The notes below the pieces were generated by a model, which saw nothing but the letters and a program-made list of their open reading frames with translations, did no database searches and was not told the origin of the DNA. This document shows, piece after piece, positions 1 to 64,000 of a stretch of 64,000 nucleotides of DNA (positions within the stretch are counted from its first letter, which is position 1; every line of letters begins with the position of its first letter). The stretch is taken from the NCBI GenBank assembly GCA_000004985.1, contig GG738911.1, one strand, 5' to 3'. The translations under genes and the position numbers were made by a program. This DNA comes from Naegleria gruberi. Taxonomy: Eukaryota.

Positions 1-2
1 TG

Positions 3-3000
3 TTGGCCATTCCGATGGCTTTCATACTAACGAGTTTTGTGGATTGCGACCATGGCTATGGGCGGTCAAACTTACTAAGAGAAACAATCACGCTCTCTAC
101 TAATACTAACTCTCACTATGAAAACTTTCTATATCAGAATGGTGTAAAGAGTTCCAATTCTTCTATCAATCTAAATTCCTCACCTTCATCAACATTAACA
201 CTCAATAGATTTCCAGCTGAATCCATTGTGTGTTACACTCTTGGAAATACCATACTTGTAGCAGTGACACTTACTTTCTATTTGATTTTAATATTCTTGA
301 CCGTCCTTTCTTCCACACTGATACCGAACTCTCATCCACTTAGCTATGCTCCAATGATTGTTGACAATCCTATCTTTCTTCCATTATTTTTCGTTCTTCA
401 TTTGTTTGGTATTTTGATTCACTTTCTCATTCCACCTCATTTTTCCTTTATTAGATCAATAGTGCATGTGCTATTTTCATTGGTGGGAATATGGTTTGTA
501 AAGAGTAAGGTACCAATGATGAGGCGATTCGAGAATTCCATTGTTTCAGCTGTAGCCTTTGGTAAATTGGGATCTTCTATTGGAGGAATTGTTTGTTCTT
601 TAGCCAATAATTTACACGGTAATGAGTTAGGTGTTGGTCTTACTGGAATGACTATTGTACTAGTTTTAGTATTTGCCTTGATTGGATATGTTACAATGGA
701 GATTTATACGAGATATGTTATCAAGACGATAAAATCAAGATATTTAACTTTATTGGGAGAGGGTAGCTTGGAGAGAGAAGCTGGTGGCATTTTCCAACAA
801 TTGGAAGAACAAGAGAATGTTGAATTATTGGATTTGTATGGAAAGTTTGTAATGATGAGTAATGCTAAATCATTCAGACTTTACAGAAAGGAAATTGTAA
901 CCAGTACAGATTTACAAGAGCTCATTGGATTTATCAGAGGCATTTCAACACAAAAAACTGTACAACATGTGAATTTGTTGCTGACATCAGCAAGTTTGGT
1001 TGCTTATTTCATTCCAGACGAATCAAACTCGACTGTTTTTGCCAATGCCCTAATCAAGAGAGCCGTAAAGCAACATCCAAGTACCTATTTCAAATACAAG
1101 ATTGGCCAGAAAGCAAAGGAAGTTGAAGTTTATGCTTCGGAACAACTTCGAGGTGCAAAGAATATGATTGAACTTAAATCAATTTTGAGAAATATTGAAA
1201 AACAAACTACAGAGCTTACCTCTCTTCATAGACACTACTTTAAAGAACTAATGCAAGGTATGTTATTGGTATATTTAATAATTACTAAATTACTTCTTAA
1301 AGAAATGATAAATTACAAAAAGGTAGAACAAATTCTTCATAGAGCAGCCGTTTTAACAGGGAGCTTGGATAGTATCTTTGATAATATTTTAAGATTATAT
1401 TATAATGACAAAACTGTTTTAAGAACATATGCTTCATATATGGAGTCTTTTAAATTCAATAGAGAAATAGCTCAAGAATATTATGGTGAAGCAATGATGC
1501 TGGAAGATGAAGAGTCTCAGGCAGTTAGAAAGCCACCAACCTATATCACAGCTTTGAAAAAGAGATCTAATACTGTAACTTCATTATCAGAATCAATTGT
1601 TGATACTGATAATTCGAGAAGAAAGATGTTAAACTCGGTAGCTTTCAATAACATTGTAAACGAGCTCAGCGAACCATCTGTGGCTAGTATTGAAAACTTT
1701 GAGGGTATAGAAAATCAAAACGAAGCTAAAAGAGAGCTGGTTTACAGAACAGCATTAGAAAGTCACGGTTCTAGAGCCATGCCATTGATATTTTTCAGTG
1801 TGTTTATCCTTTTTTCGCTTGCTTTGATAGCTGTCGGTTTGGGTGTTGGTTATTCTTTCAGTTTAGCTGTCACTGAAAATGTGGTAAATGTTATTGATGC
1901 ATGTTCTCCAATAGCTTCCCTTACCAATCTTATTATTACCTTGAGAGGATTCCAGGCAACTCAAAATTTGTTGGATATGGGTGTTACTTTGCAACCAACA
2001 TTAACCAATAGAATTTATTCTGATATGACAAATACCAAATCTACTGTTAAAACTTTGGCTCAACTCTTGACAAATTTACAACAAAAAGCATATGACGCCA
2101 AGTTAACAGAATTGGTTTATTCTAGATATCATGAATATTATTATACTATTCTAATACCTTTGGCTTCAAATAGGTCAAGTATCTCAGAAAAGTTTTATTT
2201 CGCTACTACAGAACAGAATGTTACCATAACAGATATTAACAATGTTCTGCTCAAAATTACTACTCAATTATTGACAGCATCGAAAGAGGATTTGATGAAA
2301 ACAGTGTCCAGTTATGAGTACATGTATCTCTACAGAAATCAAGAAAAAATCACAAGAGCTTATTCTGATTTTTGTAAAATATTCATGATTTCAGCCAAAG
2401 ATGATGCAGTAACAATTAACACAATATTTACATATTACATTTCCTTTTCATTGAGTGTATATATAGTCTTTGGATTTATTTTCTTAATAATTCAATATAG
2501 ATATTTATCTGGTGTTAAGAAACAAATCAAACTAATGCAAGAAAATGTATCCAAGAATGAAATTGGTAAATTATTCCATGATTTGGGAAAGAAAGTAAGC
2601 GATGATACTCATTTGAGGGCTTCCAGGAATGCTTTATTGACACCAAAAAACTTGTTTTCTTTGTTTGGATTTTTAACCATTGTAATTGTTTCAATTTGTT
2701 GTGGTATTTACTTGAGTGAAACTTTAGGAAATTCTACATACAGTTTTGAATCATACGTTACCATGGAAGATGGTTTTGATGCCATGTCATACTTACAGCA
2801 TACCACATTTGCAATTTCAGAGGTATTTATTCATGCTGTGAATGCAAAGTTCAATGTCAGTGAGAGCAGTTATGCTCTTCTTGGGAATAGTGATATTGAA
2901 CTAATGGCCACTGGATTTACAACTACTGTGAAATCATTGAGATACTATTGGAATTTATGTATGTATGGATCGGCTGTAAAGGCCTATGAAACCCTTGTTG

Positions 3001-4788
3001 TGGGAATGTTTACTGAAACAGATGACATGATAAGAGGAGAGGTTAATTGTGATATCGAGGCTTCTTTAAAGACTTTTGAAAAAATCAAATCCTCTGGAAA
3101 TTCTACAACTTATTGTAAAATGGGTGTTGACTACATGGTACAAGATATTATTCTAAAATGTTCTAATTTGAAAGAGGATATCAAGACCTTACCGCAACTG
3201 AGCAATTTCAAATCTACTAGCTTGAATTTTTTCAATGAGTTTTATAGTATTGCCTATCTTACCAATGCAGTGTCTATGAAATTGATAGATTTCTCAAATG
3301 TTTTTGCTGTTAAATCCGCCACTCCAAGAACAGAACAAATGATTTCTTTAGCGATTATTGCCTTGATTTTGAGTTCCACCTTTTTCGGTATAATGTACTA
3401 TTCTATTGATACCTATTGGAAAGATTCTCATATTGCAAGATCATTATTTAACTATCTTTCAATTGATACATTGGAATCCAATGAAATAATTAAGAATTAC
3501 GTTCTCTATCACACCACAAATGATGGTATTAAGAGAAAGAAGAAGAGCACTGAAGAATCCAAAGTGAATGCCATTTTGAATGCTGCAGTTGATGGAGTTG
3601 TTGTTTGTGATGCTCAATTCTGGGTAAAGAGTTTCAACCCAGCTGCTTCCAGAATGTTTGGAGCTCAACAAGAAGAGTTTGTGAATAAGCCAATCTATTG
3701 TTTGATGACTCCTTGGTTCCATGACGATGTTCGTAAATTCCTGAATGCTTCCAAGAACAATACTAGTCTCAATGACGCCAAATCAGCATCATTTGAAGTG
3801 GATTGTGTCAGAACAAATCTTTCAACATTCTCAGCAAGAATTAACCTTTTCATTACCGTTTTTGATAAGAAACCAATTGTTACATGTTTCATTAAGGATA
3901 TTACTTCAGAGAAGAAGCACAACTCACTTCTTCAAGAAGAAAGAAAGCACTCTGAAGATCTCTTGCTTAACATTTTACCAAGTGCTGTTGCCACAAAATT
4001 GAAAGGAGGAGCCAGCTTGATTGCTGAGAAATTCCCAGATGTAACATGTTTCTTCTCTGATATGGTTGGATTTACGGCATTATCTTCTAAAATGGGTCCT
4101 AATGACCTAGTTCAAATGTTGAATACTATTGTTATTGGATTTGATGATTTAATGGATGTTTATCACCTTGAAAAGATTAAAACTATTGGTGATGCCTATT
4201 TCTGTGCAGGGTATGTTGTTTATATTAATTAATATATACTAATAATTATTCAGAGGTCTTCATGATTTGAATGCCCAATCTGATCACCCTGAGAGAACTT
4301 TGAGATTTGCTATTGATACATTTGGAGTTATTAGAAATTATAACTTGAAATTTAGAAGAAACAATTTGAAGGAACAAATTAACATTAGAATTGGTATTAA
4401 TACTGGGCCAGTTGTTGCTGGTGTCATTGGACGTAAGAAGTTTGCCTACGATTTGTGGGGTGACTCTATTAATACAGCCTCTAGAATGGAATCAAATTCC
4501 AAGCCAGGAAGAATTCAAGTTTCCAGATCTACTTATGAAAGAGTTTTTGATTTAGGACTTGTTTTTGAGGAAAGAAAAATTGAAGTGAAAGGAAAGGGAA
4601 TGTGTCAAACCTATTTGTTGGATGCTAAGCACCATACATCTGCTATAATTACAGAAGAGGATGTAAAAAACTCTGCTGATAAAGAAACCAAATCTGAGAT
4701 TGCTGCACACACCGCTCCAATTGATAATCACGAATTGGAGATTGAGTTAGTACCAAAAACACCAAAAGGTGAAGTTGAAAATCAATAA
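3..4788 (+). CDS. Multi-pass membrane PAS-domain class III adenylate/guanylate cyclase (5' partial at window edge; two exons, intron 4211..4253)
   Basis: The ORF is open from the window edge with many hydrophobic TM segments. A PAS-like segment (AILNAAVDGVVVCDAQFWVKSFNPAASRMFGAQQEEF) lies at ~nt 3560-3760. The cyclase catalytic core runs LLNILPSAVATKLKGG...FSDMVGFTALSS...IKTIGDAYFCAG; a GTATGT donor at 4211 and cag acceptor at 4253 join in phase to GLHDLNAQ...GINTGPVVAGVIGRKKFAYDLWGDSINTASRMES. Stop TAA 4786-4788, AATAAA just downstream. Confidence 0.8.
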
Positions 4789-4965
4789 ATTATTAGGATT
4801 TTATTTCTATTAGAATTAAAATACTAACCAATTGAAGAACAACCACTCTCATCATCGAATTTAACATTTACAATTTCAAAATTGATTAATGATTTTTATT
4901 AAATTGTGTCACCTCAAATTGCTTTAGTCTTTTTATGTCCTCTGCATCAAAATGAAATGCTTCGT

Positions 4966-6438
4966 CTACTTTTCTCTTCTNNNNNNNNNNNNNNNNNNNN
5001 NNNNNNNNNNNNNNNNNNNNNNNNNNNNNNNNNNNNNNNNNNNNNNNNNNNNNNNNNNNNNNNNNNNNNNNNNNNNNNNNNNNNNNNNNNNNNNNNNNNN
5101 NNNNNNNNNNNNNNNNNNNNNNNNNNNNNNNNNNNNNNNNNNNNNNNNNNNNNNNNNNNNNNNNNNNNNNNNNNNNNNNNNNNNNNNNNNNNNNNNNNNN
5201 NNNNNNNNNNNNNNNNNNNNNNNNNNNNNNNNNNNNNNNNNNNNNNNNNNNNNNNNNNNNNNNNNNNNNNNNNNNNNNNNNNNNNNNNNNNNNNNNNNNN
5301 NNNNNNNNNNNNNNNNNNNNNNNNNNNNNNNNNNNNNNNNNNNNNNNNNNNNNNNNNNNNNNNNNNNNNNNNNNNNNNNNNNNNNNNNNNNNNNNNNNNN
5401 NNNNNNNNNNNNNNNNNNNNNNNNNNNNNNNNNNNNNNNNNNNNNNNNNNATTGATAGAGGGATTCTTTGGTAATGTTCACATTTGTTTGAGGCGAATTG
5501 GATTGATTAGGAATATTATTAACATGTGATGTAAAATCTCCCAAAGGAACTTGTTTTTGTTGGAATAATTGTTGTGGATTATTTTGAGGGGATTGGTTGT
5601 AAACCATTTGATTCTGGTTCACCTTAAAGTTATCCATGTTCATTTGTTGAGATGGTTTTTGTGGAGAGAATGTTCCTTGATTGAAGAATTGAGTGTCTGG
5701 AGAATGTGAATGTTGCATCGAACCATTGGGTATGTTCTTGTCCATTGTTGCAGATTGGTAATTGGTATTATTTTGGCCATTACCGTTGGTGCTATTGTTA
5801 AGCATCATGTTCATGTTATTTCCATTAGATGGAACTTTTTGATTCATTTGATTCATCACTTGTGTTTGATTCATTCTTGTCGGAGATGCCATCATTTGAT
5901 TAAAGTTCTGTTGTTGTGGTTGCTTTTGGAGGAATGTATTATTTGGATTGTTATTACTGGTGTTTGCATTAGATCCTCCTCCATTATTTAAAGAGGTAGT
6001 AGGTAAGGTATTATGGAAATCAAAGGATTGATATTGTTGTTGCGGAGTTAACTCATCATTATATGATTGGAAGAGTCTATCATTTTCTAAATTAACCTTA
6101 TTCGAGACCGAGGCATGGATCATTTGTTGTTGATGAATGTTATTCATCATGTTTTGGGAAGCCTTTTGGTAGTGGTTTTGAGGAGAGTGGAGATTATTCA
6201 TTACGTTGTTAGAATTACTCGTATAGTTGTTGGTGTTATTCATGTTCGATAAATGGAGATTGTTATTAATATTGTTATTTGTATTATTATTGTTTTGGAG
6301 GTGATGATGATAGGAGGATGAAGAACCTTGTTGATGTTGTTGTTGAGACGTGTTATTGTTCGAGGAGGAGCTACTAAGGGATAATTGAGGTGGTAGTTTT
6401 AAGAGTGGATTATGATGACCTTGTTCCATCGAAGACAT
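4966..6438 (-). CDS. Q/N/S-rich low-complexity protein; 3' part lost in N gap
   Basis: Long minus-strand ORF from ATG at 6438 (MSSMEQGHHNPLLKLPP...), rich in poly-N, poly-Q and poly-S typical of this genome. It runs into the N gap at 5450, so the C-terminus is unknown. Confidence 0.45.
   Translation of the reverse strand: MSSMEQGHHNPLLKLPPQLSLSSSSSNNNTSQQQHQQGSSSSYHHHLQNNNNTNNNINNNLHLSNMNNTNNYTSNSNNVMNNLHSPQNHYQKASQNMMNNIHQQQMIHASVSNKVNLENDRLFQSYNDELTPQQQYQSFDFHNTLPTTSLNNGGGSNANTSNNNPNNTFLQKQPQQQNFNQMMASPTRMNQTQVMNQMNQKVPSNGNNMNMMLNNSTNGNGQNNTNYQSATMDKNIPNGSMQHSHSPDTQFFNQGTFSPQKPSQQMNMDNFKVNQNQMVYNQSPQNNPQQLFQQKQVPLGDFTSHVNNIPNQSNSPQTNVNITKESLYQXXXXXXXXXXXXXXXXXXXXXXXXXXXXXXXXXXXXXXXXXXXXXXXXXXXXXXXXXXXXXXXXXXXXXXXXXXXXXXXXXXXXXXXXXXXXXXXXXXXXXXXXXXXXXXXXXXXXXXXXXXXXXXXXXXXXXXXXXXXXXXXXXXXXXXXXXXXXXRREK
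4981..5450. other. Assembly gap (run of N, 470 nt)
   Basis: Contiguous n characters; ORF-track X runs across it are artefacts. Confidence 0.99.
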
Positions 6439-7803
6439 TTTATTTGAAAAAGGAGAGAAACTTGCAATTTCCTTGTGAGAGTTTATTATCTTTTAAAAGA
6501 GGCTGTTGGACCTCTGGCGAGTTTTAATGTGTTTTGGGGGATTTAAGCAAACTCTGAATAGAAATTTTTGGTCCTAAACATTGTATAAGGAACTCTCTTA
6601 GTGAAGATACTTTTTTAGCCAGGTACGTGCCTATAATAGACAGTTTCTTCACCCAAAAGGAGGCTTAAGTACATTGTTTACCGCTTGTATTCGGCGAAAA
6701 CAAAGGAACGATTTTGCTCACATTGATAAAAACAAACTCCTTGCCTTATTGATCAACATTTCAGCAAATAAATTTAAGAAGGTTCTATTAAGTATTTAAA
6801 GAAGGTTCTTTATTTCAATATCAATATTTTCATTCATGAGCATTTAACAACCTTCCTCCGTTCTTCTCCAATGATTATGAGGAGAAATAAATGCATCATA
6901 TCTCTATTTACAACAACGACCTTTTAGGATGACCTTAATTAGCAAGCTTAATAACAAACTAATGCAAAAAGTTCATCAATAGGTCGCCGTTGATCATAGT
7001 CTAAGCGTAAACTAACTCATATCATGTGTGTTAATCAGTTTTTGATTACATGAAGGCTCAGGAAAGTGAAACATAAACGTGGCCTTAATTGGAAGCTGTA
7101 CAATTGATAGATTATAAAGCACGTCATTTCTCCTTTGTTAATATCACCAAATGCATTCTCACAATATTCAATTTGAAAAACAACTCAATCTTCCGCTTCT
7201 CATCACCACCAACATATTATCAAGTAACCTTACACTTATCATATTGAGACAACTCTACCTTGATGAATTAACAATTATTCAAAGATTCGGCAGACAAGGA
7301 TACCAAATGGGGAAAGTCATGCGAATTTGCCGAACCTGAAAAAAGCGCGCTGGTCCAACACGTTGTGGTTTTTGTTTGGTGCTAAGAGGGTGGGGCCACA
7401 CAGAAGGACAGAGATGCCGCACTCTTTTCACTCATTTGGCATTGTGTGTACATAAAACAATTAAATTATTTACAACAATGTGCTTCTCAGCTGCTGGTAG
7501 TAGTACAGTGCTCGCCTTTGTTTAGATGCAGAATTTTCCTTTGAGAAAAAAATCACCACAACAAGACAAGGAAAAGCACCACTCTCTTTCCTTAGAATAA
7601 TTTTGATTAACTAACCAAATAGTAGTAACAATTCTCGGTTATATTGAACAAGATAACAACAACATCATCAATAGCACACTTTGTAAAATAGGCTCTTGAT
7701 CTCTAATATTCTCCATCATTCTCTCTATTAATAGCTTTAGTAATATTACTTCTCAAGGAGGAGAGAAAGAAATCAAAATCGAGTATATATACATTGAAAA
7801 AAC

Positions 7804-9000
7804 ATGAGACAATATCCTCTTGTTTGTGGCAACGTTAAATGCAAAACGAGTCAAACACCATTGTGGCGTAAAGGTTGGACCACAAAGGAAGGTAAACCAG
7901 TCATGTTATGTAATGCCTGTGGTTGTAAGTTATTATATACCAACGAATTGTCATCCTAATTATTACCCAAATATGATGACATGAAAAATTAAATATTTTC
8001 ATTGAACCAACCGAACAGTGCACTACAAGTATGTATTCAATCAATTTTAATTTACTGATCATCTATTATCATCATCAATAGGAAGGGACACTTTTGCATA
8101 TATTGCAATCAAATTTACAAGGAAAGTGATGCTGATGATAAAGAAGAACCATGGATTGGATGTGATAGTTGTCATCGTTGGGTTCATCAAAATTGTGAGC
8201 GTCAGAATGGATTTGAAATTAAACCAAATGGTTATCTGTGTCCTTGTTGCAGAAATCAACCAAGTAATGGATCGGTACCTTCAAACATTCCAGCTGCTGC
8301 ATTAACTGCTGCTGCTAACAAACATTATGAACCAATTCTTATGAAACCAGGTGCAGGATCCAGTAATAGTAAGGAAAATAAGAAGAGAAGAAGAAAACCA
8401 ACTCTTGAAACAAATTCAAAGAAGGTTAAACAAGAAATGAAACAACAATTAACAATTGATATTAACAATTCAAAATCTAATAGTAATCAAACATTATCTA
8501 GCCAAAATACTTCAAACCGATTATGTACACCAACAAGTGCTTTGAGTCTTTCTCCATCAACAACATTGGGACTCCCTAAAGCACCACAACCTTCTACAAG
8601 TACTTGTTATTTTGATAATCCAAAACAATTATATGATGTTGATTCCTATTATAAAGAGAATGAATCACAGTGCATTTCACCATCAACCAATTCAAAACTT
8701 TCCATGAGTAGTGATGACGAATATTCATATGAGAGCAATACTGAAGAGGAAGAAGAGGATGAATATGAATCCGACAATTCTCCACAAGCCTCCTTCATTT
8801 GTGGCGAAGATTTCATAGATAATCAACAAGAGTTTATCATTTGGGATCCTCTCAAAGATAAGAAGAGTTCTGTTGGAGTTTCTTTCGAGCAAGTTGAAAA
8901 CCTAATTAACAAGAACTTTGGTTATTCAACCTTGTTCACAAGAAAGATTCAATCACTCTCTGCAATTTGTGCTTACGAATTGTCCAATTTTGATAACTAA
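7804..9000 (+). CDS. Zinc-finger protein: GATA-like finger exon (7804..~7924) plus PHD-like C4HC3 cluster and acidic S/N-rich tail (8050..9000); exon junction unresolved
   Basis: ATG 7804 encodes MRQYPLVCGNVKCKTSQTPLWRKGWTTKEGKPVMLCNACG (TPLWR-type treble clef, non-canonical spacing), followed by GTAAGT at 7925. The downstream frame open from 8050 encodes YYCNQIYKESDADDKEEPWIGCDSCHRWVHQNCERQ...YLCPCC (C-x2-C-x4-H-x2-C...C-x2-C), then MKPGAGSS...DDEYSYESNTEEEEEDEYESD. The canonical donor gives an in-frame TGA at the only nearby acceptor, so the exact splice is uncertain. Confidence 0.45.
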
Positions 9001-9152
9001 GTTGCTCTCTAGGATTTCTCAATCTTATTGAAAACAAATATTCGAGTGTTTTCAATAACTCAATTTTGATTATTTCGGCAAATAAACAACAAAAATGTAA
9101 ATAACCGATTCAGTTTTAATATGTTGTTTAAAAAGTTTATTAGTTAAATAAT

Positions 9153-11342
9153 TTAAAAGTCTTCGTCATTTCTTGACAAAACAACGTCAGTAATTTGAAC
9201 TTCGTCGTCATCTTCTACACGATTAGCTGAAGAAGGTTTGGTAAAGTCACTCTTATCATTTGCATCCATTTCTTTAGCTGATGCACTCAGTTCAGGTTTT
9301 CTTTCTTCATTCTTGCCAGGCATTAAGAGGAATGACAGTGAGGCAAAATAGACATAAACAATTCCGTGTAATAAGAGGAAAGTCAATGATTGAACATCAG
9401 TTCTGAAACCATTGCCAGCAATTGTTAAACCAATGAAACAGGCAGCAACAATGAAACTGAAACTACCAACAACTCTAAATCTGGAAGAGTACTTGGCTTT
9501 GAGTTTACCAACAGCTCCCATAGCACGGAAAATATAATAAGCCAAATCAATACCCCACAAAACGAGGAAAACAATATTAGCGGCAAGTAAATAGGCATAA
9601 CCAGGAACTGATGAAATGTCAACTGAGGATGGATTGGCAACATTGTAAACTCTACTCCAAATCATCAAAATTAAGGTCAAAATGTAGCCAATACCAACAA
9701 TGATAATCTTGGTCAAATAAAAGTTCATAAATGTTCTATCTTGTGGTGCCTTGAATACAGAGTGGAAGAAGATCAAGAGATACAACAAGAATCCATAAAC
9801 AAATGTTACTGAGAGAATAATGTCAACAACTGGGAAACCTTCCCAACCTGTCCACATCATGGCTGGATATAATGGATCATGATACCAGAAGTGTAAGAAC
9901 AACAAGACAACTAACCACTTTTGGGCAGTGTGCCAATTTCTCAATTGTTGTGACCAGAAAGTAACGACAAGGAAAGCAATCCAATGCAAAATTGACAAAA
10001 CAGAGAAGGTCATTCTAAAGCCCAATTCGTACATGGAATATTGTGGATTGTTGGATTGCAAACTAGTCTCAATAGCATTTTCTAATAAGCCTGAACGGTA
10101 AACATTTTCCAAATTCAAAATTGTAAGATTCATCTTGTAATTAGAATATCTAATAACTCTAGAGTGGAAGAGAGTAATTGCTGAACAACCACCAGATTGA
10201 AGAATAGACAAATATCCAGTTTGAGCACAAATCAATTCGTGAGTAGATACAGAATCATCAACATTGTTGACCATTGTCCAATCTTCAGAATCAGAATTTC
10301 TACCATACATGTGAACTCGGACTTTAAGATCACTCTTTATGGCTGCTCCAAACAAGTCTTTCCCACCATTAACAGGATTTAATTTCAGAATATATTTAAA
10401 CTCCATAGCATAAATACTAATACTATCAAAGGTATCAATAATAGATCGTTTTCCTGTGAAAATTTCTTCCATATATGTTGGTGGTACGACAATTGTACCA
10501 TTATCAGGTGTAGTACCATTGTTAGGGGCAGGATTGATTGGATCTGTAGAATTGGTTGTGGAATTACTAGTTCCATTCGTGATGATGGTATCATTACCAA
10601 TAACAGTTCCATTATTGATAGTGTCATTACCAGAAGTGTAATTATTATTTGTGGTATTACTAATCACTGTACTATTATCAATGATCGTATCATTACCAGA
10701 GGTGTAATTACCAGATGTATCATTACCATAGGTATAATTACCAGTTGTGGTATTACTAATAGTTGTGTTATCCACAATAGTATCATTACCACTGATAATT
10801 GTGGAATTATCTGTTGATGTGTTGTTGTTGTTCATAGTAGAATTATCTGATGTAGTAGTATTGGTACTGTTATCTATGATGGTGTTATTAGAATAATCAG
10901 AAGTATTAGAATTAGTAGTACTATTATCAACAATGCTGCCATTATTAACTAGTGTACTATTATCACCACCAACAACAATATCTGTCCCATTTGTAGTAGT
11001 AGAATTGCCTCCATCAGTAGTAGTGTCTGTGGTGGTACTATTTGTCGAATTATCTTCCACTATTGTATTTTCTATAGTTAATTCCAAAACTTCATCACGA
11101 TCCTGTTCAGTAATAAATTTATAATCCTCTACAAGACTATTTGTGGTTGTAACAATGGTAGAACCATTACTACTATGCCTCCTTGTTACCGTAACAGAGG
11201 CTTCTGGGCTCGCAAACAGAGAAATAATAACAAATAATCCTACAATCAGCAAGACGAGCACTAAAATCAAGATGACACTCCATCGCGGAAGACAATCCAA
11301 TACAAATTCATACCGCTTGGAACGATCTCGGCGAAGATTCAT
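9153..11342 (-). CDS. 7TM membrane protein of the GPR107/GPR108 (lung seven-transmembrane receptor/GOST)-like type with N/T-rich mucin-like ectodomain
   Basis: 729-aa ORF with an N-terminal signal anchor (ILILVLVLLIVGLFVIISLF). A long ectodomain is full of NxT/NxS sequons with imperfect GNDTI(I/V)DNST(V/I)ISNTT repeats, followed by a C-terminal block of about 7 hydrophobic helices (WIAFLVVTFWSQQLRNWHTAQKWLVVLLFLHFWY...). The family call is by overall architecture only. Confidence 0.5.
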   Translation of the reverse strand: MNLRRDRSKRYEFVLDCLPRWSVILILVLVLLIVGLFVIISLFASPEASVTVTRRHSSNGSTIVTTTNSLVEDYKFITEQDRDEVLELTIENTIVEDNSTNSTTTDTTTDGGNSTTTNGTDIVVGGDNSTLVNNGSIVDNSTTNSNTSDYSNNTIIDNSTNTTTSDNSTMNNNNTSTDNSTIISGNDTIVDNTTISNTTTGNYTYGNDTSGNYTSGNDTIIDNSTVISNTTNNNYTSGNDTINNGTVIGNDTIITNGTSNSTTNSTDPINPAPNNGTTPDNGTIVVPPTYMEEIFTGKRSIIDTFDSISIYAMEFKYILKLNPVNGGKDLFGAAIKSDLKVRVHMYGRNSDSEDWTMVNNVDDSVSTHELICAQTGYLSILQSGGCSAITLFHSRVIRYSNYKMNLTILNLENVYRSGLLENAIETSLQSNNPQYSMYELGFRMTFSVLSILHWIAFLVVTFWSQQLRNWHTAQKWLVVLLFLHFWYHDPLYPAMMWTGWEGFPVVDIILSVTFVYGFLLYLLIFFHSVFKAPQDRTFMNFYLTKIIIVGIGYILTLILMIWSRVYNVANPSSVDISSVPGYAYLLAANIVFLVLWGIDLAYYIFRAMGAVGKLKAKYSSRFRVVGSFSFIVAACFIGLTIAGNGFRTDVQSLTFLLLHGIVYVYFASLSFLLMPGKNEERKPELSASAKEMDANDKSDFTKPSSANRVEDDDEVQITDVVLSRNDEDF

Positions 11343-11513
11343 TTTTTTTTTAATTTTAAATTTTCTGATTTTTTTTAATGGATGGCAAACAAAAATAGAA
11401 TTGACAACTAAAAAGGAGGTGGATGTGTGAAATTGGATGTGAAACTGCTTTTATTGGATTTCTAATTTAATTGAAGAAAGTAAATGGAATGTAAGTTGAA
11501 AAATTGATTGTTT

Positions 11514-13850
11514 TTAAACAATATCATCTTCTTCATTCAAATCATCTTTGAATTTCGAATACTTTTTGAAGAAACGTTTCTTTTGTGGAATGACATGATC
11601 TAGTTCAATATCTGTATCATCAACAGGAGTATTTTCAGGTTCTGGTGTCTTATTCAAATTATCACTCGATTTGTGAGTTACATGTGAAGCTGAAATCTTG
11701 ACATTTGAATTTTGATGCTTATTCATATTGTTGAGAATTGGATTCATCCATTCCATATCTTTAGGCAAGAAGAAGGAATTTTCTTGAATAAACACTTGTG
11801 AAATAATTTCAATAAAATCCTTCTTTGTAATCTTGACAAATGTCACATCCTTCACAATACGAACATCATAATCTGGAATAAAGGTTTCTCTTGTAAGTGC
11901 TCTTTCTCCAATAAAACTCCAAGGTCCCATTTCAGAAGTGAATTTTTCCTCACAAAACACAGCTTCAAGTTTACCACTGAATACAAGAGCAAAATAATCA
12001 CATTCCTTATTCTTTTCAATGAGGAGTAATTCCTCATCAGAGGAGCTCTTCTTAACATCCACAACTGCACATTTACCAAGGAGTCTGTGCAAATATTCTT
12101 CTGGTAATAGTCTGAAAGTGGCCATACTCTTCCACAAGTAGGAGCCAACAGCAACCACTTGTTTTGGAGTGAGTCTGTTGGTTCTTTCCAATTTTAGTAA
12201 CAAACTGGTAGAATTTTGTGGTCTGTTAATCTTGGATTGATTGGTATTATCTACATAGATATCAGTTTCATCGACAATTTCGTCCTTAATAATTTCCTCA
12301 ATGATATCTTCAAGAGATACAATACCAACAATAGCATAGTATGGATCACCACCAGTTTCAGATTCTCTTGGTTCTTGAACAATGGCAATGTGAGTTCTAC
12401 CAGATTTGAAGGTCTTTAACATTTCATCACAGTAAGTGTCTGGGAAAACTTTGAGAACTTCTCTTCCGTAGAATGTCAAAATTGTAGAAATTGGCACACA
12501 TTCATCAGGGTTGACCAGAATCAAATCTTTCACATAGAGTAAACCAACAACATTATTCTTATCACCCTTGAAAACAGGAATACGAGAGTGACCAGCTTGC
12601 CAAATACTTGTCATTGTGTCCACATCAAGTTGGCTATCAAAATCCAACATGAAAACATTTTCAAATTTGGTCAAAATTTGACTAACAGGAATTCTAGCAA
12701 ATTCCAAAGCACCACCCAAAATTTTAGCTTCATGTTCAGTCAAGTGGAAATTAGGATCATGAGCCTTTGAGTGAATATTAACCAATTCCTTCAATTCAGT
12801 TCTCTTATAGAGAGTGCCATGATCAGATCCAAGCATCCAATCCAAAAGTTTACTAATTGGATAAGCAATAACAAAAGCAAGTCCAATCAAGAACCAAACC
12901 AACCAATATAAAGTACCACCAATAGCCATACCATATCTAGAAATGACAGATTGTGGAATAACCTCACCAAATAACAAGACGAAAGTAATACCCAACAAGA
13001 TGGCAGCCCACTCAGGAACGAGCTTGTCCAAGAAGAGAGGAAGACATTCCACACACAAAGCATTCCACAACAACAAGGTAACTAACAACAAGTGATGTCT
13101 TTTCAGGATTGGAGCCAAACGAGCAGCATACTTTCTCTCCTTTTCAGTTCCAGTCGATTTGAGAATATCCAATTGCATTGTATCAATGGAAAGTAAACCA
13201 AGTGTGAAACCAGACATTAAACCAGCACCCAAAATAAAGAACATACTCGCTCCAACATTAATGACAATATCATACCAAGGCATATTCAAGATATTTGGTT
13301 CTTCTTCTTCTTCGTGGTGGGGAATTGGGGCAGATCCATTATTAGTGTGATTATAGTAATTGGCACAAACTGAAGGCCAATCAATGGTCATGTTATTACT
13401 ATTAACAGCACTACTACTGCTGCTGCTAGCAAAAACATGACTAATTCTTCTTCTTGTTGGAACATAACCCTCAACAACAAACATTGAATGTTGTTCGTAA
13501 GAAAAAGTTGCCAAAACAACCAAAATTAAAAGAGCCAACAATAATACGAGTGAAAAACTCCTCTTTTTAATTGGTGGTGGTGATGGTGGTGGCGGACAAT
13601 TAGGATTTTCCTTTCTGTTATGATCATCACTTTTACCATGATTGAGTAGTGGAAATGATAATGATAATAACATTCTGGATAGTGTTATTACAGAAGGATG
13701 GTTGATTCCCTCCTTTTCACTATTCCCAAATTCATCCCTAATGAGCAGGGAAGCATTGTGAGTTGGTTTTTTGAAGGTTTGTATCATGCAACAGGCGAGT
13801 AAACTTGTGTTCTTTGTGTTGATTGGTAGGCAACAAAAGTAAGCAGACAA
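11514..13850 (-). CDS. CNNM/ACDP-family metal (Mg2+) transporter: DUF21 TM domain + CBS pair + cNMP-binding-like domain
   Basis: Strong DUF21 signature GEVIPQSVISRYGMAIGGTLYWLVWFL...AYPISKLLDWMLG, then a CBS-pair region (HEAKILGGALEFARIPVSQILTKFENVFMLD...VVGLLYVKDLILVNP) and a C-terminal cNMP-like fold. The true N-terminus is uncertain (it may include an intron). Confidence 0.75.
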   Translation of the reverse strand: MSAYFCCLPINTKNTSLLACCMIQTFKKPTHNASLLIRDEFGNSEKEGINHPSVITLSRMLLSLSFPLLNHGKSDDHNRKENPNCPPPPSPPPIKKRSFSLVLLLALLILVVLATFSYEQHSMFVVEGYVPTRRRISHVFASSSSSSAVNSNNMTIDWPSVCANYYNHTNNGSAPIPHHEEEEEPNILNMPWYDIVINVGASMFFILGAGLMSGFTLGLLSIDTMQLDILKSTGTEKERKYAARLAPILKRHHLLLVTLLLWNALCVECLPLFLDKLVPEWAAILLGITFVLLFGEVIPQSVISRYGMAIGGTLYWLVWFLIGLAFVIAYPISKLLDWMLGSDHGTLYKRTELKELVNIHSKAHDPNFHLTEHEAKILGGALEFARIPVSQILTKFENVFMLDFDSQLDVDTMTSIWQAGHSRIPVFKGDKNNVVGLLYVKDLILVNPDECVPISTILTFYGREVLKVFPDTYCDEMLKTFKSGRTHIAIVQEPRESETGGDPYYAIVGIVSLEDIIEEIIKDEIVDETDIYVDNTNQSKINRPQNSTSLLLKLERTNRLTPKQVVAVGSYLWKSMATFRLLPEEYLHRLLGKCAVVDVKKSSSDEELLLIEKNKECDYFALVFSGKLEAVFCEEKFTSEMGPWSFIGERALTRETFIPDYDVRIVKDVTFVKITKKDFIEIISQVFIQENSFFLPKDMEWMNPILNNMNKHQNSNVKISASHVTHKSSDNLNKTPEPENTPVDDTDIELDHVIPQKKRFFKKYSKFKDDLNEEDDIV

Positions 13851-14043
13851 GATGTTTTTTTTTTGTTTGTTGAATCTTTTCTAATATCCAAAGGATTCGT
13901 TTTTTGATATTCGAAATGTGAAGATGCAGTAAAATTAATATCTATTTCGTTCCTTGATTGTGAATGACCGATTTCGGTAACCTCGCAAGATTTTTACAAA
14001 ATTTTCAAGATTTTTCTCTCTTCTTCTTGAAAAATTATTGAAC

Positions 14044-15885
14044 TCATTGAATTTCACATTTGGATGTTTTTTTGGTGGTAATAATTTCCTTGTCATTGGA
14101 ATTTACATTTTCATTCTTGAAGGTTTGTTTCATTTCAGAGTGTCTTCCACTTGATAGAATGGAGAAGGGAGGAGTCCTTTCGAATAGAATATAACTTGGA
14201 TAGCAATAGGTCATGTAAGGCTGATCTGGTTGATGGCTTGCTAGAATATAAAACGAAACATAAATCTTCTCATTGGAAAGGAGAATAAATTTCACATTAT
14301 TCAATCCACCTTCAAATTGGTTCTTATTTTGACAAATTTGTTCAGTAATAGATTGATGAATGGTTTCAGATCCAGTTTCGGATAAAACTGGAATAAGGTT
14401 TCCAGTTGCATTATATATCCTACTGATGTGAATGACACAGTTATGGAGTAGATACTCTTCTATCAAATTAGTTGATGAGCTACTCGATGAAATTTCTGCA
14501 TATGAAAACCCTAAATATTTCAGATTAGTCAACTTTTTCAAAGAAATATTTTGGTAGGATGATAAAATAGATAAATATTCCAAACTAATCATTTGCTCAA
14601 TCGGTGATAGATCATCATTTTCACCAGGATAAATAGTTAACTTTCTCAATTGAAGTCCACTAAGAAGTGAAATATCAAGAAAATGGATTGAGCGTGCTGT
14701 TGTAATGTTCAATTCTTCCAATTCTTTACACTGAAATTCAACATTTGATTGTAATTTGAAATCACACTTATCCAAAATCAAACTTTTCAATTTCCTAATT
14801 CTTGTAAAAAAATCAATTCCACTATTGAAAAAGCAACAAAAACATTTTACAAATTCCAAAGAGGGAAATGAGTTTGAGGCACCTTCTAAATTTCTCACTC
14901 GAAGCAATTCCAATCGTTTAAGGTGATCAAACTTGTTTCCCATTAAGAAATCCTTGTTCAAAAATTGGCAACTAATTGGTGGTACTGTGGAATAGGTTCC
15001 AATTTTCAATTCCCTTAACGATGGATTCAACAATAGAGGATTAGGAAGTTGATTAATTTCCAATCTTGATAAGTTACTGATATAATCTAATTGTAATTGA
15101 TTGACAATGGCTGTGCCCTCAAATCTGAGAAATAATTCTTGGCAATTTGAAGATACATTCCTAAAGAAATCAACTAGAAAATTTGGATCCTTTTCAATTT
15201 CTTCCAATATTGTTGTTTCGATTGGAATTTCCAATATTAATTTTTGTAATTTCTTCATTTGAAGAATTAACTTTTCAATTCGTTTCACATGAGCGGATTT
15301 GATCTGGCTCTGACTTGATGAAGAGAAATGAGGAACATGGATAGAGAATTCGAATATCTTCAATTGTGTGAATTTGGTTTGTTCCAATTCAGTCAAAATC
15401 AAATCCAAACTATTATGGAAAGTTGTGAAACCTATTGAAAGTGAGTGCAAATTATTGAAATTGGAAAGGAATGAGGATTGTACTGGTATGGGACTATTTA
15501 ATCCAAAGTAAACGGTCAATTTCAAATTCCACACTAAATTACATTTGCACCTTTCGAATATTTTTGTAATAAATTCGAAAGGTTGAATTTCAAACATGTA
15601 CAAATTAACTGAAATCGTCTCAATTTTTCCAATATTTTCCTCCATAAATTTACTTGAAGATTCAACTGTATTTTCATCACTTTTCATATCTCGTAGTAAT
15701 AAATTCGCCTCTCGTATCCAAAAAAAATTCGAATAATTCTTGTGAAAATTAACTTGTTCGAAAGTAATGTAATTCTTCACAAATGATAGAAATTTACAAG
15801 TTAATCGTAGATTAGACCTTGTATCCCGATCACTGTATCCAAGTATGAGAATGAACATTTCTTTGGGAAGTGATAGTAGAGACAT
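14044..15885 (-). CDS. F-box/LRR-repeat protein
   Basis: 613-aa ORF with an N-terminal F-box-like stretch (LPKEMFILILGYSDRDTRSNLRLTCKFLSFVKNY), then repeated L-rich segments with LxxLxL periodicity (LEELNITTARSIHFLDISLLSGLQLRKLTIY...). Confidence 0.55.
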   Translation of the reverse strand: MSLLSLPKEMFILILGYSDRDTRSNLRLTCKFLSFVKNYITFEQVNFHKNYSNFFWIREANLLLRDMKSDENTVESSSKFMEENIGKIETISVNLYMFEIQPFEFITKIFERCKCNLVWNLKLTVYFGLNSPIPVQSSFLSNFNNLHSLSIGFTTFHNSLDLILTELEQTKFTQLKIFEFSIHVPHFSSSSQSQIKSAHVKRIEKLILQMKKLQKLILEIPIETTILEEIEKDPNFLVDFFRNVSSNCQELFLRFEGTAIVNQLQLDYISNLSRLEINQLPNPLLLNPSLRELKIGTYSTVPPISCQFLNKDFLMGNKFDHLKRLELLRVRNLEGASNSFPSLEFVKCFCCFFNSGIDFFTRIRKLKSLILDKCDFKLQSNVEFQCKELEELNITTARSIHFLDISLLSGLQLRKLTIYPGENDDLSPIEQMISLEYLSILSSYQNISLKKLTNLKYLGFSYAEISSSSSSTNLIEEYLLHNCVIHISRIYNATGNLIPVLSETGSETIHQSITEQICQNKNQFEGGLNNVKFILLSNEKIYVSFYILASHQPDQPYMTYCYPSYILFERTPPFSILSSGRHSEMKQTFKNENVNSNDKEIITTKKTSKCEIQ

Positions 15886-15930
15886 TTTTTTCTATTAGAA
15901 ACTTTACAATTAAACTAATCTCTAAAAAAA

Positions 15931-17787
15931 ATGCAAATGGATAAAACTGAGTCTATTCACTTGGATCTAACAATCGGATCCAATTTACTCATACAAAAAT
16001 ATCATCGAGAGAAGAAACTAATTCGTTTCATCACACAACATTCCACAATTTATTCGAAACTTGTGCCTGATGATCTTCCTTTAATCATACAAATCCTCCG
16101 AACCAGTGAAGCCTTTCCCGATTTATTTGTTGGTAGATTTAAAGGGAGTGGTATGTTTCGTATATCAACTCCCAACTTTCCAATACCAGATCAATGGATG
16201 AAACACAGACAAGTAGCTCTCTTTCTAGCTAAAAAAGGATTGTTATTTCAACAGGAAACTTTGAATTACGAACCCTATCTAACAGATAAAGAAATCATGA
16301 TGGAGGCATGCTCAAACAACTCTCATTATCTTTCGAATTTTCCACTTGGAACAGATGGAGAATTTATGCGAAAGTTATGTAAACTGAATGGAACCATGTT
16401 GGGCTATGCCAGTAAAGAATTGAAGAAGGATAAGGAATTGGTATTGGAGGCAGTTCGTTCAACACCTGAAGCTTTCCATTTTTGTGATGAGTCGTTCAAT
16501 AAGGATAATACAGTTGTATACGAAGCTGCCAAACATGCATCATTTAATATAACCAAAATTGATGGAGAAATGTTCAATAGGAGGAAGTTTGTTTTGGCAC
16601 TGATGGAATATCGTCCTGAAATATTTATTCACCTTCCATATGAACTCAAAACAGATCCTAAAGTGTTAAATTTGGCGCCTTGCAAGAATTTGAAAGTTTT
16701 GAGCTTGGTGCCACCTTCCTATCAGAAAGATAGAGATTTTGTGTTGAAATGTGTGAGAAATAATGGTTTGGATTTAGAGTTTGCCCATCCATCACTGAGA
16801 AAGGACAGGGAAGTTGTTATGGAAGCTGTCAAACAAAATGGACTGGCTCTAGAATTTTCATCTGAAATGTTAAGAAATCAAGATAGAGAAATAGTTTATG
16901 AGGCTGTTAAAAGTAATGGAAATGCAATAGAATTCACTAGTGATCAATTCAAAAGGGATTTAGAACTAGCTCGGATGGCAGTTATGAAAAACCATGAATC
17001 TTTTATGCTTGTGGACAGTTCAATCAAGCAAGATAAGAAACTGATTCAAAGCTTTTTGGAAGAAACTGGTTACTACTATTATATTGCATCAAATGAATTG
17101 AAAACTTCACTTCATGATACCATTAGAGGGGATAGAGATTTACTGGGATTGGCAATTTTAAAAGACGAAACATTACTTGAAGAGCCATTGCCAGATTTTG
17201 TGGACGAAGAATTCATGTTAAATGCAGTGAGAAATGGCTTTAGTTTGGACTGTGTTCCTCAGAAATTCAAACAAAACGAAGAGATTATTCTCGAATCGAT
17301 CAGACATGCGAGCATTAATTTCAAATATGTCGATTCTTCTCTAGCTTCCAATAGAGATTTTGTTCTAAAGTGTGTGAAAGCAAGTGGTTTTGTACTTTTT
17401 TACACTGATGAAAAATTCAGAATGGATAGGGAAATAATATTGGAAACATTGAAAGCAACAACTTCAGGATCAATTTCATTGGACTGGAGTGAATCTCATC
17501 CTTTTAATTCAGATAGAGAAATTTTATTGGAATGTGTGAGAGGAAGTGGTGATCTTCCCTCTCAAGCAGATTCGAATATTATGAATGACCCTGAATTTAT
17601 TGTGGAATGTGTAAAAATTGGAAAGGATAGAAACAAAGATATTACCGACTATTTGGAGAAAGTAAGAAATACCATATTGAGTAATGAGAGTTTATTCTTG
17701 AAACTGGTCAAAATTAATCCCAAAATTGTCGAATCCTTAAATTTAGATTTAGATTTCCTCACCTTGGCTTTCAACTCTTTAACATGA
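15931..17787 (+). CDS. DUF4116-type tandem-repeat protein (~38-aa DRE(I/V)V..AVK.NG.AL.FAS..LR.D repeats)
   Basis: 618-aa ORF starting in AAAAAATG context. At least 10 repeats of the type LRKDREVVMEAVKQNGLALEFSSEMLRNQDREIVYEAVKSNGNAIEFTSDQFKRD. Confidence 0.7.
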   Translation: MQMDKTESIHLDLTIGSNLLIQKYHREKKLIRFITQHSTIYSKLVPDDLPLIIQILRTSEAFPDLFVGRFKGSGMFRISTPNFPIPDQWMKHRQVALFLAKKGLLFQQETLNYEPYLTDKEIMMEACSNNSHYLSNFPLGTDGEFMRKLCKLNGTMLGYASKELKKDKELVLEAVRSTPEAFHFCDESFNKDNTVVYEAAKHASFNITKIDGEMFNRRKFVLALMEYRPEIFIHLPYELKTDPKVLNLAPCKNLKVLSLVPPSYQKDRDFVLKCVRNNGLDLEFAHPSLRKDREVVMEAVKQNGLALEFSSEMLRNQDREIVYEAVKSNGNAIEFTSDQFKRDLELARMAVMKNHESFMLVDSSIKQDKKLIQSFLEETGYYYYIASNELKTSLHDTIRGDRDLLGLAILKDETLLEEPLPDFVDEEFMLNAVRNGFSLDCVPQKFKQNEEIILESIRHASINFKYVDSSLASNRDFVLKCVKASGFVLFYTDEKFRMDREIILETLKATTSGSISLDWSESHPFNSDREILLECVRGSGDLPSQADSNIMNDPEFIVECVKIGKDRNKDITDYLEKVRNTILSNESLFLKLVKINPKIVESLNLDLDFLTLAFNSLT

Positions 17788-17880
17788 TGCATATCAAACA
17801 CTTTTATTTTCACAAACTCTTGCTGCATGTGTTAAAGTTTTGTAAACCAAAAAGTTTTAATTTTTAAAATTAAAAAAAAA

Positions 17881-19740
17881 ATGTTGCCAACCTACGCTTC
17901 GGAACGGCCAAACCAAGACCTCCACACACGAAGGAATGCACCATTAACAAATTCAATCAATAATTCATCATCACGAACGACCGATATGGAAAATCCATCA
18001 TCTTTGAATTTTCCAACAATTTCTCATCAATTCACATTTAAACAAAAAGTTTTACGAATTGTAAAATTGTTTGTGTTGATTATTGTGGCAATTGTTGTGT
18101 TGCATGTGATGATGCACTATTTGGAGTTTAAATTCTTTAATAATTCGACACATAGAAAGGAACAAATACGAATCTATGAGCAAATTACGAATCTATTGAC
18201 TAATCCGGACCAAACCAAGGAAGGTTCATATGGATGGTATAGAAAACAACTGGATAAGAAGAATCAACTAGGAAATACACTATTTAAAGATCCAATAATG
18301 ACTAAATTGGGGTTTCAAGAGACACACACAACGAGTGCTGAATTATTTCCATATTTCAGAACTATTAACACAACTGAAGAGTGTAGGAATCAACATTCTT
18401 GTAGATTTTATGCAGACAAGACAGCAGGAGAGTTCTTGAAAGAGGGAGTGGAATTGGATGCAGTTTTGCAACATTGTCAATATAAGGATCCATACTTTTT
18501 AAATTCTGAAAGTGATGAAGCAAAAATTGTGAATGAATTTCAGTTTAATGTTGTGAATTCGAATATGAATTTGAGGAGGGAGAAATTGGTTGGAGATGAA
18601 GAGGCACTTTTACATCACTCTCATCAGTTGGATAATTTATTTGGTGAAAAGATTTGGAGAGGAATGAGAAGATTGTCAATTATCATGTGTAGTGAGGCTC
18701 GTGTTCATGAACTCGTTGGTGGAATTACACAACATGCAGATAGCTATTGGTCAAAGCAAAGATTTGCACGTTCCACAGCCGACATTTCCATTTGCTTCCT
18801 TTCCACATGTTCTGTTTGGATCAATTACCATTATCAGGATATGAGTCTTTCCAAGTCAAAGGAATTTGGAACTAAACCATTCAAAAAAAATAAGGGAATT
18901 TGTGCTTTTATTTCAAATTGTGATCAAGCTGGTTGCACTGATTTGAAACAAAGATTTGAACTCTTGAATACACTCTCAAAATACATTCCAGTGAGACAAT
19001 ATGGTAGATGTGGAAAGAATGCACAAGAAGGACCAGGTGGTAAAACATTTGAAATTGAAAATAATTGTCGATTCTATTATGCAGCTGAAAATTCAATTGC
19101 CAAAGATTATGTTACTGAGAAATTCTTTGAAGGATTGAGAGCTCTCGAGCACGGATCGAAAGTATTAATGCTCTACAGAGGTGCTCCAAATTTGAGACAA
19201 GATTGGGGTATTCCAAAGAGTCTCTACTTGGATCATAATGATTTTGAATCTGTGGATGCATTGGGTCAATATTTGAAGAAATTGAATGATGATGATAATG
19301 CCTTTGAAGAACGGTTCAGTAAAATTACAATGCAAGAAAGAAAGAAGGTTGATAAGGCACTTGCAGCATTCAATCCACGTCTTGGATCAAACATTCCATG
19401 TAGAATTTGCAGTGTAATTGGAGAAATGAAATTGGCACGTTATTTACTCTTCAAAATTGGATTAAAGACAAGTAGAGCTAAGGTCAACCTGAACGAGTGG
19501 AATGAATTTAAATCTAAATTCAATCTTTCAGAGGAAAGAGTGAAAATATTGGACGATATTTATCATACTGCCTATGGAATCTTCCAATCTGCAAACAATA
19601 AGGAAAATAGATTTAATTTGGGATGGGATTTCGGGAGGAAGGATGAAGTACAGCACACAGAGGGAGAGGGGGTTGGTTCTGGTGACAGAAAATTCTCTGG
19701 TCTTGTGGTTAAGCGAAATAATAAACGAAAATTACTCTAA
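17881..19740 (+). CDS. alpha-1,3-fucosyltransferase (GT10) paralog 1, type II membrane protein
   Basis: 619-aa ORF with an N-terminal signal anchor (IVKLFVLIIVAIVVLHVMMHY). It carries the canonical GT10 motif CRFYYAAENSIAKDYVTEKFFEG (compare YxFxLxFENSxxxDYxTEK). Confidence 0.8.
   Translation: MLPTYASERPNQDLHTRRNAPLTNSINNSSSRTTDMENPSSLNFPTISHQFTFKQKVLRIVKLFVLIIVAIVVLHVMMHYLEFKFFNNSTHRKEQIRIYEQITNLLTNPDQTKEGSYGWYRKQLDKKNQLGNTLFKDPIMTKLGFQETHTTSAELFPYFRTINTTEECRNQHSCRFYADKTAGEFLKEGVELDAVLQHCQYKDPYFLNSESDEAKIVNEFQFNVVNSNMNLRREKLVGDEEALLHHSHQLDNLFGEKIWRGMRRLSIIMCSEARVHELVGGITQHADSYWSKQRFARSTADISICFLSTCSVWINYHYQDMSLSKSKEFGTKPFKKNKGICAFISNCDQAGCTDLKQRFELLNTLSKYIPVRQYGRCGKNAQEGPGGKTFEIENNCRFYYAAENSIAKDYVTEKFFEGLRALEHGSKVLMLYRGAPNLRQDWGIPKSLYLDHNDFESVDALGQYLKKLNDDDNAFEERFSKITMQERKKVDKALAAFNPRLGSNIPCRICSVIGEMKLARYLLFKIGLKTSRAKVNLNEWNEFKSKFNLSEERVKILDDIYHTAYGIFQSANNKENRFNLGWDFGRKDEVQHTEGEGVGSGDRKFSGLVVKRNNKRKLL
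18862..19134. repeat. ~272-bp near-identical tract shared with 39628..39900 (FucT paralog 2): candidate gene-conversion tract
   Basis: Only ~2 substitutions over ~270 nt between the paralogs, while flanking coding sequence is ~70-88% identical. The identical antisense ORFs 18908..19096 and 39674..39862 are a by-product of this. Confidence 0.7.
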
Positions 19741-19851
19741 CAAATAAATTGTCCCTATCATGTTCAATGTAACAATTTAAAAAGTTATTGACAACAATTT
19801 TTCACAGCAATAACTGGAAATTGTAATCAACAAAAAATCATAGAAAAAAAA

Positions 19852-20538
19852 ATGTCTCAAAGCAATAACACCACCAATTACGCCTCTCCAATCATTGCCA
19901 ATCTTCCACGAGGCTGGATTAATTTCGAAGGCTCCATTCCCAATAGAACTCCACTCCACTCCTATGGCATGTATGAAAATTATGATCATTCCGAGTTGCC
20001 AGCCTTTCCTCAAGATACCAACTATAATGAATCATTGGTAAAGTGTGGGGCCATCAGTACTACCACCCCGAATAATAATAATCTTACTCAATTGGTTGAT
20101 CCAAATATTCCGAATGTTTTGAAACAATTATTTAGTGATCAAAGTTTCTTTGGCAGTAAGAATGGAGTTTGTCATTATTGGTTGAGAGATATGATTGGGC
20201 CATTGGATGTCTATTTGCCAAATAATCAATTTGTTTTGTATCCTTTCTATCATGATCAACAATCGTGTATGACTTGGTTTGCATTGTGTGATTTGACAGT
20301 TACTGATCCAACTAAAATTGGAAGTACTGAAAAACCATGTGTTGTTTCTGGGTTGAGTGGTGAAGATATTGAGGCAGATGAAGATTTCTTTCCAAATGTT
20401 TTGAGATTGACAAGTTTTGTGTTAGTTGCTGATACCATTGAAGAGTTTGTGTGGAGAGAAGGAATTGAGGCTGAAATCAGCAATCCGAATGGAAATTTGA
20501 GTACTGAAGCTCAAAATTATCTTCAAGAATATCAATAA
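19852..20538 (+). CDS. Hypothetical protein (228 aa), no recognisable domain
   Basis: Clean ORF with an A-run before ATG (aaaaaaaaATG) and no low-complexity bias. Function unknown. Confidence 0.5.
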   Translation: MSQSNNTTNYASPIIANLPRGWINFEGSIPNRTPLHSYGMYENYDHSELPAFPQDTNYNESLVKCGAISTTTPNNNNLTQLVDPNIPNVLKQLFSDQSFFGSKNGVCHYWLRDMIGPLDVYLPNNQFVLYPFYHDQQSCMTWFALCDLTVTDPTKIGSTEKPCVVSGLSGEDIEADEDFFPNVLRLTSFVLVADTIEEFVWREGIEAEISNPNGNLSTEAQNYLQEYQ

Positions 20539-20568
20539 ATTGGCTATTTCAAATAATTAGGAAATGAT

Positions 20569-20943
20569 TTAACTTGTTTCCAGGCCTTTACTTGTTCTTG
20601 TTTTAATTTTGACAAGTTCAACATCTTCTCTCAAACTTTCTGATGCAAATTCTAAAAGTGTGCCTCTATGTTGTACAGCTATCAGTACAACCTCCTTATT
20701 GTTCTTAATGTTAATTGGTGCAAATTGTAGAGAGTCTGGATTTGCAGAGATGGCTCTCTTTGAGAATTTCACATTTCTTCTCAATAATTCTGATGCATTC
20801 TCATAGGATCCGACTTGTTTCCACAATTCTTCAATAATCATTTCATTTTCCATCAAGTCTTTCGATAGATATTTAATGACAGATTCGCCATAAGTTTTGA
20901 TTGCTAAACAGACTATTTCAATATATTTTAACCTCTTGATCAA
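20569..20943 (-). CDS. Small DUF4116-type repeat protein (1-2 repeats)
   Basis: 124-aa ORF containing KEVVLIAVQHRGTLLEFASESLREDVELV, the same repeat type as 15931..17787 and 37029..38261. Confidence 0.4.
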   Translation of the reverse strand: MIKRLKYIEIVCLAIKTYGESVIKYLSKDLMENEMIIEELWKQVGSYENASELLRRNVKFSKRAISANPDSLQFAPINIKNNKEVVLIAVQHRGTLLEFASESLREDVELVKIKTRTSKGLETS

Positions 20944-21068
20944 CTGGTTTGTATAAAATCTTTCATAATTACCATTTTTTTATGATTTCTGAAAAATGAA
21001 TTTGACACGTTTGTGTTTCGTCCACTTTATTAATAGATTAGTTCTAAGAAATAATTTCAATGTAATCG

Positions 21069-22462
21069 TTACCGTCTAGGAGGTGAGTCAGTATAGACTT
21101 CAGTGATCACACCAAAAACACAAATATTACCATTATCCCACATTAGAAACCTTCCAAATGGAGGATAAGAATAAACCGTAGCAACATAGATTTGATTTTT
21201 TGGTTTCAGAAGAACGGTAGCATATTGACCTTTTCTGAGCTCCATTGGATTTTCATCTCTCTCATATCTTTTAATCGTATTGGAGGAGACATAAAAATCC
21301 TTGAATTTACAGCTGGTTTGTAGTGAGTGAATATTAAATGTGGGATTGTACCCTCTTCGAAATGGTGACTCTCTCAATACAGCAATATCTGCCTTGAAAC
21401 TATGTACTTCTTTAGCATAATCATTATTAAAATCTGATAATACCATTCCAGGTTTAACGTTTGAAGGATTCAAACTTGTTTTCAATTGGATGGTTACCAA
21501 TTGACCTGCTTTTGCTTCCCTGACAAGTTTTCTGCAAATTGCAATGGATTCAATTTTCATGGAGGGAGGAAATTGTTTCTTGTGGGGAGTGAGTCTAATT
21601 TCTGTTTCCAATTTCAAAATTCCAGTTTCAATTTTTCCAAACACAACCAATGCACCTTTCAAATTAAAAACCTTTGAAATTGAAATTCGAAGTGGTAAAT
21701 CGTACCTGTAGAGAGGTGCCTTTAGAGAATTGATAGCATCCAAAAGACAAGGTCTACCACCTTTATACCATTCCATTTTACTGCCACACGCTGGTTCCAA
21801 AATATTATCATCATTATGATTTCCCAATAATGATGACAAGGCAGAAATTGGAATTACTGTAGCATTTCCATTCTTATATCCATTGTTCTTGTATATTTTA
21901 GTGATTTCACTCTTAATTTCCATAAATCTTGTTTTAGAATAATCAACACTCTCCATCTTATTCACACAGAAAATCAATTGAATTGATCCGAGACAATATG
22001 TGGCTCTAATCATTGTTGTAATATTTGGAATTCCAGCTTCAAAGGCTCCAATTTCAGCATCCAACACAACAATTCCAATATTTGCTTGTGATATTCCTCT
22101 AAACATACTTTTCAAAAATGGATTCGCTTTTTATCATCATCATTACCACATATATTTAAATTAATCAAATTTTCCTAATTACCTGGAGCATCAATAATAT
22201 TTAAATGAAAATGTTTAGTTTCGGCCATGCTGTAAACTAAATTCATTGTTCTTCCTCTCTTAATTTCATCCTTCGTTCTCGATAACACGCTTGCATAGTT
22301 TCGAATAGAATCAGACGAATCTAATTGCATGCCAGATTCTACTCGTTCCATGATTGAAGAATTGATAGTCCCGAGGGAGTGTAGTAATTGTACGGCCAAT
22401 GTTGTTTTACCAGAATTAGCTTGACCAAGAATAATCACACTCAGTGTTGGCTTTTCAAGCAT
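21069..22462 (-). CDS. EF-1alpha/HBS1/eRF3-family translational GTPase-like protein with degenerate catalytic motifs (two exons; intron 22127..22182)
   Basis: Exon 1 (22462..22183): MLEKPTLSVIILGQANSGKTT...RGRTMNLVYSMAETKHFHLNIIDAP, with G1 and G2 like EF1A. A GTAATT donor and aaaaag acceptor join it to exon 2: ANPFLKSMFRGISQANIGIVVLDAEIGAFEAGI...CVNKMESVDY, then EF1A-like beta-barrel domains II/III (VIPISALS...KPGMVLSD). Switch II reads DAPA rather than DxPGH, and NKxD is NKME. Confidence 0.7.
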
Positions 22463-23212
22463 TTTTTTTTGTTGTAAAGTTTATTGCACGTGCAATTTTG
22501 ACATTGAAACATATATCTACCAACAGTTGTCATTATGAAAAAATAATGTATGTGAATAGAACCAATCAGGCGAAAAAAATCTTTTGACAAACCATGCAAA
22601 AAAAACTGTTCGCATAATTAAGCTCATAATGCTAAAAAATATCTTTGGACATATATATCCTTAGTTATAATCAATCAACAAGAACTTGGAAAAATATTGA
22701 CAACAAGTAAGTCCATCCCGACTCGGTTGATTCTTGGAGAATGATTTAAATAGTAGTATTAATAGTAATTTTTGGAATTTAATTGTTCATCATGATTTGG
22801 AAATAATTTTATTATTTGGAAAAATTCAAGTTGGTACCAACCATCATCGGAACAACAACCAACCTGATCATCATTGTTATTTACCATCATTATAATATTT
22901 GTGGAAATAAATCTGATAATAATAATATTTTAGTATAACATGAATGTTTTGTAAACTTGATAAAATGTTCTTTTTATAAACGAATAAAGATATTTGAGTA
23001 ATGTGGAGAAAAACTGTCTTTATTTTGAATCTTGTGAATTTGAATTACCTAAAGATCTCAATAGTGAAAATTGGTATTTTAAAAGTGAATGGATAATTTT
23101 CATCTTTTTCACAATTTGAAAATAATTTCCAAAATTGGAAATTAGACAACTTGGGTGATTGAGTTTCATTTTCACAAATCATTGAATCTCAGCCATCCTC
23201 ATGCCGAAACAG

Positions 23213-23219
23213 TATAAAT
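23213..23219 (+). promoter_or_regulatory. TATA box (TATAAAT) ~56 bp upstream of the protease ATG
   Basis: agTATAAATtggc precedes ATG 23275 in a divergent intergenic region shared with the EF1A-like gene. Confidence 0.3.
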
Positions 23220-23274
23220 TGGCTCATCAGACGAAACATTGACTTTCAAACAATCACAAAAAAAACAAAACAAA

Positions 23275-24405
23275 ATGTATTCGAATATCAAAACTATCCG
23301 AAACACCTTGAGCAACTTGTTGCTCCTCACTCTCCTTACATTGACTTTCATCAACTGTTCCTCAATGCAAACCAATCTCTTTCCCTCCAATTCTAGAGCA
23401 ATCAACGTTGCTGGTGGCACATCAGTGTCATCTGCCAATGAATTTCCACATATGGTCAGCATTCAATACTACTCGAGCTCATCAGTTGCCACAGGAATCC
23501 ACTTCTGTGCAGGAACCATCATATCCCCTCTCCACATTGTCACTGCTTCTCACTGTGATATTGGTGTCACTTTAGATAAATTGAGAATTATTGCTGGGAA
23601 TTCGAATAATCAATGCACCGCTAGTTCAACATCATGCACGATTCGTACAGTTACCAAATTCACAAAGCATCCAAATTATGACAGTTCTACCATTAAGAAT
23701 GATATTGCAATCATTGAATTGGATCAACCAATTCCATTGGACGGAGTTAGAGCAGTTGCCGCCAAAATTGAGAATTTGACATTGGATCAATTTCTTTCAT
23801 CTAGTTCTAGCTCAATGGTAAATATTGCTGGTTGGGGAAGAACTACAACTCAATCAAGCGTTCAAGTGATTCAGAAGGCTATGGTTCCAATTTCGCCAGT
23901 TTCAGTTTGTAACGCCAAAAATTTGGGAGTTTCGTCTCCAAATCAAATATGTGCTGGTAATGGAAATGGTATTGATACTTGTGGTGGTGATAGTGGTGGT
24001 CCACTTTTCAGAGTTATTGCTGCAGGAACTGTCAATAACAATTTACCAATCTTTGTCTTGACAGGTGTCGTTTCTTATGGACCTCCAGGATGTGGTGGAT
24101 CAAATGTTGGTGCCTACACAAATGCAACTCAATATATCTCATTTATAAGAGAACAAGTTGGTTCCTCATATACAGTTGAAAAGTACGGAGATAGTTCAAA
24201 GCCAATTATTACTCCAACTCCTGTGCCATCTCCTTCTCCAGTCGTTCCTGTTCCTTCTAATAATGGTAATAATCAATCTTGTAAATGCAAGTGGTATTGT
24301 AAGAAGGTTAGACAAATGAGGGAAATGAGATTGAGAGGTGGAATGAATGTTGATGAGAGTCAATTTATGAAATGGATAAAGTTAAATCCATTCAATAAAA
24401 TGTAA
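23275..24405 (+). CDS. Secreted trypsin-like (S1) serine protease with Pro/Ser-rich linker and short Cys/basic tail
   Basis: Signal peptide MYSNIKTIRNTLSNLLLLTLLTLTFINC. Catalytic triad motifs are present: IVTASHC (His), DIAIIEL (Asp) and GDSGGPLF (Ser). This is followed by TPTPVPSPSPVVPVPS and CKCKWYCKK. The ORF-track start at 23239 is a TTG; the ATG is at 23275. Confidence 0.85.
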   Translation: MYSNIKTIRNTLSNLLLLTLLTLTFINCSSMQTNLFPSNSRAINVAGGTSVSSANEFPHMVSIQYYSSSSVATGIHFCAGTIISPLHIVTASHCDIGVTLDKLRIIAGNSNNQCTASSTSCTIRTVTKFTKHPNYDSSTIKNDIAIIELDQPIPLDGVRAVAAKIENLTLDQFLSSSSSSMVNIAGWGRTTTQSSVQVIQKAMVPISPVSVCNAKNLGVSSPNQICAGNGNGIDTCGGDSGGPLFRVIAAGTVNNNLPIFVLTGVVSYGPPGCGGSNVGAYTNATQYISFIREQVGSSYTVEKYGDSSKPIITPTPVPSPSPVVPVPSNNGNNQSCKCKWYCKKVRQMREMRLRGGMNVDESQFMKWIKLNPFNKM

Positions 24406-24491
24406 ACAAGATTTACAGAAATAGTTCAATAAAATAGTAACAAACTTTAACAAAATCGCACCATTGAAAAAATCGAAAAGAAGATAAAAAG

Positions 24492-24578
24492 ATCCGATTA
24501 TACGGAATCGAACCGCCGACCACAGGATAACAGTTTTTCTTGCTACAGTCCCATGCTCTACCAGCTGAGCTATCATCG
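24492..24578 (-). tRNA. tRNA-Tyr (GUA) with ~14-nt intron 3' of the anticodon
   Basis: Minus-strand sequence CCGATGATAGCTCAGCTGGTAGAGCATGGGACTGTAG[caagaaaaactgtt]ATCCTGTGGTCGGCGGTTCGATTCCGTATAATCGGA shows the D-arm GCTCAGCTGGTAGAGC, anticodon-loop CUGUAGA and T-loop GGTTCGATTCC. The intron position matches eukaryotic tRNA-Tyr. A few stem mismatches remain, so the call is moderate. Confidence 0.6.
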
Positions 24579-24701
24579 GTTATGATATTGTTATTTAATG
24601 GTACACAATTATAATATATAAATTATGTCGCAACTACATTTATCTCTTGAGCCATATGACTTTTCAAAATTTGGTGAATGTTCAAATATTGTAAAGAAGG
24701 G

Positions 24702-24708
24702 TATAAAG
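24702..24708 (+). promoter_or_regulatory. TATA-like box (TATAAAG) ~110 bp upstream of ATG 24817
   Basis: ggTATAAAGagtatttagagg lies in the intergenic region. Confidence 0.25.
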
Positions 24709-24816
24709 AGTATTTAGAGGGTTAACGGATTACACCACAATTCAGCGACCTTTAACACTCATTAATCCTAAAAAGAAAGAAAGACTCAGCGATTTACGAA
24801 TCGAAACATAAAAAAA

Positions 24817-26172
24817 ATGCAAATTTCATCCAGCAGCGAACAATGCCTCACATTGTTGGCTGTACTTTTCTTACCACTTTTCGTTTATTGCTCAGATTTC
24901 GGCAAAATCTACACTGTCTCCAAGTACAACAGTAAACAAGTATACGAAAATATATACGAAAGTTCAACATATAACTATCAAGGTTTTCAATCACCCTCTG
25001 ATTACTACAAGCTTCCTACTGGTATTCAAGTGAGTTTCCGATACCAATTCCAAAATATTGATGATGAAATTTCCTCATCAGATTCTTTTTCTTTCCAATT
25101 TCACAGAGAAACTAAACTAAAGTATTCCATTGACTTTCCACTCATCCAAAACGTTACCATTTTGAACGCAACTGTCCTATTAAACGCTAGATTTGGTATT
25201 TTCAATGTTGACATTCCCAATCAACTAATTGCCAGAATTGGAGATTTGCACTTTACAAAATTAAATCAAACTTTGAAGGAAAAAAGTGAATTTGGTGAAG
25301 AAATTTCTTCAATTGATGAATTTTCATTGAATTTAAATCTTTCTCAGATATTTACTACCATTAATTCAACAACAGTTGCCTTAATTTATAATTTGGGAGA
25401 TACTGAGCCAAGAAATGTGAAATTTTCACAATGGACGAAACTTTCATGTCCTTCCTCTTATGAGCTAATTGAAGAAAAGTTGAGAAATTCGAAAGAGTTT
25501 ACATCTCTTGGATTTGTAGAGGGACCAGTTTCGTATAATGATCCATCAATTCCAAAGTTTAAAATTGAAGAAATGAACCAAGTTAGAGTGGAAGATATTC
25601 AAGATTCGTATAACAAAAGACCAGGTTTCGAATATACAATTTTGAAGAGCTACATGTTTTATCAAAGTAATATCGAGTACGATAATCTATTATCTTCCTA
25701 TATTAATTTCAACTTTGAATCCAATGGAAATTTCACAGATATTTATGGAAGAAATGTCATAATTGACTTGGCATCAATGTCATGTGGAGCTCGTGTCAAA
25801 TACGGATACAAATTCGGAGATGAGATTAAGGATTATTCATTTGAGGATAAAAGATCCAATGAATACGTTCAATGTGATCACGGAACTTTCTTCAATAATT
25901 CCTTAATAGTTTTCTATGGGAAAGTTCTGAATGGACCATTACCACCTGTTCCTTATCCATCATTTTCTCCTTCTCCTTCTCCTCATCCACATTATTCGAA
26001 ACAAATTGTTTCATCTTCTTCATCTAAAAATGGAAATAATCAATCTGTGATTATTGGTGTGAGTGTTGGCTTGGGATTATTTGCTTTTTGTGTTGTGATT
26101 TCAATCATTTCAATGGTGATTTGTATTGTGGTGAAAAGACGTCAGAAATATGCCTATCAATCCGTTCAATAA
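24817..26172 (+). CDS. Type I single-pass membrane protein, unknown family
   Basis: 451-aa ORF with signal peptide (LTLLAVLFLPLFVYCS), a large ectodomain with NxT sites, a Pro/Ser stalk (PLPPVPYPSFSPSPSPHPH) and a TM helix (VIIGVSVGLGLFAFCVVISIISMVICIVV), then a basic stop-transfer KRRQKY. Confidence 0.6.
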   Translation: MQISSSSEQCLTLLAVLFLPLFVYCSDFGKIYTVSKYNSKQVYENIYESSTYNYQGFQSPSDYYKLPTGIQVSFRYQFQNIDDEISSSDSFSFQFHRETKLKYSIDFPLIQNVTILNATVLLNARFGIFNVDIPNQLIARIGDLHFTKLNQTLKEKSEFGEEISSIDEFSLNLNLSQIFTTINSTTVALIYNLGDTEPRNVKFSQWTKLSCPSSYELIEEKLRNSKEFTSLGFVEGPVSYNDPSIPKFKIEEMNQVRVEDIQDSYNKRPGFEYTILKSYMFYQSNIEYDNLLSSYINFNFESNGNFTDIYGRNVIIDLASMSCGARVKYGYKFGDEIKDYSFEDKRSNEYVQCDHGTFFNNSLIVFYGKVLNGPLPPVPYPSFSPSPSPHPHYSKQIVSSSSSKNGNNQSVIIGVSVGLGLFAFCVVISIISMVICIVVKRRQKYAYQSVQ

Positions 26173-26395
26173 AATTTAACACGTTCAAATCTGTTTATTG
26201 TGATAAAATTATGGAACTATCGAATAATTTGTGTGTGAAAAAGGTTTTGTAAACAATTTAGAGTTTATTTTGGGTAAGTTTGACGGTTCTCCGCTTTTGC
26301 ATTGACTTCTAACCGTTGGGGTAAATGGTCCTTTCGTTTACATGCAATTAATTGGCAATAGAAAACTGAAACTTTGGTTGACACTTGTTAAAAAA

Positions 26396-27589
26396 ATGTC
26401 AAAAGTCAGCTTGCTTGTTTTTATCATTGTTTTCGCTTGTTTTGTTGGTTGCGTACAAGCTTCTATCCATCTAGTACCACAAGCAACCAAATCCACTCCA
26501 GCTAGTCAAAGTAAACTTGAAGAAACTAAACTAATCATCTTGCCTTCATGGACACAAATATTCGAAACTAGACAAATCAATGGACAAACCATCTCACAAT
26601 ACGCCCAACAATATGTCAACTGGGCAGGTGTCATTGGAGGTTCCGTAGCTGGTCTTTTATTTTTAATTATCATCTTACCAACAATTATTGCCTGCGTTGC
26701 TTTATGCATTGTTGGATGTTGTGTGAAACAAACTAATTCAAACGAAACCGAGTTGGAATCAAAGAATCCATACTCTGAGTTACCTACCACATCCATTTCA
26801 GGTCAATTGGTCAATGGAACAACTTTATATGATGTCAATTATGCTGATTGTGCAGTTTTCCTTTTTTGGGCAGTTACATGGATTTTCAGAAAATTAACAT
26901 GTGGAATTTTTGATTCCATTTTCATTTTGAGAAGAACAAGATTTCGTGTCAGAAAAATGTTGGTTGGAAATCGGAAATTAGACATGGACATTTCTGATCA
27001 CTGTTGTCACATTCCATTTCTTCATTATTTGAACGGTTGGCTGAATTTGTACACTTGTGGATTGTGGAGAGTCTTTGGAATGACCCACAGATTCTATTAC
27101 AGAAAGATTGATGATAGAATTTATTGGAAACCATTAGAAAGTTCAAAAGAAAATTCAGAAGAAATTCAATGGATTGGCTTTAACAATGAAAAAGGTGGCA
27201 AAAATCAATTCACATGGTTTAGTATCTATTGTGGATGGAGAATTGAATTAATGTATTGGTTCTTGAAGAGATTTGTAAATGTTTTCACATTATTCTTTGC
27301 AGGACCATTTATAGAAGCTTGGTATTTAAGGGAAAAGATTCAATTTGCTAAATTTGGAGGGAAGGGAAGTTTTGCAATTATTCAAAATGGTCAACCAATT
27401 TCGATGGTTGCTGGTTCTCCAATGAAATTATCATTTAATTCCATTTTGGATGGATGTTCCTATTTAGGAAGGTTAGTATTGTTTAGATTTTTGGTAATTG
27501 TTTCATGTGGAGTGTTTGCTTGTTGTCCTGGTGAGAGATTTGTATTGTCATTTATTGATGAACATTTGGTATTGAATTCTTCTCATTAA
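26396..27589 (+). CDS. Secreted/membrane protein, unknown family
   Basis: Signal peptide MSKVSLLVFIIVFACFVGCVQAS begins at the second in-frame ATG (the ORF track starts at 26342). There is a TM helix near residue 100 (AGVIGGSVAGLLFLIIILPTIIACVALCIV) and a W/F-rich C-terminal domain. Confidence 0.55.
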   Translation: MSKVSLLVFIIVFACFVGCVQASIHLVPQATKSTPASQSKLEETKLIILPSWTQIFETRQINGQTISQYAQQYVNWAGVIGGSVAGLLFLIIILPTIIACVALCIVGCCVKQTNSNETELESKNPYSELPTTSISGQLVNGTTLYDVNYADCAVFLFWAVTWIFRKLTCGIFDSIFILRRTRFRVRKMLVGNRKLDMDISDHCCHIPFLHYLNGWLNLYTCGLWRVFGMTHRFYYRKIDDRIYWKPLESSKENSEEIQWIGFNNEKGGKNQFTWFSIYCGWRIELMYWFLKRFVNVFTLFFAGPFIEAWYLREKIQFAKFGGKGSFAIIQNGQPISMVAGSPMKLSFNSILDGCSYLGRLVLFRFLVIVSCGVFACCPGERFVLSFIDEHLVLNSSH

Positions 27590-27929
27590 TAAACCAGTAC
27601 TTTACAATTTTATTAAATATATTTAAAGATGATTACAAAAAAAATGCAAACCCAACAAGAAGGAGCCAATAATTGGAAACGAATCATCCTGTTGTTAATC
27701 TTGCTCGTTCCTGCCCAGCTATTTATTTATTACTATTATTATTATTTCATCGGAAGATGAAGGCTTTAAATTTTCATCATCATTAAAATCGGCTGATGAA
27801 GAAATTAAAACAATAATCAGTGATCAGCATCATCTTAATGTTGTTGATAAGTTAATATTACTTTCCAATTTTTCTACTTGTTTTAATTCAGCATCAGCAT
27901 CGGAAGGAAAATTAATTCTACAAAAATTG

Positions 27930-30371
27930 ATGAATGAACGAAAGAAGCCTTCAAATCATCACAATCATCATACTTTGGAATCATTGAGGGAATTATTAAA
28001 ATTATTAATCGAATTTAAATATTATCATCATTACGATCATGATGATGAAAGAGCGAATGATAACAAATTGCTCAATGAACATTCAAGAATGATGATGGAA
28101 AGAATTGAATTCCCTCTCCGAATTTATGTTTATCCACTGAGTGAAAATGGAAAGCAAATGTATGAGAGAACTATAGACATGTGTAAGAATCATTCCTTTG
28201 ATAATGAGGAAATGACCTTCTTTCCACATGCCTATATTGATTGCTATTTAATTGATTTTATCATGTTGAATACTTCTAATTACTATGATGGAAATTTGAT
28301 AAAAAGAGTGAATAATATTGAGGAGGCAAATATTGCATACATTCCAATTCCTCTCGTAATGAATTTCTATGATAATATTAAAAAGGAGGGAGAGAAGGAT
28401 TTTCTAAACTTGACAGAAAAGATTAAATCTGATTTTTACAATGAAATGATTTACAATACTGAAATGGAAGATAATTTTGAAAAAGTTCCACATTTTGTAA
28501 CGTATTCCTTTGTTTCGTATAGACTTTCATTTAGTGGAATTCCAAAACAGGTTAAAATTGTAACGTTGGAAAATGTGGCAATTAGTGGTTCACCACAGAA
28601 TGCTTGGTATGATAATGGATGTCAAGATAGATGCCTCACCATTCCATATGCAACCATTTTTGATTGGCCATCAGCATATAATGAAAGTTCTAACACTCTC
28701 TATGCAGAGGATTATACACACAATTGGAAGAATAGACCCTATCTTCTCTCATTCATTGGTTCATTGAATAGAACTGAAATTCTATTCACTCATAGATATC
28801 ATCTTGTGACCAAGTTGAGCGAATTCAGAGGTAGATATTTTCATACATTCAAGGAATCAATTTCTACGAGTAGTAATATTGAAATTTATGGAAAATCCAA
28901 ATTTTGTTTACAACTTCATGGAGATACACCAACTAGAAATGCATTCTATGAATCCTTGCTCATGGGTTGCATACCAGTCATTACTGAGAAGACATTTATT
29001 AGTTATCGATCACTTTTTGGATATTTATTACCAGTTGAGGAATTTACAATTGTAATTGATAACAAGTATGCTGAAGAACATGTTCCTGTAAAGGAAATTA
29101 TTGAGAGATTGAATCAAATTGATAGGAATGGTGAATATTTGAGAATGTTGAACATTTTCAAATCCATTTCCTTTTTCCTTCGATACAAACATGCTCAATC
29201 ATCAAATCTACTTGCTATTCTATCTATCTTGAGTGCACAGATACCACTTTCAATTCCTCCAAGATATAACAATCGTCCCAGAGATGAACAACATGACAAT
29301 TTTAATCCTATTGATATATTTATGGGAAGACCAATTGAAAAAGTTTACAAGTGGATGAATTTATCAATTCCTAAATTTAACATGACAATGAAAATGGAAA
29401 ATTGTGGAGAATTTACTTGTAAAATTTACATTCCACAATTCTATCATGAATTAACAATTGATTCCCTATCAACACATAATAGCATTGATCATTTACCAAC
29501 TCTAATGGAATTTGCACTTATTCAACGATTGAAGAATGAAAATATTCTCACCAGCAATACTGAACATGCCAATTTGATATTCTATCCATTTAATCTCAAT
29601 GTGATATTCAATCAACATGTATTGGATCAACAAGTGAAACAAGTTGGAATTCAGAAGAAGGGATTTCTCATTAGCAACAACACTGGAAATGAACAAATAC
29701 CAAAAATTATTGAAAATCTAAACAAAATTCAATCCATTTTCAATAATTTCACCATTTATACATTATCACCACATGCAATTGAGCAAAAGAATGTGAAAAC
29801 TCTACCATTCACAACCATTGAACTTTTTGATTCCAATTTCCATCAAATTTCCACTTCTTTCAATAGAAATTCTCTACTTTGTCAATTAATTGAAGAAAAT
29901 TTCAATGGGGAGGAAAATCAAATTGCGGAAATGTTGGAAATTCACTTTGGAAATGATTATCCACATTTATTCTCTAAAAAGGTCAATTCGATCGAATTAC
30001 TGAACTGTACCTATGTCATCATGTCAAATGTAAATCCATCAAAATTATTACATCAATCAATTCGACATGGCTCAATACCCATTTCTTTAAATTCCAATAA
30101 TCAGGACCTTAATGCATTATTACCACATCAAGTTATTGATCGATCTCAAATAATTCTTGAAATTCCAAAACCAATTCAAAAACTTTACAAAAATTTGGAA
30201 TTTTTCTCAAATTGGCTGATTCGATTTTTACAAAATATTTCACATGAAGAAATTCAAGCAAGAAGACAAGCAATGACAAAGTTAAAAAGTTATTTTAATT
30301 TATCGAATGAAAAACATGGTGGTAAATATGATTTAGCTGATCTTGTCTTGTGTTCCCTTAACTGTCACTAA
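27930..30371 (+). CDS. Exostosin-like glycosyltransferase (GT47) paralog 1
   Basis: 814-aa ORF with the GT47 C-terminal motif KFCLQLHGDTPTRNAFYESLLMGCIPVI. The ORF-track start at 27927 is TTG and the first ATG is 27930. An expected type-II signal anchor is encoded upstream (27631..27759) in a different frame (see findings). Confidence 0.7.
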   Translation: MNERKKPSNHHNHHTLESLRELLKLLIEFKYYHHYDHDDERANDNKLLNEHSRMMMERIEFPLRIYVYPLSENGKQMYERTIDMCKNHSFDNEEMTFFPHAYIDCYLIDFIMLNTSNYYDGNLIKRVNNIEEANIAYIPIPLVMNFYDNIKKEGEKDFLNLTEKIKSDFYNEMIYNTEMEDNFEKVPHFVTYSFVSYRLSFSGIPKQVKIVTLENVAISGSPQNAWYDNGCQDRCLTIPYATIFDWPSAYNESSNTLYAEDYTHNWKNRPYLLSFIGSLNRTEILFTHRYHLVTKLSEFRGRYFHTFKESISTSSNIEIYGKSKFCLQLHGDTPTRNAFYESLLMGCIPVITEKTFISYRSLFGYLLPVEEFTIVIDNKYAEEHVPVKEIIERLNQIDRNGEYLRMLNIFKSISFFLRYKHAQSSNLLAILSILSAQIPLSIPPRYNNRPRDEQHDNFNPIDIFMGRPIEKVYKWMNLSIPKFNMTMKMENCGEFTCKIYIPQFYHELTIDSLSTHNSIDHLPTLMEFALIQRLKNENILTSNTEHANLIFYPFNLNVIFNQHVLDQQVKQVGIQKKGFLISNNTGNEQIPKIIENLNKIQSIFNNFTIYTLSPHAIEQKNVKTLPFTTIELFDSNFHQISTSFNRNSLLCQLIEENFNGEENQIAEMLEIHFGNDYPHLFSKKVNSIELLNCTYVIMSNVNPSKLLHQSIRHGSIPISLNSNNQDLNALLPHQVIDRSQIILEIPKPIQKLYKNLEFFSNWLIRFLQNISHEEIQARRQAMTKLKSYFNLSNEKHGGKYDLADLVLCSLNCH

Positions 30372-30575
30372 TCAAAAAAATTGTTACTAATGAAATTCAA
30401 TTTTCAAAATTATTGTAGTCTTCAATTTTATACAACAAACAAACCCTATCCAAAATGAGAGTTTCATCAGATCAGGAAAATAAATGTTGATTGGTGGCAT
30501 GTGACAGGTAACCTTCCAGTTTGATCTCTTTAAAAAACATCAAAAAAAAAATAACTGATCCTATTATTCACCAAC

Positions 30576-31586
30576 ATGTTAAAACCAACAATTCTCATCG
30601 TCATCATCTTGCTTTTTCATCAATTTTTTATTAACTGTCAACAATCATTTGAAATTGCCAAATTTATTTCCGAACAAAATGAACAATTTAAACAAGAAAT
30701 TAATCAAGAATTTGAATTTCCAATTCATTCATCACGAAATATACAACAAGAATCATGTGTCCCATTGACAACACCTGTAGAATATTGTTCCGGACTAATT
30801 CCAAATAACATTTCGTATATAACTTCAAGATCATTAAACACAGTCGAACCTAGACTAATCTCACAAATTGACAATTTTATTACAAAAATGGAAGTTAATT
30901 ATGGTTCTATTACATCTAATTGTAAAAATTCAGCAATTGATTTATATTGTAGCATGTCATTTAAAAGATGTGTTCATGACAGGAGTAGAGGATTAGTTGA
31001 GCTCTATAAACCATGTCAATATTTATGTCAAGAATTATATTTGAATTGCATTCCTGATAGAAAAGTTGCAATTGCTTCATCTAGAAATGATTGTGGTGAT
31101 GAAAATTATCCGAAAGGTGCTTATTCAGTTCAACCAACTTGTACTGATATTTATTTTGATAGAGATGTCACTTCTTATTATATTATGAGTTTTACTTTAT
31201 TAGGTGTTGGATTATTGAGCTCATTGATGTGTGGTGGAAGTTTTTTAATTTGTATTTGTTGTGCCAAGTCAATTAAACCATCAAATTCAACCATTGGTGA
31301 TGCTTATTCACATCAACAAGAATCTGATACTAATTCTAGACAAAGTATTAATAGTGGATTTAGATTTTCAATTGATGAAGGAAAACCAATGTTTTCAAAT
31401 TCACCAATTATCAATTCATCCATTAATTCAACTAATTCAGTTGGTGGTGGTGTTAATACTACTTCTGGTAATGCTGCTAATACTACAACTACCACTGCAA
31501 GTGGTAATAGTAATGCATTTGGAGGAAATGATAATGATGGATTGACTGTTATTAATATTAGTGGTGGTGATAATGATTCAAATTAA
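30576..31586 (+). CDS. Frizzled-type cysteine-rich domain (FZ-CRD) single-pass membrane protein with S/N/T-rich tail
   Basis: Signal peptide, then 10-Cys spacing CVPLTTPVEYC...NCKNSAIDLYCSMSFKRCVH...YKPCQYLCQELYLNCIP...DCGDENYP, matching the Frizzled CRD pattern (C.P(I/L)....C ... PCRSLCE.....C). A TM helix follows (MSFTLLGVGLLSSLMCGGSFLICICCA). Confidence 0.6.
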   Translation: MLKPTILIVIILLFHQFFINCQQSFEIAKFISEQNEQFKQEINQEFEFPIHSSRNIQQESCVPLTTPVEYCSGLIPNNISYITSRSLNTVEPRLISQIDNFITKMEVNYGSITSNCKNSAIDLYCSMSFKRCVHDRSRGLVELYKPCQYLCQELYLNCIPDRKVAIASSRNDCGDENYPKGAYSVQPTCTDIYFDRDVTSYYIMSFTLLGVGLLSSLMCGGSFLICICCAKSIKPSNSTIGDAYSHQQESDTNSRQSINSGFRFSIDEGKPMFSNSPIINSSINSTNSVGGGVNTTSGNAANTTTTTASGNSNAFGGNDNDGLTVINISGGDNDSN

Positions 31587-31898
31587 TCATCATCATCACT
31601 CTCATCTCATTGTGTAAATTATAAAGTGTGCATTTTCTTGAACATTCTTACTTGTTTGATTATTGAAGTGTGCATTGCTACCACTGTGTGTGTGTGAAAA
31701 ATCGATTGCCTTTAGAGAGATCTGTTCTTCCAGCTGGTACAACACATATCACTTTCTCGCTTTATTTTGCTGACTATTTTAGAAATAGGTTGGGAAATGA
31801 TGTAACTCTCTCAATGCGAGCGGCAAAAGAATTTTATTGATACTAATCGAGAGAGGTAATATAATTCGATTTCAAAAAAAAACGAATCATTCAGAGAG

Positions 31899-32984
31899 AT
31901 GCATCAACAACATAACAGCATCCAAGAGAAGGACAAGTTAACAAGCGATCTTTGTAGGTCTTCCTTGTTGCGAATTATTCCCAAAGAATGTTTTCAACCG
32001 AGTGCTTTGATTTACTATTCTGATTTCACACTCTCACTCGTTTTGTATCATTTGTTGTTTTATGCATGTTATAAATTGATGAAGGAGGGTTATATTTATC
32101 AGGCAGTGGTATTGGCATTCATTACATCCTTCATATTTTACAGGGTCATGTTGTTCATTCATGAATCTGTTCATCAATCTCAAAATTTGCCCAATTTTGT
32201 AAAGTATTACAACCTTGTGAATGGATTCCCTAACAAGGTTCCTCTCTATTGCTACAAACCACATCTGACACATCATGATCCAAAAGTCTATGGTCAAGCT
32301 AACGATCCAGAATATCAGAGCATCAGTAGTGGTTCAATATGGTTTCATTACCTATTGGTTCCAGTGATTTTTCAATTTCCTGTTGCAGTATTTACATGTT
32401 TACGTTTTAATCTAGTTCCATTCCTTCTACCATTCATTGGAAGTAAGGGAAGAGAGTTCATTTGGAGATATGCATCCACATTGGCCATGAATCCATTCTT
32501 TGACAGAGGTCTCCCAACTGAACAAGATAAGAAGGAGTGGTATGTGCAAGACTTTGGATGTGCATGTGCAACAACTTGTCAATTTATTGCTATTTACTTT
32601 GGATTTATTGAAGATGGTTTGAGTTTTATGAGAACAACTCTTATCATTGTTTACTTTTTGCTTGTTGTGAACATGTACAGAGCAATGGCTGCTCACAGAT
32701 ACTTTGCTGAACCACATCAACCACCACTCTCTAGAAAACAAATGATTTTGGATTCGGTCAACTATGCAAGTGATTCTTGGATTTGTTTCTTTTGGTTTCC
32801 TGTTGGAACACTTTATCATGGCTTACATCATGTATTTCCCACAATTCCATATCATCACCTTGCAAGAGTTCACTCAATTTTGGTTGAACATTTGAGAAGG
32901 AATGATCCTTCCCATCCCTATTTATGTACTGTGATTGAAAGTTATTGGGAAAATGTGAGAGCTCAAATCAACTTGAAATTGTAA
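31899..32984 (+). CDS. Membrane fatty-acid desaturase/hydroxylase-superfamily protein (three His boxes)
   Basis: 361-aa ORF with hydrophobic helices and His boxes HESVH (Hx3H), HLTHH (Hx2HH) and HGLHHVFPTIPYHH (Hx2HH). Confidence 0.65.
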   Translation: MHQQHNSIQEKDKLTSDLCRSSLLRIIPKECFQPSALIYYSDFTLSLVLYHLLFYACYKLMKEGYIYQAVVLAFITSFIFYRVMLFIHESVHQSQNLPNFVKYYNLVNGFPNKVPLYCYKPHLTHHDPKVYGQANDPEYQSISSGSIWFHYLLVPVIFQFPVAVFTCLRFNLVPFLLPFIGSKGREFIWRYASTLAMNPFFDRGLPTEQDKKEWYVQDFGCACATTCQFIAIYFGFIEDGLSFMRTTLIIVYFLLVVNMYRAMAAHRYFAEPHQPPLSRKQMILDSVNYASDSWICFFWFPVGTLYHGLHHVFPTIPYHHLARVHSILVEHLRRNDPSHPYLCTVIESYWENVRAQINLKL

Positions 32985-33077
32985 ACATAGTTTCATAGTA
33001 TTAAAAGTATCATTATTACTTGATTGAAATTTAATCTTACAGAGGAAAGGTGAGAGTTAATTAGACTAGAAAGCAAT

Positions 33078-33593
33078 TTATTTCTTGGCAATCTTTTTAG
33101 TCTTACATTTCAATTTCTTCAGTGAAGCCTTCAACTTGACAATTTTGGCTCTGAGCTTCTTAATATTCTTCAAAGCATTCTTTTTAGCAGCAGCATTACT
33201 AGTGGTGGCTGTCTTCTTGAGTTTCTTCACAGCAAGAATAGTCTTTCTGAGTGATCTTCTGAGTTTGGCACATTTCGAAGCCTTCTTTGACTTTTTAGCC
33301 TTCTTCTTACTTGTCTTCTTGGTAGAAGAATTCTTCTTCTTTGGAGTTGTTTTCTTCTTTGATGATTTCTTAGCAGAAGAATTGGTCTTCTTACCAGATT
33401 TCTTACCAGATTTCTTGGTTGTGCTACTTGTTGATTTCTTGCTGCTTGATTTCTTACTAGAAGAAGATTTTCTGGCTGTTGCTGTTGTTTGGACAGATTG
33501 AGTTTCAGCTTGTTGTGCAGCTGCGAAAGAAACGCACAATAACAATGATAATAATAACAATGAAAGAATTAACCACTTGCCACTACTATTCAT
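33078..33593 (-). CDS. Secreted, extremely basic K/S/T-rich protein (paralog A)
   Basis: Signal peptide MNSSGKWLILSLLLLSLLLCVSFAAA, then KKSSSKKSTSSTTKKSGKKSGKK...KCKTKKIAKK. The true start is at the second M of the ORF (ORF track 33629). Confidence 0.6.
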   Translation of the reverse strand: MNSSGKWLILSLLLLSLLLCVSFAAAQQAETQSVQTTATARKSSSSKKSSSKKSTSSTTKKSGKKSGKKTNSSAKKSSKKKTTPKKKNSSTKKTSKKKAKKSKKASKCAKLRRSLRKTILAVKKLKKTATTSNAAAKKNALKNIKKLRAKIVKLKASLKKLKCKTKKIAKK

Positions 33594-33840
33594 TTTGTTG
33601 TTGTATTTTTTTGATGGATGTTTGGACACGGGAAGGAAGAAGCTGTCACTGATGGAACAAATGATTGGACAAATGAACTTGCAAGAGTTCCTTTAAAGTG
33701 GTGTGAGTGCAATTTTGGTAATTTCTCAAAGTGAGATAATTTGCAAGATTTTTTAAACAAATCAATTTGATCAACAAAATTAATTAATGGAAAATATTGA
33801 GACAATTAAATTGATTTAATGTTTTTCAATTATGTACATT

Positions 33841-34659
33841 TTAATTGGCCTTCTTGGCAACCTTCTTAGCAGCAACCTTCTTGGCAGACTTTTTAGCTTT
33901 CTTGGCCTTCTTGAGCTTCTTCAAAGCATTCTTGCAAGCGTTTCTCTTGGTCAAGTTCTTGGCCTTCTTGGCACATCTTCTCAACTTTCTGAGTTTTCTG
34001 AGTTTCTTCAATGCTTTCTTACAGGCATTTCTCTTCTTCAAGGATTTAGCCTTCTTTGCGCATCTCTTCAACTTTCTGAGCTTTCTAATTCTCTTCAATG
34101 CCTTCTTACAAGCCTTCTTCTTCTTCAAATTCTTTGATTTCTTGGCACATCTTCTCAATTTTCTGAGCTTTCTGAGTTTCTTCAATGCCTTCTTGCAAGC
34201 CTTTCTCTTCTTCAAATTCTTTGATTTCTTGGCACATCTTCTCAATTTTCTGAGTTTTCTGACTCTTTTCAAAGCCCTCTTGCATGCCTTTCTCTTCTTC
34301 AAAGATTTAGCCTTCTTGGCACATCTCTTCAACTTTCTAACTCTCTTAGCCTTCTTTGATTTCTTGGCAGACTTCTTTGACTTTTTACATTTCTTCTTTA
34401 ATTTGAGTTTCAATTTGCGAACCTTTGATCTGAGTTTCTTGACTCTCTTGGCAAGTTTAGCACATTTCTTTGATTTCTTAGCCTTCTTCCAAGTCTTCTT
34501 TGGCTTTGTAGCCTTCTTGTTGGTAGTTGAAGTCTTCTTTACAATTGATGATGATTTGACGGCTTGAGTTTCGGCTTGTTCAGCAGATGCGAAAGAAACG
34601 CAACATGCCAACAATGCGAGCAACAACAAGGAGAGAATAACCCACTTGCCACTATTCAT
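33841..34659 (-). CDS. Secreted polycationic Cys-containing tandem-repeat protein (paralog B; about 5 x 29-aa repeats)
   Basis: Signal peptide MNSGKWVILSLLLLALLACCVSFASA. Repeats of RCAKK(S/A)K(N/S)LKKRKACKKALKKLRKLRKL contain 2 Cys each, and well over half of all residues are K/R. Encoded by an 87-bp nucleotide tandem repeat. Confidence 0.65.
   Translation of the reverse strand: MNSGKWVILSLLLLALLACCVSFASAEQAETQAVKSSSIVKKTSTTNKKATKPKKTWKKAKKSKKCAKLAKRVKKLRSKVRKLKLKLKKKCKKSKKSAKKSKKAKRVRKLKRCAKKAKSLKKRKACKRALKRVRKLRKLRRCAKKSKNLKKRKACKKALKKLRKLRKLRRCAKKSKNLKKKKACKKALKRIRKLRKLKRCAKKAKSLKKRNACKKALKKLRKLRKLRRCAKKAKNLTKRNACKNALKKLKKAKKAKKSAKKVAAKKVAKKAN
33940..34345. repeat. 87-bp tandem repeat (~5 units) inside the coding region of 33841..34659
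   Basis: cttggcacatcttctcaattttctgag recurs with 87-nt period, e.g. at ~34141 and ~34228. The units are in-frame (29 codons). Confidence 0.8.
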
Positions 34660-35318
34660 TTTGTATGTTTTTTTTTGGATGATGAATGAGAACTTTCTAG
34701 TAGAGAGAAATAGCACTCGTGTCATGCAGATTCGTTAATTGTACTACGATTTTTGAAGTGAAATGACAAGTTGACTCGATTGATTTCCCGCCAAACGAAC
34801 TACTCTTTTACAACGTTCGTATATGGAAGGCAGCTTCAATTTGGTATCATCGTTGGATAATACAAAATTATCAATGAATGTTAATTTTTATTATCATGGT
34901 TACAATTACAATGTATGAAATATTAAAGAGTTTTACAGTTTGTTCAGTCAATAAGTCCAATTACTCCATTCACTACAAGCGACAATTCTCATCTTTGCAT
35001 CTCTTATTAAACTGTATTGTAAAGTATTAACAATATTAAGCCACATTTATAAATCCCTTATTTGGTCAATATTCCGAATCATCAAAATAAAACCCTCAAC
35101 AAATGCACATTAAACAATCGTGAGAGTGCGCACTCAAGCCACTGAGCTGAAATTAACCAACACTTCTCAAGCGCAACCTTTATTTTCACATTTGTGCGTA
35201 CTCACAAATCCTATTCATCTCATCTATTAAGCAAGGCTGTAAAATGCCATGAACTTTCAGTAGACAAAAACTCTCAAACAAATATTGAAAAAAACAAGCC
35301 GATTTGAAAACTAGCAAA

Positions 35319-36944
35319 ATGAATACTACTATCGAAACATCATTTATTAATGTTGCTGCTGCTTCTTCTTCTTCAACACCTTCATCATCTTGGAAGGAAA
35401 TCTTGATGAATGCTTATAAGAATGGACAAACTAATGTTACCGATCAAATAAGTTATGCTCTTAATTGCTTAATTAAGCAACTTCATAAGATTTTAACCGT
35501 CACTCATCAAAAGAAAGGTCCTTTATTTAATAAGATGTTGGTTTCTTCTTTCACTGCACAAAATTTGATTGATTGCATTTGTAAAGTCTTGTTGGAAACT
35601 TCCACAAGTGACAAGTTGGCAGATTACATTGGTCAATTGATGGTTCAATTGAATATGATTGAATTTGATTGTCAAAATAAGAATTCCACTAGATTATCTG
35701 ATGATAGAAAGAGATTGGTTCGTTTCTTACATCCATACATGCCAAGATTGGTTATCATTGGAGGTGGACATTCTGGAGTATTGACAGCTTGTCAGTTAAA
35801 TGATTATTTCTCTATTGTTTTGATTGACAAGAATCCACATTGCACTTTAAAGCCGGCATTTCCAGTAATTCTAGAGAAAGTTGATCATGTTAACAAGATT
35901 TCTATCAATTACTCTGAAATTCTCCCTTCAAATGTCACTTTCATTCATGGGTTGACCAAAATAGTGAGACAGGATGGTGTCTTTATTGAAATTGCTGGAA
36001 AAGAGCCACAAATCAAGCACATGTTGACAAATGAATATTCAGATTCCAACACAGATGTAAGAAATTGTAAATTCCTTTCCTTTGATTATTTGGTCATCGC
36101 CACAGGTTGCAATGGTTGGAAAAATGTTCCACAAATGGAAAATCCTCAAAAGGAAAACAAGATTTTATATGTTGATGGTTATAACATGGACATGGTCGAG
36201 TTGTCAGTCACTGCCATTAATCAATCCAATCATGATATTGTTGTAATTGGAGGTGGAAGTGTCGGATGTGAATATTTTGGATCACTAGCTCAAACTTTCC
36301 CAAATAGGAATTGTTATTTAATTCAAAGATCTGACATGTTAATGAAACCATCCAAAGATGCTCACAAGGCAGCAACTGATACATTTGCCAAGATGAAGAA
36401 TGCAAATGTCAAATTTAATTGTCAAGTTGATCGTCAAGAAGATTCGAATATTCTTGTTGTAAAGTCATTGGAAAGTGGAGAAGAAACAAGAATCAAGTGT
36501 TGTGTTTGCTTCCTTGCCTCAGGTATCTCACCAAACACTAAAATGATGAATGAATACTTTGGAGAAAGCATGGACGAAAATAATTATCTGAAAGTGAATC
36601 CTTCCTTCCAATTATGGAAATCTAATTCTGAGTATTTTAACAATATTTTCGTTTTGGGAGATGCCAATAATGCTGATACTGAAAAACTAATTCAAAATGC
36701 AGATATTCATGCTGAGAAATTTGTTGAAATTGCCAAATCTATTCTAAAGGTTTCGTCTCCCAACTCAAATGAAGGTATTTTAGCAACGTATGATAATGCT
36801 CCTCGTGTGATGGCTGTTTCACTTGGTCCTAAAACTGGTTTCTTAATGAAAGATAACAAGATCATGTTCAAATCTGGCGTTGTAAACAAATTGAAATCTG
36901 CCATTCAAAATTCAACTCTAAAAACCTACAAAAAATTTCAATAA
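35319..36944 (+). CDS. FAD/NAD(P)-binding pyridine-nucleotide disulfide oxidoreductase, AIF/AMID/NDH-2-like
   Basis: Two Rossmann dinucleotide motifs, RLVIIGGGHSGVLTA and IVVIGGGSVGCEYFGS, plus the C-terminal FAD motif IFVLGDANNA. The first ATG is at 35319 (the ORF track starts at TTG 35304). Confidence 0.7.
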   Translation: MNTTIETSFINVAAASSSSTPSSSWKEILMNAYKNGQTNVTDQISYALNCLIKQLHKILTVTHQKKGPLFNKMLVSSFTAQNLIDCICKVLLETSTSDKLADYIGQLMVQLNMIEFDCQNKNSTRLSDDRKRLVRFLHPYMPRLVIIGGGHSGVLTACQLNDYFSIVLIDKNPHCTLKPAFPVILEKVDHVNKISINYSEILPSNVTFIHGLTKIVRQDGVFIEIAGKEPQIKHMLTNEYSDSNTDVRNCKFLSFDYLVIATGCNGWKNVPQMENPQKENKILYVDGYNMDMVELSVTAINQSNHDIVVIGGGSVGCEYFGSLAQTFPNRNCYLIQRSDMLMKPSKDAHKAATDTFAKMKNANVKFNCQVDRQEDSNILVVKSLESGEETRIKCCVCFLASGISPNTKMMNEYFGESMDENNYLKVNPSFQLWKSNSEYFNNIFVLGDANNADTEKLIQNADIHAEKFVEIAKSILKVSSPNSNEGILATYDNAPRVMAVSLGPKTGFLMKDNKIMFKSGVVNKLKSAIQNSTLKTYKKFQ

Positions 36945-37028
36945 ATAAATTTAATAAAATCAATTATTTGAATTCCTCTTCAAGTTTTCTGTTTGAATTT
37001 CTTGTAATTTTTACCGAAAGTTGACTGT

Positions 37029-38261
37029 TTAGTTTAGTTTATTGATTTGAGACATGAATTCATGATCTTTCTTCATTGATTTGGTTAAAAATTGAATAAT
37101 CTTTGAATTTTTCCTTGCCAATCTCAACACAAATTCCTTGTCATCCCTTAATGACTTGTCAATATGTTGAAAAACATTGACATTTTGACTGACAGCTTCA
37201 AATACAATCTCCTTATCCTTCTTAAACTCTGGATTAATATATTTGATTATAAATCCATCATATTTAGCAGTTAGTAATATCAAATCTCTATCATCCTTAA
37301 TAAATCTCGCTATATAAAATGTACTCGTGGAAGATCTTTCAGGAATTTCCAATATTTCAACAAGAAATTCCCTATCCTTAATTAATTCTTCAAGTGCATA
37401 TTCAAGTGCAAATCCCTTACTTTTCCTGACAACCTCCAAAACAAACTTCTTATCTAGTTTCAATTCTCTGCTAGCATATTGAAAGGCACTTCCTTGTTCA
37501 TTTCTCATTATGGCCTTCATTATAATTTCTCTGTCGTTTTTTATTTCCTCGCCTGCACTTCCTATAAATGACCAACAATGTGAAATTGCCAACTCTACAA
37601 TTTCTCTATCATTCCTTAATGATTCATGAACGAATTTAAGAGCATGACCACTTGATTTGGCTGCTGCCATTACTATTTCTCTATCACTCTTAAATCTATC
37701 ATTTGCATATCCTAAACTTCCACCATCTTGTTTGACAGCTGCCATTACTATTTCTCTGTCATCTTTCAATCTATCAGAAGCAATACTAAGCATAGAACCA
37801 ACTCCCTTAACAGATCTCAACACAACTTCTCTATCATTTCTAATAACTTCATTAGAATTATTATAAATAAATCCAGGACTAATTCCAACTATTTGAAATA
37901 TAAAATTTGAATCAAATTTCAATTCCTTTCCCAATTGGGCACCAATTTCGAATGCATTTTGGCGGTAATATGCTAATGAATATTTAAATCCCAATGAACT
38001 GATGGAAACATTGCTGAATGGATTATGACATGAATTGTGTTCATTCATAAATTTGAGAATTGTAAACCAATCTCGTCTTGTATCGAGAAATTTAATGGTT
38101 TCCTTTAAATGTTCGGAGCCTCCGGAGATGATCGGATCTATGATTGTTTGGTATTTTAAATAATGAGGAATATCTCTGATTTTAGTGGAGAGTAAATTGG
38201 ATTGAAATGATTGATCTAAGAGAAGTAATACTTGTAAAGGTGGTGTTTGTTGTGCTTGCAT
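37029..38261 (-). CDS. DUF4116-type tandem-repeat protein (paralog of 15931..17787)
   Basis: Repeats NDREVVLRSVKGVGSMLSIASDRLKDDREIVMAAVKQDGGSLGYANDRFKSDREIVMAAAKSSGHALKF... The first ATG is MQAQQTPP (38261); the ORF track extends to TTG 38345. Confidence 0.65.
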   Translation of the reverse strand: MQAQQTPPLQVLLLLDQSFQSNLLSTKIRDIPHYLKYQTIIDPIISGGSEHLKETIKFLDTRRDWFTILKFMNEHNSCHNPFSNVSISSLGFKYSLAYYRQNAFEIGAQLGKELKFDSNFIFQIVGISPGFIYNNSNEVIRNDREVVLRSVKGVGSMLSIASDRLKDDREIVMAAVKQDGGSLGYANDRFKSDREIVMAAAKSSGHALKFVHESLRNDREIVELAISHCWSFIGSAGEEIKNDREIIMKAIMRNEQGSAFQYASRELKLDKKFVLEVVRKSKGFALEYALEELIKDREFLVEILEIPERSSTSTFYIARFIKDDRDLILLTAKYDGFIIKYINPEFKKDKEIVFEAVSQNVNVFQHIDKSLRDDKEFVLRLARKNSKIIQFLTKSMKKDHEFMSQINKLN

Positions 38262-38451
38262 TTTTTGAATTTTCTTTTGTTGACCAATGAACTTGGAACT
38301 TGTAAACAATTCTAATTGCAATTTGAAAAGTGCATCCAATAACAATCAATAATCTTTATTGTAAAGTTAGTATTAAAGATAATTAAATACACACATAAAA
38401 TAAATACAAAATGCAGATGAACTTGACACTCCAGAAGCCTTCAAAAAAAAA

Positions 38452-40413
38452 ATGTTACCCACCTACTCATCGGAACGTCCCAATCAGCATTTACGTGGAC
38501 GAGGAAATAATGTAACATCTCCATCACCTTCATCTTCGTCATCTTCGTCATCATCACCATTGGAAAATAATTTATCTTCTGCATCATCATCAAATTTTGG
38601 CGCCAGAAAGTCCAAATGTTCAGGCAAGAAAATAGGCTGTTTAATAATAGGCTTGTTATTGCTCATCATTGCCTTGTATTGGTTGTTTAGTGTTGTGAGT
38701 GAGAATGTAATTATTGTTACGGATGATGATGCTGATAATGCTGTTGCAACAAATTTTAGGAATATTGCAGAATTGGATGGAAATGAAAATACTAATATTA
38801 AATCAGCATCGGAGAAGGATACTAAAACAAGCCTTAAAAAAGATAAGAAAGAGGAAGGTGATGAAAAGAAGGAGGAAATTGTACCACCACCTCCAATTGT
38901 TAAACGTAAGAAGAACAAACAAGAGAAACAACAAGATTTAATATTTGAAGAAATTGCTAAATTATTAACTAATCCAGATCAAACAAGCGAAGGATCCTAT
39001 GGATGGTATAGAAAACAATTAGATACTAATAATAGATTAGGTAATACTTTATTTGATGATCCTATAATGACTAAATTAGGATTTCAAGATACTCTTACCA
39101 CTAGTGAATTATTATTTTACTATTTTAGAACATTTAATACGACACAGGAATGTAGACAACAACATACATGTAAAATTTATGCAGATAGAACTGCAGGTGA
39201 ATTTTTGGAAGAGGGAACTCAATTGGATGCTGTTGTGCAACATTGTCAATATAAGGAACCTTACTTTTTAAATTCACATGAACAAGAATCCAAGAATTTG
39301 AATGTTTTTCATTCACTCATTACAAAATCAGATGATAATTTAAAGAATATTGACAAATTAGAAGTATCTAATGTTTTAGCACATTCTAATCATATGGATT
39401 ATTTATATGGAGAACAAATGTGGAGAGGAATGAGAAGATTATCAATTATCATGTGTAGTGAAGCTCGTGTTCATGATCTTGTTGGTCCAATAACACAAAA
39501 GAAGAATGATTACAAATCAATGCAAAGATTTTCAGATTCTACAGCTGACATTTCAATTTGTTTCCTTTCAACATGTTCTGTTTGGGTTAATTATCATTAT
39601 TGGCAATTATCTTTATCCAAATCAAATGAATTTGGAACTAAACCATTCAAAAACAATAAGGGAATTTGTGCTTTTATTTCAAATTGTGATCAAGCTGGTT
39701 GCACTGATTTAAAACAAAGATTTGAACTCTTGAATACACTCTCAAAATACATTCCAGTGAGACAATATGGTAAATGTGGAAAGAATGCACAAGAAGGACC
39801 AGGTGGTAAAACATTTGAAATTGAAAATAATTGTCGATTCTATTATGCAGCTGAAAATTCAATTGCCAAAGATTATGTTACTGAGAAATTCTTTGAAGGA
39901 GTAAGAGCTCTTCAAAATGGTGCCAGAGTAATTACATTATATAGAGGTGCTCCAAATTTGAGACAAGATTGGGGATTTCCAAAGTCTCTCTACTTGGATC
40001 ATAATGATTTTGAATCTGTGGATGCATTGGGTCAATACATGAAGAAATTGAATGATGATGACAATGCCTTTGAACGATGGTTCAACAAGATGACAATGCA
40101 AGAAAGAAAGAAGGTTGATAAGGTTTTAGATGGTTTCGAACATAGACTTGGAACTAATATTCCATGCAGAATTTGTGCCATTGTTGGTGAAATGAAATTA
40201 GCACGTTATTTATTATTTAAAATTGGATTGAAAACAACAACAGCAAAGGTCAATTGGTATGAATGGCAACAATTCAAAGCAGATAAGTTTGAAAATCTCT
40301 CCAAGGACAGACTTGCAATATTGGATCATATTTATGTGATGGCCTTTAATATTTTCCAAACTGAAAATAATAAGGCAAATAGATTTAATCTTGCTTGGGA
40401 TTTTAATAAGTAA
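38452..40413 (+). CDS. alpha-1,3-fucosyltransferase (GT10) paralog 2, type II membrane protein
   Basis: Same N-terminus MLPTYSSERPNQ as paralog 1, TM anchor IGCLIIGLLLLIIALYWLF, and the identical GT10 motif CRFYYAAENSIAKDYVTEKFFEG. It has a Ser-rich, acidic/basic N-terminal extension that paralog 1 lacks. Confidence 0.8.
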   Translation: MLPTYSSERPNQHLRGRGNNVTSPSPSSSSSSSSSPLENNLSSASSSNFGARKSKCSGKKIGCLIIGLLLLIIALYWLFSVVSENVIIVTDDDADNAVATNFRNIAELDGNENTNIKSASEKDTKTSLKKDKKEEGDEKKEEIVPPPPIVKRKKNKQEKQQDLIFEEIAKLLTNPDQTSEGSYGWYRKQLDTNNRLGNTLFDDPIMTKLGFQDTLTTSELLFYYFRTFNTTQECRQQHTCKIYADRTAGEFLEEGTQLDAVVQHCQYKEPYFLNSHEQESKNLNVFHSLITKSDDNLKNIDKLEVSNVLAHSNHMDYLYGEQMWRGMRRLSIIMCSEARVHDLVGPITQKKNDYKSMQRFSDSTADISICFLSTCSVWVNYHYWQLSLSKSNEFGTKPFKNNKGICAFISNCDQAGCTDLKQRFELLNTLSKYIPVRQYGKCGKNAQEGPGGKTFEIENNCRFYYAAENSIAKDYVTEKFFEGVRALQNGARVITLYRGAPNLRQDWGFPKSLYLDHNDFESVDALGQYMKKLNDDDNAFERWFNKMTMQERKKVDKVLDGFEHRLGTNIPCRICAIVGEMKLARYLLFKIGLKTTTAKVNWYEWQQFKADKFENLSKDRLAILDHIYVMAFNIFQTENNKANRFNLAWDFNK

Positions 40414-40521
40414 ATTAATATATTGATATTTACATTTATTAAATATATTAAAATACTATTTTACTATTAATATTGAATATTAATAGAAAGTATGTTGTTT
40501 TAAATGAATATAATAGGAAAT

Positions 40522-41384
40522 TTAAACAGTAAATTGTTCATGATATTTCTTATCTAATTCTTTCAATTCTTCCACAACTTTGGCCTTTAATTCTTCTTGT
40601 TCTTCTGTTAATTGTTTCTTGTTATTTAAAATAACAAGTGTCTTTCTCAATTCCAATATTTCATTTTTCATTCTGAATATTCATATTCATTATTCATAAT
40701 AATATCAGAATTGTAACAAAAAAAACAAATTGATTAATAATAAAATATCACACATTTGTACATACTGAGATGTTATTGGATTTTGTAAAATTTCCTCTGC
40801 TTTTTTAATTCTTGCATTTTCATAGGCGCGTGAAAATTGATTTGCAGCACTAATTACATTCAAAGCCTTGTTCCATCTCTTAATTGCTTGTTTCTTTTCA
40901 TATTTAAATGTTTTATAGGTTAATTCATCTATTTTAGCAATTGCTAAATGATTATTTAATTTTAATTGATTATTACTGTTATTAGTATTATTAGTATTAT
41001 TATTATTGGATAATTCATTTAATTTTAAACCATTAATATATTCATTATATTCTTGTATTCTTAATTTGGATAATTCACTTTCCAAAACATGTAATTGTCC
41101 GATCAATTTCTTTTTTACAAATCAACAATAAACATTAAATATACTATACTATTTAAAATATATACCTTAATTTCAATTTTATAAGAATCATCAATAATAA
41201 CTCTAGTATTATATCTCTTTTCAAGTAATTCCTTTTTAATTTGATCAATTTGTAAAACTTTGCTTTGAATTTCCTTCTTTTTGGAAAGGCTTTGTTTGGT
41301 GGAAAGAATTGATGTTGTTGTTGTTGGAGATGTTGGTGATGATCCGAAATCTAAGAGTGGTACTTCATGAAGAGTTGATGACAT
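40522..41384 (-). CDS. Coiled-coil protein, three exons (introns ~41113..41168 and ~40599..40692)
   Basis: Exon 1: MSSTLHEVPLLDFGSSPTSPTTTT...KIEIK, with donor aag|GTATAT. Exon 2: KLIGQLHVLESELSKLRIQEY...AEEILQNPITS, with donor CA|GTATGT. Exon 3: (Q)MKNEILELRKTLVILNNKKQLTEEQEELKAKVVEELKELDKKYHEQFTV*. The protein is K/E/L-rich with heptad-like periodicity. Confidence 0.5.
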
Positions 41385-42694
41385 TTTTTTTTAAAATCTA
41401 TTTTTGAGCACTGACAGTTTTTTTCAATCAGGTCCATTTATGGAAATAATACAGAAAAAGTGATAAAATGGTTATTATCATTTGAATTTATTTCAATAAT
41501 TAAATATTTAATGTGAAAATTAAAACAATAATGTTTACTCATCCAATTAGAGAAGGTATTCCAATATTTGTTTGTAAAATAGTATCAAGTTACAACAAGA
41601 TTATTTTAAAATTATTAAAATTCATTCATTGTAATCATTTTAATATAGCTTTCAAAATTAAGGTGAATTTGATATTATCCTGAAAGTTTTCGCGTCGAAT
41701 TTGTTCATACAGAAAAGGAAAGTGGTGCTTCTCATGAGAACAATTTTCCATCTATTCTGTAAATTTACAATAATAACTGTAAAGAATCAATTATTTTATA
41801 ATAATCATGGATGCATATATATTTGTATTCCAATTATTACTTTATCCTTTATCACACACTAGTTTCGAATAACATTTTACTACTCCGCATTCAATCATTT
41901 CCAATATAAAAATCTTTAGAGATTCCTTCTAGGTTGATTACTTGTGTTTTTTTTGAAGGTTACCTTCAACTTGTTTCACTGTAGTTAATTGTTCATCATG
42001 ATTTAACACTCAATAAGTTTACAATAAATTTGTGATCAATCAGATTGAATACAACCATCCTCACAAATCAATCAATGTTGAAGTTCATTGTAAAAATTTA
42101 CAGTTGTCCACAAGTACCCACTCACCATCCAATCCATTCACTCCACTCCACATTTTACAATTATTTTGACAATCTTTGAGTTCATCAAAACGAAGGTGTG
42201 GACAATGAGAGATTGGCTAATATTTCCTTTCATGATAAACAACCAATAGTCAATCCATAGTCATACAAGAAGGTAACGCCATATATCAAATCATGGCGCT
42301 GAATCATCATGCATGATTTGTATCATCTTCACCAACTTCTGTCCAACGGAACTTTGCATTTCTCATTATAGATTGTTGTGTTGAATCTAATTCCGAAGTC
42401 GTCAAAGATTACAATGGAAAGTACTGTAAATGCAAAGTGAAGGAGGGAACTATCAAATTAGCCTTCTTCCATTGTATGTAACAACATCTTCAAGAAGAAA
42501 TTGATAGTACTGCTGTAGTACATCAGACGAAACTTTGGAAGTGCCCCATACGAATCTCTTTCCAAGTTCAAAAGCCTAATGATTGCTTTAATCGCTGCAA
42601 CCCAACAAAGGTACTCAAAATTTTCACAACATGTCAAACTTATTGTTACGTCACCTTCGAACGACATTTTGATGTAACACAAATTCACAAAGGC

Positions 42695-42701
42695 TATAAA
42701 A
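42695..42701 (+). promoter_or_regulatory. TATA box (TATAAAA) ~65 bp upstream of ATG 42766
   Basis: ggcTATAAAAtcgccctc. Confidence 0.35.
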
Positions 42702-42765
42702 TCGCCCTCTGAGTTATCATTCCCTGATCAAATCAACAACAAAAAAAATCAACTAAAACAACAAA

Positions 42766-43503
42766 ATGCCAGCCATTAACGCTCACCTCCGTTCTGCTCA
42801 CGGTAAATTCTTGTGTATCGAACCATCCGGACAAGTTGTTGCCAACAGAGATGCCAATGGTCCATGGGAAACTTTAACTTTGATTCCATATGGTGGTAAC
42901 TATGTTTTCAGATCTGCTCACGGAAAGTATGTCTGTGCTGAACCATCTGGTTTGGTCATTGCTAACAGAGATGCTATTGGACCATGGGAACAATTTTCAT
43001 TGGTTCAATCTGGATCACATGTTGCATTCAGATCTGCTCATGGTAAATTGGTTTGTGCTGAACCAAGTGGTTTGGTTGTTGCTAATAGAGATGCTGTTGG
43101 TCCATGGGAACAATTCCACTTCTCATTGGCTCCAAATCAAACTATTGCTTTGAGACATGCTCATGGTCAATTGTTGTGTGCTGAATCTAATCACTCTGTT
43201 GTTGGTAATAGAAGTGCTGTTGGTCCTTGGGAAAACTTCCATGTTGAACATCATAGTGGTAAGAATGCTTTCAGATCTGCTCATGGTAAATTGATGTGTG
43301 CTGAACCAAGTGGTTTGTTGGTTGCTAACAGAGATGCTGTTGGTCCATGGGAACAATTCACTGTTGAATTGCACGGAAATGGTAATATTGCATTGAAGTC
43401 TGCTCACAATACCTACGTTTGTGTTGAACCAAGTGGTCAAATTGTTGTCAATAGAAGCGCTGTTGGTGCTTGGGAACAATTGTCTTTCAATCCACACTTT
43501 TAA
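42766..43503 (+). CDS. Six-fold ~40-aa repeat protein; hisactophilin/fascin-like beta-trefoil repeats (two predicted trefoils)
   Basis: Six copies of (F/L)RSAHGK(Y/L)(V/L)CAEPSGLV(I/V)ANRDA(V/I)GPWEQF. This resembles the HG.Y..A.....v.anr...g.WE.F sub-repeat of fascin/hisactophilin beta-trefoils. There is no signal peptide; high codon bias suggests strong expression. Confidence 0.6.
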   Translation: MPAINAHLRSAHGKFLCIEPSGQVVANRDANGPWETLTLIPYGGNYVFRSAHGKYVCAEPSGLVIANRDAIGPWEQFSLVQSGSHVAFRSAHGKLVCAEPSGLVVANRDAVGPWEQFHFSLAPNQTIALRHAHGQLLCAESNHSVVGNRSAVGPWENFHVEHHSGKNAFRSAHGKLMCAEPSGLLVANRDAVGPWEQFTVELHGNGNIALKSAHNTYVCVEPSGQIVVNRSAVGAWEQLSFNPHF

Positions 43504-43918
43504 ATTGAATCATTAAATGATAATGATATTCAATAACACTGATATTAATAATAAAAATTATTATCCAACAGTGATGAATGTACTTTAAAACACAACATGA
43601 TTGTTTTATTTTGTTAAAAGTTGGACTTTGACTATTGTATGTTATTCTATTACCAACCATGAAGGCTTTGTGGACTATCAACAACAAGGCTTTAATAATG
43701 TAAGTTTAAATATCCTTAATGAGACACATCCTTATGAAGAATCTTCAATACGCATCCATAATTAGTTCTCCGTAAAGAACGCTGCATCGTCTCTATTAAG
43801 GCAATCTTCACAAAACACTGTAATTGCGCAAACATCACATTAATGTACAAACAGAGCCTCACTCACTCATCATCTTCACAACAAACAAACAAAAAAACAA
43901 CACCAACCACTGACTGGT

Positions 43919-45367
43919 ATGAAATTAACTCATTCTCAACAACACTGTAACAAACCACTCACTTCAATATTGCTATTTTCATGTATCTTAATAATAGGCT
44001 ATTCTACACTACTATTTATTAAACATCATCACGGAAATGGACAGAATGAGAAGAAACTAGTAGGCTTGGAAAATGTTCATGATGAAGTTGTGTGGACGGG
44101 AAGAGATGAAGACTTTGAAAAAAGCCTAACAAAATCAGCCTACAAGAAAATGTTTACTTTACAAGATTTATTATCACTTTCTAAAATTTACATTTATGAA
44201 GATTTTCCAAATTTTAATATAAAATTATTTGAAAATGATGGAATTCAAATTTCTAAAAATGAAATTTTTAAATATAAAAATTTGGATTCAATTTCACAAA
44301 ATATTGTTGCAAATATTAAAAATTTAATTATTGGAAAGGAAATTAAATTAAAAATAACTCCATTTGGAAATAATATAAATAGTAAATTTTATTCAACAAG
44401 TGAACAAGTACTTGAACCCTATTTACATTATAGATTATTAACACATCCAAATAGAGTAGCAAATATACAAGATGCAGATTTAGCATTTATTCCATTTTAT
44501 TCACATTTATTAAAATTTGCTACTAAAAATGGAAATATAATTCCATTAAATACAATTATTCAATATACAAATTCACTTTTACCTAAAACTACAAACACAA
44601 ATATTCCACATTTAATTGCTTATTCTGATTTGGGATATAATACAAAAGAAGCCTTGAGAGAAATGTTTAAATTTGCACCAAATAATTTTTATTTTGTTTG
44701 TTATGAAGAAGATCAATCTAGTAGTGGATATTACCTTCCTAAAAAGGCACCTTCAAGAGTAATTACAGTTCCATATATGTCAATTATTCATAAATCGAAA
44801 TTTGAAAATTTTTATGAAAATTTCAAAATAATGAAAAATAGAACTTTTTTTACATGTCATGTCGGTAATTTAAATAGATGGCCAATTCAATACATGTCAA
44901 AATATTTATCAACACCATTTTATACATCACTTTCCAATGAACAAGCTTCCAATTTAGGAAATTTAATTGAATTTTATTCTAATTGTAAATTCTCAATTCA
45001 TATTTCAAGTTTAGATGGAGAGATGAGGATTTCCCGCCATTTTTATACATCACTTACAACTGGTACCATTCCTATTTTATTTAATTCTAATGAAATGAGT
45101 TATTCAAGCCTTTTTAGGGGTGCACTCGATTTGGAAATGATGGCTATTATTATACCAAATTCAATTCATCAAATTAGAGATGAAAAGGAACAATCATGGG
45201 CAATTATTAATTATTTAAAAAGTATTCCATTAAATGTTTTTGAAAAAAAGAGAAGATTTATTTATGATCATTTACAATATTTACAATATTCAATGGAAAA
45301 TGATCAACAAGATGCAATTTCATTAATTATTGGAAGTGTTGTTAAATTAAATTCAATATTAATTTGA
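43919..45367 (+). CDS. Exostosin-like glycosyltransferase (GT47) paralog 2, type II membrane protein
   Basis: N-terminal anchor LTSILLFSCILIIGYSTLLFI. GT47-like C-terminal region FTCHVGNLNRWPIQY...FYTSLTTGTIPILF. Confidence 0.55.
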   Translation: MKLTHSQQHCNKPLTSILLFSCILIIGYSTLLFIKHHHGNGQNEKKLVGLENVHDEVVWTGRDEDFEKSLTKSAYKKMFTLQDLLSLSKIYIYEDFPNFNIKLFENDGIQISKNEIFKYKNLDSISQNIVANIKNLIIGKEIKLKITPFGNNINSKFYSTSEQVLEPYLHYRLLTHPNRVANIQDADLAFIPFYSHLLKFATKNGNIIPLNTIIQYTNSLLPKTTNTNIPHLIAYSDLGYNTKEALREMFKFAPNNFYFVCYEEDQSSSGYYLPKKAPSRVITVPYMSIIHKSKFENFYENFKIMKNRTFFTCHVGNLNRWPIQYMSKYLSTPFYTSLSNEQASNLGNLIEFYSNCKFSIHISSLDGEMRISRHFYTSLTTGTIPILFNSNEMSYSSLFRGALDLEMMAIIIPNSIHQIRDEKEQSWAIINYLKSIPLNVFEKKRRFIYDHLQYLQYSMENDQQDAISLIIGSVVKLNSILI

Positions 45368-46203
45368 AAAATAAAAATGAATAACAATTAAATATTATTT
45401 GTTTAAAATGAAAAAAGGAAAATTTCTTTGGTGAAATAGTTATATTAATAATTCAAATAAATTTAAAATTAATTTTCAGTCTGTTCTCTTCTAAATTCTT
45501 TATTTGATTGAATTAATTTGTTGAGCTGAATTTTCTCTGATATTCCAAAAGCTGTTGATTCCAACAACTAAGGGAGGTAGCAAGAGTGTTCACAAGCTAA
45601 AGACCACACTCTTTCTTTTAAAATATTTTGTTTTCGGTTCTTTCTTGGATGCTTCTAAAACATCGAGTGGTAAAATTTAAGTTCCTATTTTCACTAACAA
45701 TTGGAATAAGGTTGAACATTATTCTTATCAGGTACTTCAAATTCAATTTATTTCTTCAGATACCACTAATCTTGTAAGAGGAAATGCAATGAAGTAACAT
45801 TGGGATGACGATTATAGCAATTAAGATAATTCAAACCCTGATTGTTACACTGTAATAAAATCCTTTTCCAAAAATAATATCATTTCTCGAATTCTTTCAA
45901 AATGATTCATTGTAACAATGGATTTTGTTGGCAAAATTGCAAAACAAGATATGAGCTTTCTTTTTGGAATATCTTAAAATTGAATTTACTCTAATAGTTT
46001 ACTAATATATTTGGAGTTTAGTTTGATTTGTTTAATCCTACACTATAATCTTGTAATTGATATTGTAATTTCTAATAAAATATCCATTATATATGCGACA
46101 CCATCGCAAACATCCGTTCTTGTAATGGAAATAGGACGTTCTTTGGTCGTTCATTTTCTAATTATGCGCATGCATGTATTCTTTAATTCAACAACATTAA
46201 AAA

Positions 46204-48507
46204 ATGGTCAATAAATCAATGCTACCCTCACTACCACCATCATTAACAACTACCACCACTCCAACATCATCATCCTCATCCTCATCCTCCATAACAGCCT
46301 CATTAGTGTCACAACATTTTAGACCATTCAATAATATTAATAATCAATATGGAAATGAATGTTTATTATCACTTCCTACTTTACAATTACCATCATCATT
46401 TCATTCACAACAACAACAACACCACTCATCATCATTATATGATAATAGTAATACAATAATAGAACAACAACAACAACATTCATATCAACCTTATGATAGT
46501 TTTAATTTTACTACTACCAATAATACCAATAATAATAGTACTACAAATGGTGATACATTTTCATCATCAATTAATGCTCAAATATTATTTAATAATAATA
46601 ATAATTTGAATAATAATTTGAATAATAATAATAGTAATAATAATATTAAAATTGAGAATGATATAATTAGTAATAATAATAATGAAGATAATGTTGATAA
46701 TAGTGCTATTAATAATGATAATAATGAATTCCATCCAATATCATGTAATAATTGTAGACGTGTACACAAATTTTGCGGTATGTATATAGTAATTAATATT
46801 TTTAAAATATTTTTTTTTTAAATAGATAGAAAATTACCATCATGTGAAAGATGTTCAACTAAAGGAATGACATGTGAATATAAAATACCTAAGAGAATGA
46901 GATATCATAGATCTGATAAATCTGAAAAGAAACAAAAAATTGTAAATAATATTTCTACTACTATTAATAATAATACTATAAATAATAATACTTCCAATTA
47001 TATTAATAATAATATAAATAGTAATACTAATTTATTAAATAATAATAATAATAATTTAAATAATAATAATTTATCTAATTTAAATAATAATAATTTAAAT
47101 AATAATTTAAATATAAATTTAAATAAAAAATTAATAATACCAAATAAATTAAGTAAAAAACAAGTATTAGATTATTATTATTCATTACATAAAGATGAAA
47201 TATTTGATAAAAATTATTTTGAACAATTACTTTTAAAAAAATCCAAAGATGTAACATGTTTATTTTATTCAATGAAATTACTTGTTGAACAAAGGCTAGG
47301 AATATCATGTGATAAATCATTACAAAAATGTAAAGAATATCTATCTAAATATTTTGATCAAGTGTCAAATTTTTATATAGCCTACACTTATTTATGTTTA
47401 TGTGGATATGAATTTGGAAATGGAAAGAGAAATTTACAAAAATTTTATTTTCATGCCTCCAAGTCATATTTTCATGATAAAGATTTAAATGAATTAAATT
47501 CACATGAAAAAATACTTCATCAAAAATTATTTATATTTGAAATTTTAATTTCAGATTCTGAATTTGGATTAAGTTTAATTTCTAAAAATTATCCAAAATT
47601 ATTTGAATTTGTAACAAATTATAAATTACCAAATGAAATTGCATCTACTTTAGAACAAGAAGTAAATTCAACAAATTGTTTTGAAAAATTAAAAATTATT
47701 GAAATTGTACATTCATATATGGTAAATTATTTAGATAATAAACCTAATAATAATAATAATAATAATTCTAATAATAGTAATAAATCTAATAATAATTCTA
47801 ATAATAATTCTAATAATAAATCTAATAATAATAATAATGAAATTATATTATTTGAAGAATCTAAAATATATGAACAAGCCTTTAATAATATATTTTTAAA
47901 TGGTATGAGAATTGCATTATTAACAAAAGCAGGATATGGTGATTATGAAATGGTTGAAGATGCAGCTCTAAATATAACTTATTTAACAGAACATGAATCT
48001 TTCCAAATTTGTCCTGTTTTTGTTGTTTCATATATAGCATTAGCTAGTAGAGTACATTATCATATTGTTAAAAGAATTGAACAAGGATTAAGAAGTAATC
48101 ATTTAATTGGTTTATTAAATAATAATAATATTTTATTAAATTCAAATAATTTAAATGTATTATATCATTTATCTAATAATAATAATAATACTATAAATGG
48201 AAGTGGAAATGAAAATTTAATAAGAGGACCTGTTGATTATTATGAAATTATAGAAAAAGATTTAAATGCATTAAATACATTAAAAAAGAAATATAAATTA
48301 CCAGTTGAACATTATCAATCTCTTATTGATGATTTACAACATTTATTAAATAGATATAAAAATAATTTATTAAATAATAATTTATTAAATAATAATAATA
48401 ATTTATTATTAAATAGTAATTCAAGAATGGATACATATATTAGTTGTGATGATATTTTACAAATGTTATTATACAGTACTCCAAATACACCCAATTCAAT
48501 AAATTAA
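46204..48507 (+). CDS. Zn(II)2Cys6 (GAL4-type) binuclear-cluster transcription factor with long N-rich regions (two exons; intron 46778..46825)
   Basis: Exon 1 ends CNNCRRVHKFC|G, with a GTATGT donor and aaatag acceptor. Exon 2 continues (D)RKLPSCERCSTKGMTCEY, giving C-x2-C-x6-C-x6-C-x2-C-x6-C. The two ORF-track ORFs 46204..46821 and 46867..48507 join in frame. Confidence 0.7.
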
Positions 48508-48659
48508 TTTAAAATATTAAAATATTTAATGAAGGCTTTTAGTATCTTTTGTTCACCTTTTTAAAGATAAATTTCTTAATTTGTCCGTTCTCATTATTAT
48601 CCTTTTACTGCTGTGATGTATTAGTTGAGTTGTAGTAACAGTCACACACTACTGATGGA

Positions 48660-48834
48660 TTGAAAAAAATGTTACCAACATTTAATTCCTCAAATCTTCA
48701 CACTAGAAAGAGAGGAGATTTATCATCTTCATCGTCATCGTCATCTTCATCAAATCAACAACAACAACAACATTTTAAATCAAACAAGTCTAATTGTCTG
48801 AGTAAAATAGTTTATTTAATAATAGGCTTGTTAT
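48660..48834 (+). CDS. Third fucosyltransferase-family paralog, N-terminal fragment truncated by assembly gap
   Basis: MKKMLPTFNSSNLHTRKRG...poly-S...KIVYLIIGLL parallels the N-terminus and TM anchor of 38452..40413. Sequence after the gap is unrelated. Confidence 0.4.
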
Positions 48835-48884
48835 NNNNNNNNNNNNNNNNNNNNNNNNNNNNNNNNNNNNNNNNNNNNNNNNNN
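48835..48884. other. Assembly gap (50 N)
   Basis: Run of n. Confidence 0.99.
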
Positions 48885-50229
48885 ACTACTTATTAGAATA
48901 GTTATTGTTAAACTATTGAGAATAAGTTCCTAAGATGGCTCTTGAATAAATGCTTAGTTAGTAAAGTTCATAAATTAATGTTTCACTAAGAAGCTCATAA
49001 CCATACTTCCTTAGAACGCGAGTTACCGGCAATTGTTACCTACACCAACTCTAAATGTCAAATGTTTCAAAACATTAAAAAACACATCTTCACTGCATCG
49101 TTCCAAACTCCACACAAGAATCACCAAGATAAATCACCTCTGATGATATCAAAAATTTGAAGGAAAAAATTGATGATTATTTGGCACAATTAGTTGTTGA
49201 TCAACTTCCTTTTGCTAATCTTCAAGGTTATACTTCGCAATTCCTCCACCATCAAAGGAAGAAATTTAGATAAAGTATTATAGACCTGATGGTTATCCTG
49301 TGGGATGTAAGGAAAGATTCAATCTGCTGATGGAGATGTCGGATTTAATTATTATTTGAACAACCATTTTACTTTTGTTGTATTACCATGTTAGGACCAC
49401 AAGTTATTGTTGTTGCTGAAGTTAATCCAACTTATTTGCATTGTAAATAACTTCATAAACATCTCCATATCATTTAAAACAAAACAGACTAAAACTGTTG
49501 TGTTATAAATTGTGTTACGAGCGAAATTCCTAATGATATCCGACAACAACTTAGCAAAACAAATGAAATATAGAAAATTGGCATAGTTCTTATTTACCAG
49601 CCATATAAACTTTGGTAATTTACAAGATACCATTTAGTACCACATTATTACACTCAATTAATGAAACTATTGAGAAGCATGCGTATAGTAGATAATTCAA
49701 TGATACAACCATAACCAACTCTATTCTCGATAGTGTGATAATCATCTTCCTTACACAATTTACCGACGGAGAGGGCAATGATACCCTAAGACCTGAATAA
49801 CTGCACAATCACCAAAACACCAGATTACGATTAATGATTCACCCACATCCACAACAACAGTTACCATCAACAATTTTAGTAGCGAATAGTTGTGTTTGGT
49901 AGCAAGAATACACTATGTTGGTGGAAATATGACTGCACAACTTACCTTTATGAACCAAATGCATTATGCGTTTGTAAACGGTGTTGGCATTATTACATAC
50001 TTACGCTATCAAGTAATGGTTGTGATTATTTTTGTTCGCACATCACTTGTGCCCAACAGTATTTTTGAGGCTTAAAGTCGGTGGTTCACTTTTGATGTCA
50101 TCTTTTCAAAAGTGAGAGCAATATATGGAGCTAAAATGGTCGGCGCAGACCCCCACTTTGTTCTCAATGCCAGTTAGTATTTAACTAGTTCATTGATTGA
50201 TGGTTTGTTCAAAAATTTTACAAGTTCAA

Positions 50230-50523
50230 TTAAGGTTGACTTGGGTATATTCGAATATATGATTTAACCTTCTTTATAATATTACAATTTTTACTATTAG
50301 AATTCTTCCTCTTTATGCTGCTCTCCATTACCATCTTCCTCAATTTCTCCATCAGATTCTTGATGTTTAGACATCTTTCTCTTGGATGGATTTGAAATAG
50401 GCGTTTCATCATCTCATACTTGGCCTTTCTTTTCAACTCTTCCAATAATATTCCTTCTCTATTGAAAACATCTCCACGATAAGGACTCCGATTTTTCATC
50501 AAGATAATCCTCTTAAAATTCAT
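50230..50523 (-). CDS. Hypothetical small basic protein; possibly the terminal exon of a spliced gene
   Basis: 97-aa ORF (..SPYRGDVFNREGILLEELKRKAKYEMMKRL..). An upstream minus-strand ORF fragment at 50640..50810 ends at a perfect GTGAGT donor (50640 region). Confidence 0.3.
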   Translation of the reverse strand: MNFKRIILMKNRSPYRGDVFNREGILLEELKRKAKYEMMKRLFQIHPRERCLNIKNLMEKLRKMVMESSIKRKNSNSKNCNIIKKVKSYIRIYPSQP

Positions 50524-52614
50524 TAGAAAGTTCTAATAATTTCATCTTGCAATCGAACTGATCTCTTTTCCAATAAAGTATATGTTTCTTTTCAACTTTG
50601 AAGGCTACTCACCTTTCTCAACATCTCAACAAACATTAGCTTGAATTCGAAATACAATTGTTGTTGGGTTGAAAAGTTCTTTACTCGAAGCCTCTTTTCC
50701 ACCTTGTTGATTCTTGGTGGTCTTTGTGTTTTGAGATGATGTCTTTTTAGATGTTGCTGAGGGCTTCTCAGAAGATGATGAAGGCTGAGATAGATTCATA
50801 TCACTGAGTTAGAAAGCCTTTGTAGCTTCCATCACTTTGAAACGGAGACTACAATAGTCACAAGCTTAATCTATTGGTCTCTAATTCATCACAGAGACAG
50901 AGAGATGGTAAAATTGCAGCCATCAATTCAGAGTAAGTATATTGAATAATGATTGAGATCATTTCATACAGATGTCGTATCTCCCTTCACTACATGTTGA
51001 AGTGTCATTCCATTCCATTGAAATAGGTTTGTTATTAATTTTTCTCATATTAACCATTAATCATACTTGTTGTTATTGATAAAAGATGTGGAAAATCTAC
51101 TGGTTATTCACCACTACTATATTTATTCTCAATAATACTATTCTACTTTATGTTTCTATTTGTGGAACTTACTATACCACTTTCTAAATATCCATGGTTT
51201 CAAATCTAGTTTCAAATCTATTCATAATTAACAATCTAATTTCAAATCTATTGATGCTCTATAATTAATTAGATTAATAATCTACTCTGTTATATTTACA
51301 ATGTGTGACATCATTCAGCATGGTTAATATATTTACAAGTTAAAGTATAATTATTACAATAAAGTTTATTTATTTGAATTTCAAAGTTGGTCTTGTGTGA
51401 GTACTGTGTGAAAAAAGAAGTGAAAAGTGAGCCTTAAAAGATAACCCTTAACTAATTTAAAGACAGCACCCAACTTTTACTGTCCACTTTATAAAAGTTG
51501 AGGAAAAAGTTAGCCCCCAACTAGTTTACACATAACTTTCACACCTAAGAAGTGAAAGTTGGGTGCTAACTAGCCACCAACTTTTAAAAGTTGAATGCCT
51601 TATCCACACTATTGGCTACTACTTGGCTTCTGAAAAATAGCTGCAAATAATGTATTCGGGATTATTCAAAATAAACTTGTGGTAAGGAAACCATCTTGTC
51701 CATAATTCTCATTGATGAAAGAATTGCAAAGATGTCCCATTGTAATACTTTTAGTACCATTAACTGATTCTCCAATATATTTACAACCATAAATAGATTT
51801 TCCAATTACAGTTTGAAAATGCTAACATCCTCTAATTTTAATAATTGGAAACAATCCAAACAACCTTTCTATTAAGCATCAATTTGAACCTTTCCACATC
51901 AAGTTGATAGATTTCCTTGCCTGAAATGAACAATACTATAAAAATCTCACCCAACAACAGCATTCTGTTAAAAGGAATAATATTTCAAATAGCAAAAAAA
52001 TTACTCTAATTGCGTAGTTGCAATTCCAAACAATTAATTGACTGTAAAGGTGACATTGTCAACAGACAATTGTTTTAATTATTAGGAGTAGTAGTAGTAT
52101 TAGAAAATATTGTAAAGTTGTGCAAGGTAGGTAGGGTGTACTATCTTTAATGATCATTCAAATCAAGTATACAAATCACAAAAGTCAATTTTTATACAAA
52201 TTGAGAGTATTCTTCAAGTCATTGTTGGAAATTTCATCATCAACCCATTACATCAAAACAAAACCAATATTACTTACTATTAGAATAACTACAAGATGAA
52301 ATGGTGACTTTACAGTAATTATTACAATAATATTTAATTCAATCCAGTAATGAATTATTTAATTCAATCCACTAATGAATCAAATATTACTCACTCAATA
52401 CACCCGCATACGTACGTACCACCTTCAACAAGAATTATCCAATTTACAAGTCCAACCTTGTTAAAATTGGAAATTCTCAATAAGATTCGCTTCTAAAAAA
52501 GGAAAATTTGAGAAATCATCCCATTTAACTCAATCTGATATTTAATAATTCCTACTATTTCCTTCATAAAAAAGTACAAAATATCATCACAAGCCTAATA
52601 TTAATAATAACAAA

Positions 52615-53397
52615 ATGAAACAAGAGTATCAACAAGTATTTAATCCTAGGAATGCATCTTCTAATATTAATAAATATAATACTAATAATAATAATAACAA
52701 AATGTCATTCATTGATGAAACTAATAATGTAACATTAAAAGTAAAAGTGAATCAACGAAATAATAATATGCATATTAAACAATCAAGATTGAGAAAACCA
52801 TTACAAAATGATAAATTTCTATTAAATTATTTTGAATTTGATAAACAACAACATTCAAATGATTTAACTGTTTACAAAATTGTTAATATTACAAATAGTA
52901 GTACATCATCAGCACCACCATCATCAATAATTCCCAATGTTATTCAACAGTATCATCAAGGCTTGACTGCAATATCACCATCATCATTGGAATCTAATGA
53001 TTTCATTTCTAATAATTATGGTAATTGTAAAATTAGTAAGAATCATGGTAGAAGAAGATTATCAGTTGATAGTATTGTTACAACTGAGAAAGTTAAAGTT
53101 AAATCACCACTCTCTCCTCAAATTGTAAATTATTCTAATAATAATGAATCTAATTCAAGCAATGCTACCACCACCACTAATAGTAGTACTAGTACTAGTT
53201 GTAGTAGTAATGATTGTAATATAACTGATAGTAATGATAATTATTATTGGGATTTACTTCTTTCAGAATTACAACAGGAAGAAACCAAAGGCTTGGAGTC
53301 ATCATCTTCTCATCTTAATACACTTTGTACCACAACAACAACAAGTGAAGTAGACGCGAACAACGTACCATGTGATTGTCTTGCTCAAATATTTTGA
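52615..53397 (+). CDS. N/S-rich hypothetical protein
   Basis: 260-aa ORF with an A/T-rich upstream region. Low complexity (poly-N, S/T runs); no domain recognised. Confidence 0.4.
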   Translation: MKQEYQQVFNPRNASSNINKYNTNNNNNKMSFIDETNNVTLKVKVNQRNNNMHIKQSRLRKPLQNDKFLLNYFEFDKQQHSNDLTVYKIVNITNSSTSSAPPSSIIPNVIQQYHQGLTAISPSSLESNDFISNNYGNCKISKNHGRRRLSVDSIVTTEKVKVKSPLSPQIVNYSNNNESNSSNATTTTNSSTSTSCSSNDCNITDSNDNYYWDLLLSELQQEETKGLESSSSHLNTLCTTTTTSEVDANNVPCDCLAQIF

Positions 53398-54155
53398 GTG
53401 TTATCCATGTACAAGTTCTGAAGTTTACATATATGGCATAAAGTGATATCACACTAATAAAATTTCAAGCTTAAAAAAAAATAACGCACTTTCCCATTCT
53501 TCTGCATAAAATTGAGTGCCAAGTCACCCAATCCGTTCTTCTAAAACAATCAGGTTACCTAAACATGATGATCATCAACTGCCACAAACAATCAACAACT
53601 ACACTATCACCATATTATCACCAACAACAACAACATTATCATCAACATTAACAACTATCAACATGTGATGGATAATACATACACATCTAATAATTATTAT
53701 TAATTTAATAATAATAATAATTAAAATCAACAAGACTTGATGATCAACAACGGTTGTGCATGCATAACATCAACATCATGTTTAACAAACACATTTACAT
53801 TTGATGTTATGATACACATCTCGAATGTAAATGTACACAACAATATAATCACAATAACAACAACACTACTATTAACATATGATTAATTTTACATCATGAT
53901 GATTAACACATTTACATCTAGATGTTATCCACATACATCCTTTTTACAATCTAACATCTAATGCATGTAAAATGTGATGTGAATAATGTTGTACATGATG
54001 TTGCCGTTATTGAAGTCATTAATGATGAGTTGTGTCGTTGTATTATGTTGATATAAATGGTATTACACATATATGTATTTAACGAAAAAGAACTATATTA
54101 CTACTTTTTGTGAAATATTCGAACAGTTGTTGTTGTGTTGTGGATATTCGAAAAA

Positions 54156-54870
54156 ATGTTTAAACAACCTGTAGATGCTACTGACAACTTTGGAAATGAT
54201 CATCATCAACAAGTTAACTTGGAAGGTATAATTTTATTTTTTAAATATTTATATTAATAATTATTATTATCTACATTAAAAAATTTGAAAAATTTGAAAA
54301 TTATTTAGGATCATCAACATTACCAAATAATGATCAAATTATTGATGCATATAAATTATTGAATAATTTATTATTATTNNNNNNNNNNNNNNNNNNNNNN
54401 NNNNNNNNNNNNNNNNNNNNNNNNNNNNNNNNNNNNNNNNNNNNNNNNNNNNNNNNNNNNNNNNNNNNNNNNNNNNNNNNNNNNNNNNNNNNNNNNNNNN
54501 NNNNNNNNNNNNNNNNNNNNNNNNNNNNNNNNNNNNNNNNNNNNNNNNNNNNNNNNNNNNNNNNNNNNNNNNNNNNNNNNNNNNNNNNNNNNNNNNNNNN
54601 NNNNNNNNNNNNNNNNNNNNNNNNNNNNNNNNNNNNNNNNNNNNNNNNNNGTTACATTTAATAATATTATAAATAATAATTTAATTAATAATATTGTAGT
54701 ATATGATAATAATGATCAACAAGATAATTATTCATTACCTAAAGAAGAAGAAGAAGCAGATAATTTATTAAATATTGAAGATGAATCAATTTTCAATAAT
54801 ATTGAATTAAATAATGAAAGTGATGGTAATAGTTTTATCAGTTCATTTTCATTTCTATTTAAAGAATAAT
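54156..54870 (+). CDS. N-rich hypothetical gene X (two exons, intron 54226..54308; interrupted by N gap 54379..54650)
   Basis: MFKQPVDATDNFGNDHHQQVNLEG, then a GTATAA donor and ttatttag acceptor, then SSTLPNNDQIIDAYKLLNNLLL... After the gap it continues ...DNYSLPKEEEEADNLLNIEDESIFNNIELNNESDGNSFISSFSFLFKE*. Confidence 0.4.
54379..54650. other. Assembly gap (272 N)
   Basis: Run of n. Confidence 0.99.
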
Positions 54871-55385
54871 AAATTTATATTTAAACTTATTATAATCACC
54901 AAGGGATTCTATCAAATTTGTTAATAATCGTTTTACGCTAATGATTAGCAAGTAATATTGAGCCTACATGTTGAGATTCAAATGTGAGAATCCCTCAAGA
55001 ATTTGGACTCCATGTATCATGAACTTGGTTCCTTAATTTAAACATTAAGAAGGAGTGCCAACAGTGGTTGGTGACATGAAAGTCAAAACGACTGATTTAT
55101 TCACAATCACAGTTCTGACATGTAATTGCTGAATTGTGTTTTAGAGATTATGTTTTTATTTTCATGCCATGTTCGCACAATACAGCAATAGTACTATCGT
55201 CCGAATTCGTCATGAAATCTGGAATTGTCAATTATTTCTTTCTATTGTAGTGTATTGCTTCCGAGTTTCGTTCAATACAATTCAATACAAGGAAAGTATT
55301 ATTGGAAATATGAGAGTGGATGAAATAGAGGATGCAAGTTTCTTTTGCTTGATGCTCAGTTGAATATTCACAAAAAAACAACATT

Positions 55386-56375
55386 ATGATGAATAATAAC
55401 TCGACTTCAAGTTGGATAAATGAATTTTCCTCTACTGCTCATACCTGTTCAGTTGATGTTTTTTGTGGAATGGTCTCTCCATCATTCTCCAACAACAAGC
55501 CTTCAATAACAATGAACAATACAATTACAGATGATGAATGTATTGAACCAAGTCTAAATCTTGATGTTATTGATTTTATTCAGAGTTGGGAATTATTAAA
55601 GATGATGACAACTCCAAAGCAACAATTATTTAATAGAAAGCCTTTTGACAAGCCTTCTATTCACCAAATGTCAGCCTTCAATAATATCCAATGTACTAAA
55701 ATCACCTCAACTGTTATGAATTCTATTGATGCTGATATTAAGTGCACTCCATCACACTCATCCACATGCCATATTGTATTACCATCACCAACTGAGACAT
55801 TATCTCTACTGACACTTAACACCTCACCATCTCCTCATCAGCAACCCTTCAATGCTAATACTATTGAAAATAGCCTGACCAATACCATTTCTAATACTGA
55901 CATTGCTGATAAGGTACTTTTAACCAATTTAGAATCATATCAATTTCCCAAGAATCCTTATCATGAACATTATGATCAATCACCACCACCATCAAATGAT
56001 ATATCCATGATGCCACTCCAACAACAAACTAATGTAAACAATACATTCAACAAGAAGGATGATAATCGTATTCTAAAGAGAAAGAGAAAGATTTCTAATG
56101 TATCTTCATTCGAATCAGAAAAGAGAAAAACCTCAATTTCATCCACCACACCACCTACAACATGTTCAAGTAATTCATCCTCAATTGGTAATAATAGTTC
56201 ATTATCAACAAATGTGCACTCACAACAATCATTCAATAATTGTATTATAATTTCAAATCCAAAACATTTGAAAAGAAGAAGAAAATATCAAAAGAGAAAG
56301 AATTCAGCCAATACAAATCCTGCTCAAACTCAAATGGAATTTCACTTTCCAGTTTGGACTTTTCATTTAGAATAA
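55386..56375 (+). CDS. Lineage-specific protein family Y, member 1 (S/T/N-rich, basic NLS-like C-terminus)
   Basis: MMNNNSTSSWINEFSSTAHTCSVDVFCGMV...KRKRKISNVSSFESEKRKTS...NPKHLKRRRKYQKRKNSANTNPAQTQMEFHFPVWTFHLE*. Confidence 0.6.
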   Translation: MMNNNSTSSWINEFSSTAHTCSVDVFCGMVSPSFSNNKPSITMNNTITDDECIEPSLNLDVIDFIQSWELLKMMTTPKQQLFNRKPFDKPSIHQMSAFNNIQCTKITSTVMNSIDADIKCTPSHSSTCHIVLPSPTETLSLLTLNTSPSPHQQPFNANTIENSLTNTISNTDIADKVLLTNLESYQFPKNPYHEHYDQSPPPSNDISMMPLQQQTNVNNTFNKKDDNRILKRKRKISNVSSFESEKRKTSISSTTPPTTCSSNSSSIGNNSSLSTNVHSQQSFNNCIIISNPKHLKRRRKYQKRKNSANTNPAQTQMEFHFPVWTFHLE

Positions 56376-56430
56376 ATTGTTTTTTTAATAATATTTGTTT
56401 TATATTCTCTGTGTGTCCGAATAATTTAAT

Positions 56431-56550
56431 ATTCAACAAGATAATTATTCATTACCACTTGAAGAAGCAGATAATTTATTAAATATTGAAGATGAACCAA
56501 TTTTCAATTTTATTGAATTAAATAATGAAAGTGAAAATAAACTTCTGTAA
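56431..56550 (+). pseudogene. Duplicated 3'-terminal fragment of gene X (relic carried along by the tandem duplication)
   Basis: caacaagataattattcattacc...gaagaagcagataatttattaaatattgaagatgaaccaattttcaatt matches 54720-54800. It has no upstream exon context and ends in a different stop after ESENKLL. Confidence 0.4.
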
Positions 56551-56947
56551 AGAATATACAATTTATGATCAAGTAATAGTGAGATTGTATAATTTCGAAA
56601 TACGATGAACCAGAATTTACCCTAACACTTACTGACATTCTATTAAGAAGGAGTGCCACAGCTGACGACATGAAAGAACTGTAATTGTTTAAGAGATTTT
56701 ATTCGCACTGTACAACAATAGAACTATCGTCCGAATTAGTCATGAAATCTAGGAATTGTAGATTATTTCTTTCTATTGTTGGGTATTGCTTCAGGATTTT
56801 GTATTTTTAAGGACCTCAATTACTAACATTATTCTTCAAGTACATCAAGTATTGGAAATATGAGAGAATAAATTGGGCGAGATGCAATTCTCTTTGGAGT
56901 TTATGCAGAAGAAATATTCAATGAATATTCTCAAAAAAACAAACATT

Positions 56948-57937
56948 ATGATGAGCAATAACTTGACTTCAAGTTGGATAAATGAATATTCCTCTCCTGC
57001 TCATACCTGTACAGTTGATGTTCTTTGTGGAATGGTCACTCAATTTTCATCATCATTCTCAAACTACTCAATTAACAATCAATGTATTGAACCAAGTCTA
57101 AATCTTGATGTTATTGAGTTTATGCAGAGTTGGGAATTATTAAAGATGATGACAACTCCAAAGCAACAATTATTTAATAGACAGCCTGTTGACAAGCCTT
57201 CTATTCAACAAATGTCAGCCTTCAATAATATCCAATGTACTAACATCAGCTCAACAGTTATGAATTCTATTGATGATCATGATGATGATATGAAGGACAC
57301 TCCACCACACTTATCCAAATCCCATATTGTATTTCCATCACCTCAACCATCAACTCAACTGTTCCTATCACCAACAAAAACATTATCTCTGACTCTTAAC
57401 ACCTCATCTCCTCATCAGCAACCATTCAATAACCATAACGAAAATAGCCTGACCAATACCATTTCTAATACTGACACTGCTGATCAAGTACTTTTAACCA
57501 ATTTAGAATCATATCAATTTCTGATGAGCATTAAGAATCCTTATCAACAATATGTGGATCAATCACCACCATCATCATCAATTGAAATATCCATGATGCC
57601 ACTCCAACAACAAACTAATGTAAACAATACATTCAATGATAATCGTATTCTAAAGAGAAAGAGAAAGATTTCTAATGTATCTTCATTCGAATCAGAAAAG
57701 AGAAAAACCTCAAGTTCATCCTCCTCATCATCTACAAGTAATGTATCCTCAATTGGTAATAACAGTTCATTATCAACAACATTCAAAACTCCACTCAATA
57801 ATTGTATTGTAATTTCAAATCCAAAACATTTGAAAAGAAGAAGAAAATATCAAAAGAGAAAGAATTCAGCCAATACAAATCCAGCTCAAACTCAAATGGA
57901 ATTTCATTTTCCAGTATGGACATTTCATTTAGAATAA
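56948..57937 (+). CDS. Lineage-specific protein family Y, member 2
   Basis: MMSNNLTSSWINEYSSPAHTCTVDVLCGMV... The C-terminus matches member 1 exactly (KHLKRRRKYQKRKNSANTNPAQTQMEFHFPVWTFHLE*). The start is taken at the ATGATG matching member 1; the ORF-track start at 56873 lies in non-conserved sequence. Confidence 0.6.
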   Translation: MMSNNLTSSWINEYSSPAHTCTVDVLCGMVTQFSSSFSNYSINNQCIEPSLNLDVIEFMQSWELLKMMTTPKQQLFNRQPVDKPSIQQMSAFNNIQCTNISSTVMNSIDDHDDDMKDTPPHLSKSHIVFPSPQPSTQLFLSPTKTLSLTLNTSSPHQQPFNNHNENSLTNTISNTDTADQVLLTNLESYQFLMSIKNPYQQYVDQSPPSSSIEISMMPLQQQTNVNNTFNDNRILKRKRKISNVSSFESEKRKTSSSSSSSSTSNVSSIGNNSSLSTTFKTPLNNCIVISNPKHLKRRRKYQKRKNSANTNPAQTQMEFHFPVWTFHLE

Positions 57938-58465
57938 ATTGTTTTTTTAATCATATTTGTATGCAATATTCTCAAGACATGTAGTTTTCGGTTGTGTGTG
58001 AGCATCAAGTTGTGGATCCACAACACAGCCTAGCAGCAATGGAACCTCGGCACGGATACCCATAAGTAAATAAACCATGGAATCTCAAAGTTACATTGTT
58101 CACTTTAATACTCACATTTCAGAAAAGAGACCATTCTATAATTTGCAAAAGATCATTTCAAGATTCCAGATAACAATCAGAAAGAATATTCTCGTTATCT
58201 AGTTACATTTTAACATAGAGATTGGAAGTTTCAAATTTCTTAATTGTACGGAATGGAAACGCATCTTCAAACTGAGTTTTTTATTCATGAAGTTTTGCAT
58301 GATAAATGGTTAGATATCCTTAATATTTTTGTTAAATTTCCATTTTTAGTATATAGATTAAAAGGCTTCACTGAAATCTGCATGTTATAAACAGTAACAA
58401 TTTCACGAAAGTAAACCATACCAAACACAATATAGAAAGAAAACACACAACGAATATTCTATCCA

Positions 58466-58984
58466 ATGAATTCAAACAAACAATCGAATAGAAGAAAGTC
58501 TAAAGCACTCAAATTAACTGTTGTTGATTTTTGTTCTTCCAATCCAACATCAACAACAACTAGAAGATCTAACAATGATCATGCTGATGTTGTTGATGAT
58601 AATTGTAAAGTAATGACAAGTAAATATACAGAATACTTTTCAAATAATTCAAAGCCTTTCCAAGTCATTTCATTTCCATTCAAGCCTTCGAATACTTGCT
58701 CATCTGGAATTCAAAAACAACCAAAGAAAAAGAGAATTGAATCGCATCATGATGATCAATTTGGTAAAATACAATTTGGTAATAATAATACAGTTTGTAG
58801 TGGTGGCGGAGGTGATGATTCAGTAGTGGCAAGCCTTCATCAAGATCGAATTGAAGAATCGTCTTCTAATGATCAGCAGCAGCCTTCAACACCAACTTTA
58901 ATTCAATCATTACCATCAATGGATAAAAAAAGACAAAGAAGAACCTCAATTACTATTAGAGAATTATTAAATTATGATGATTAA
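58466..58984 (+). CDS. Hypothetical protein (172 aa), S/N-rich with basic patches
   Basis: ORF MNSNKQSNRRKSKALKLTVVDF...KKRQRRTSITIRELLNYDD*. Unknown function. Confidence 0.4.
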   Translation: MNSNKQSNRRKSKALKLTVVDFCSSNPTSTTTRRSNNDHADVVDDNCKVMTSKYTEYFSNNSKPFQVISFPFKPSNTCSSGIQKQPKKKRIESHHDDQFGKIQFGNNNTVCSGGGGDDSVVASLHQDRIEESSSNDQQQPSTPTLIQSLPSMDKKRQRRTSITIRELLNYDD

Positions 58985-59390
58985 TGCCAGATCGTGAGAT
59001 GAAAATTTTAAGGATTTGGCAATTATTGAATAAAGACTTGATGTTATTTGAAAAGATTTCAAAGTTGGTTCAATCCTCAATCTCCAGACGTGGCCTACCA
59101 ACCTTATTAAAAGATGAAATACATTGAGGATTCGAATATTTTCTTCTAATTTTTGTTGCTGTAAAATGAAGAGCGGGAAAATTATTCTCAACACACTTTC
59201 TATTTTAAATCCATTCAAAAGTCCATAATGCTCCTTTAAAGATATTCCACTCTTTGATTGCAGGTTTTAATCTTTGATGACTTTCAATATTAATTATAAC
59301 ACACGAGTTCAGTTCATCAATTAATTGTTAAATATTGGCGCATGTGGAGCTGCATGTATAGCATGTATTTCATTGTTATCCGACATGAGA

Positions 59391-62300
59391 NNNNNNNNNN
59401 NNNNNNNNNNNNNNNNNNNNNNNNNNNNNNNNNNNNNNNNNNNNNNNNNNNNNNNNNNNNNNNNNNNNNNNNNNNNNNNNNNNNNNNNNNNNNNNNNNNN
59501 NNNNNNNNNNNNNNNNNNNNNNNNNNNNNNNNNNNNNNNNNNNNNNNNNNNNNNNNNNNNNNNNNNNNNNNNNNNNNNNNNNNNNNNNNNNNNNNNNNNN
59601 NNNNNNNNNNNNNNNNNNNNNNNNNNNNNNNNNNNNNNNNNNNNNNNNNNNNNNNNNNNNNNNNNNNNNNNNNNNNNNNNNNNNNNNNNNNNNNNNNNNN
59701 NNNNNNNNNNNNNNNNNNNNNNNNNNNNNNNNNNNNNNNNNNNNNNNNNNNNNNNNNNNNNNNNNNNNNNNNNNNNNNNNNNNNNNNNNNNNNNNNNNNN
59801 NNNNNNNNNNNNNNNNNNNNNNNNNNNNNNNNNNNNNNNNNNNNNNNNNNNNNNNNNNNNNNNNNNNNNNNNNNNNNNNNNNNNNNNNNNNNNNNNNNNN
59901 NNNNNNNNNNNNNNNNNNNNNNNNNNNNNNNNNNNNNNNNNNNNNNNNNNNNNNNNNNNNNNNNNNNNNNNNNNNNNNNNNNNNNNNNNNNNNNNNNNNN
60001 NNNNNNNNNNNNNNNNNNNNNNNNNNNNNNNNNNNNNNNNNNNNNNNNNNNNNNNNNNNNNNNNNNNNNNNNNNNNNNNNNNNNNNNNNNNNNNNNNNNN
60101 NNNNNNNNNNNNNNNNNNNNNNNNNNNNNNNNNNNNNNNNNNNNNNNNNNNNNNNNNNNNNNNNNNNNNNNNNNNNNNNNNNNNNNNNNNNNNNNNNNNN
60201 NNNNNNNNNNNNNNNNNNNNNNNNNNNNNNNNNNNNNNNNNNNNNNNNNNNNNNNNNNNNNNNNNNNNNNNNNNNNNNNNNNNNNNNNNNNNNNNNNNNN
60301 NNNNNNNNNNNNNNNNNNNNNNNNNNNNNNNNNNNNNNNNNNNNNNNNNNNNNNNNNNNNNNNNNNNNNNNNNNNNNNNNNNNNNNNNNNNNNNNNNNNN
60401 NNNNNNNNNNNNNNNNNNNNNNNNNNNNNNNNNNNNNNNNNNNNNNNNNNNNNNNNNNNNNNNNNNNNNNNNNNNNNNNNNNNNNNNNNNNNNNNNNNNN
60501 NNNNNNNNNNNNNNNNNNNNNNNNNNNNNNNNNNNNNNNNNNNNNNNNNNNNNNNNNNNNNNNNNNNNNNNNNNNNNNNNNNNNNNNNNNNNNNNNNNNN
60601 NNNNNNNNNNNNNNNNNNNNNNNNNNNNNNNNNNNNNNNNNNNNNNNNNNNNNNNNNNNNNNNNNNNNNNNNNNNNNNNNNNNNNNNNNNNNNNNNNNNN
60701 NNNNNNNNNNNNNNNNNNNNNNNNNNNNNNNNNNNNNNNNNNNNNNNNNNNNNNNNNNNNNNNNNNNNNNNNNNNNNNNNNNNNNNNNNNNNNNNNNNNN
60801 NNNNNNNNNNNNNNNNNNNNNNNNNNNNNNNNNNNNNNNNNNNNNNNNNNNNNNNNNNNNNNNNNNNNNNNNNNNNNNNNNNNNNNNNNNNNNNNNNNNN
60901 NNNNNNNNNNNNNNNNNNNNNNNNNNNNNNNNNNNNNNNNNNNNNNNNNNNNNNNNNNNNNNNNNNNNNNNNNNNNNNNNNNNNNNNNNNNNNNNNNNNN
61001 NNNNNNNNNNNNNNNNNNNNNNNNNNNNNNNNNNNNNNNNNNNNNNNNNNNNNNNNNNNNNNNNNNNNNNNNNNNNNNNNNNNNNNNNNNNNNNNNNNNN
61101 NNNNNNNNNNNNNNNNNNNNNNNNNNNNNNNNNNNNNNNNNNNNNNNNNNNNNNNNNNNNNNNNNNNNNNNNNNNNNNNNNNNNNNNNNNNNNNNNNNNN
61201 NNNNNNNNNNNNNNNNNNNNNNNNNNNNNNNNNNNNNNNNNNNNNNNNNNNNNNNNNNNNNNNNNNNNNNNNNNNNNNNNNNNNNNNNNNNNNNNNNNNN
61301 NNNNNNNNNNNNNNNNNNNNNNNNNNNNNNNNNNNNNNNNNNNNNNNNNNNNNNNNNNNNNNNNNNNNNNNNNNNNNNNNNNNNNNNNNNNNNNNNNNNN
61401 NNNNNNNNNNNNNNNNNNNNNNNNNNNNNNNNNNNNNNNNNNNNNNNNNNNNNNNNNNNNNNNNNNNNNNNNNNNNNNNNNNNNNNNNNNNNNNNNNNNN
61501 NNNNNNNNNNNNNNNNNNNNNNNNNNNNNNNNNNNNNNNNNNNNNNNNNNNNNNNNNNNNNNNNNNNNNNNNNNNNNNNNNNNNNNNNNNNNNNNNNNNN
61601 NNNNNNNNNNNNNNNNNNNNNNNNNNNNNNNNNNNNNNNNNNNNNNNNNNNNNNNNNNNNNNNNNNNNNNNNNNNNNNNNNNNNNNNNNNNNNNNNNNNN
61701 NNNNNNNNNNNNNNNNNNNNNNNNNNNNNNNNNNNNNNNNNNNNNNNNNNNNNNNNNNNNNNNNNNNNNNNNNNNNNNNNNNNNNNNNNNNNNNNNNNNN
61801 NNNNNNNNNNNNNNNNNNNNNNNNNNNNNNNNNNNNNNNNNNNNNNNNNNNNNNNNNNNNNNNNNNNNNNNNNNNNNNNNNNNNNNNNNNNNNNNNNNNN
61901 NNNNNNNNNNNNNNNNNNNNNNNNNNNNNNNNNNNNNNNNNNNNNNNNNNNNNNNNNNNNNNNNNNNNNNNNNNNNNNNNNNNNNNNNNNNNNNNNNNNN
62001 NNNNNNNNNNNNNNNNNNNNNNNNNNNNNNNNNNNNNNNNNNNNNNNNNNNNNNNNNNNNNNNNNNNNNNNNNNNNNNNNNNNNNNNNNNNNNNNNNNNN
62101 NNNNNNNNNNNNNNNNNNNNNNNNNNNNNNNNNNNNNNNNNNNNNNNNNNNNNNNNNNNNNNNNNNNNNNNNNNNNNNNNNNNNNNNNNNNNNNNNNNNN
62201 NNNNNNNNNNNNNNNNNNNNNNNNNNNNNNNNNNNNNNNNNNNNNNNNNNNNNNNNNNNNNNNNNNNNNNNNNNNNNNNNNNNNNNNNNNNNNNNNNNNN

Positions 62301-62761
62301 NNNNNNNNNNNNNNNNNNNNNNNNNNNNNNNNNNNNNNNNNNNNNNNNNNNNNNNNNNNNNNNNNNNNNNNNNNNNNNNNNNNNNNNNNNNNNNNNNNNN
62401 NNNNNNNNNNNNNNNNNNNNNNNNNNNNNNNNNNNNNNNNNNNNNNNNNNNNNNNNNNNNNNNNNNNNNNNNNNNNNNNNNNNNNNNNNNNNNNNNNNNN
62501 NNNNNNNNNNNNNNNNNNNNNNNNNNNNNNNNNNNNNNNNNNNNNNNNNNNNNNNNNNNNNNNNNNNNNNNNNNNNNNNNNNNNNNNNNNNNNNNNNNNN
62601 NNNNNNNNNNNNNNNNNNNNNNNNNNNNNNNNNNNNNNNNNNNNNNNNNNNNNNNNNNNNNNNNNNNNNNNNNNNNNNNNNNNNNNNNNNNNNNNNNNNN
62701 NNNNNNNNNNNNNNNNNNNNNNNNNNNNNNNNNNNNNNNNNNNNNNNNNNNNNNNNNNNNN
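59391..62761. other. Assembly gap (3371 N)
   Basis: Run of n. The three >1100-aa ORF-track entries across it are artefacts. Confidence 0.99.
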
Positions 62762-62763
62762 AT

Positions 62764-63081
62764 AATGAAAATACTACCACGCTCAATACCATACCAATAA
62801 TCAATAATCAGAAGAAGAGAAAGATTTCCTCTTCCTTCAAATATTATACAAGTCCAAATACAGAAAAGAAGAAGAAAATCTCAATTTCATCCACTTCTAT
62901 TACTACTTCATCTTGTCATTGTTCAAATAATGTATTTTGTGAATTATCTTGTAATTGTATTGTAAATTCAAATCCAAAACATTTGAAAAGAAGAGAATAT
63001 CAAAAGAGAAAGACCTATTCAAATTCAGCACAAGCTCAAATGGAATTTAATTTTCCAATATGGACTTTTCATTTGGAATAA
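62764..63081 (+). CDS. Family Y member 3, C-terminal fragment (N-terminus lost in gap)
   Basis: ...NENTTTLNTIPIINNQKKRKISSSFKYYTSPNTEKKKKISISSTS...NPKHLKRREYQKRKTYSNSAQAQMEFNFPIWTFHLE*; the frame is continuous from the gap edge. Confidence 0.5.
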   Translation, partial: NENTTTLNTIPIINNQKKRKISSSFKYYTSPNTEKKKKISISSTSITTSSCHCSNNVFCELSCNCIVNSNPKHLKRREYQKRKTYSNSAQAQMEFNFPIWTFHLE

Positions 63082-63668
63082 ATTGGTTAATAATTGTAAA
63101 ATTATTCAAAGCCTTCCATAATTCAATTCTCAATATTCATCAATTCGTTTGATTATTAAATAGTTGGCTGATGAGAAATTAGGTACATTCAAGCCTTTGA
63201 TTAATATTCAGGTAGGAAATCCGTATAATCATAGATGATTTCCTATGCCTTGCAGCGGAATACAAATTAGCAACAAACAATATACTACTATAGTAAGTAC
63301 CATTATTGCTAGCAGCACAAATAATATTCGGATTGTACACAATTAAAAATCGTGGCACCTGTGTTTTCCCATTTTTTATAAATATTTTTATTAATTACAA
63401 GTAATAAATACATGTGTCAATTAATTGTGTTGTTTGTTGTTGTTGTTGATGGTGAGTGTGCAACGATAACGAATTCAATTTTCAACTCTGCAAGTTCGGG
63501 AATAAAAGAAAACAAATCAAATAAAAAGTTGAATGGATGACGTGAGCTAATTTAATCTATTTGGAAGTTTTACATGTTTAATAATGGTCTTAATTCAGTG
63601 ACTGACTTCATAAATAGAAATGTAATGATGCTACTCTATTGACTTTTTCATTCGAATAAGAGATTCTT

Positions 63669-64000
63669 TTAATTGTAAAGGAATGAAATTGAACTGAGAA
63701 AGCTTTCACAATCATCAAATTCTACTGCTTCTTCTTCTTCTTCTTTTGAAGTATTATCACTGCTTCCACTACTACTGCTTCCACCACTACTATTGTTGAT
63801 TGTTAGTGATGATGATGAATATTCAATATTACTAGATGCATGTTGATTCAAATTATTAGTATTATTCATAGTTTTGCATTTAACCTTTGTAATAATTGTA
63901 TCCTTTACATTTTCACTAGTACCTGATGATAATGATGATGCATTCGAGCAAGTTGTAATATTTTCTGAAAAAGTATTGTCAGTAGATGCATTTGGTGGAT
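63669..64000 (-). CDS. S/N-rich protein, 5' partial (open to window end)
   Basis: The minus frame is open from 64000 down to TAA at 63669 (..PPNASTDNTFSENITTCSNASSLSSGTSENVKDTIITKVKCKTMNNTNNL...SSSSGSSDNTSKEEEEEAVEFDDCESF..). The ORF-track entry starts only at the internal M. Confidence 0.4.
   Translation of the reverse strand, partial: PPNASTDNTFSENITTCSNASSLSSGTSENVKDTIITKVKCKTMNNTNNLNQHASSNIEYSSSSLTINNSSGGSSSSGSSDNTSKEEEEEAVEFDDCESFLSSISFLYN

What the first reader, a model, noticed from the sequence alone, without database searches (positions are those of the whole stretch)
18862..19134. Near-identical 272-bp tract between two diverged fucosyltransferase paralogs: gene conversion
FucT genes 17881..19740 and 38452..40413 are ~20 kb apart and overall clearly diverged (many amino-acid differences; flanks ~70-88% nt identity). 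Yet 18862..19134 and 39628..39900 differ at only about 2 positions. The tract covers the catalytic GT10 motif region, including CRFYYAAENSIAKDYVTEKFFEG. Such a sharp identity island is the signature of recent ectopic gene conversion rather than purifying selection, because synonymous sites are also identical.
Basis: seen in the sequence. Interest (0 to 1): 0.5.

Follow-up and report, generated by a model that had tools for sequence, protein, structure and literature searches.

The report
Gene conversion between Naegleria fucosyltransferase paralogs
Two old, diverged fucosyltransferase gene copies about 20.6 kb apart in the amoeba Naegleria gruberi share a sharply bounded 273-base stretch that is 99% identical even at silent sites, an ordinary but very clean case of one gene copy overwriting part of the other.

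Summary
The rest of the aligned coding sequence is ~75% identical.

- **Silent sites:** dS is 0.019 inside the tract and 0.98 outside. 4-fold sites differ at 0/31 inside and 30/65 outside.
- **Significance:** none of 20,000 codon-column permutations comes near the observed segment score.
- **Rivals tested:** codon bias, RNA structure, overlapping ORFs and protein-level constraint do not explain it. A motif invariant in all six aligned paralogs still differs at 7/51 bases between the two genes.
- **Source:** the window is Naegleria gruberi (Sanger assembly). Both genes are intact GT10 fucosyltransferases on the + strand of one gap-free contig.

Best explanation: recent ectopic (interlocus) gene conversion over the start of the GDP-fucose-binding domain. 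Third-position GC content suggests that the downstream copy was the donor and the upstream copy the acceptor.

A second, weaker island (19177..19308, 95%) lies beyond an 18/42-mismatch patch and suggests an older, separate event. The phenomenon is well known; this instance appears unreported. Read-level confirmation and unconverted alleles from other strains were out of reach.

The parts
17881..19740 (+). GT10 fucosyltransferase paralog A (619-aa ORF), the probable acceptor. The public model P0001 starts at Met78 (18112).
   Evidence: ORF. PF00852 at 90.5 bits over residues 335-515. 100% identical to a Naegleria gruberi predicted protein over 542 aa. Hydrophobic 19-mer at residues 60-78.
38452..40413 (+). 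GT10 fucosyltransferase paralog B (653 aa), the probable donor.
   Evidence: ORF. PF00852 at 91.7 bits. 653/653 identical to N. gruberi protein P0002. Hydrophobic 19-mer at residues 64-82.
18862..19134 (+). Converted tract, copy in gene A (codons 328-418). It covers the start of the GDP-fucose-binding domain, including FISNC and ENSIAKDYVTEKF.
   Evidence: 273 bp with 3 mismatches to 39628..39900. dS 0.019. GC3 is 14/91, lower than any other 91-codon block of gene A (minimum 22 of 91 among 348 blocks).
39628..39900 (+). Converted tract, copy in gene B.
   Evidence: Same alignment. Its GC3 of 14/91 is typical of gene B: 79 of 382 other blocks are <= 14.
19135..19176 (+). Unconverted, highly diverged patch directly 3' of the tract. 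It pairs with 39901..39942.
   Evidence: 18 mismatches in 42 bp (57% identity). Codon alignment shown.
19177..19308 (+). Second, weaker identity island in gene A, probably an older separate conversion tract. It pairs with 39943..40074.
   Evidence: 7 mismatches in 132 bp (94.7%). Same-amino-acid codons differ at 4/41 against 80/222 outside (P = 8e-4). Its divergence is higher than in the main tract (P = 0.016). Only marginal in the permutation test: 382 of 20,000 for its 51-bp core.
39943..40074 (+). Second identity island, copy in gene B.
   Evidence: Same alignment.

Best explanation
This is a non-reciprocal copy, an ectopic (interlocus) gene conversion by homologous-recombination repair, between two directly oriented GT10 fucosyltransferase paralogs. 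The genes start 20.6 kb apart on one Naegleria gruberi chromosome, and the two tract copies are offset by 20,766 bp. The genes duplicated long ago; their silent sites are near saturation (dS about 1). Much later, within roughly the last 1-2% of that time, a 273-bp stretch of one copy was overwritten using the other as template. I infer the usual route: a break in one copy, strand invasion into the paralog, short repair synthesis and annealing without crossover. The stretch encodes the first ~90 residues of the donor-sugar-binding domain. Three point differences have accumulated since, or escaped heteroduplex repair. Third-position composition indicates that the downstream gene B (38452..40413) was the donor and the upstream gene A (17881..19740) the acceptor. 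A second 132-bp island 42 bp downstream, with about 5% divergence, looks like an older, independent tract. Shown here: the tract, its edges, the collapse of silent-site divergence and the failure of the selection-based alternatives. Inferred: the recombination mechanism, the direction, and whether there was one event or repeated ones.
For: 273 bp with 3 mismatches against ~75% identity elsewhere. dS 0.019 against 0.98. 4-fold sites 0/31 against 30/65 differing, and same-amino-acid codons 1/89 against 80/222. 0 of 20,000 permutations reach the observed segment score. Codon bias predicts <= 54 of 89 identical codons against 88 observed. An invariant protein motif elsewhere in the genes still has 7/51 nucleotide differences. 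There is no RNA-structure, Rfam or overlapping-ORF signal. DNA similarity between the loci is confined to the coding sequence, 18171..19631 against 38940..40403, and the tract aligns collinearly with the same region of four other paralogs, so it is not an inserted element. Direction: outside the tract GC3 is 0.33 in A and 0.22 in B, and 0.154 in the tract. Given the tract's amino acids, A's usage predicts 26.5 GC-ending codons (14 observed, P = 0.001) and B's predicts 18.6 (P = 0.13), a likelihood ratio of about 75. No other 91-codon block of A falls below 22. Naegleria genomes encode RAD51, DMC1, MSH2/6 and the rest of the recombination and mismatch-repair toolkit (PMC9928731).
Against: There is no outgroup DNA. 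The other N. gruberi paralogs and any other strain or species could not be retrieved, so tract-versus-flank phylogenetic incongruence and the direction are not shown directly. No reads were available. In mammals, interlocus conversion is reported to need about 92% or more overall similarity and more than 200 bp of uninterrupted identity (PMC3966225). These genes are ~75% identical outside the tract, so a single isolated event between such diverged partners is not easy to initiate. That favours repeated homogenisation of a region that never fully diverged. A conditional codon-usage likelihood test for direction was indecisive (LLR 2.5, between the A-like mean of -1.7 and the B-like mean of 4.9, sd 5.8).
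Confidence: 0.85

Rival explanations
1. Residual concerted evolution. The island is not one recent event but the last part of the gene pair still being homogenised by repeated conversions. Each event preserves the identity that allows the next. The flanks have escaped, either by chance divergence or because selection removes conversions that spread into specificity-determining regions. This is a variant of the best explanation rather than an exclusive alternative.
For: The flanks are only ~75% identical, far below the ~92% overall similarity and >200-bp identity reported as needed for efficient conversion in mammals (PMC3966225). Outside the islands the longest identical run is 31 bp, which gives little homology to start a first event. 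A second island with intermediate divergence (5.3%; 4/41 silent differences) lies 42 bp away, consistent with several events at different times. Both edges are very sharp.
Against: The 42-bp patch between the islands is 43% diverged, so the two islands were never one homogenised block. With only two sequences and one genome, recurrence cannot be told from a single event. The homology thresholds come from mammals and may not apply to Naegleria.
Confidence: 0.3
2. Assembly artefact. The consensus of one copy was built partly from reads of the other, or from a different haplotype, creating a false identity island.
For: No reads could be inspected. The scaffold contains gaps (4981-5450, 48835-48884, 54379-54650, 59391-62761), so it is a draft. 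Each protein is known from a single source and contig, so there is no independent assembly.
Against: The N. gruberi NEG-M genome was sequenced by Sanger (PMC9928731 Table 1, PMC8040595). By my own knowledge, Sanger reads of roughly 600-900 bp exceed the 273-bp tract and would carry the ~25% diverged flanks, which an overlap assembler would not merge. The two tract copies differ at 3 positions. Both genes lie in one gap-free contig, more than 8 kb from the nearest gap. An artefact would need two precise in-frame breakpoints, and both ORFs are intact.
Confidence: 0.05
3. Nucleotide-level purifying selection. The tract carries an embedded functional element (structured RNA, regulatory site, antisense gene) or extreme codon bias that keeps silent sites identical without any copying.
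For: The tract encodes the catalytic core of the domain and has very low GC3 (0.154).
Against: Folding energies are no better than shuffles on either strand (z = +0.95 and +0.45). There is no Rfam match in the tract even at E <= 1. The only overlapping ORFs are 42-62 aa and none spans the tract. Even under the tract's own codon usage only 53.9 of 89 codons are expected to be identical, against 88 observed (P = 4e-20). Across the six aligned paralogs the tract is not the most conserved protein segment.
Confidence: 0.03
4. Replicative template switching (a microhomology-mediated, break-induced-replication-type event) copied the segment, rather than canonical double-strand-break repair with heteroduplex formation. 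The outcome is the same but the enzymology differs.
For: Very abrupt edges and low flank identity. The canonical pathway usually requires longer homology.
Against: The replacement is perfectly homologous and in frame, with no junction insertions, duplications or microhomology signatures. No notable repeats or hairpins occur at the borders.
Confidence: 0.05

Closest known systems
Interlocus (ectopic, non-allelic) gene conversion between dispersed or tandem paralogs. Examples from my own knowledge: globin, opsin, RHD/RHCE and CYP21A2/CYP21A1P. The human FUT2/Sec1 case is reviewed in PMC3966225.
   Same: A short, contiguous, non-reciprocal-looking tract of near identity inside otherwise diverged paralogs on the same chromosome. 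The tract length (273 bp) falls in the usual range of tens to a few hundred bp. Silent sites are homogenised. The paralogs are in direct orientation and tens of kb apart.
   Different: Identity outside the tract is only ~75%, well below the ~92-95% typical of reported mammalian cases. The organism is a heterolobosean amoeba in which this has not, to my searches, been described. No donor/acceptor polarity from an outgroup is available.
Gene conversion among mammalian alpha-1,2-fucosyltransferase genes (FUT1/FUT2/Sec1; PMC4398370, PMC3966225).
   Same: Fucosyltransferase paralogs clustered on a chromosome that exchange internal coding segments by conversion.
   Different: Those enzymes are, from my own knowledge, GT11 alpha-1,2-fucosyltransferases, not GT10. 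The lineages are unrelated. The parallel is in the process, not in gene ancestry.
GT10 alpha-1,3/4-fucosyltransferases (Pfam PF00852). Solved relatives: plant core alpha-1,3-FucTA (9s6a) and human FUT9 (8d0o).
   Same: A C-terminal domain with the FxSNC and ENSxxxDYxTEKF motifs. PF00852 scores are ~4x the gathering threshold. PDB matches cover residues 334-479. An N-terminal hydrophobic anchor is present, as in Golgi type II enzymes.
   Different: The Naegleria proteins carry a conserved ~100-residue C-terminal extension (NIPCRIC...KLARYLLFKIGL...) beyond the Pfam match, and an N-terminal region with no Pfam hit. Only 8 representatives in 1.84 billion reach E <= 1e-30. Activity and acceptor are unknown.

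Membership tests
Interlocus (ectopic) gene conversion | Two paralogous loci in the same genome that are otherwise clearly diverged | tested here: met
   Two GT10 ORFs on the + strand of one contig, with starts 20,571 bp apart. They are 74.9% nucleotide-identical outside the tract and 69-74% amino-acid identical.
Interlocus (ectopic) gene conversion | A contiguous tract whose identity, including silent sites, significantly exceeds that of the flanks | tested here: met
   273 bp at 98.9%. dS 0.019 against 0.98. 0/31 against 30/65 4-fold sites differ. 0 of 20,000 permutations reach the observed score.
Interlocus (ectopic) gene conversion | Identity not explained by selection on the nucleotide sequence (codon bias, RNA structure, overlapping genes) | tested here: met
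   Codon-bias expectation is 45-54 of 89 against 88 observed. Folding z-scores are positive. No Rfam hit. No spanning ORF.
Interlocus (ectopic) gene conversion | Phylogenetic incongruence: the tract groups the paralogs within a species while the flanks group orthologs across species or strains | not testable with these tools
   No DNA from other Naegleria strains, species or paralogs could be retrieved. The closest non-gruberi proteins are <= 41% identical.
Interlocus (ectopic) gene conversion | Non-reciprocal transfer with an identifiable donor and acceptor | tested here: inconclusive
   GC3 of the tract fits gene B and not gene A (likelihood ratio ~75; no other A block is as low). The full codon-usage likelihood is indecisive and there is no outgroup.
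Interlocus (ectopic) gene conversion | The sequence is real in the organism, not an assembly product | not testable with these tools
   The argument is indirect only: a Sanger assembly, 3 differences between the copies and one gap-free contig.
GT10 fucosyltransferase (PF00852) | Match to the family profile above the curated threshold | tested here: met
   90.5 and 91.7 bits against a cut-off of 23.9. PDB sequence matches to FucTA and FUT9.
GT10 fucosyltransferase (PF00852) | The alpha-1,3-FucT motif (F/Y-x-x-x-F/A-E-N-S-x-x-x-D/x-Y-x-T-E-K; the pattern is from my own knowledge of the family) | tested here: met
   RFYYAAENSIAKDYVTEKF is present in both genes and aligns with KFSLAFENTNEEDYVTEKF of 9s6a and KFYLSFENSIHKDYITEKL of 8d0o.
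GT10 fucosyltransferase (PF00852) | Fucosyl transfer from GDP-fucose to a defined acceptor | not testable with these tools
   No biochemical data. A literature search found nothing specific on Naegleria fucosyltransferases.

The most novel reading that the evidence does not exclude
The island is a self-sustaining conversion refuge. Naegleria repeatedly recombines two dispersed paralogs that are only ~75% identical overall, far below the similarity thresholds reported for mammals. Homogenisation is confined to the GDP-fucose-binding core, while selection keeps the acceptor-side regions and the adjacent 42-bp patch distinct. If this holds genome-wide, it would mean unusually permissive homeologous recombination (weak heteroduplex rejection) in an amoeba whose sexual cycle has never been observed. 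Such tracts would then serve as a usable record of recombination activity in that lineage.
Probability: 0.15. Interest if true: 0.45.

Novelty: new member of a known kind. Interest (0 to 1): 0.25.

Why it matters
Interlocus gene conversion is textbook biology, so this finding does not change concepts. It has three modest uses.

1. It is a very clean, sharply bounded example in a deep-branching eukaryote (Heterolobosea). It shows that homologous-recombination repair acts between paralogs about 20.6 kb apart in Naegleria gruberi, an organism for which recombination evidence is mostly indirect.
2. It warns anyone building trees or dating duplications of the Naegleria GT10 family. The 18862..19134 region, and probably 19177..19308, carry a different history from the rest of the gene.
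3. Conversion at ~75% background identity is lower than usually reported. A genome-wide scan could show whether Naegleria tolerates unusually diverged recombination partners.

Tried and rejected
- **DNA of the other N. gruberi paralogs, or an independent copy of A and B.** Exact-product look-ups found nothing on record. A multi-sequence GENECONV/RDP-style test and outgroup polarisation were therefore impossible.
- **Metagenome scan** with the six-paralog alignment, using the patterns FE[LI][ED][NH]NC[RK] and ARYLLFKI. 208 pattern matches, none a relative.
- **Exhaustive protein search.** The only close relatives are N. gruberi paralogs, including a seventh, P0013. The next hits are unnamed metagenomic proteins at <= 41% identity, so no orthologs are available for dating.
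- **The N. gruberi genome paper** (10.1016/j.cell.2010.01.032) is not held. The sequencing technology was taken from two later papers instead.
- **Full codon-usage log-likelihood for direction.** Indecisive: 2.5, between the A-like and B-like means, sd ~5.8. Replaced by a GC3 test conditional on amino acids and a block scan.
- **Direction of the second island.** Unresolved, with a likelihood ratio of only ~3.
- **The tandem pair 55386..56375 / 56873..57937 as a within-window control.** Not clean, because it is indel-rich and ~90% identical in many blocks.
- **Repeats, hairpins or non-B motifs at the tract borders** as break initiators. Nothing notable.
- **RNA-structure, Rfam, antisense-ORF and codon-bias explanations.** Tested and rejected.

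Full report
**What is there**

The window is a Naegleria gruberi scaffold. The two ORFs are 100% identical to N. gruberi predicted proteins annotated as fucosyltransferases on a 261-kb contig. Overall GC is 29.6% and there are four runs of N.

Gene A (17881..19740, +, 619 aa) and gene B (38452..40413, +, 653 aa) both match Pfam PF00852 (GT10) at about 91 bits, against a threshold of 23.9. Both have an N-terminal hydrophobic segment. Both align with solved GT10 enzymes, plant FucTA 9s6a and human FUT9 8d0o, over residues ~334-479.

DNA similarity between the loci is restricted to the coding region, 18171..19631 against 38940..40403. The intergenic flanks are unrelated. Both genes sit in one gap-free contig, 5451..48834.

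**Checking the observation**

The coordinates are exact.
- 18862..19134 aligns without gaps to 39628..39900. The alignment is 273 bp with three mismatches, at 18888, 18945 and 19007.
- A maximum-scoring-segment search over the codon alignment returns exactly this interval.
- Outside it the aligned core is 74.9% identical. The adjacent 100-300 bp are 74-80% identical.
- The edges are abrupt: 12 mismatches in the 27 bp upstream and 18 in the 42 bp downstream.

**Is it more than chance or protein constraint?**

- Nei-Gojobori dS is 0.019 inside and 0.98 outside. dN is 0.009 inside and 0.205 outside.
- Codons encoding the same amino acid differ at 1/89 inside and 80/222 outside (P = 5e-13). 4-fold sites differ at 0/31 inside and 30/65 outside (P = 7e-7).
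- Shuffling codon columns 20,000 times never gave a segment score above 21.1, against 50.5 observed. The longest identical run never exceeded 79, against 127 observed.
- As an internal control, GEMKLARYLLFKIGLKT is invariant in all six aligned N. gruberi paralogs, yet A and B differ there at 7 of 51 bases. Strong amino-acid constraint does not freeze silent sites in these genes.
- Across the six aligned paralogs the tract is not the most conserved protein segment.

**Rivals to copying**

- **Codon bias.** Even using the tract's own codon frequencies, 53.9 of 89 codons would be expected to be identical, against 88 observed (P = 4e-20).
- **Embedded RNA.** Minimum free energies are no better than dinucleotide shuffles on either strand (z = +0.95 and +0.45). 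No Rfam family matches inside the tract at E <= 1.
- **Overlapping genes.** Only short ORFs of 42-62 aa occur, and none spans the tract.
- **Inserted element.** The tract is collinear with the homologous region of four other paralogs and has no third copy in the window.
- **Assembly artefact.** This was not testable with reads, but several points argue against it. The NEG-M assembly is Sanger-based (PMC9928731 Table 1, PMC8040595), and by my own knowledge Sanger reads are longer than 273 bp and would carry the diverged flanks. The copies differ at three sites. The contig has no gaps near either gene. Two in-frame breakpoints would be required.

**Mechanism**

The pattern is the classical signature of ectopic gene conversion. 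An old duplication has silent sites near saturation. A short internal segment was recently copied from one paralog to the other without crossover.

A crossover in this direct repeat would have deleted or duplicated the ~20.8-kb interval, which carries about a dozen ORFs of 200 aa or more.

With 3/273 differences against a silent divergence of ~0.7-1.0, the last event falls within roughly the most recent 1-2% of the time since duplication. That dating is my inference.

Naegleria genomes encode RAD51, DMC1, MSH2/6 and related factors (PMC9928731).

**Direction**

Outside the tract, gene A is consistently richer in G/C-ending codons than gene B: 160/484 against 112/518 (P = 5e-5). Among synonymous third-position differences, 48 are A=GC/B=AT and 14 are the reverse.

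In the tract both copies have 14/91 GC-ending codons.
- Given the tract's amino acids, A's preferences predict 26.5 (P(<=14) = 0.001) and B's predict 18.6 (P = 0.13). The likelihood ratio is about 75.
- No other 91-codon block of A goes below 22, whereas 79 of 382 blocks of B are <= 14.

This points to B as donor and A as acceptor. A full codon-usage likelihood was indecisive, so I hold this at about 70%.

**A second island**

19177..19308 pairs with 39943..40074 and has 7 mismatches in 132 bp (94.7%). Same-amino-acid codons differ at 4/41 there, against 80/222 outside (P = 8e-4).
- It is more diverged than the main tract (P = 0.016).
- It is separated from the main tract by a 42-bp patch with 18 mismatches.
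- Its support in the permutation test is only marginal, and its direction is unresolved.

I read it as an older, separate conversion.

**A caveat that makes the case slightly more interesting**

Reviews of mammalian data report that interlocus conversion needs more than 200 bp of uninterrupted identity and about 92% or more overall similarity (PMC3966225). Here the background is ~75%, and outside the islands the longest identical run is 31 bp.

Two readings follow. Either Naegleria tolerates more diverged partners, or the tract has been homogenised repeatedly since the duplication, so that each event keeps the homology needed for the next while the flanks escaped. With one genome and two sequences I cannot separate these.

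**Comparison with the known, and novelty**

The process is the well-known interlocus gene conversion. Fucosyltransferase paralogs in mammals (FUT1/FUT2/Sec1, a different GT family) are a published parallel (PMC4398370, PMC3966225).

Full-text searches found no description of conversion among Naegleria fucosyltransferases, and no genome-scale study of conversion in N. gruberi.

I rate it a new member of a known kind, of modest interest.

**What could not be done**

- No reads were available.
- No DNA of the other paralogs could be retrieved.
- No relatives were found in metagenomes.
- No orthologs closer than ~41% identity exist in the protein libraries.
- Tract-versus-flank phylogenetic incongruence therefore remains untested.

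Noticed in passing
window 17881..18111: The public protein model for gene A (P0001, 542 aa) starts at Met78 (18112). It therefore lacks the hydrophobic anchor at residues 60-78. The ORF extends upstream to 17881, and its first 12 residues (MLPTYASERPNQ) match the annotated start of gene B (MLPTYSSERPNQ). The first 45 coding bases are 31/45 identical, while the upstream 60 bp are unrelated apart from a shared A-run immediately before the ATG. The annotated start of A is probably too far downstream.
   Followed up: partly
window 17881..19740 vs 38452..40413: The two paralogs differ systematically in third-position GC: 0.33 against 0.22 outside the tract, and 48 against 14 for directional synonymous differences. 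They lie only about 20 kb apart. The cause (expression-linked codon usage, biased conversion, local mutation bias) is unknown.
   Followed up: partly
window 55386..56375 and 56873..57937; also 62952..63088: A tandem pair of unannotated Ser/Asn-rich ORFs is ~80% identical overall, with a mosaic of 100%-identical blocks (78, 73 and 57 bp) between indel-rich stretches. A third partial copy (84-86% to both) lies just after the large assembly gap 59391..62761, so a further tandem copy may be hidden in the gap. These could be more conversion or simply a young tandem array.
   Followed up: partly
window 15931..17787 (+) and 37029..38345 (-): Each fucosyltransferase copy has a DUF4116-repeat protein gene (9 repeats each) immediately upstream, in opposite orientations and with no detectable DNA similarity to each other. 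This is either coincidence in a DUF4116-rich genome or a remnant of a larger, rearranged ancient duplication.
   Followed up: no
window 27927..30371 and 43919..45367: Two exostosin-like GT47 glycosyltransferase ORFs lie in the same 64-kb window as the two GT10 genes, giving a loose neighbourhood of four glycosyltransferases. The second GT47 hit (30.9 bits) is below the Pfam gathering score of 33.4.
   Followed up: no
genes A and B, residues ~480-590 of A (window ~19320..19650): The Naegleria GT10 proteins share a ~100-residue C-terminal extension beyond the Pfam GT10 match. It has the motifs IPCR and KLARYLLFKIGL, invariant in the six aligned paralogs, and it also aligns in the few metagenomic relatives. 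The region N-terminal of the Pfam match is conserved among the paralogs but has no Pfam hit. Only 8 representatives in 1.84 billion reach E <= 1e-30.
   Followed up: partly
window 33876..34338 and 42902..43476: Two coding-region tandem repeat arrays were found: an 87-bp unit x 5.3 copies (81% matches) and a 120/243-bp unit x ~4 copies (70-78%). Both lie inside long ORFs (33841..34725 on the - strand, or 33845..34567 on the + strand; and 42766..43503 on the + strand).
   Followed up: no

Follow-up and report, generated by a model that had tools for sequence, protein, structure and literature searches.

A tandem pair of Naegleria gruberi genes encoding extremely basic proteins with predicted signal peptides

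Two adjacent minus-strand genes, here called A and B, lie in a 64,000-nucleotide stretch of nuclear DNA from the soil amoeba Naegleria gruberi (contig GG738911.1; the whole stretch is hereafter the window) and are real, protein-coding tandem paralogues. In our best explanation they are lineage-restricted and seemingly missing from the N. gruberi reference proteome. Our joint reading, to which we give a probability of about 0.5, is that their products would enter the endoplasmic reticulum (ER) and be secreted or displayed as intact polycations that bind polyanions. The original prediction had described such a pair and interpreted it as precursors of cationic antimicrobial peptides (AMPs) or as extracellular polyanion-binding proteins; its observation was partly confirmed and its interpretation partly supported.

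Results

Gene structure and annotation

The two open reading frames (ORFs) occupy 33078-33629 and 33841-34725, as originally described. The most likely real starts, judged from sequence context, are ATG 33593 for gene A and ATG 34659 for gene B, because both lie in an A-rich leader typical of the neighbouring genes. The upstream ATG at 34725, from which gene B had been read, is probably not its start, since it lies outside the A-rich leader and gene A has no ATG at the equivalent position. The leaders of A and B align with each other, and the DNA farther upstream of both is unalignable. The features of the locus are as follows.

33594-33625, minus strand: conserved A-rich 5' leader of gene A, about 30 nt (CATCCATCAAAAAAATACAACAACAAA before the ATG); aligns with the B leader
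33078-33593, minus strand: gene A, complete coding sequence, 171 aa plus stop (ORF, translation, composition, ATG in A-rich leader, orthologue in a second strain)
33516-33593, minus strand: gene A predicted signal peptide, aa 1-26, MNSSGKWLILSLLLLSLLLCVSFAAA, predicted cut before QQAETQ (heuristics only: K6, core KD 2.87, A-x-A at -3/-1)
33330-33515, minus strand: gene A S/T/K-rich low-complexity linker, aa 27-88, predicted disordered (AF2 pLDDT about 50-60, no secondary structure)
33078-33329, minus strand: gene A C-terminal basic helix-loop-helix, aa 89-160 (predicted helices 89-129 and 134-160; Cys108, Cys163), with tail and stop (AF2 pLDDT 83-98)
34660-34690, minus strand: conserved A-rich 5' leader of gene B (alignment with the A leader, neighbour-gene context)
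33841-34659, minus strand: gene B, complete coding sequence, 272 aa plus stop (ORF, translation, codon usage, A-rich leader)
34582-34659, minus strand: gene B predicted signal peptide, aa 1-26, MNSGKWVILSLLLLALLACCVSFASA, predicted cut before EQAETQ (heuristics only: K5, core KD 3.15, A-S-A)
34489-34581, minus strand: gene B short S/T/K linker, aa 27-57, predicted disordered (AF2 pLDDT below 50 over residues 37-59)
34327-34488, minus strand: gene B first basic helical segment, aa 58-111 (Cys66, Cys91), starting KKAKKSKKCAKL, which is common to A (KKAKKSKKASKCAKL) (AF2, sequence comparison)
33892-34326, minus strand: gene B array of five 29-aa units, aa 112-256 (TRF, unit alignment, AF2)
33841-33891, minus strand: gene B C-terminal KKA/KKV tail, aa 257-272, plus stop (sequence)

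The predicted proteins share the N-terminal pattern MNS(S)GKW(L/V)ILSLLLL...CVSFA(A/S)A, as previously noted, with 64% identity over the N-terminal 48 aa, a blastp E value of 5e-9 with compositional adjustment, and a dN/dS of 0.21 between the paralogous N-termini. A CAI-like index of codon usage gave 0.76-0.77 in the sense direction versus 0.61-0.64 in antisense (0.76 versus 0.61 for gene B), and GC3 was 0.53 in B and 0.39 in A, with neighbouring genes at 0.13-0.33. Paralogy, codon-position-3 divergence, and in-frame indels of gene A in an independent assembly place the ORF pair beyond chance.

The two flanking genes correspond to N. gruberi XP_002670837/838 at 100% identity. The A and B proteins are absent from the protein collection that contains these neighbouring RefSeq proteins, and exact look-up of four sense and two antisense ORF versions in the protein collection returned no match. 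In the UniProt series between the two flanking genes, accession D2VYP2 is unaccounted for, so some minus-strand model may exist at this locus.

Predicted targeting and composition

By all heuristics applied, both proteins look ER-targeted: the n-region of each holds a single Lys, the hydrophobic core runs to 15 residues (KD 2.9-3.2), and A-x-A precedes the predicted cut. The acidic residues of the whole A and B proteins are confined to the four residues after this cut (E27 and E30 in B), a placement that the charge-difference rule would favour for N-in/C-out insertion. Inspection of the C-terminal tail of B revealed no hydrophobic tail and no KDEL/HDEL.

The mature regions had been described as well over half K/R, which holds marginally for mature B (52%, and 56% in the repeat array) and fails for A (39%), which is otherwise S/T/A-rich. 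Mature B contains only two acidic residues (D+E = 2/246). The pI values are 11.8-12.0, with net charges of +55 for A and about +127 for mature B. The gene A linker is possibly an O-glycosylated, mucin-like basic stalk; its match to Pfam Mucin (PF01456) was sub-threshold (18.0 bits versus a gathering cut-off of 34.7) and compositional over the S/T/K linker.

The repeat array and its predicted structure

TRF detected an 87-bp tandem repeat at 33876-34338 (5.3 copies, 81% matches, score 530), in agreement with the earlier count of about five units. It encodes five in-register units of the form RCAKK[AS]K[SN]LKK[RK][KN]ACK[KR]ALK.., which make up 145 of the 272 aa of B (53%). The unit is 29 aa long, whereas the string first quoted for it had 28. 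Both Cys residues are invariant in all five units, as claimed, but they are 13 positions apart rather than 12, giving alternating C-x12-C and C-x15-C spacings with two Cys per unit. Differences between units fall at the three codon positions in the ratio 27:46:115, and pairwise dN/dS ranges from 0.04 to 0.23 with dS up to saturation. This wobble-biased divergence, together with low dN/dS and saturated dS, indicates an old and constrained array rather than a young minisatellite.

AF2 predicted B with a mean pLDDT of 82, rising above 90 through the array, although single-sequence confidence of this kind is generous for idealised helical repeats. Helices are predicted at 58-100 and 102-116 in the first basic segment and at 120-145, 149-174, 178-203, 207-232, and 236-271 in the array. 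The array helices span the unit borders and form a single continuous helix-loop-helix structure, in which 26-residue helices are separated by 3-residue A/S-K-S/N loops and a C-x12-C pair flanks each loop. Cys66 and Cys91 fall within one continuous predicted helix and therefore could not pair with each other. The helical hairpin of gene A also reached a pLDDT above 90. A +127 protein may be unfolded without a counter-polyanion. The amphipathic periodicity ascribed to the units proved weak: the hydrophobic moment of the predicted helices at 100 degrees did not differ significantly from shuffled controls (z = 0.8-1.8), and periodicity peaked at 110 degrees, with Leu/Cys every three residues.

Conservation in a second strain

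An independent metagenome contig (L003) carries the gene A orthologue at 98.1% DNA identity. Gene A is under purifying selection, with seven synonymous and three nonsynonymous changes between the window and L003 (omega 0.12); the omega values of the two flanking bona fide genes are higher (0.25 and 0.53). Both indels in gene A are 3 nt long, and those in the flanking non-coding DNA measure 1, 4, and 5 nt. Cys108 and Cys163 are identical in the two strains, and the c-region of the predicted signal peptide changes from AAA to ASA, remaining small and neutral. The hydrophobic N-terminus is kept between paralogues as well as between strains.

Homology searches

As had been suspected, the pair matched no known family in any search. 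For B, hmmscan against Pfam-A (E<=0.01) found no family, phmmer against PDB sequences (E<=1) found nothing, and Foldseek against PDB returned only designed helical repeats at E>0.1. Protein homology searches with B and with an N-terminal A+B profile at E<=10, including a profile search over 5.8 billion proteins, were empty. Two phmmer matches of B among 1.84 billion representatives were unrelated on inspection, being a junk repeat ORF (P0028) and an acidic helical repeat (P0029). Searches of metagenome contigs with N-terminal and repeat profiles, and of viral and prokaryotic genome contigs, were negative. In a control run with local phmmer/hmmsearch at library Z, a protein with at least 90 aa of B, or full-length A, would reach E<=5e-7, which makes the negative searches meaningful for complete proteins. 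The cut gene product on L003 was not recovered, so truncated products evidently fall outside the searched set. No orthologue was detected in other cyst-forming amoebae or in any other organism of the searched collections. Within the window, weak tblastn matches at 50251-50808 and 57701-57871 were compositional and do not mark related genes. A Pyr_redox relative with 40% identity (L001, L002) has other neighbours and no basic gene beside it. Our literature search retrieved nothing on Naegleria basic secreted proteins or on the second strain's project accession. Among 8 million papers, the string LRKLRKLR matched in just two, which deal with ApoE or with arginine-rich cell-penetrating peptides derived from it (PMC8943082, PMC4122225).

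Discussion

In the reading that we favour, the A and B products would enter the ER via a cleavable N-terminal signal peptide and, remaining intact polycations, be either released or exposed, whether outside the cell or in a compartment beyond the ER. B would comprise a short disordered linker followed by a rod or sheet of 26-residue K/R/L/A helices with 3-residue loops, and the Cys on either side of each loop would be placed for a disulfide staple between neighbouring helices in the oxidising secretory pathway. In A, a long stalk rich in S/T/K, and probably glycosylated, would bear one such basic hairpin of helices. Given the net charges of both proteins and their near lack of acidic residues, their action would most likely be multivalent electrostatic binding to polyanionic polymers. 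As a guess, the foremost targets, met while the amoeba feeds, would be extracellular DNA and the LPS or teichoic acids of bacterial envelopes, and the proteins might agglutinate and permeabilise much as eosinophil granule proteins, protamine, or poly-lysine do; acidic glycans or polyphosphate of the amoeba itself would rank second.

Such endogenous targets are central to a structural role, which is possible, though on the unlikely side. Here, secreted polycations would cross-link or neutralise the cell's own acidic polymers (cyst-wall or plug mucopolysaccharide, glycocalyx, or polyphosphate in acidocalcisome- or granule-like compartments) or coat negatively charged mineral surfaces as a poly-lysine adhesive for crawling. 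The evidence from composition and structure is identical to that for the favoured reading, the long S/T-rich, mucin-like stalk of A is typical of wall and surface glycoproteins, and intermolecular Cys cross-links could form, Cys66 and Cys91 of B being unable to pair together. Lys-rich basic matrix proteins (KRMP, PMC4498902) and histone-H1-like polyphosphate binders (AlgP, PMC9239181) offer precedents. However, the Pfam search of A and B found no lectin or carbohydrate-binding domain, and core wall components are usually kept within a genus at least, whereas no orthologue appeared in the other cyst-forming amoebae searched.

It is unlikely that B is instead a polyprotein, in which a Kex2/furin-like protease would cut after [KR]R before the first Cys of each unit to release about five 29-aa cationic peptides that act as AMPs in the phagosome or outside the cell; in each peptide, a KALKKLRKLRKL helix would follow a C-x12-C disulfide loop. 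The arrangement of a predicted signal peptide followed by five near-identical tandem units speaks for it, as does L[KR]R-C at all five unit borders. Antimicrobial peptides of another kind, the naegleriapores, have been reported from Naegleria. Naegleriapores derive from multipeptide precursors. Kex2-cut tandem-repeat secreted precursors are known in fungi (KEPs, PMC6339444). Yet nothing sets the border site apart, since KR, RR, and KK are found within each unit as well, and AF2 puts the unit borders mid-helix with the Cys pair bridging adjacent helices. Most cationic AMP polyproteins have an acidic or neutral spacer or propeptide (Ib-AMP, defensin, cathelicidin), which B lacks. The released peptides, at +16 per 26 residues and a mean hydrophobicity of -0.8, would be far more charged and less hydrophobic than typical membrane-active AMPs, and paralogue A has no repeats. 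The charge of mature B and its want of acidic spacers thus favour an intact polycation, and of the two functions first proposed, the AMP polyprotein is weakened by abutting units, ubiquitous dibasic sites, and a continuous array, while extracellular polyanion binding appears the better fit to composition and predicted structure.

A signal anchor is improbable. Left uncleaved, the hydrophobic segment would make A and B type II membrane proteins whose polycationic ectodomain would face either the cell exterior or the vesicle lumen; the core, counted from W/V to F, has about 17-18 residues, which is much for a signal peptide, the AF2 helix runs on to residue 35 in B, and K before and E after the core would give N-in/C-out topology in either case. 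Against this, a textbook A-x-A (-3/-1) c-region directly follows the core in both paralogues and stays small and neutral in L003, and the total of 26 aa is within the normal range of eukaryotic signal-peptide length.

We consider it very improbable that A and B are not genes, that is, frames left open by chance in low-complexity DNA rich in AAG/AAA and in an 87-bp minisatellite, or the reverse of a functional plus strand. Their absence from the collection with neighbouring RefSeq proteins would fit, and both strands are indeed open, with F/L-rich plus-strand frames at 33085-33501 and 33845-34567. One antisense frame even shares the wobble position (72 synonymous and 73 nonsynonymous differences between B units; six and three between strains), and we dropped codon-position and synonymous/nonsynonymous counts as a strand test because they do not discriminate; we chose the strand from codon usage and paralogy and from the ATG, leader, and predicted signal peptide. 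The antisense ORFs, however, contain no ATG and have the poorer codon usage, the sense ORFs reach far past the repeat on either side, and ATG, leader, and signal peptide are conserved between paralogues while upstream DNA is not. The 3-nt indels and low omega of gene A, and units that are synonymously saturated yet conserved in protein sequence, likewise argue for genes. A nuclear or nucleolar identity (linker-histone-, protamine-, or ribosomal-like, with an irrelevant hydrophobic N-terminus) deserves almost no credence: composition resembles H1 C-terminal tails and A holds S/T-x-K-K and TPKKK motifs, but the linker-histone or ribosomal match that was to speak against secretion did not appear in Pfam or among PDB sequences, hmmscan detected no winged-helix domain of H1/H5, the signal-peptide-like N-terminus is conserved across paralogues and strains, and invariant paired Cys suit an oxidising compartment.

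Returning to the intact, exported polycation, we tentatively extend it to the idea that A and B found an unrecognised class of eukaryotic secreted effector, a genetically encoded, disulfide-stapled alpha-helical 'poly-lysine' of about +127 charge. The bacterivorous amoeba would secrete it unprocessed, either to trap, clump, or kill its prey or to attach itself to minerals. The class would be confined to the N. gruberi lineage and would have been missed by annotation for its low complexity. Should they prove to be expressed and secreted, the two would rank with the most highly charged exported proteins on record, and one would have to ask how a chain of this kind passes through Sec61 and can be stored while sparing its producer. 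They would then also be a non-saposin addition to the antibacterial or adhesive toolkit of free-living amoebae. The 29-aa unit could serve as a naturally selected scaffold (helix-loop-helix, single staple, ApoE-like heparin-binding motif) for the design of polyanion-binding, antimicrobial, or cell-penetrating peptides. More generally, low-complexity secreted orphan genes can escape reference proteomes despite clear purifying selection in population-level comparison.

Comparison with known systems

Among known systems, fungal KEPs (alpha-factor, Ustilago Rep1, Candida Ece1/candidalysin; PMC6339444, PMC7329392) resemble B in placing a near-identical tandem cluster after a signal peptide, in B a predicted one, with [KR]R at every border. 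The KEP pipeline looks for at least three clustered tandem repeats covering at least 15% of the protein (PMC6339444), and B has five units over 53%. Unlike KEPs, with which it shares no homology, B belongs to another eukaryotic supergroup, has dibasic sites everywhere and a predicted continuous folded array, and lacks STE13-type dipeptides. Multi-copy cationic AMP precursors (Impatiens Ib-AMP, apidaecin, magainin/PGLa, naegleriapore precursors) share with B a secretory route, predicted in the case of B, and cationic repeats that contain Cys; the setting is bacterivory or defence. Those precursors are processed at defined sites, and their spacers are acidic or neutral; in B, unlike the Ib-AMP/apidaecin type, units abut directly and charge density is far higher. 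Naegleriapores are saposin-like, with a six-Cys, three-disulfide saposin B fold, whereas B has two Cys per 29 aa and no SapB Pfam match.

The CHCH domain (twin Cx9C) and plant alpha-hairpinins (CX3C...CX3C) share with the predicted structure of B a helix-loop-helix with Cys on both sides of the loop, and alpha-hairpinins can sit in tandem in one secreted precursor. CHCH proteins are located in the mitochondrial intermembrane space rather than secreted. B has one Cys on each side of the predicted loop instead of two per helix, and each of its predicted helices is shared by two consecutive hairpins. The ApoE heparin/LDL-receptor-binding helix binds sulfated glycans and membranes electrostatically. 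Its sequence LRKLRKRLLR (PMC8943082, PMC4122225) is almost the same as KLRKLRKLRR of B; in such a basic helix, Leu recurs at every third or fourth position. The likeness is convergent and limited to this short motif, ApoE being a lipid-binding four-helix bundle of balanced charge without Cys staples or tandem 29-mers.

Silaffins of diatoms, organisms that form silica, are built of S/K-rich repeats, each unit closing with an RXL processing site. Silaffins and mollusc KRMP (PMC4498902) are secreted, basic, and bind acidic matrices; they resemble gene A compositionally, in the combination of a signal peptide, predicted for A, with S/K-rich low complexity (SSKKS, SGKKSGKK). Gene A differs from them in having no RXL-bounded units and no Gly/Tyr domain, and Naegleria has neither silica nor shell. 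Extreme K/R content and a pI of about 12 are shared with protamines, H1 C-terminal tails, Pseudomonas AlgP (PMC9239181), eosinophil major basic protein, and epsilon-poly-lysine, of which protamines, H1, and AlgP are intracellular and lack a signal peptide such as that predicted for A and B. These polycations show no sequence homology to B and are mostly disordered, whereas B is predicted to form a regular disulfide-stapled helical repeat; the mode of action expected of natural polycations and of A and B alike would be multivalent binding to DNA, polyphosphate, LPS, or heparin.

The gene pair and its surroundings

The adjacent minus-strand paralogues A and B encode highly basic predicted proteins with signal-peptide-like N-termini; these genes, their immediate neighbours and the ORFs lying antisense to them are located as follows.

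33078-33593, minus strand: gene A, ORF of 171 aa
33841-34659, minus strand: gene B, ORF of 272 aa
35304-36944, just upstream of A/B: predicted protein XP_002670838 (Naegleria gruberi; Pyr_redox, NAEGRDRAFT_53307), 100% identity
31899-32984, just downstream of A/B: fatty-acid desaturase, XP_002670837/NAEGRDRAFT_74189, assigned by sequence identity
33085-33501 and 33845-34567, plus strand: long F/L-rich antisense ORFs, neither with an ATG

Both flanking genes map to one scaffold of 261,328 nt, the further neighbours (Fz domain, exostosin, GT10 fucosyltransferases, DUF4116 repeats, PAS-cyclase) are typical eukaryotic genes, and the window is nuclear DNA of N. gruberi. Like most of their neighbours, A and B have an A-rich leader in front of the ATG; the two leaders can be aligned over about 30 nt, the DNA farther upstream cannot. 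The original prediction had extended B to 34725, where the start ATG lacks the A-rich leader and for which gene A has no ATG at the matching position.

Elsewhere in the window, a gene for a trypsin-family serine protease is found 9 kb away from A/B (23239-24405, plus; Pfam Trypsin, E=3.6e-36). Two GT10 fucosyltransferase paralogues (17881-19740 and 38452-40413, both plus) share 74% identity over about 500 aa, and each is adjoined by a DUF4116-repeat gene (15931-17787, plus, and 37029-38345, minus; mutual identity only about 26%), an arrangement that looks like an old segmental duplication bracketing the A/B region. Rfam matches a tRNA at 24493-24579 (minus; 40.2 bits, full model, 87 nt), but ARAGORN, run with its bacterial default, reported none in the window; the match may be a eukaryotic tRNA with an intron or a long arm. 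Assembly gaps (N runs at 4981-5450, 48835-48884, 54379-54650 and 59391-62761) total 4163 bases, and three ORFs longer than 1100 aa at 59325-62804 were rejected as artefacts running across the largest of them. The plus-strand ORF at 3-4232, open at the window start and at least 1409 aa long, carries TPR, PAS and adenylate/guanylate cyclase domains and may be one of Naegleria's many PAS-cyclases; the ORF stops about 750 bases short of the first assembly gap, at a point where the cyclase match has reached only position 65 of the 183 in the profile.

Coding evidence and strand

Several independent lines of sequence evidence indicate that A and B are real genes. Differences among the five repeat units of B fall on codon positions 1, 2 and 3 in the ratio 27:46:115, and pairwise dN/dS ranges from 0.04 to 0.23 with synonymous divergence often saturated, which together argue for an old array whose protein sequence is constrained. 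Between the N-termini of A and B, dN/dS is 0.21. A CAI-like index referenced to ten neighbouring genes reached 0.76-0.77 for the sense frames versus 0.61-0.64 for the antisense ORFs. GC3 amounts to 0.53 in B and 0.39 in A, compared with 0.13-0.33 in the neighbours, and is raised by AAG, CTC and GCC; elevated GC3 in AT-rich protists usually marks highly expressed genes, and the values seen here may be a sign of high expression.

Because one antisense frame shares its wobble position with the sense frame and yields similar synonymous and nonsynonymous counts, these substitution patterns prove coding but not strand, a general trap for dN/dS-type strand tests in Lys-rich genes. The F/L richness of the antisense ORFs mirrors the K-rich genes, AAG/AAA being read as CTT/TTT. 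The sense strand was chosen for its start codons, its leaders, its predicted signal peptides and the paralogy of A and B, whereas the antisense ORFs have no ATG.

An independently assembled metagenome contig of 3320 nt (L003; ENA assembly ERZ929261 / ERR1078381 / PRJEB11402, contig k127_592857) matches window positions 30363-33692 at 98.1% identity, indicating that a second N. gruberi-like strain was present in that sample. It contains the Fz gene, the fatty-acid desaturase and a complete gene A. Gene A differs between the two by 10 substitutions, seven synonymous at third positions and three conservative (A25S, S57N, A105T), and by two indels of exactly 3 nt each, alongside flanking non-coding indels of 1, 4 and 5 nt. 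Omega (NG86) is 0.12 for A; its two bona fide neighbours have higher values, 0.25 and 0.53. Both cysteines are kept, as are the signal peptide except for A25S and the C-terminal helices except for A105T in the first. The desaturase of this contig lacks 12 nt (4 codons) near its start, and dS, on small counts, is 0.066 for A and 3-4 times lower, 0.014-0.019, for the two neighbouring genes.

Repeat architecture and composition

The near-identical N-terminus described in the original prediction was borne out (64% identity over 48 aa; blastp with compositional adjustment, E=5e-9), as was the 87-bp DNA repeat of B, for which Tandem Repeats Finder returned 5.3 copies at 33876-34338 with 81% matches and a score of 530. 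Five 29-aa units, of about five proposed, lie in frame with the consensus RCAKK[AS]K[SN]LKK[RK][KN]ACK[KR]ALK[KR][LVI]RKLRKL[RK]. Both cysteines are invariant; their spacing, originally given as 12 apart, is C-x12-C. A K/R content of well over half holds only marginally for B (52% of the mature protein, 56% of the array) and not for A (39% of the mature protein), which is otherwise S/T/A-rich. The proposed amphipathic periodicity proved weak, with hydrophobic moments of the predicted helices only 0.8-1.8 SD above those of shuffled sequences and a periodicity peak at 110 degrees that reflects the presence of Leu or Cys at every third position. The feature itself is real; the original prediction describes B mostly correctly but goes too far for A. 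The mature proteins carry net charges of about +127 (B) and +55 (A) at a pI of about 12. Their only acidic residues, E27 and E30 in B and E30 in A, fall within the first four positions that follow the predicted cleavage site of the signal peptide, and neither sequence has a hydrophobic C-terminal tail or an ER-retention motif.

Predicted structure

AlphaFold2 on single sequences gave a model of B with a mean pLDDT of 82, exceeding 90 throughout the array, and the following predicted elements.

B, start to aa about 57: signal-peptide helix, then disordered S/T/K linker (aa about 36-57)
B, aa 58-100 and 102-116: first helices
B, aa 120-145, 149-174, 178-203, 207-232 and 236-271: regular 26-residue helices
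A, aa 29-88: disordered stalk
A, aa 89-129 and 134-160: single, confident basic helix-loop-helix (pLDDT >90)

Each regular helix of B corresponds to LKKRKACKKALKKLRKLRKLRRCAKK, and the three-residue loops between them fall at A/S-K-S/N of each unit, placing the modelled structural repeat out of phase with the unit originally proposed. The C-x12-C pair spans each loop (e.g., C113 and C126 around loop 117-119), so positioned that successive antiparallel helices could be linked across it by a disulfide staple. A Foldseek search against the PDB returned only designed helical repeat proteins, with non-significant E-values.

Annotation status

Exact look-up of six ORF versions of A/B in protein collections gave no match, although the neighbouring proteins were found. 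When B was searched with phmmer, 1.84 billion cluster representatives yielded two matches only, both unrelated proteins, and an A/B N-terminal profile found nothing at E<=10 among 5.8 billion proteins. In a local control at that database size, B fragments of at least 90 aa scored E<=1e-29 and full-length A scored 5e-7; taken together, these results suggest that neither A nor B appears in the reference proteome. GenBank EFC, RefSeq XP and EukProt numbering is gapless through the plus-strand neighbours, whereas the UniProt series skips D2VYP2, between the flanking D2VYP1 (desaturase) and D2VYP3 (Pyr_redox), and D2VYP4, at the place of the minus-strand DUF4116 gene. This suggests that minus-strand models were numbered separately and that the A/B locus, where D2VYP2 is skipped, may have a minus-strand model of another build.

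Proposed mode of action

The combination of a predicted ER signal, invariant paired cysteines, extreme positive charge, absence of acidic spacers and a predicted helical array continuous across unit borders points to intact exported polycations as the most likely predicted products, probably disulfide-stapled, which would bind polyanions multivalently. In a bacterivore, the most economical target would be the bacterial envelope or extracellular DNA, with agglutination or permeabilisation of bacteria as the possible effect, as with protamine or poly-lysine. The main alternative is that the proteins bind acidic glycans or polyphosphate of the amoeba itself, or mineral surfaces. Less probable, albeit possible, is that B is a polyprotein precursor cut into antimicrobial peptides (AMPs): L[KR]R-C occurs at every unit border. 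Against this reading stand the abundance of dibasic sites throughout B, the lack of spacers, and the properties of the resulting peptides, whose charge would greatly exceed that of typical AMPs and whose hydrophobicity would be lower. Both polyanion binding and an AMP polyprotein had been raised in the original prediction; the former is favoured, the predicted helices also crossing the borders at which cleavage would occur.

Comparison with known systems

The earlier failure to match a known family held for every candidate. No linker-histone domain was found; saposin-like naegleriapores have a different Cys pattern, and no saposin domain was detected; CHCH and alpha-hairpinin proteins were rejected, A/B having only one Cys per helix side; the Pfam Mucin match of A fell below threshold; and AMP polyproteins were set aside since B has no spacers. 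B shares the tandem-repeat architecture of fungal Kex2-processed repeat proteins (KEPs); its borders, all reading L[KR]R-C, may be cleavage sites, but dibasic sites also occur inside every unit. The motif KLRKLRKLRR of B is almost the same as the heparin/receptor-binding helix of ApoE, and a full-text literature search found such strings only in papers on ApoE and ApoE-derived cell-penetrating peptides. A and B are most aptly called an orphan family restricted to one lineage; to date it is known only from N. gruberi-like strains. We rate them as belonging to a known kind, the secreted cationic repeat proteins, and consider it unlikely that, as exported helical polycations, they form a truly new class of effector. 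In their proposed mode of action they resemble natural polycations, from which they are set apart by a predicted export signal, which is unusual, and by an architecture of regular predicted helical repeats flanked by Cys.

Follow-up and report, generated by a model that had tools for sequence, protein, structure and literature searches.

The 64,000-nt stretch of Naegleria gruberi contig GG738911.1 analyzed here (the window) carries a Naegleria-only, tandemly duplicated gene family, and the cluster is an ordinary product of genome evolution. Its first two copies (c1 and c2) very probably arose by segmental tandem duplication, which took along the promoter and the tail of an upstream gene (gene X). 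It is a clean and datable case of how partial tandem duplication in a free-living protist can give rise to an additional gene with its own promoter copy while leaving a dead piece of another gene behind. The proteins also make up an uncharacterised motif family, which could be named and tested. The cluster has no bearing on any long-standing open question.

Organization of the gene cluster

The features of the cluster are summarized in Table 1. Three paralogs lie in tandem at the positions given by the earlier note, and all are related by tblastn within the window. Copies c1 and c2 match each other with an E value of 2e-148, and both match copy 3 (c3) with E values of ~5e-18 to 5e-19. No other ORF in the window scores below 0.004, and a fourth family member sits on another NEG-M scaffold. 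Copy c3 shares their strand and lies ~5 kb farther downstream; this older paralog is separated from c1 and c2 by unrelated genes.

Table 1. Features of the duplicated gene cluster and their positions in the window
Feature	Position	Strand	Remarks
Gene X, small N-rich gene	54157..54869	+	Read from sequence; P0006 (twin-scaffold model) aligns at 54687-54851
Duplication unit 1 (gene X 3' end, intergenic/promoter DNA, c1 and ~34 nt of 3' flank)	54710..56409	+	blastn and global alignment against unit 2
Duplicated 5' flank of c1 (putative promoter and leader)	55172..55385	+	87% identity to 56702-56947
Copy 1 (c1), 329-aa intron-less ORF, EFC38100 / NAEGRDRAFT_74200	55386..56375	+	
Gene X 3'-end relic	56427..56550	+	114 nt, 88-93% identity to 54710-54823; tblastn of P0006 matches 56428-56535
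Duplication unit 2 (relic, shortened intergenic region, c2 and 3' flank)	56427..57973	+	Alignment against unit 1
Copy 2 (c2), 329 aa from the start common with c1, EFC38101 / NAEGRDRAFT_53310	56948..57937	+	
Unrelated interleaved gene orf172, 172 aa, EFC38102 / NAEGRDRAFT_74202	58466..58984	+	Exact match to annotated protein
Assembly gap, 3371 N	59391..62761	.	Gap coordinates in window
Copy 3 (c3), 3' 105 codons and stop	62764..63081	+	5' part inside N gap; twin EFC38153 98% identical

The earlier note had described a tandem array and overlooked orf172, the unrelated annotated gene between c2 and c3. This gene encodes a basic, Ser-rich protein. It was considered as a fourth, diverged member of the family and rejected, as its hhalign probability against the family profile is 0.6% and it shows no BLAST relation. 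The cluster is thus not a pure array, and the large gap probably holds one more unrelated gene. The gap itself is real, but the further copies it was suggested to hide are not its likeliest content. Synteny with a related locus (L001) and the order of accessions EFC38151-38153 on the twin scaffold make it more likely that the missing sequence comprises the first ~90 codons of c3 and one unrelated gene resembling P0020, which is absent from the visible window. Gene X has a short intron (~54226-54309), a last exon that begins near 54699 and a stop codon at 54867-54869, and is interrupted by a gap of 272 N (54379-54650). No RNA genes were detected by Rfam or tRNA scans of 52-64 kb. No Pfam domain was detected in the window ORFs from 46 to 63 kb, in a scan that covered ORFs of at least 150 aa together with the family and orf172.

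Structure and age of the duplication

The two units share a continuous alignment of 1.33 kb at 80% identity, plus the 114-nt relic. Both blastn and global alignment place 55172-56409 against 56702-57973 as one continuous block. Upstream of this block, 54710-54823 aligns with 56427-56534; identity is 88% in the blastn alignment and 92.6% over ungapped columns. The relic lacks a start codon, has lost 6 nt through a deletion and continues through a diverged tail to an early in-frame stop at 56548-56550. Unit 2 opens with a decayed gene X 3' end because the left breakpoint lies in the last exon of gene X. These alignments support the proposal of co-duplicated upstream DNA with a truncated gene X relic at 56431..56550. 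That every unit carries the relic and the upstream block can be said of two units only, those of c1 and c2.

A segment of ~1.6-1.7 kb (54710-56409) was very probably duplicated head to tail. It ran from within the last exon of gene X to ~35 nt beyond the stop codon of c1. The new unit thus opens with a useless gene X tail, after which come the promoter and a complete copy of the gene, and c1 and c2 have since diverged by a dS of ~0.14. The dS between c1 and c2 is 0.14, whereas that to the metagenome orthologues is 0.28-0.40, so the c1/c2 duplication is younger than the split from those orthologues.

A conserved noncoding block had been noted upstream of the copies. Segment 55172-55271 does match 56702-56802 at 84-90%, but it is not a separate element and falls within the one continuous alignment. 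The 5' flanks of c1 and c2 are 87% identical, which is the level of synonymous sites (dS 0.14), and no counterpart of the block was found upstream of related genes at three loci (L001-L003) of the related organism. The block was rejected as a conserved regulatory element on these two grounds, the synonymous level of identity and the lack of a match upstream of the related organism's orthologue. It is best described as a putative duplicated promoter, with no conservation beyond that of a duplication of this age.

Conserved motifs and predicted structure

The family proteins have a pI of 8.5-9.9, and Ser, Asn and Thr make up ~35% of residues. Among 10 aligned members 26 columns are invariant, nearly all within the C-terminal 45 residues. 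The proteins probably work through three short conserved modules. The first is an acidic amphipathic helix, LxLDVxDF.QSWELL. The second, made of one or two clusters of KKRK type with a serine tract behind them, resembles nuclear-import signals. The third is the invariant extreme C-terminus, HL.RRRKY.KRKN.A..NPAQ..MEFxFPxWTFHxE, on which purifying selection is strong (omega 0.05). FxFP and K[KR]x[KR] clusters are common to all members; each protein has one or two K-K/R-x-K/R clusters, such as KRKRK and KRRRK (c1 and c2) or KKRK (c3). The shared C-terminus described earlier, KHLKRR(R)KYQKRK...MEF(H/N)FP(V/I)WTFHLE, is present in c1, c2 and c3. Two further motifs had been ascribed to each copy. 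The KRKRKIS block is found in c1 and c2, but c3 reads KKRKIS; the N-terminus beginning with SSWINE is visible in c1 and c2 only, the corresponding part of c3 being within the gap.

The proteins are predicted to be intrinsically disordered, basic and Ser/Asn/Thr-rich. AlphaFold2 models of two members, built with 5- and 10-sequence alignments, have a mean pLDDT of 45-49, a level too low to support a fold search. The only regular element of at least 4 residues common to both models is the N-motif helix (pLDDT ~86 in P0010). With only 5-10 sequences in the alignments, such low confidence supports disorder only weakly.

When all members were scanned against Pfam, nothing was matched beyond sub-threshold low-complexity similarity to SR-25 (PF10500), a nuclear RNA-splicing-associated protein, and a 10-sequence profile found no PDB chain sequence at E<=10. 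These scans and the profile search of PDB sequences agree with the earlier note, in which no known domain was recognised. Weak PF10500 matches cover the basic/serine region in 7 of the 10 family members, with a best score of 19.7 bits (P0010), 14.9 for c2 and 9.8 for c1. The likeness is a Lys/Arg/Ser-rich low-complexity stretch, and SR-25 lacks the N- and C-motifs that define the family. Membership was rejected, as scores of 10-20 bits stand against a gathering threshold of 40 and the match is confined to the compositionally biased part. A bZIP-type transcription factor was rejected as well: the protein ends 25 residues past the basic cluster and has neither heptad leucines nor a Pfam bZIP match.

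Acidic amphipathic helices of the FxxxWxxL type serve in activation and docking, for example the TAD1 helix of p53 that binds MDM2. The N-motif DF(I/V/M)(Q/K)SW(E/K)(L/I/C)L keeps F/I, W and L at positions i, i+4 and i+7. It is set in an acidic context and is the only helix predicted with confidence. There is no sequence homology, however, and the likeness is limited to the three-residue spacing pattern.

The most likely role, to judge from the sequences, would be that of a nuclear adaptor or transcription co-regulator. Such a protein would dock on a conserved partner via the helix and the C-terminal motif, leaving the linker free to evolve. Nuclear localisation together with motif-mediated binding is plausible at somewhat below even chances. 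Clusters of this NLS-like kind turn up often in basic proteins of low complexity and are no proof of nuclear import. Any specific binding partner would be an improbable guess. A fuller proposal is also improbable. In it the family would consist of recently born nuclear regulators specific to the N. gruberi clade, the C-terminal block (basic stretch and MEFxFPxWTFHxE) would be an undescribed docking or nucleic-acid-binding module accompanied by the TAD-like FxxxWxxL helix, and the array genes would be diversifying under relaxed or positive selection.

Lineage distribution of the family

A family HMM run against 1.84 billion representatives gave 5 matches. Among 5.8 billion proteins, 6 clusters were recovered with a profile, and every cluster came from NEG-M or the ENA sample ERZ929261. 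The profile searches yielded 12 sequences in total, every one from NEG-M or from one metagenome Naegleria, in keeping with the lineage-specific tandem family proposed earlier. No relatives were found in JGI metagenome contigs. Relative to the searched collections, and assuming that these include other Naegleria proteomes, the family appears restricted to N. gruberi and one very close relative. Orthologues of three subtypes are present in this second Naegleria. Between the two organisms a dispersed member retains 96% identity, whereas the array genes diverge much faster.

A pangenome study of Naegleria (PMC9928731) reports 10,380 accessory genes; some are species-specific, and most of these have no known function. 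The present family resembles other taxonomically restricted ('orphan') tandem families in its same-strand neighboring paralogs, the promoter copied along, the truncated piece of a neighboring gene at the junction, the confinement of homologues to a narrow lineage and the fast evolution of the protein. Compared with such families nothing is unusual. All that sets it apart is a C-terminal module of 45 residues, extremely conserved, beside a freely evolving body.

Coding status and alternative explanations

The ORFs of c1 and c2 are both intact over 329 codons. Indels between them are a multiple of 3 in 11 of 15 cases in the CDS, versus 8 of 29 in the flanking noncoding DNA. The dN/dS is 0.77 overall and 0.05 over the last 46 codons, and exceeds 1 in two 60-codon windows; between orthologues it is 0.3-0.6. 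Taken together, these patterns argue that the family copies are real coding genes under selection. The high overall ratio and the two windows above 1 would also fit ORFs that are decaying or non-functional, either pseudogenes or spurious ORFs in AT-rich DNA. So would the lack of a known domain, and a search of literature and supplements by locus tag and accession found no expression, localisation or interaction data. Decay is nevertheless highly unlikely, for four paralog types all keep intact ORFs, as does a second organism, the net reading frame is kept despite 15 indels, the C-terminal module has a dN/dS of 0.05-0.25 and the dispersed member is strongly conserved between the two organisms. 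The overall ratio means, though, that either c1 or c2 may be on the way to losing its function everywhere but at the C-terminus. An assembly artefact, in which one gene or two alleles were placed side by side by the assembler, has to be weighed too, as gaps break the region and this part of the NEG-M assembly is redundant. Twins that are nearly identical to c1, c2, c3, orf172 and a 260-aa upstream gene occur on a 244-kb scaffold and a third version of c1 on a 13-kb scaffold, with overall twin identities of 95-99.7%; the twin-scaffold structure was inferred from the order of accessions. Against an artefact, 7.5% of aligned CDS positions differ between c1 and c2, indels account for another 34 codons of difference, and their flanks are set apart by large deletions. 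Each also has its own closer twin on another scaffold (c1-c1' 99.7% and c2-c2' 95.4%, versus 73-81% for c1-c2), so the c1/c2 pair is older than the event behind the twin scaffolds. A single-gene artefact is effectively refuted for c1 and c2, and this explanation retains only a negligible probability.

Acquisition from a giant virus or mobile element would explain the absence of cellular homologues. The scanned ORFs of the window from 46 to 63 kb are free of Pfam domains, and PMC12344493 describes or cites a giant virus that infects Naegleria as well as insertions of viral DNA in other amoebae. Yet no relative was found among 2.9 million IMG/VR contigs or in the searched protein collections, and the terminal repeats around the units are A/T-run matches only. 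The composition resembles the rest of the window, and the orthologues of three subtypes in the second Naegleria are consistent with vertical descent; a viral or mobile source has a very slim chance of being correct. FxFP is the DEF consensus for MAP-kinase docking. The proteins could be MAP-kinase substrates or scaffolds with an ERK docking site of the DEF type. Near the C-terminus, all 10 aligned members have F-x-F-P without exception, and a second Y/F-Q-F-P lies mid-protein in c1 and P0009. However, no member has an S/T-P acceptor 6-20 residues N-terminal of FxFP. The preceding 20 residues read RRRKYQKRKNSANTNPAQTQME, and what is invariant there is R/K, N, A and Q. FxFP is also embedded in the longer invariant block MEFxFPxWTFHxE, and more likely belongs to a larger interface of another kind. 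MAP-kinase docking is very unlikely in light of these features.

Implications for the NEG-M reference annotation

Copies c1 and c2 are 100% identical to EFC38100 and EFC38101 of N. gruberi NEG-M, respectively. Both models have wrong start codons and are flagged here. The EFC38100 model begins at an internal Met and has 287 aa, compared with the 329-aa ORF of c1, while that of EFC38101 is 22 codons longer than the 329-aa c2 (351 aa). The near-identical twins of the cluster on other scaffolds mean that annotated copy numbers are inflated, and such redundant twin scaffolds inflate paralog counts in the NEG-M reference. A further annotation problem is EFC38149, which is a three-gene fusion model.

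Structure of the duplicated units

The array is of a commonplace kind. A small orphan family of protist genes underwent a recent tandem duplication, which left the by-products to be expected. The three paralogous ORFs of the earlier note, copies 1, 2 and 3 (c1, c2 and c3), are confirmed in the sequence. Within-window tblastn relates c1 to c2 with E=2e-148 and c1 or c2 to c3 with about 5e-18 to 5e-19; no other score falls below 0.004, and no further family ORF is found in the window. Intervals 55172-56409 and 56702-57973 form a single continuous alignment of 1.33 kb (80% including gaps), and a separate 114-nt stretch at 54710-54823 matches 56427-56534. The latter match confirms that a relic of gene X, a small N-rich gene, stands at the start of unit 2. 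When the two units are aligned globally, identity over ungapped columns is 92.5% for the CDS, 87.3% for the 214 nt upstream of the ATG and 92.6% for the relic. The distal intergenic DNA of unit 2 is heavily deleted, with gaps in 160 of 302 columns.

On the left, homology sets in ~12 nt into gene X's last exon, whose acceptor lies near 54698; P0006, the gene X model of the twin scaffold, aligns from 54687. The right edge lies ~34 nt past the c1 stop, and unit 2 begins directly there. These edges are the mark of a simple head-to-tail segmental duplication. Carried into the new unit were a tail of gene X without its promoter, the promoter-bearing intergenic region and one complete gene. Since duplication, 6 nt and the final ~15 codons of the relic have disappeared. 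The tandem array had been described accurately, but "each unit" covers two inspectable units only, and the unrelated gene orf172 between c2 and c3 was overlooked. Basic and rich in Ser, the product of orf172 has clusters of KKKR and KKRQRR, with TSITIRELLNYDD in its C-terminal part; an hhalign probability of 0.6% rules it out as a family member.

Features of the array and their twins on a 243,952-bp NEG-M scaffold
Feature	Position	Accession and annotation	Twin	Identity to twin
260-aa ORF	52615..53397	EFC38099, "predicted protein"	EFC38149 (fused model: 260-aa gene + gene X + c1')	95.3%
Gene X	54157..54869 (+)		EFC38149 (fused)	
Unit 1	54710-56409			
c1	55386..56375	EFC38100, "predicted protein"; 100% identity with c1 translation	EFC38149 (fused)	99.7%
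Unit 2	56427-57973			
c2	56948..57937	EFC38101, "predicted protein"	EFC38150 (c2')	95.4%
orf172 (172-aa ORF)	58466..58984 (+)	EFC38102, "predicted protein"	EFC38151 (orf172')	99%
c3 (5' part in N gap)	62764..63081		EFC38153 (c3')	98.1%
Inverted repeat, c1	55363-55381 / 56377-56395			
Inverted repeat, c2	56924-56942 / 57939-57957			

The gene models deviate from the ORFs. EFC38100 (287 aa), a Naegleria gruberi NEG-M protein, begins at an internal Met, EFC38101 (351 aa) has 22 codons ahead of the start that c2 shares with c1, and EFC38149 (798 aa) merges three separate genes. No literature citing the locus tags of EFC38099-EFC38102 was found.

Upstream noncoding block

The conserved ~85-bp noncoding block is present in both units; of the duplicated 5' flank it is the stretch that indels have damaged least. 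At 87%, its identity is the level seen at synonymous sites of the genes (dS 0.142, a difference of about 13%), and no counterpart is found upstream of related genes in a metagenome Naegleria (ENA sample ERZ929261), so no constraint beyond shared ancestry is indicated. A core promoter is a plausible role for the block. A 19-nt inverted repeat of 84% complementarity (AATATTCACAAAAAAACAA / TTGTTTTTTTAATAATATT) flanks both c1 and c2, its arms lying directly before the ATG and directly after the stop. It is based on A7/T7 runs and probably reflects chance or generic leader/trailer composition. A 32-nt exact match links window 59024-59055 (-) to positions 901-932 (+) of the metagenome locus L001 (CTTTTCAAATAACATCAAGTCTTTATTCAAT plus one further matching base). 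It sits in otherwise unalignable noncoding DNA of both Naegleria, inverted relative to the c3-type gene, and is single-copy in the window; the + strand holds AATAAA ~45 nt past the orf172 stop.

Coding status and assembly redundancy

That the ORFs are pseudogenes is improbable, and four lines of sequence evidence support c1 and c2 as real genes. Behind an A-rich leader, each has exactly 329 codons from a common MM(N/S)NN start. Of 15 indels between their CDSs, 11 have lengths divisible by three and the others compensate, against 8 of 29 in the flanking noncoding DNA. The dN/dS of c1 versus c2 is 0.77 overall and 0.05 over the last 46 codons; against metagenome orthologues it takes values of 0.3-0.6 overall and, for the C-terminal module, 0.2-0.25. 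The c1-c2 dS of 0.14, below the 0.28-0.40 of orthologue pairs (resting on about 85 codons), places the duplication later than the split of the two organisms.

An assembly artefact of a single gene is a poor explanation of the array. The scaffold of the twins repeats the series in accession order, with EFC38152 falling between EFC38151 and EFC38153, and c1 and c2 each have their own closer twin, so the pair is not artefactual. Window genes at 24.8, 31.9 and 38.5 kb lack such twins, so the redundancy begins between 40 and 52.6 kb. [quoted passage not shown] The simplest reading of the twins is as haplotypes that were assembled separately, though they may instead stem from a recent segmental duplication. 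Annotated copy numbers exceed the haploid family size. A third c1 version (97% identity) lies on a 13,371-bp scaffold, and the dispersed family member has a 97% twin on a 6,848-bp scaffold. The three versions of c1 exceed two haplotypes, and the dispersed member has two; this may point to polyploidy or aneuploidy of NEG-M, or to an additional segmental duplicate in it.

The gap suspected of hiding further copies is real (3371 N), but its content is mostly explained by one unrelated gene and the 5' part of c3. In L001 the c3-type gene is directly preceded by a 149-aa ORF, whose NEG-M homologue P0020 (181 aa, 72% identity) is absent from the visible window. The twin scaffold has one annotated gene only between orf172' and c3', EFC38152, a candidate P0020 homologue. 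c3-type proteins have ~197 aa (P0003), leaving about 90 codons of c3 missing. More family copies in the gap are unlikely.

Family extent and protein properties

In the collections searched, the family is lineage-specific, as had been claimed. The family HMM finds five proteins among 1.84 billion cluster representatives, and 5.8 billion sequences searched with a profile yield six 90%-identity clusters (12 sequences); all matches come from NEG-M or ERZ929261, with none in JGI metagenome contigs and IMG/VR. Four types are present in NEG-M: c1, c2, c3 and the dispersed 188-aa EFC40497 (342-kb scaffold). The metagenome Naegleria has one c1/c2-like (L002), one c3-like (L001) and one EFC40497-like gene (L003). 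Compared across the two organisms, the dispersed member shows 96% identity, and by blastp c3 reaches about 58-63% and c1/c2 about 42-46%, indicating that the clustered genes evolve much faster. A viral or mobile origin has little to recommend it, since IMG/VR has no viral relatives, the units lack terminal repeats beyond A/T-run matches, and composition is ordinary.

The absence of a known domain also holds: no Pfam family matches at threshold (SR-25 low-complexity matches score 10-20 bits versus a 40-bit cut-off), and no PDB sequence matches. Members are hydrophilic, with pI 8.5-9.9 and ~35% Ser+Asn+Thr. A 10-sequence alignment has 26 invariant columns, nearly all in the final 45 residues (C..SN..HL.RRRKY.KRKN.A..NPAQ..MEFxFPxWTFHxE-COOH), and conserves LxLDVxDF.QSWELL in the N-terminal part and, centrally, a KKRK cluster with a serine tract behind it. 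AlphaFold2 gives mean pLDDT 45 and 49 for two models. Their sole common regular element of at least four residues is a helix over the N-terminal motif (pLDDT ~86 in the member P0010); the C-terminus is modelled as coil (pLDDT 58-69). The protein body is fast-evolving and probably disordered. Short, strongly constrained modules in such a body are typical of proteins docking on partners, and the basic clusters are compatible with classical nuclear-import signals. The helix with an acidic F/I-xxx-W-xx-L pattern is reminiscent of helices used for activation or docking. FxFP looks like a DEF site for MAP kinases, but no S/T-P acceptor stands near it; MAPK substrates are an unlikely reading. With modest confidence, sequence features favour nuclear, basic, disordered proteins acting via short binding motifs. 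The invariant C-terminal motif is the sole mildly intriguing aspect.

Other repeats and paralogs in the window

An orphan-gene run is apparent at ~46200-63100, where the scanned ORFs (205, 546 and 260 aa, gene X as represented by its counterpart on the twin scaffold, c1, c2, orf172 and c3) have no Pfam domains. Genes upstream of ~46200 have ordinary domains (fascin/FRG1, GT47, GT10, DUF4116, pyridine-nucleotide oxidoreductase). Two GT10 fucosyltransferase-like genes, 18171-19631 and 38940-40403, are 80% identical paralogs of about the age of c1/c2. Residues 390-450 of P0006 form a 61-aa stretch 80% identical to window 38860-39039, which is the stem region of the fucosyltransferase at 38.4 kb. 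A further partial-gene duplication is suggested by this, and it may be concealed in the 54379-54650 gap. ORF-internal tandem repeats of 70-84% identity occur at 33479-34677 and 42793-43481, the latter corresponding to repeated fascin/FRG1-like domains.
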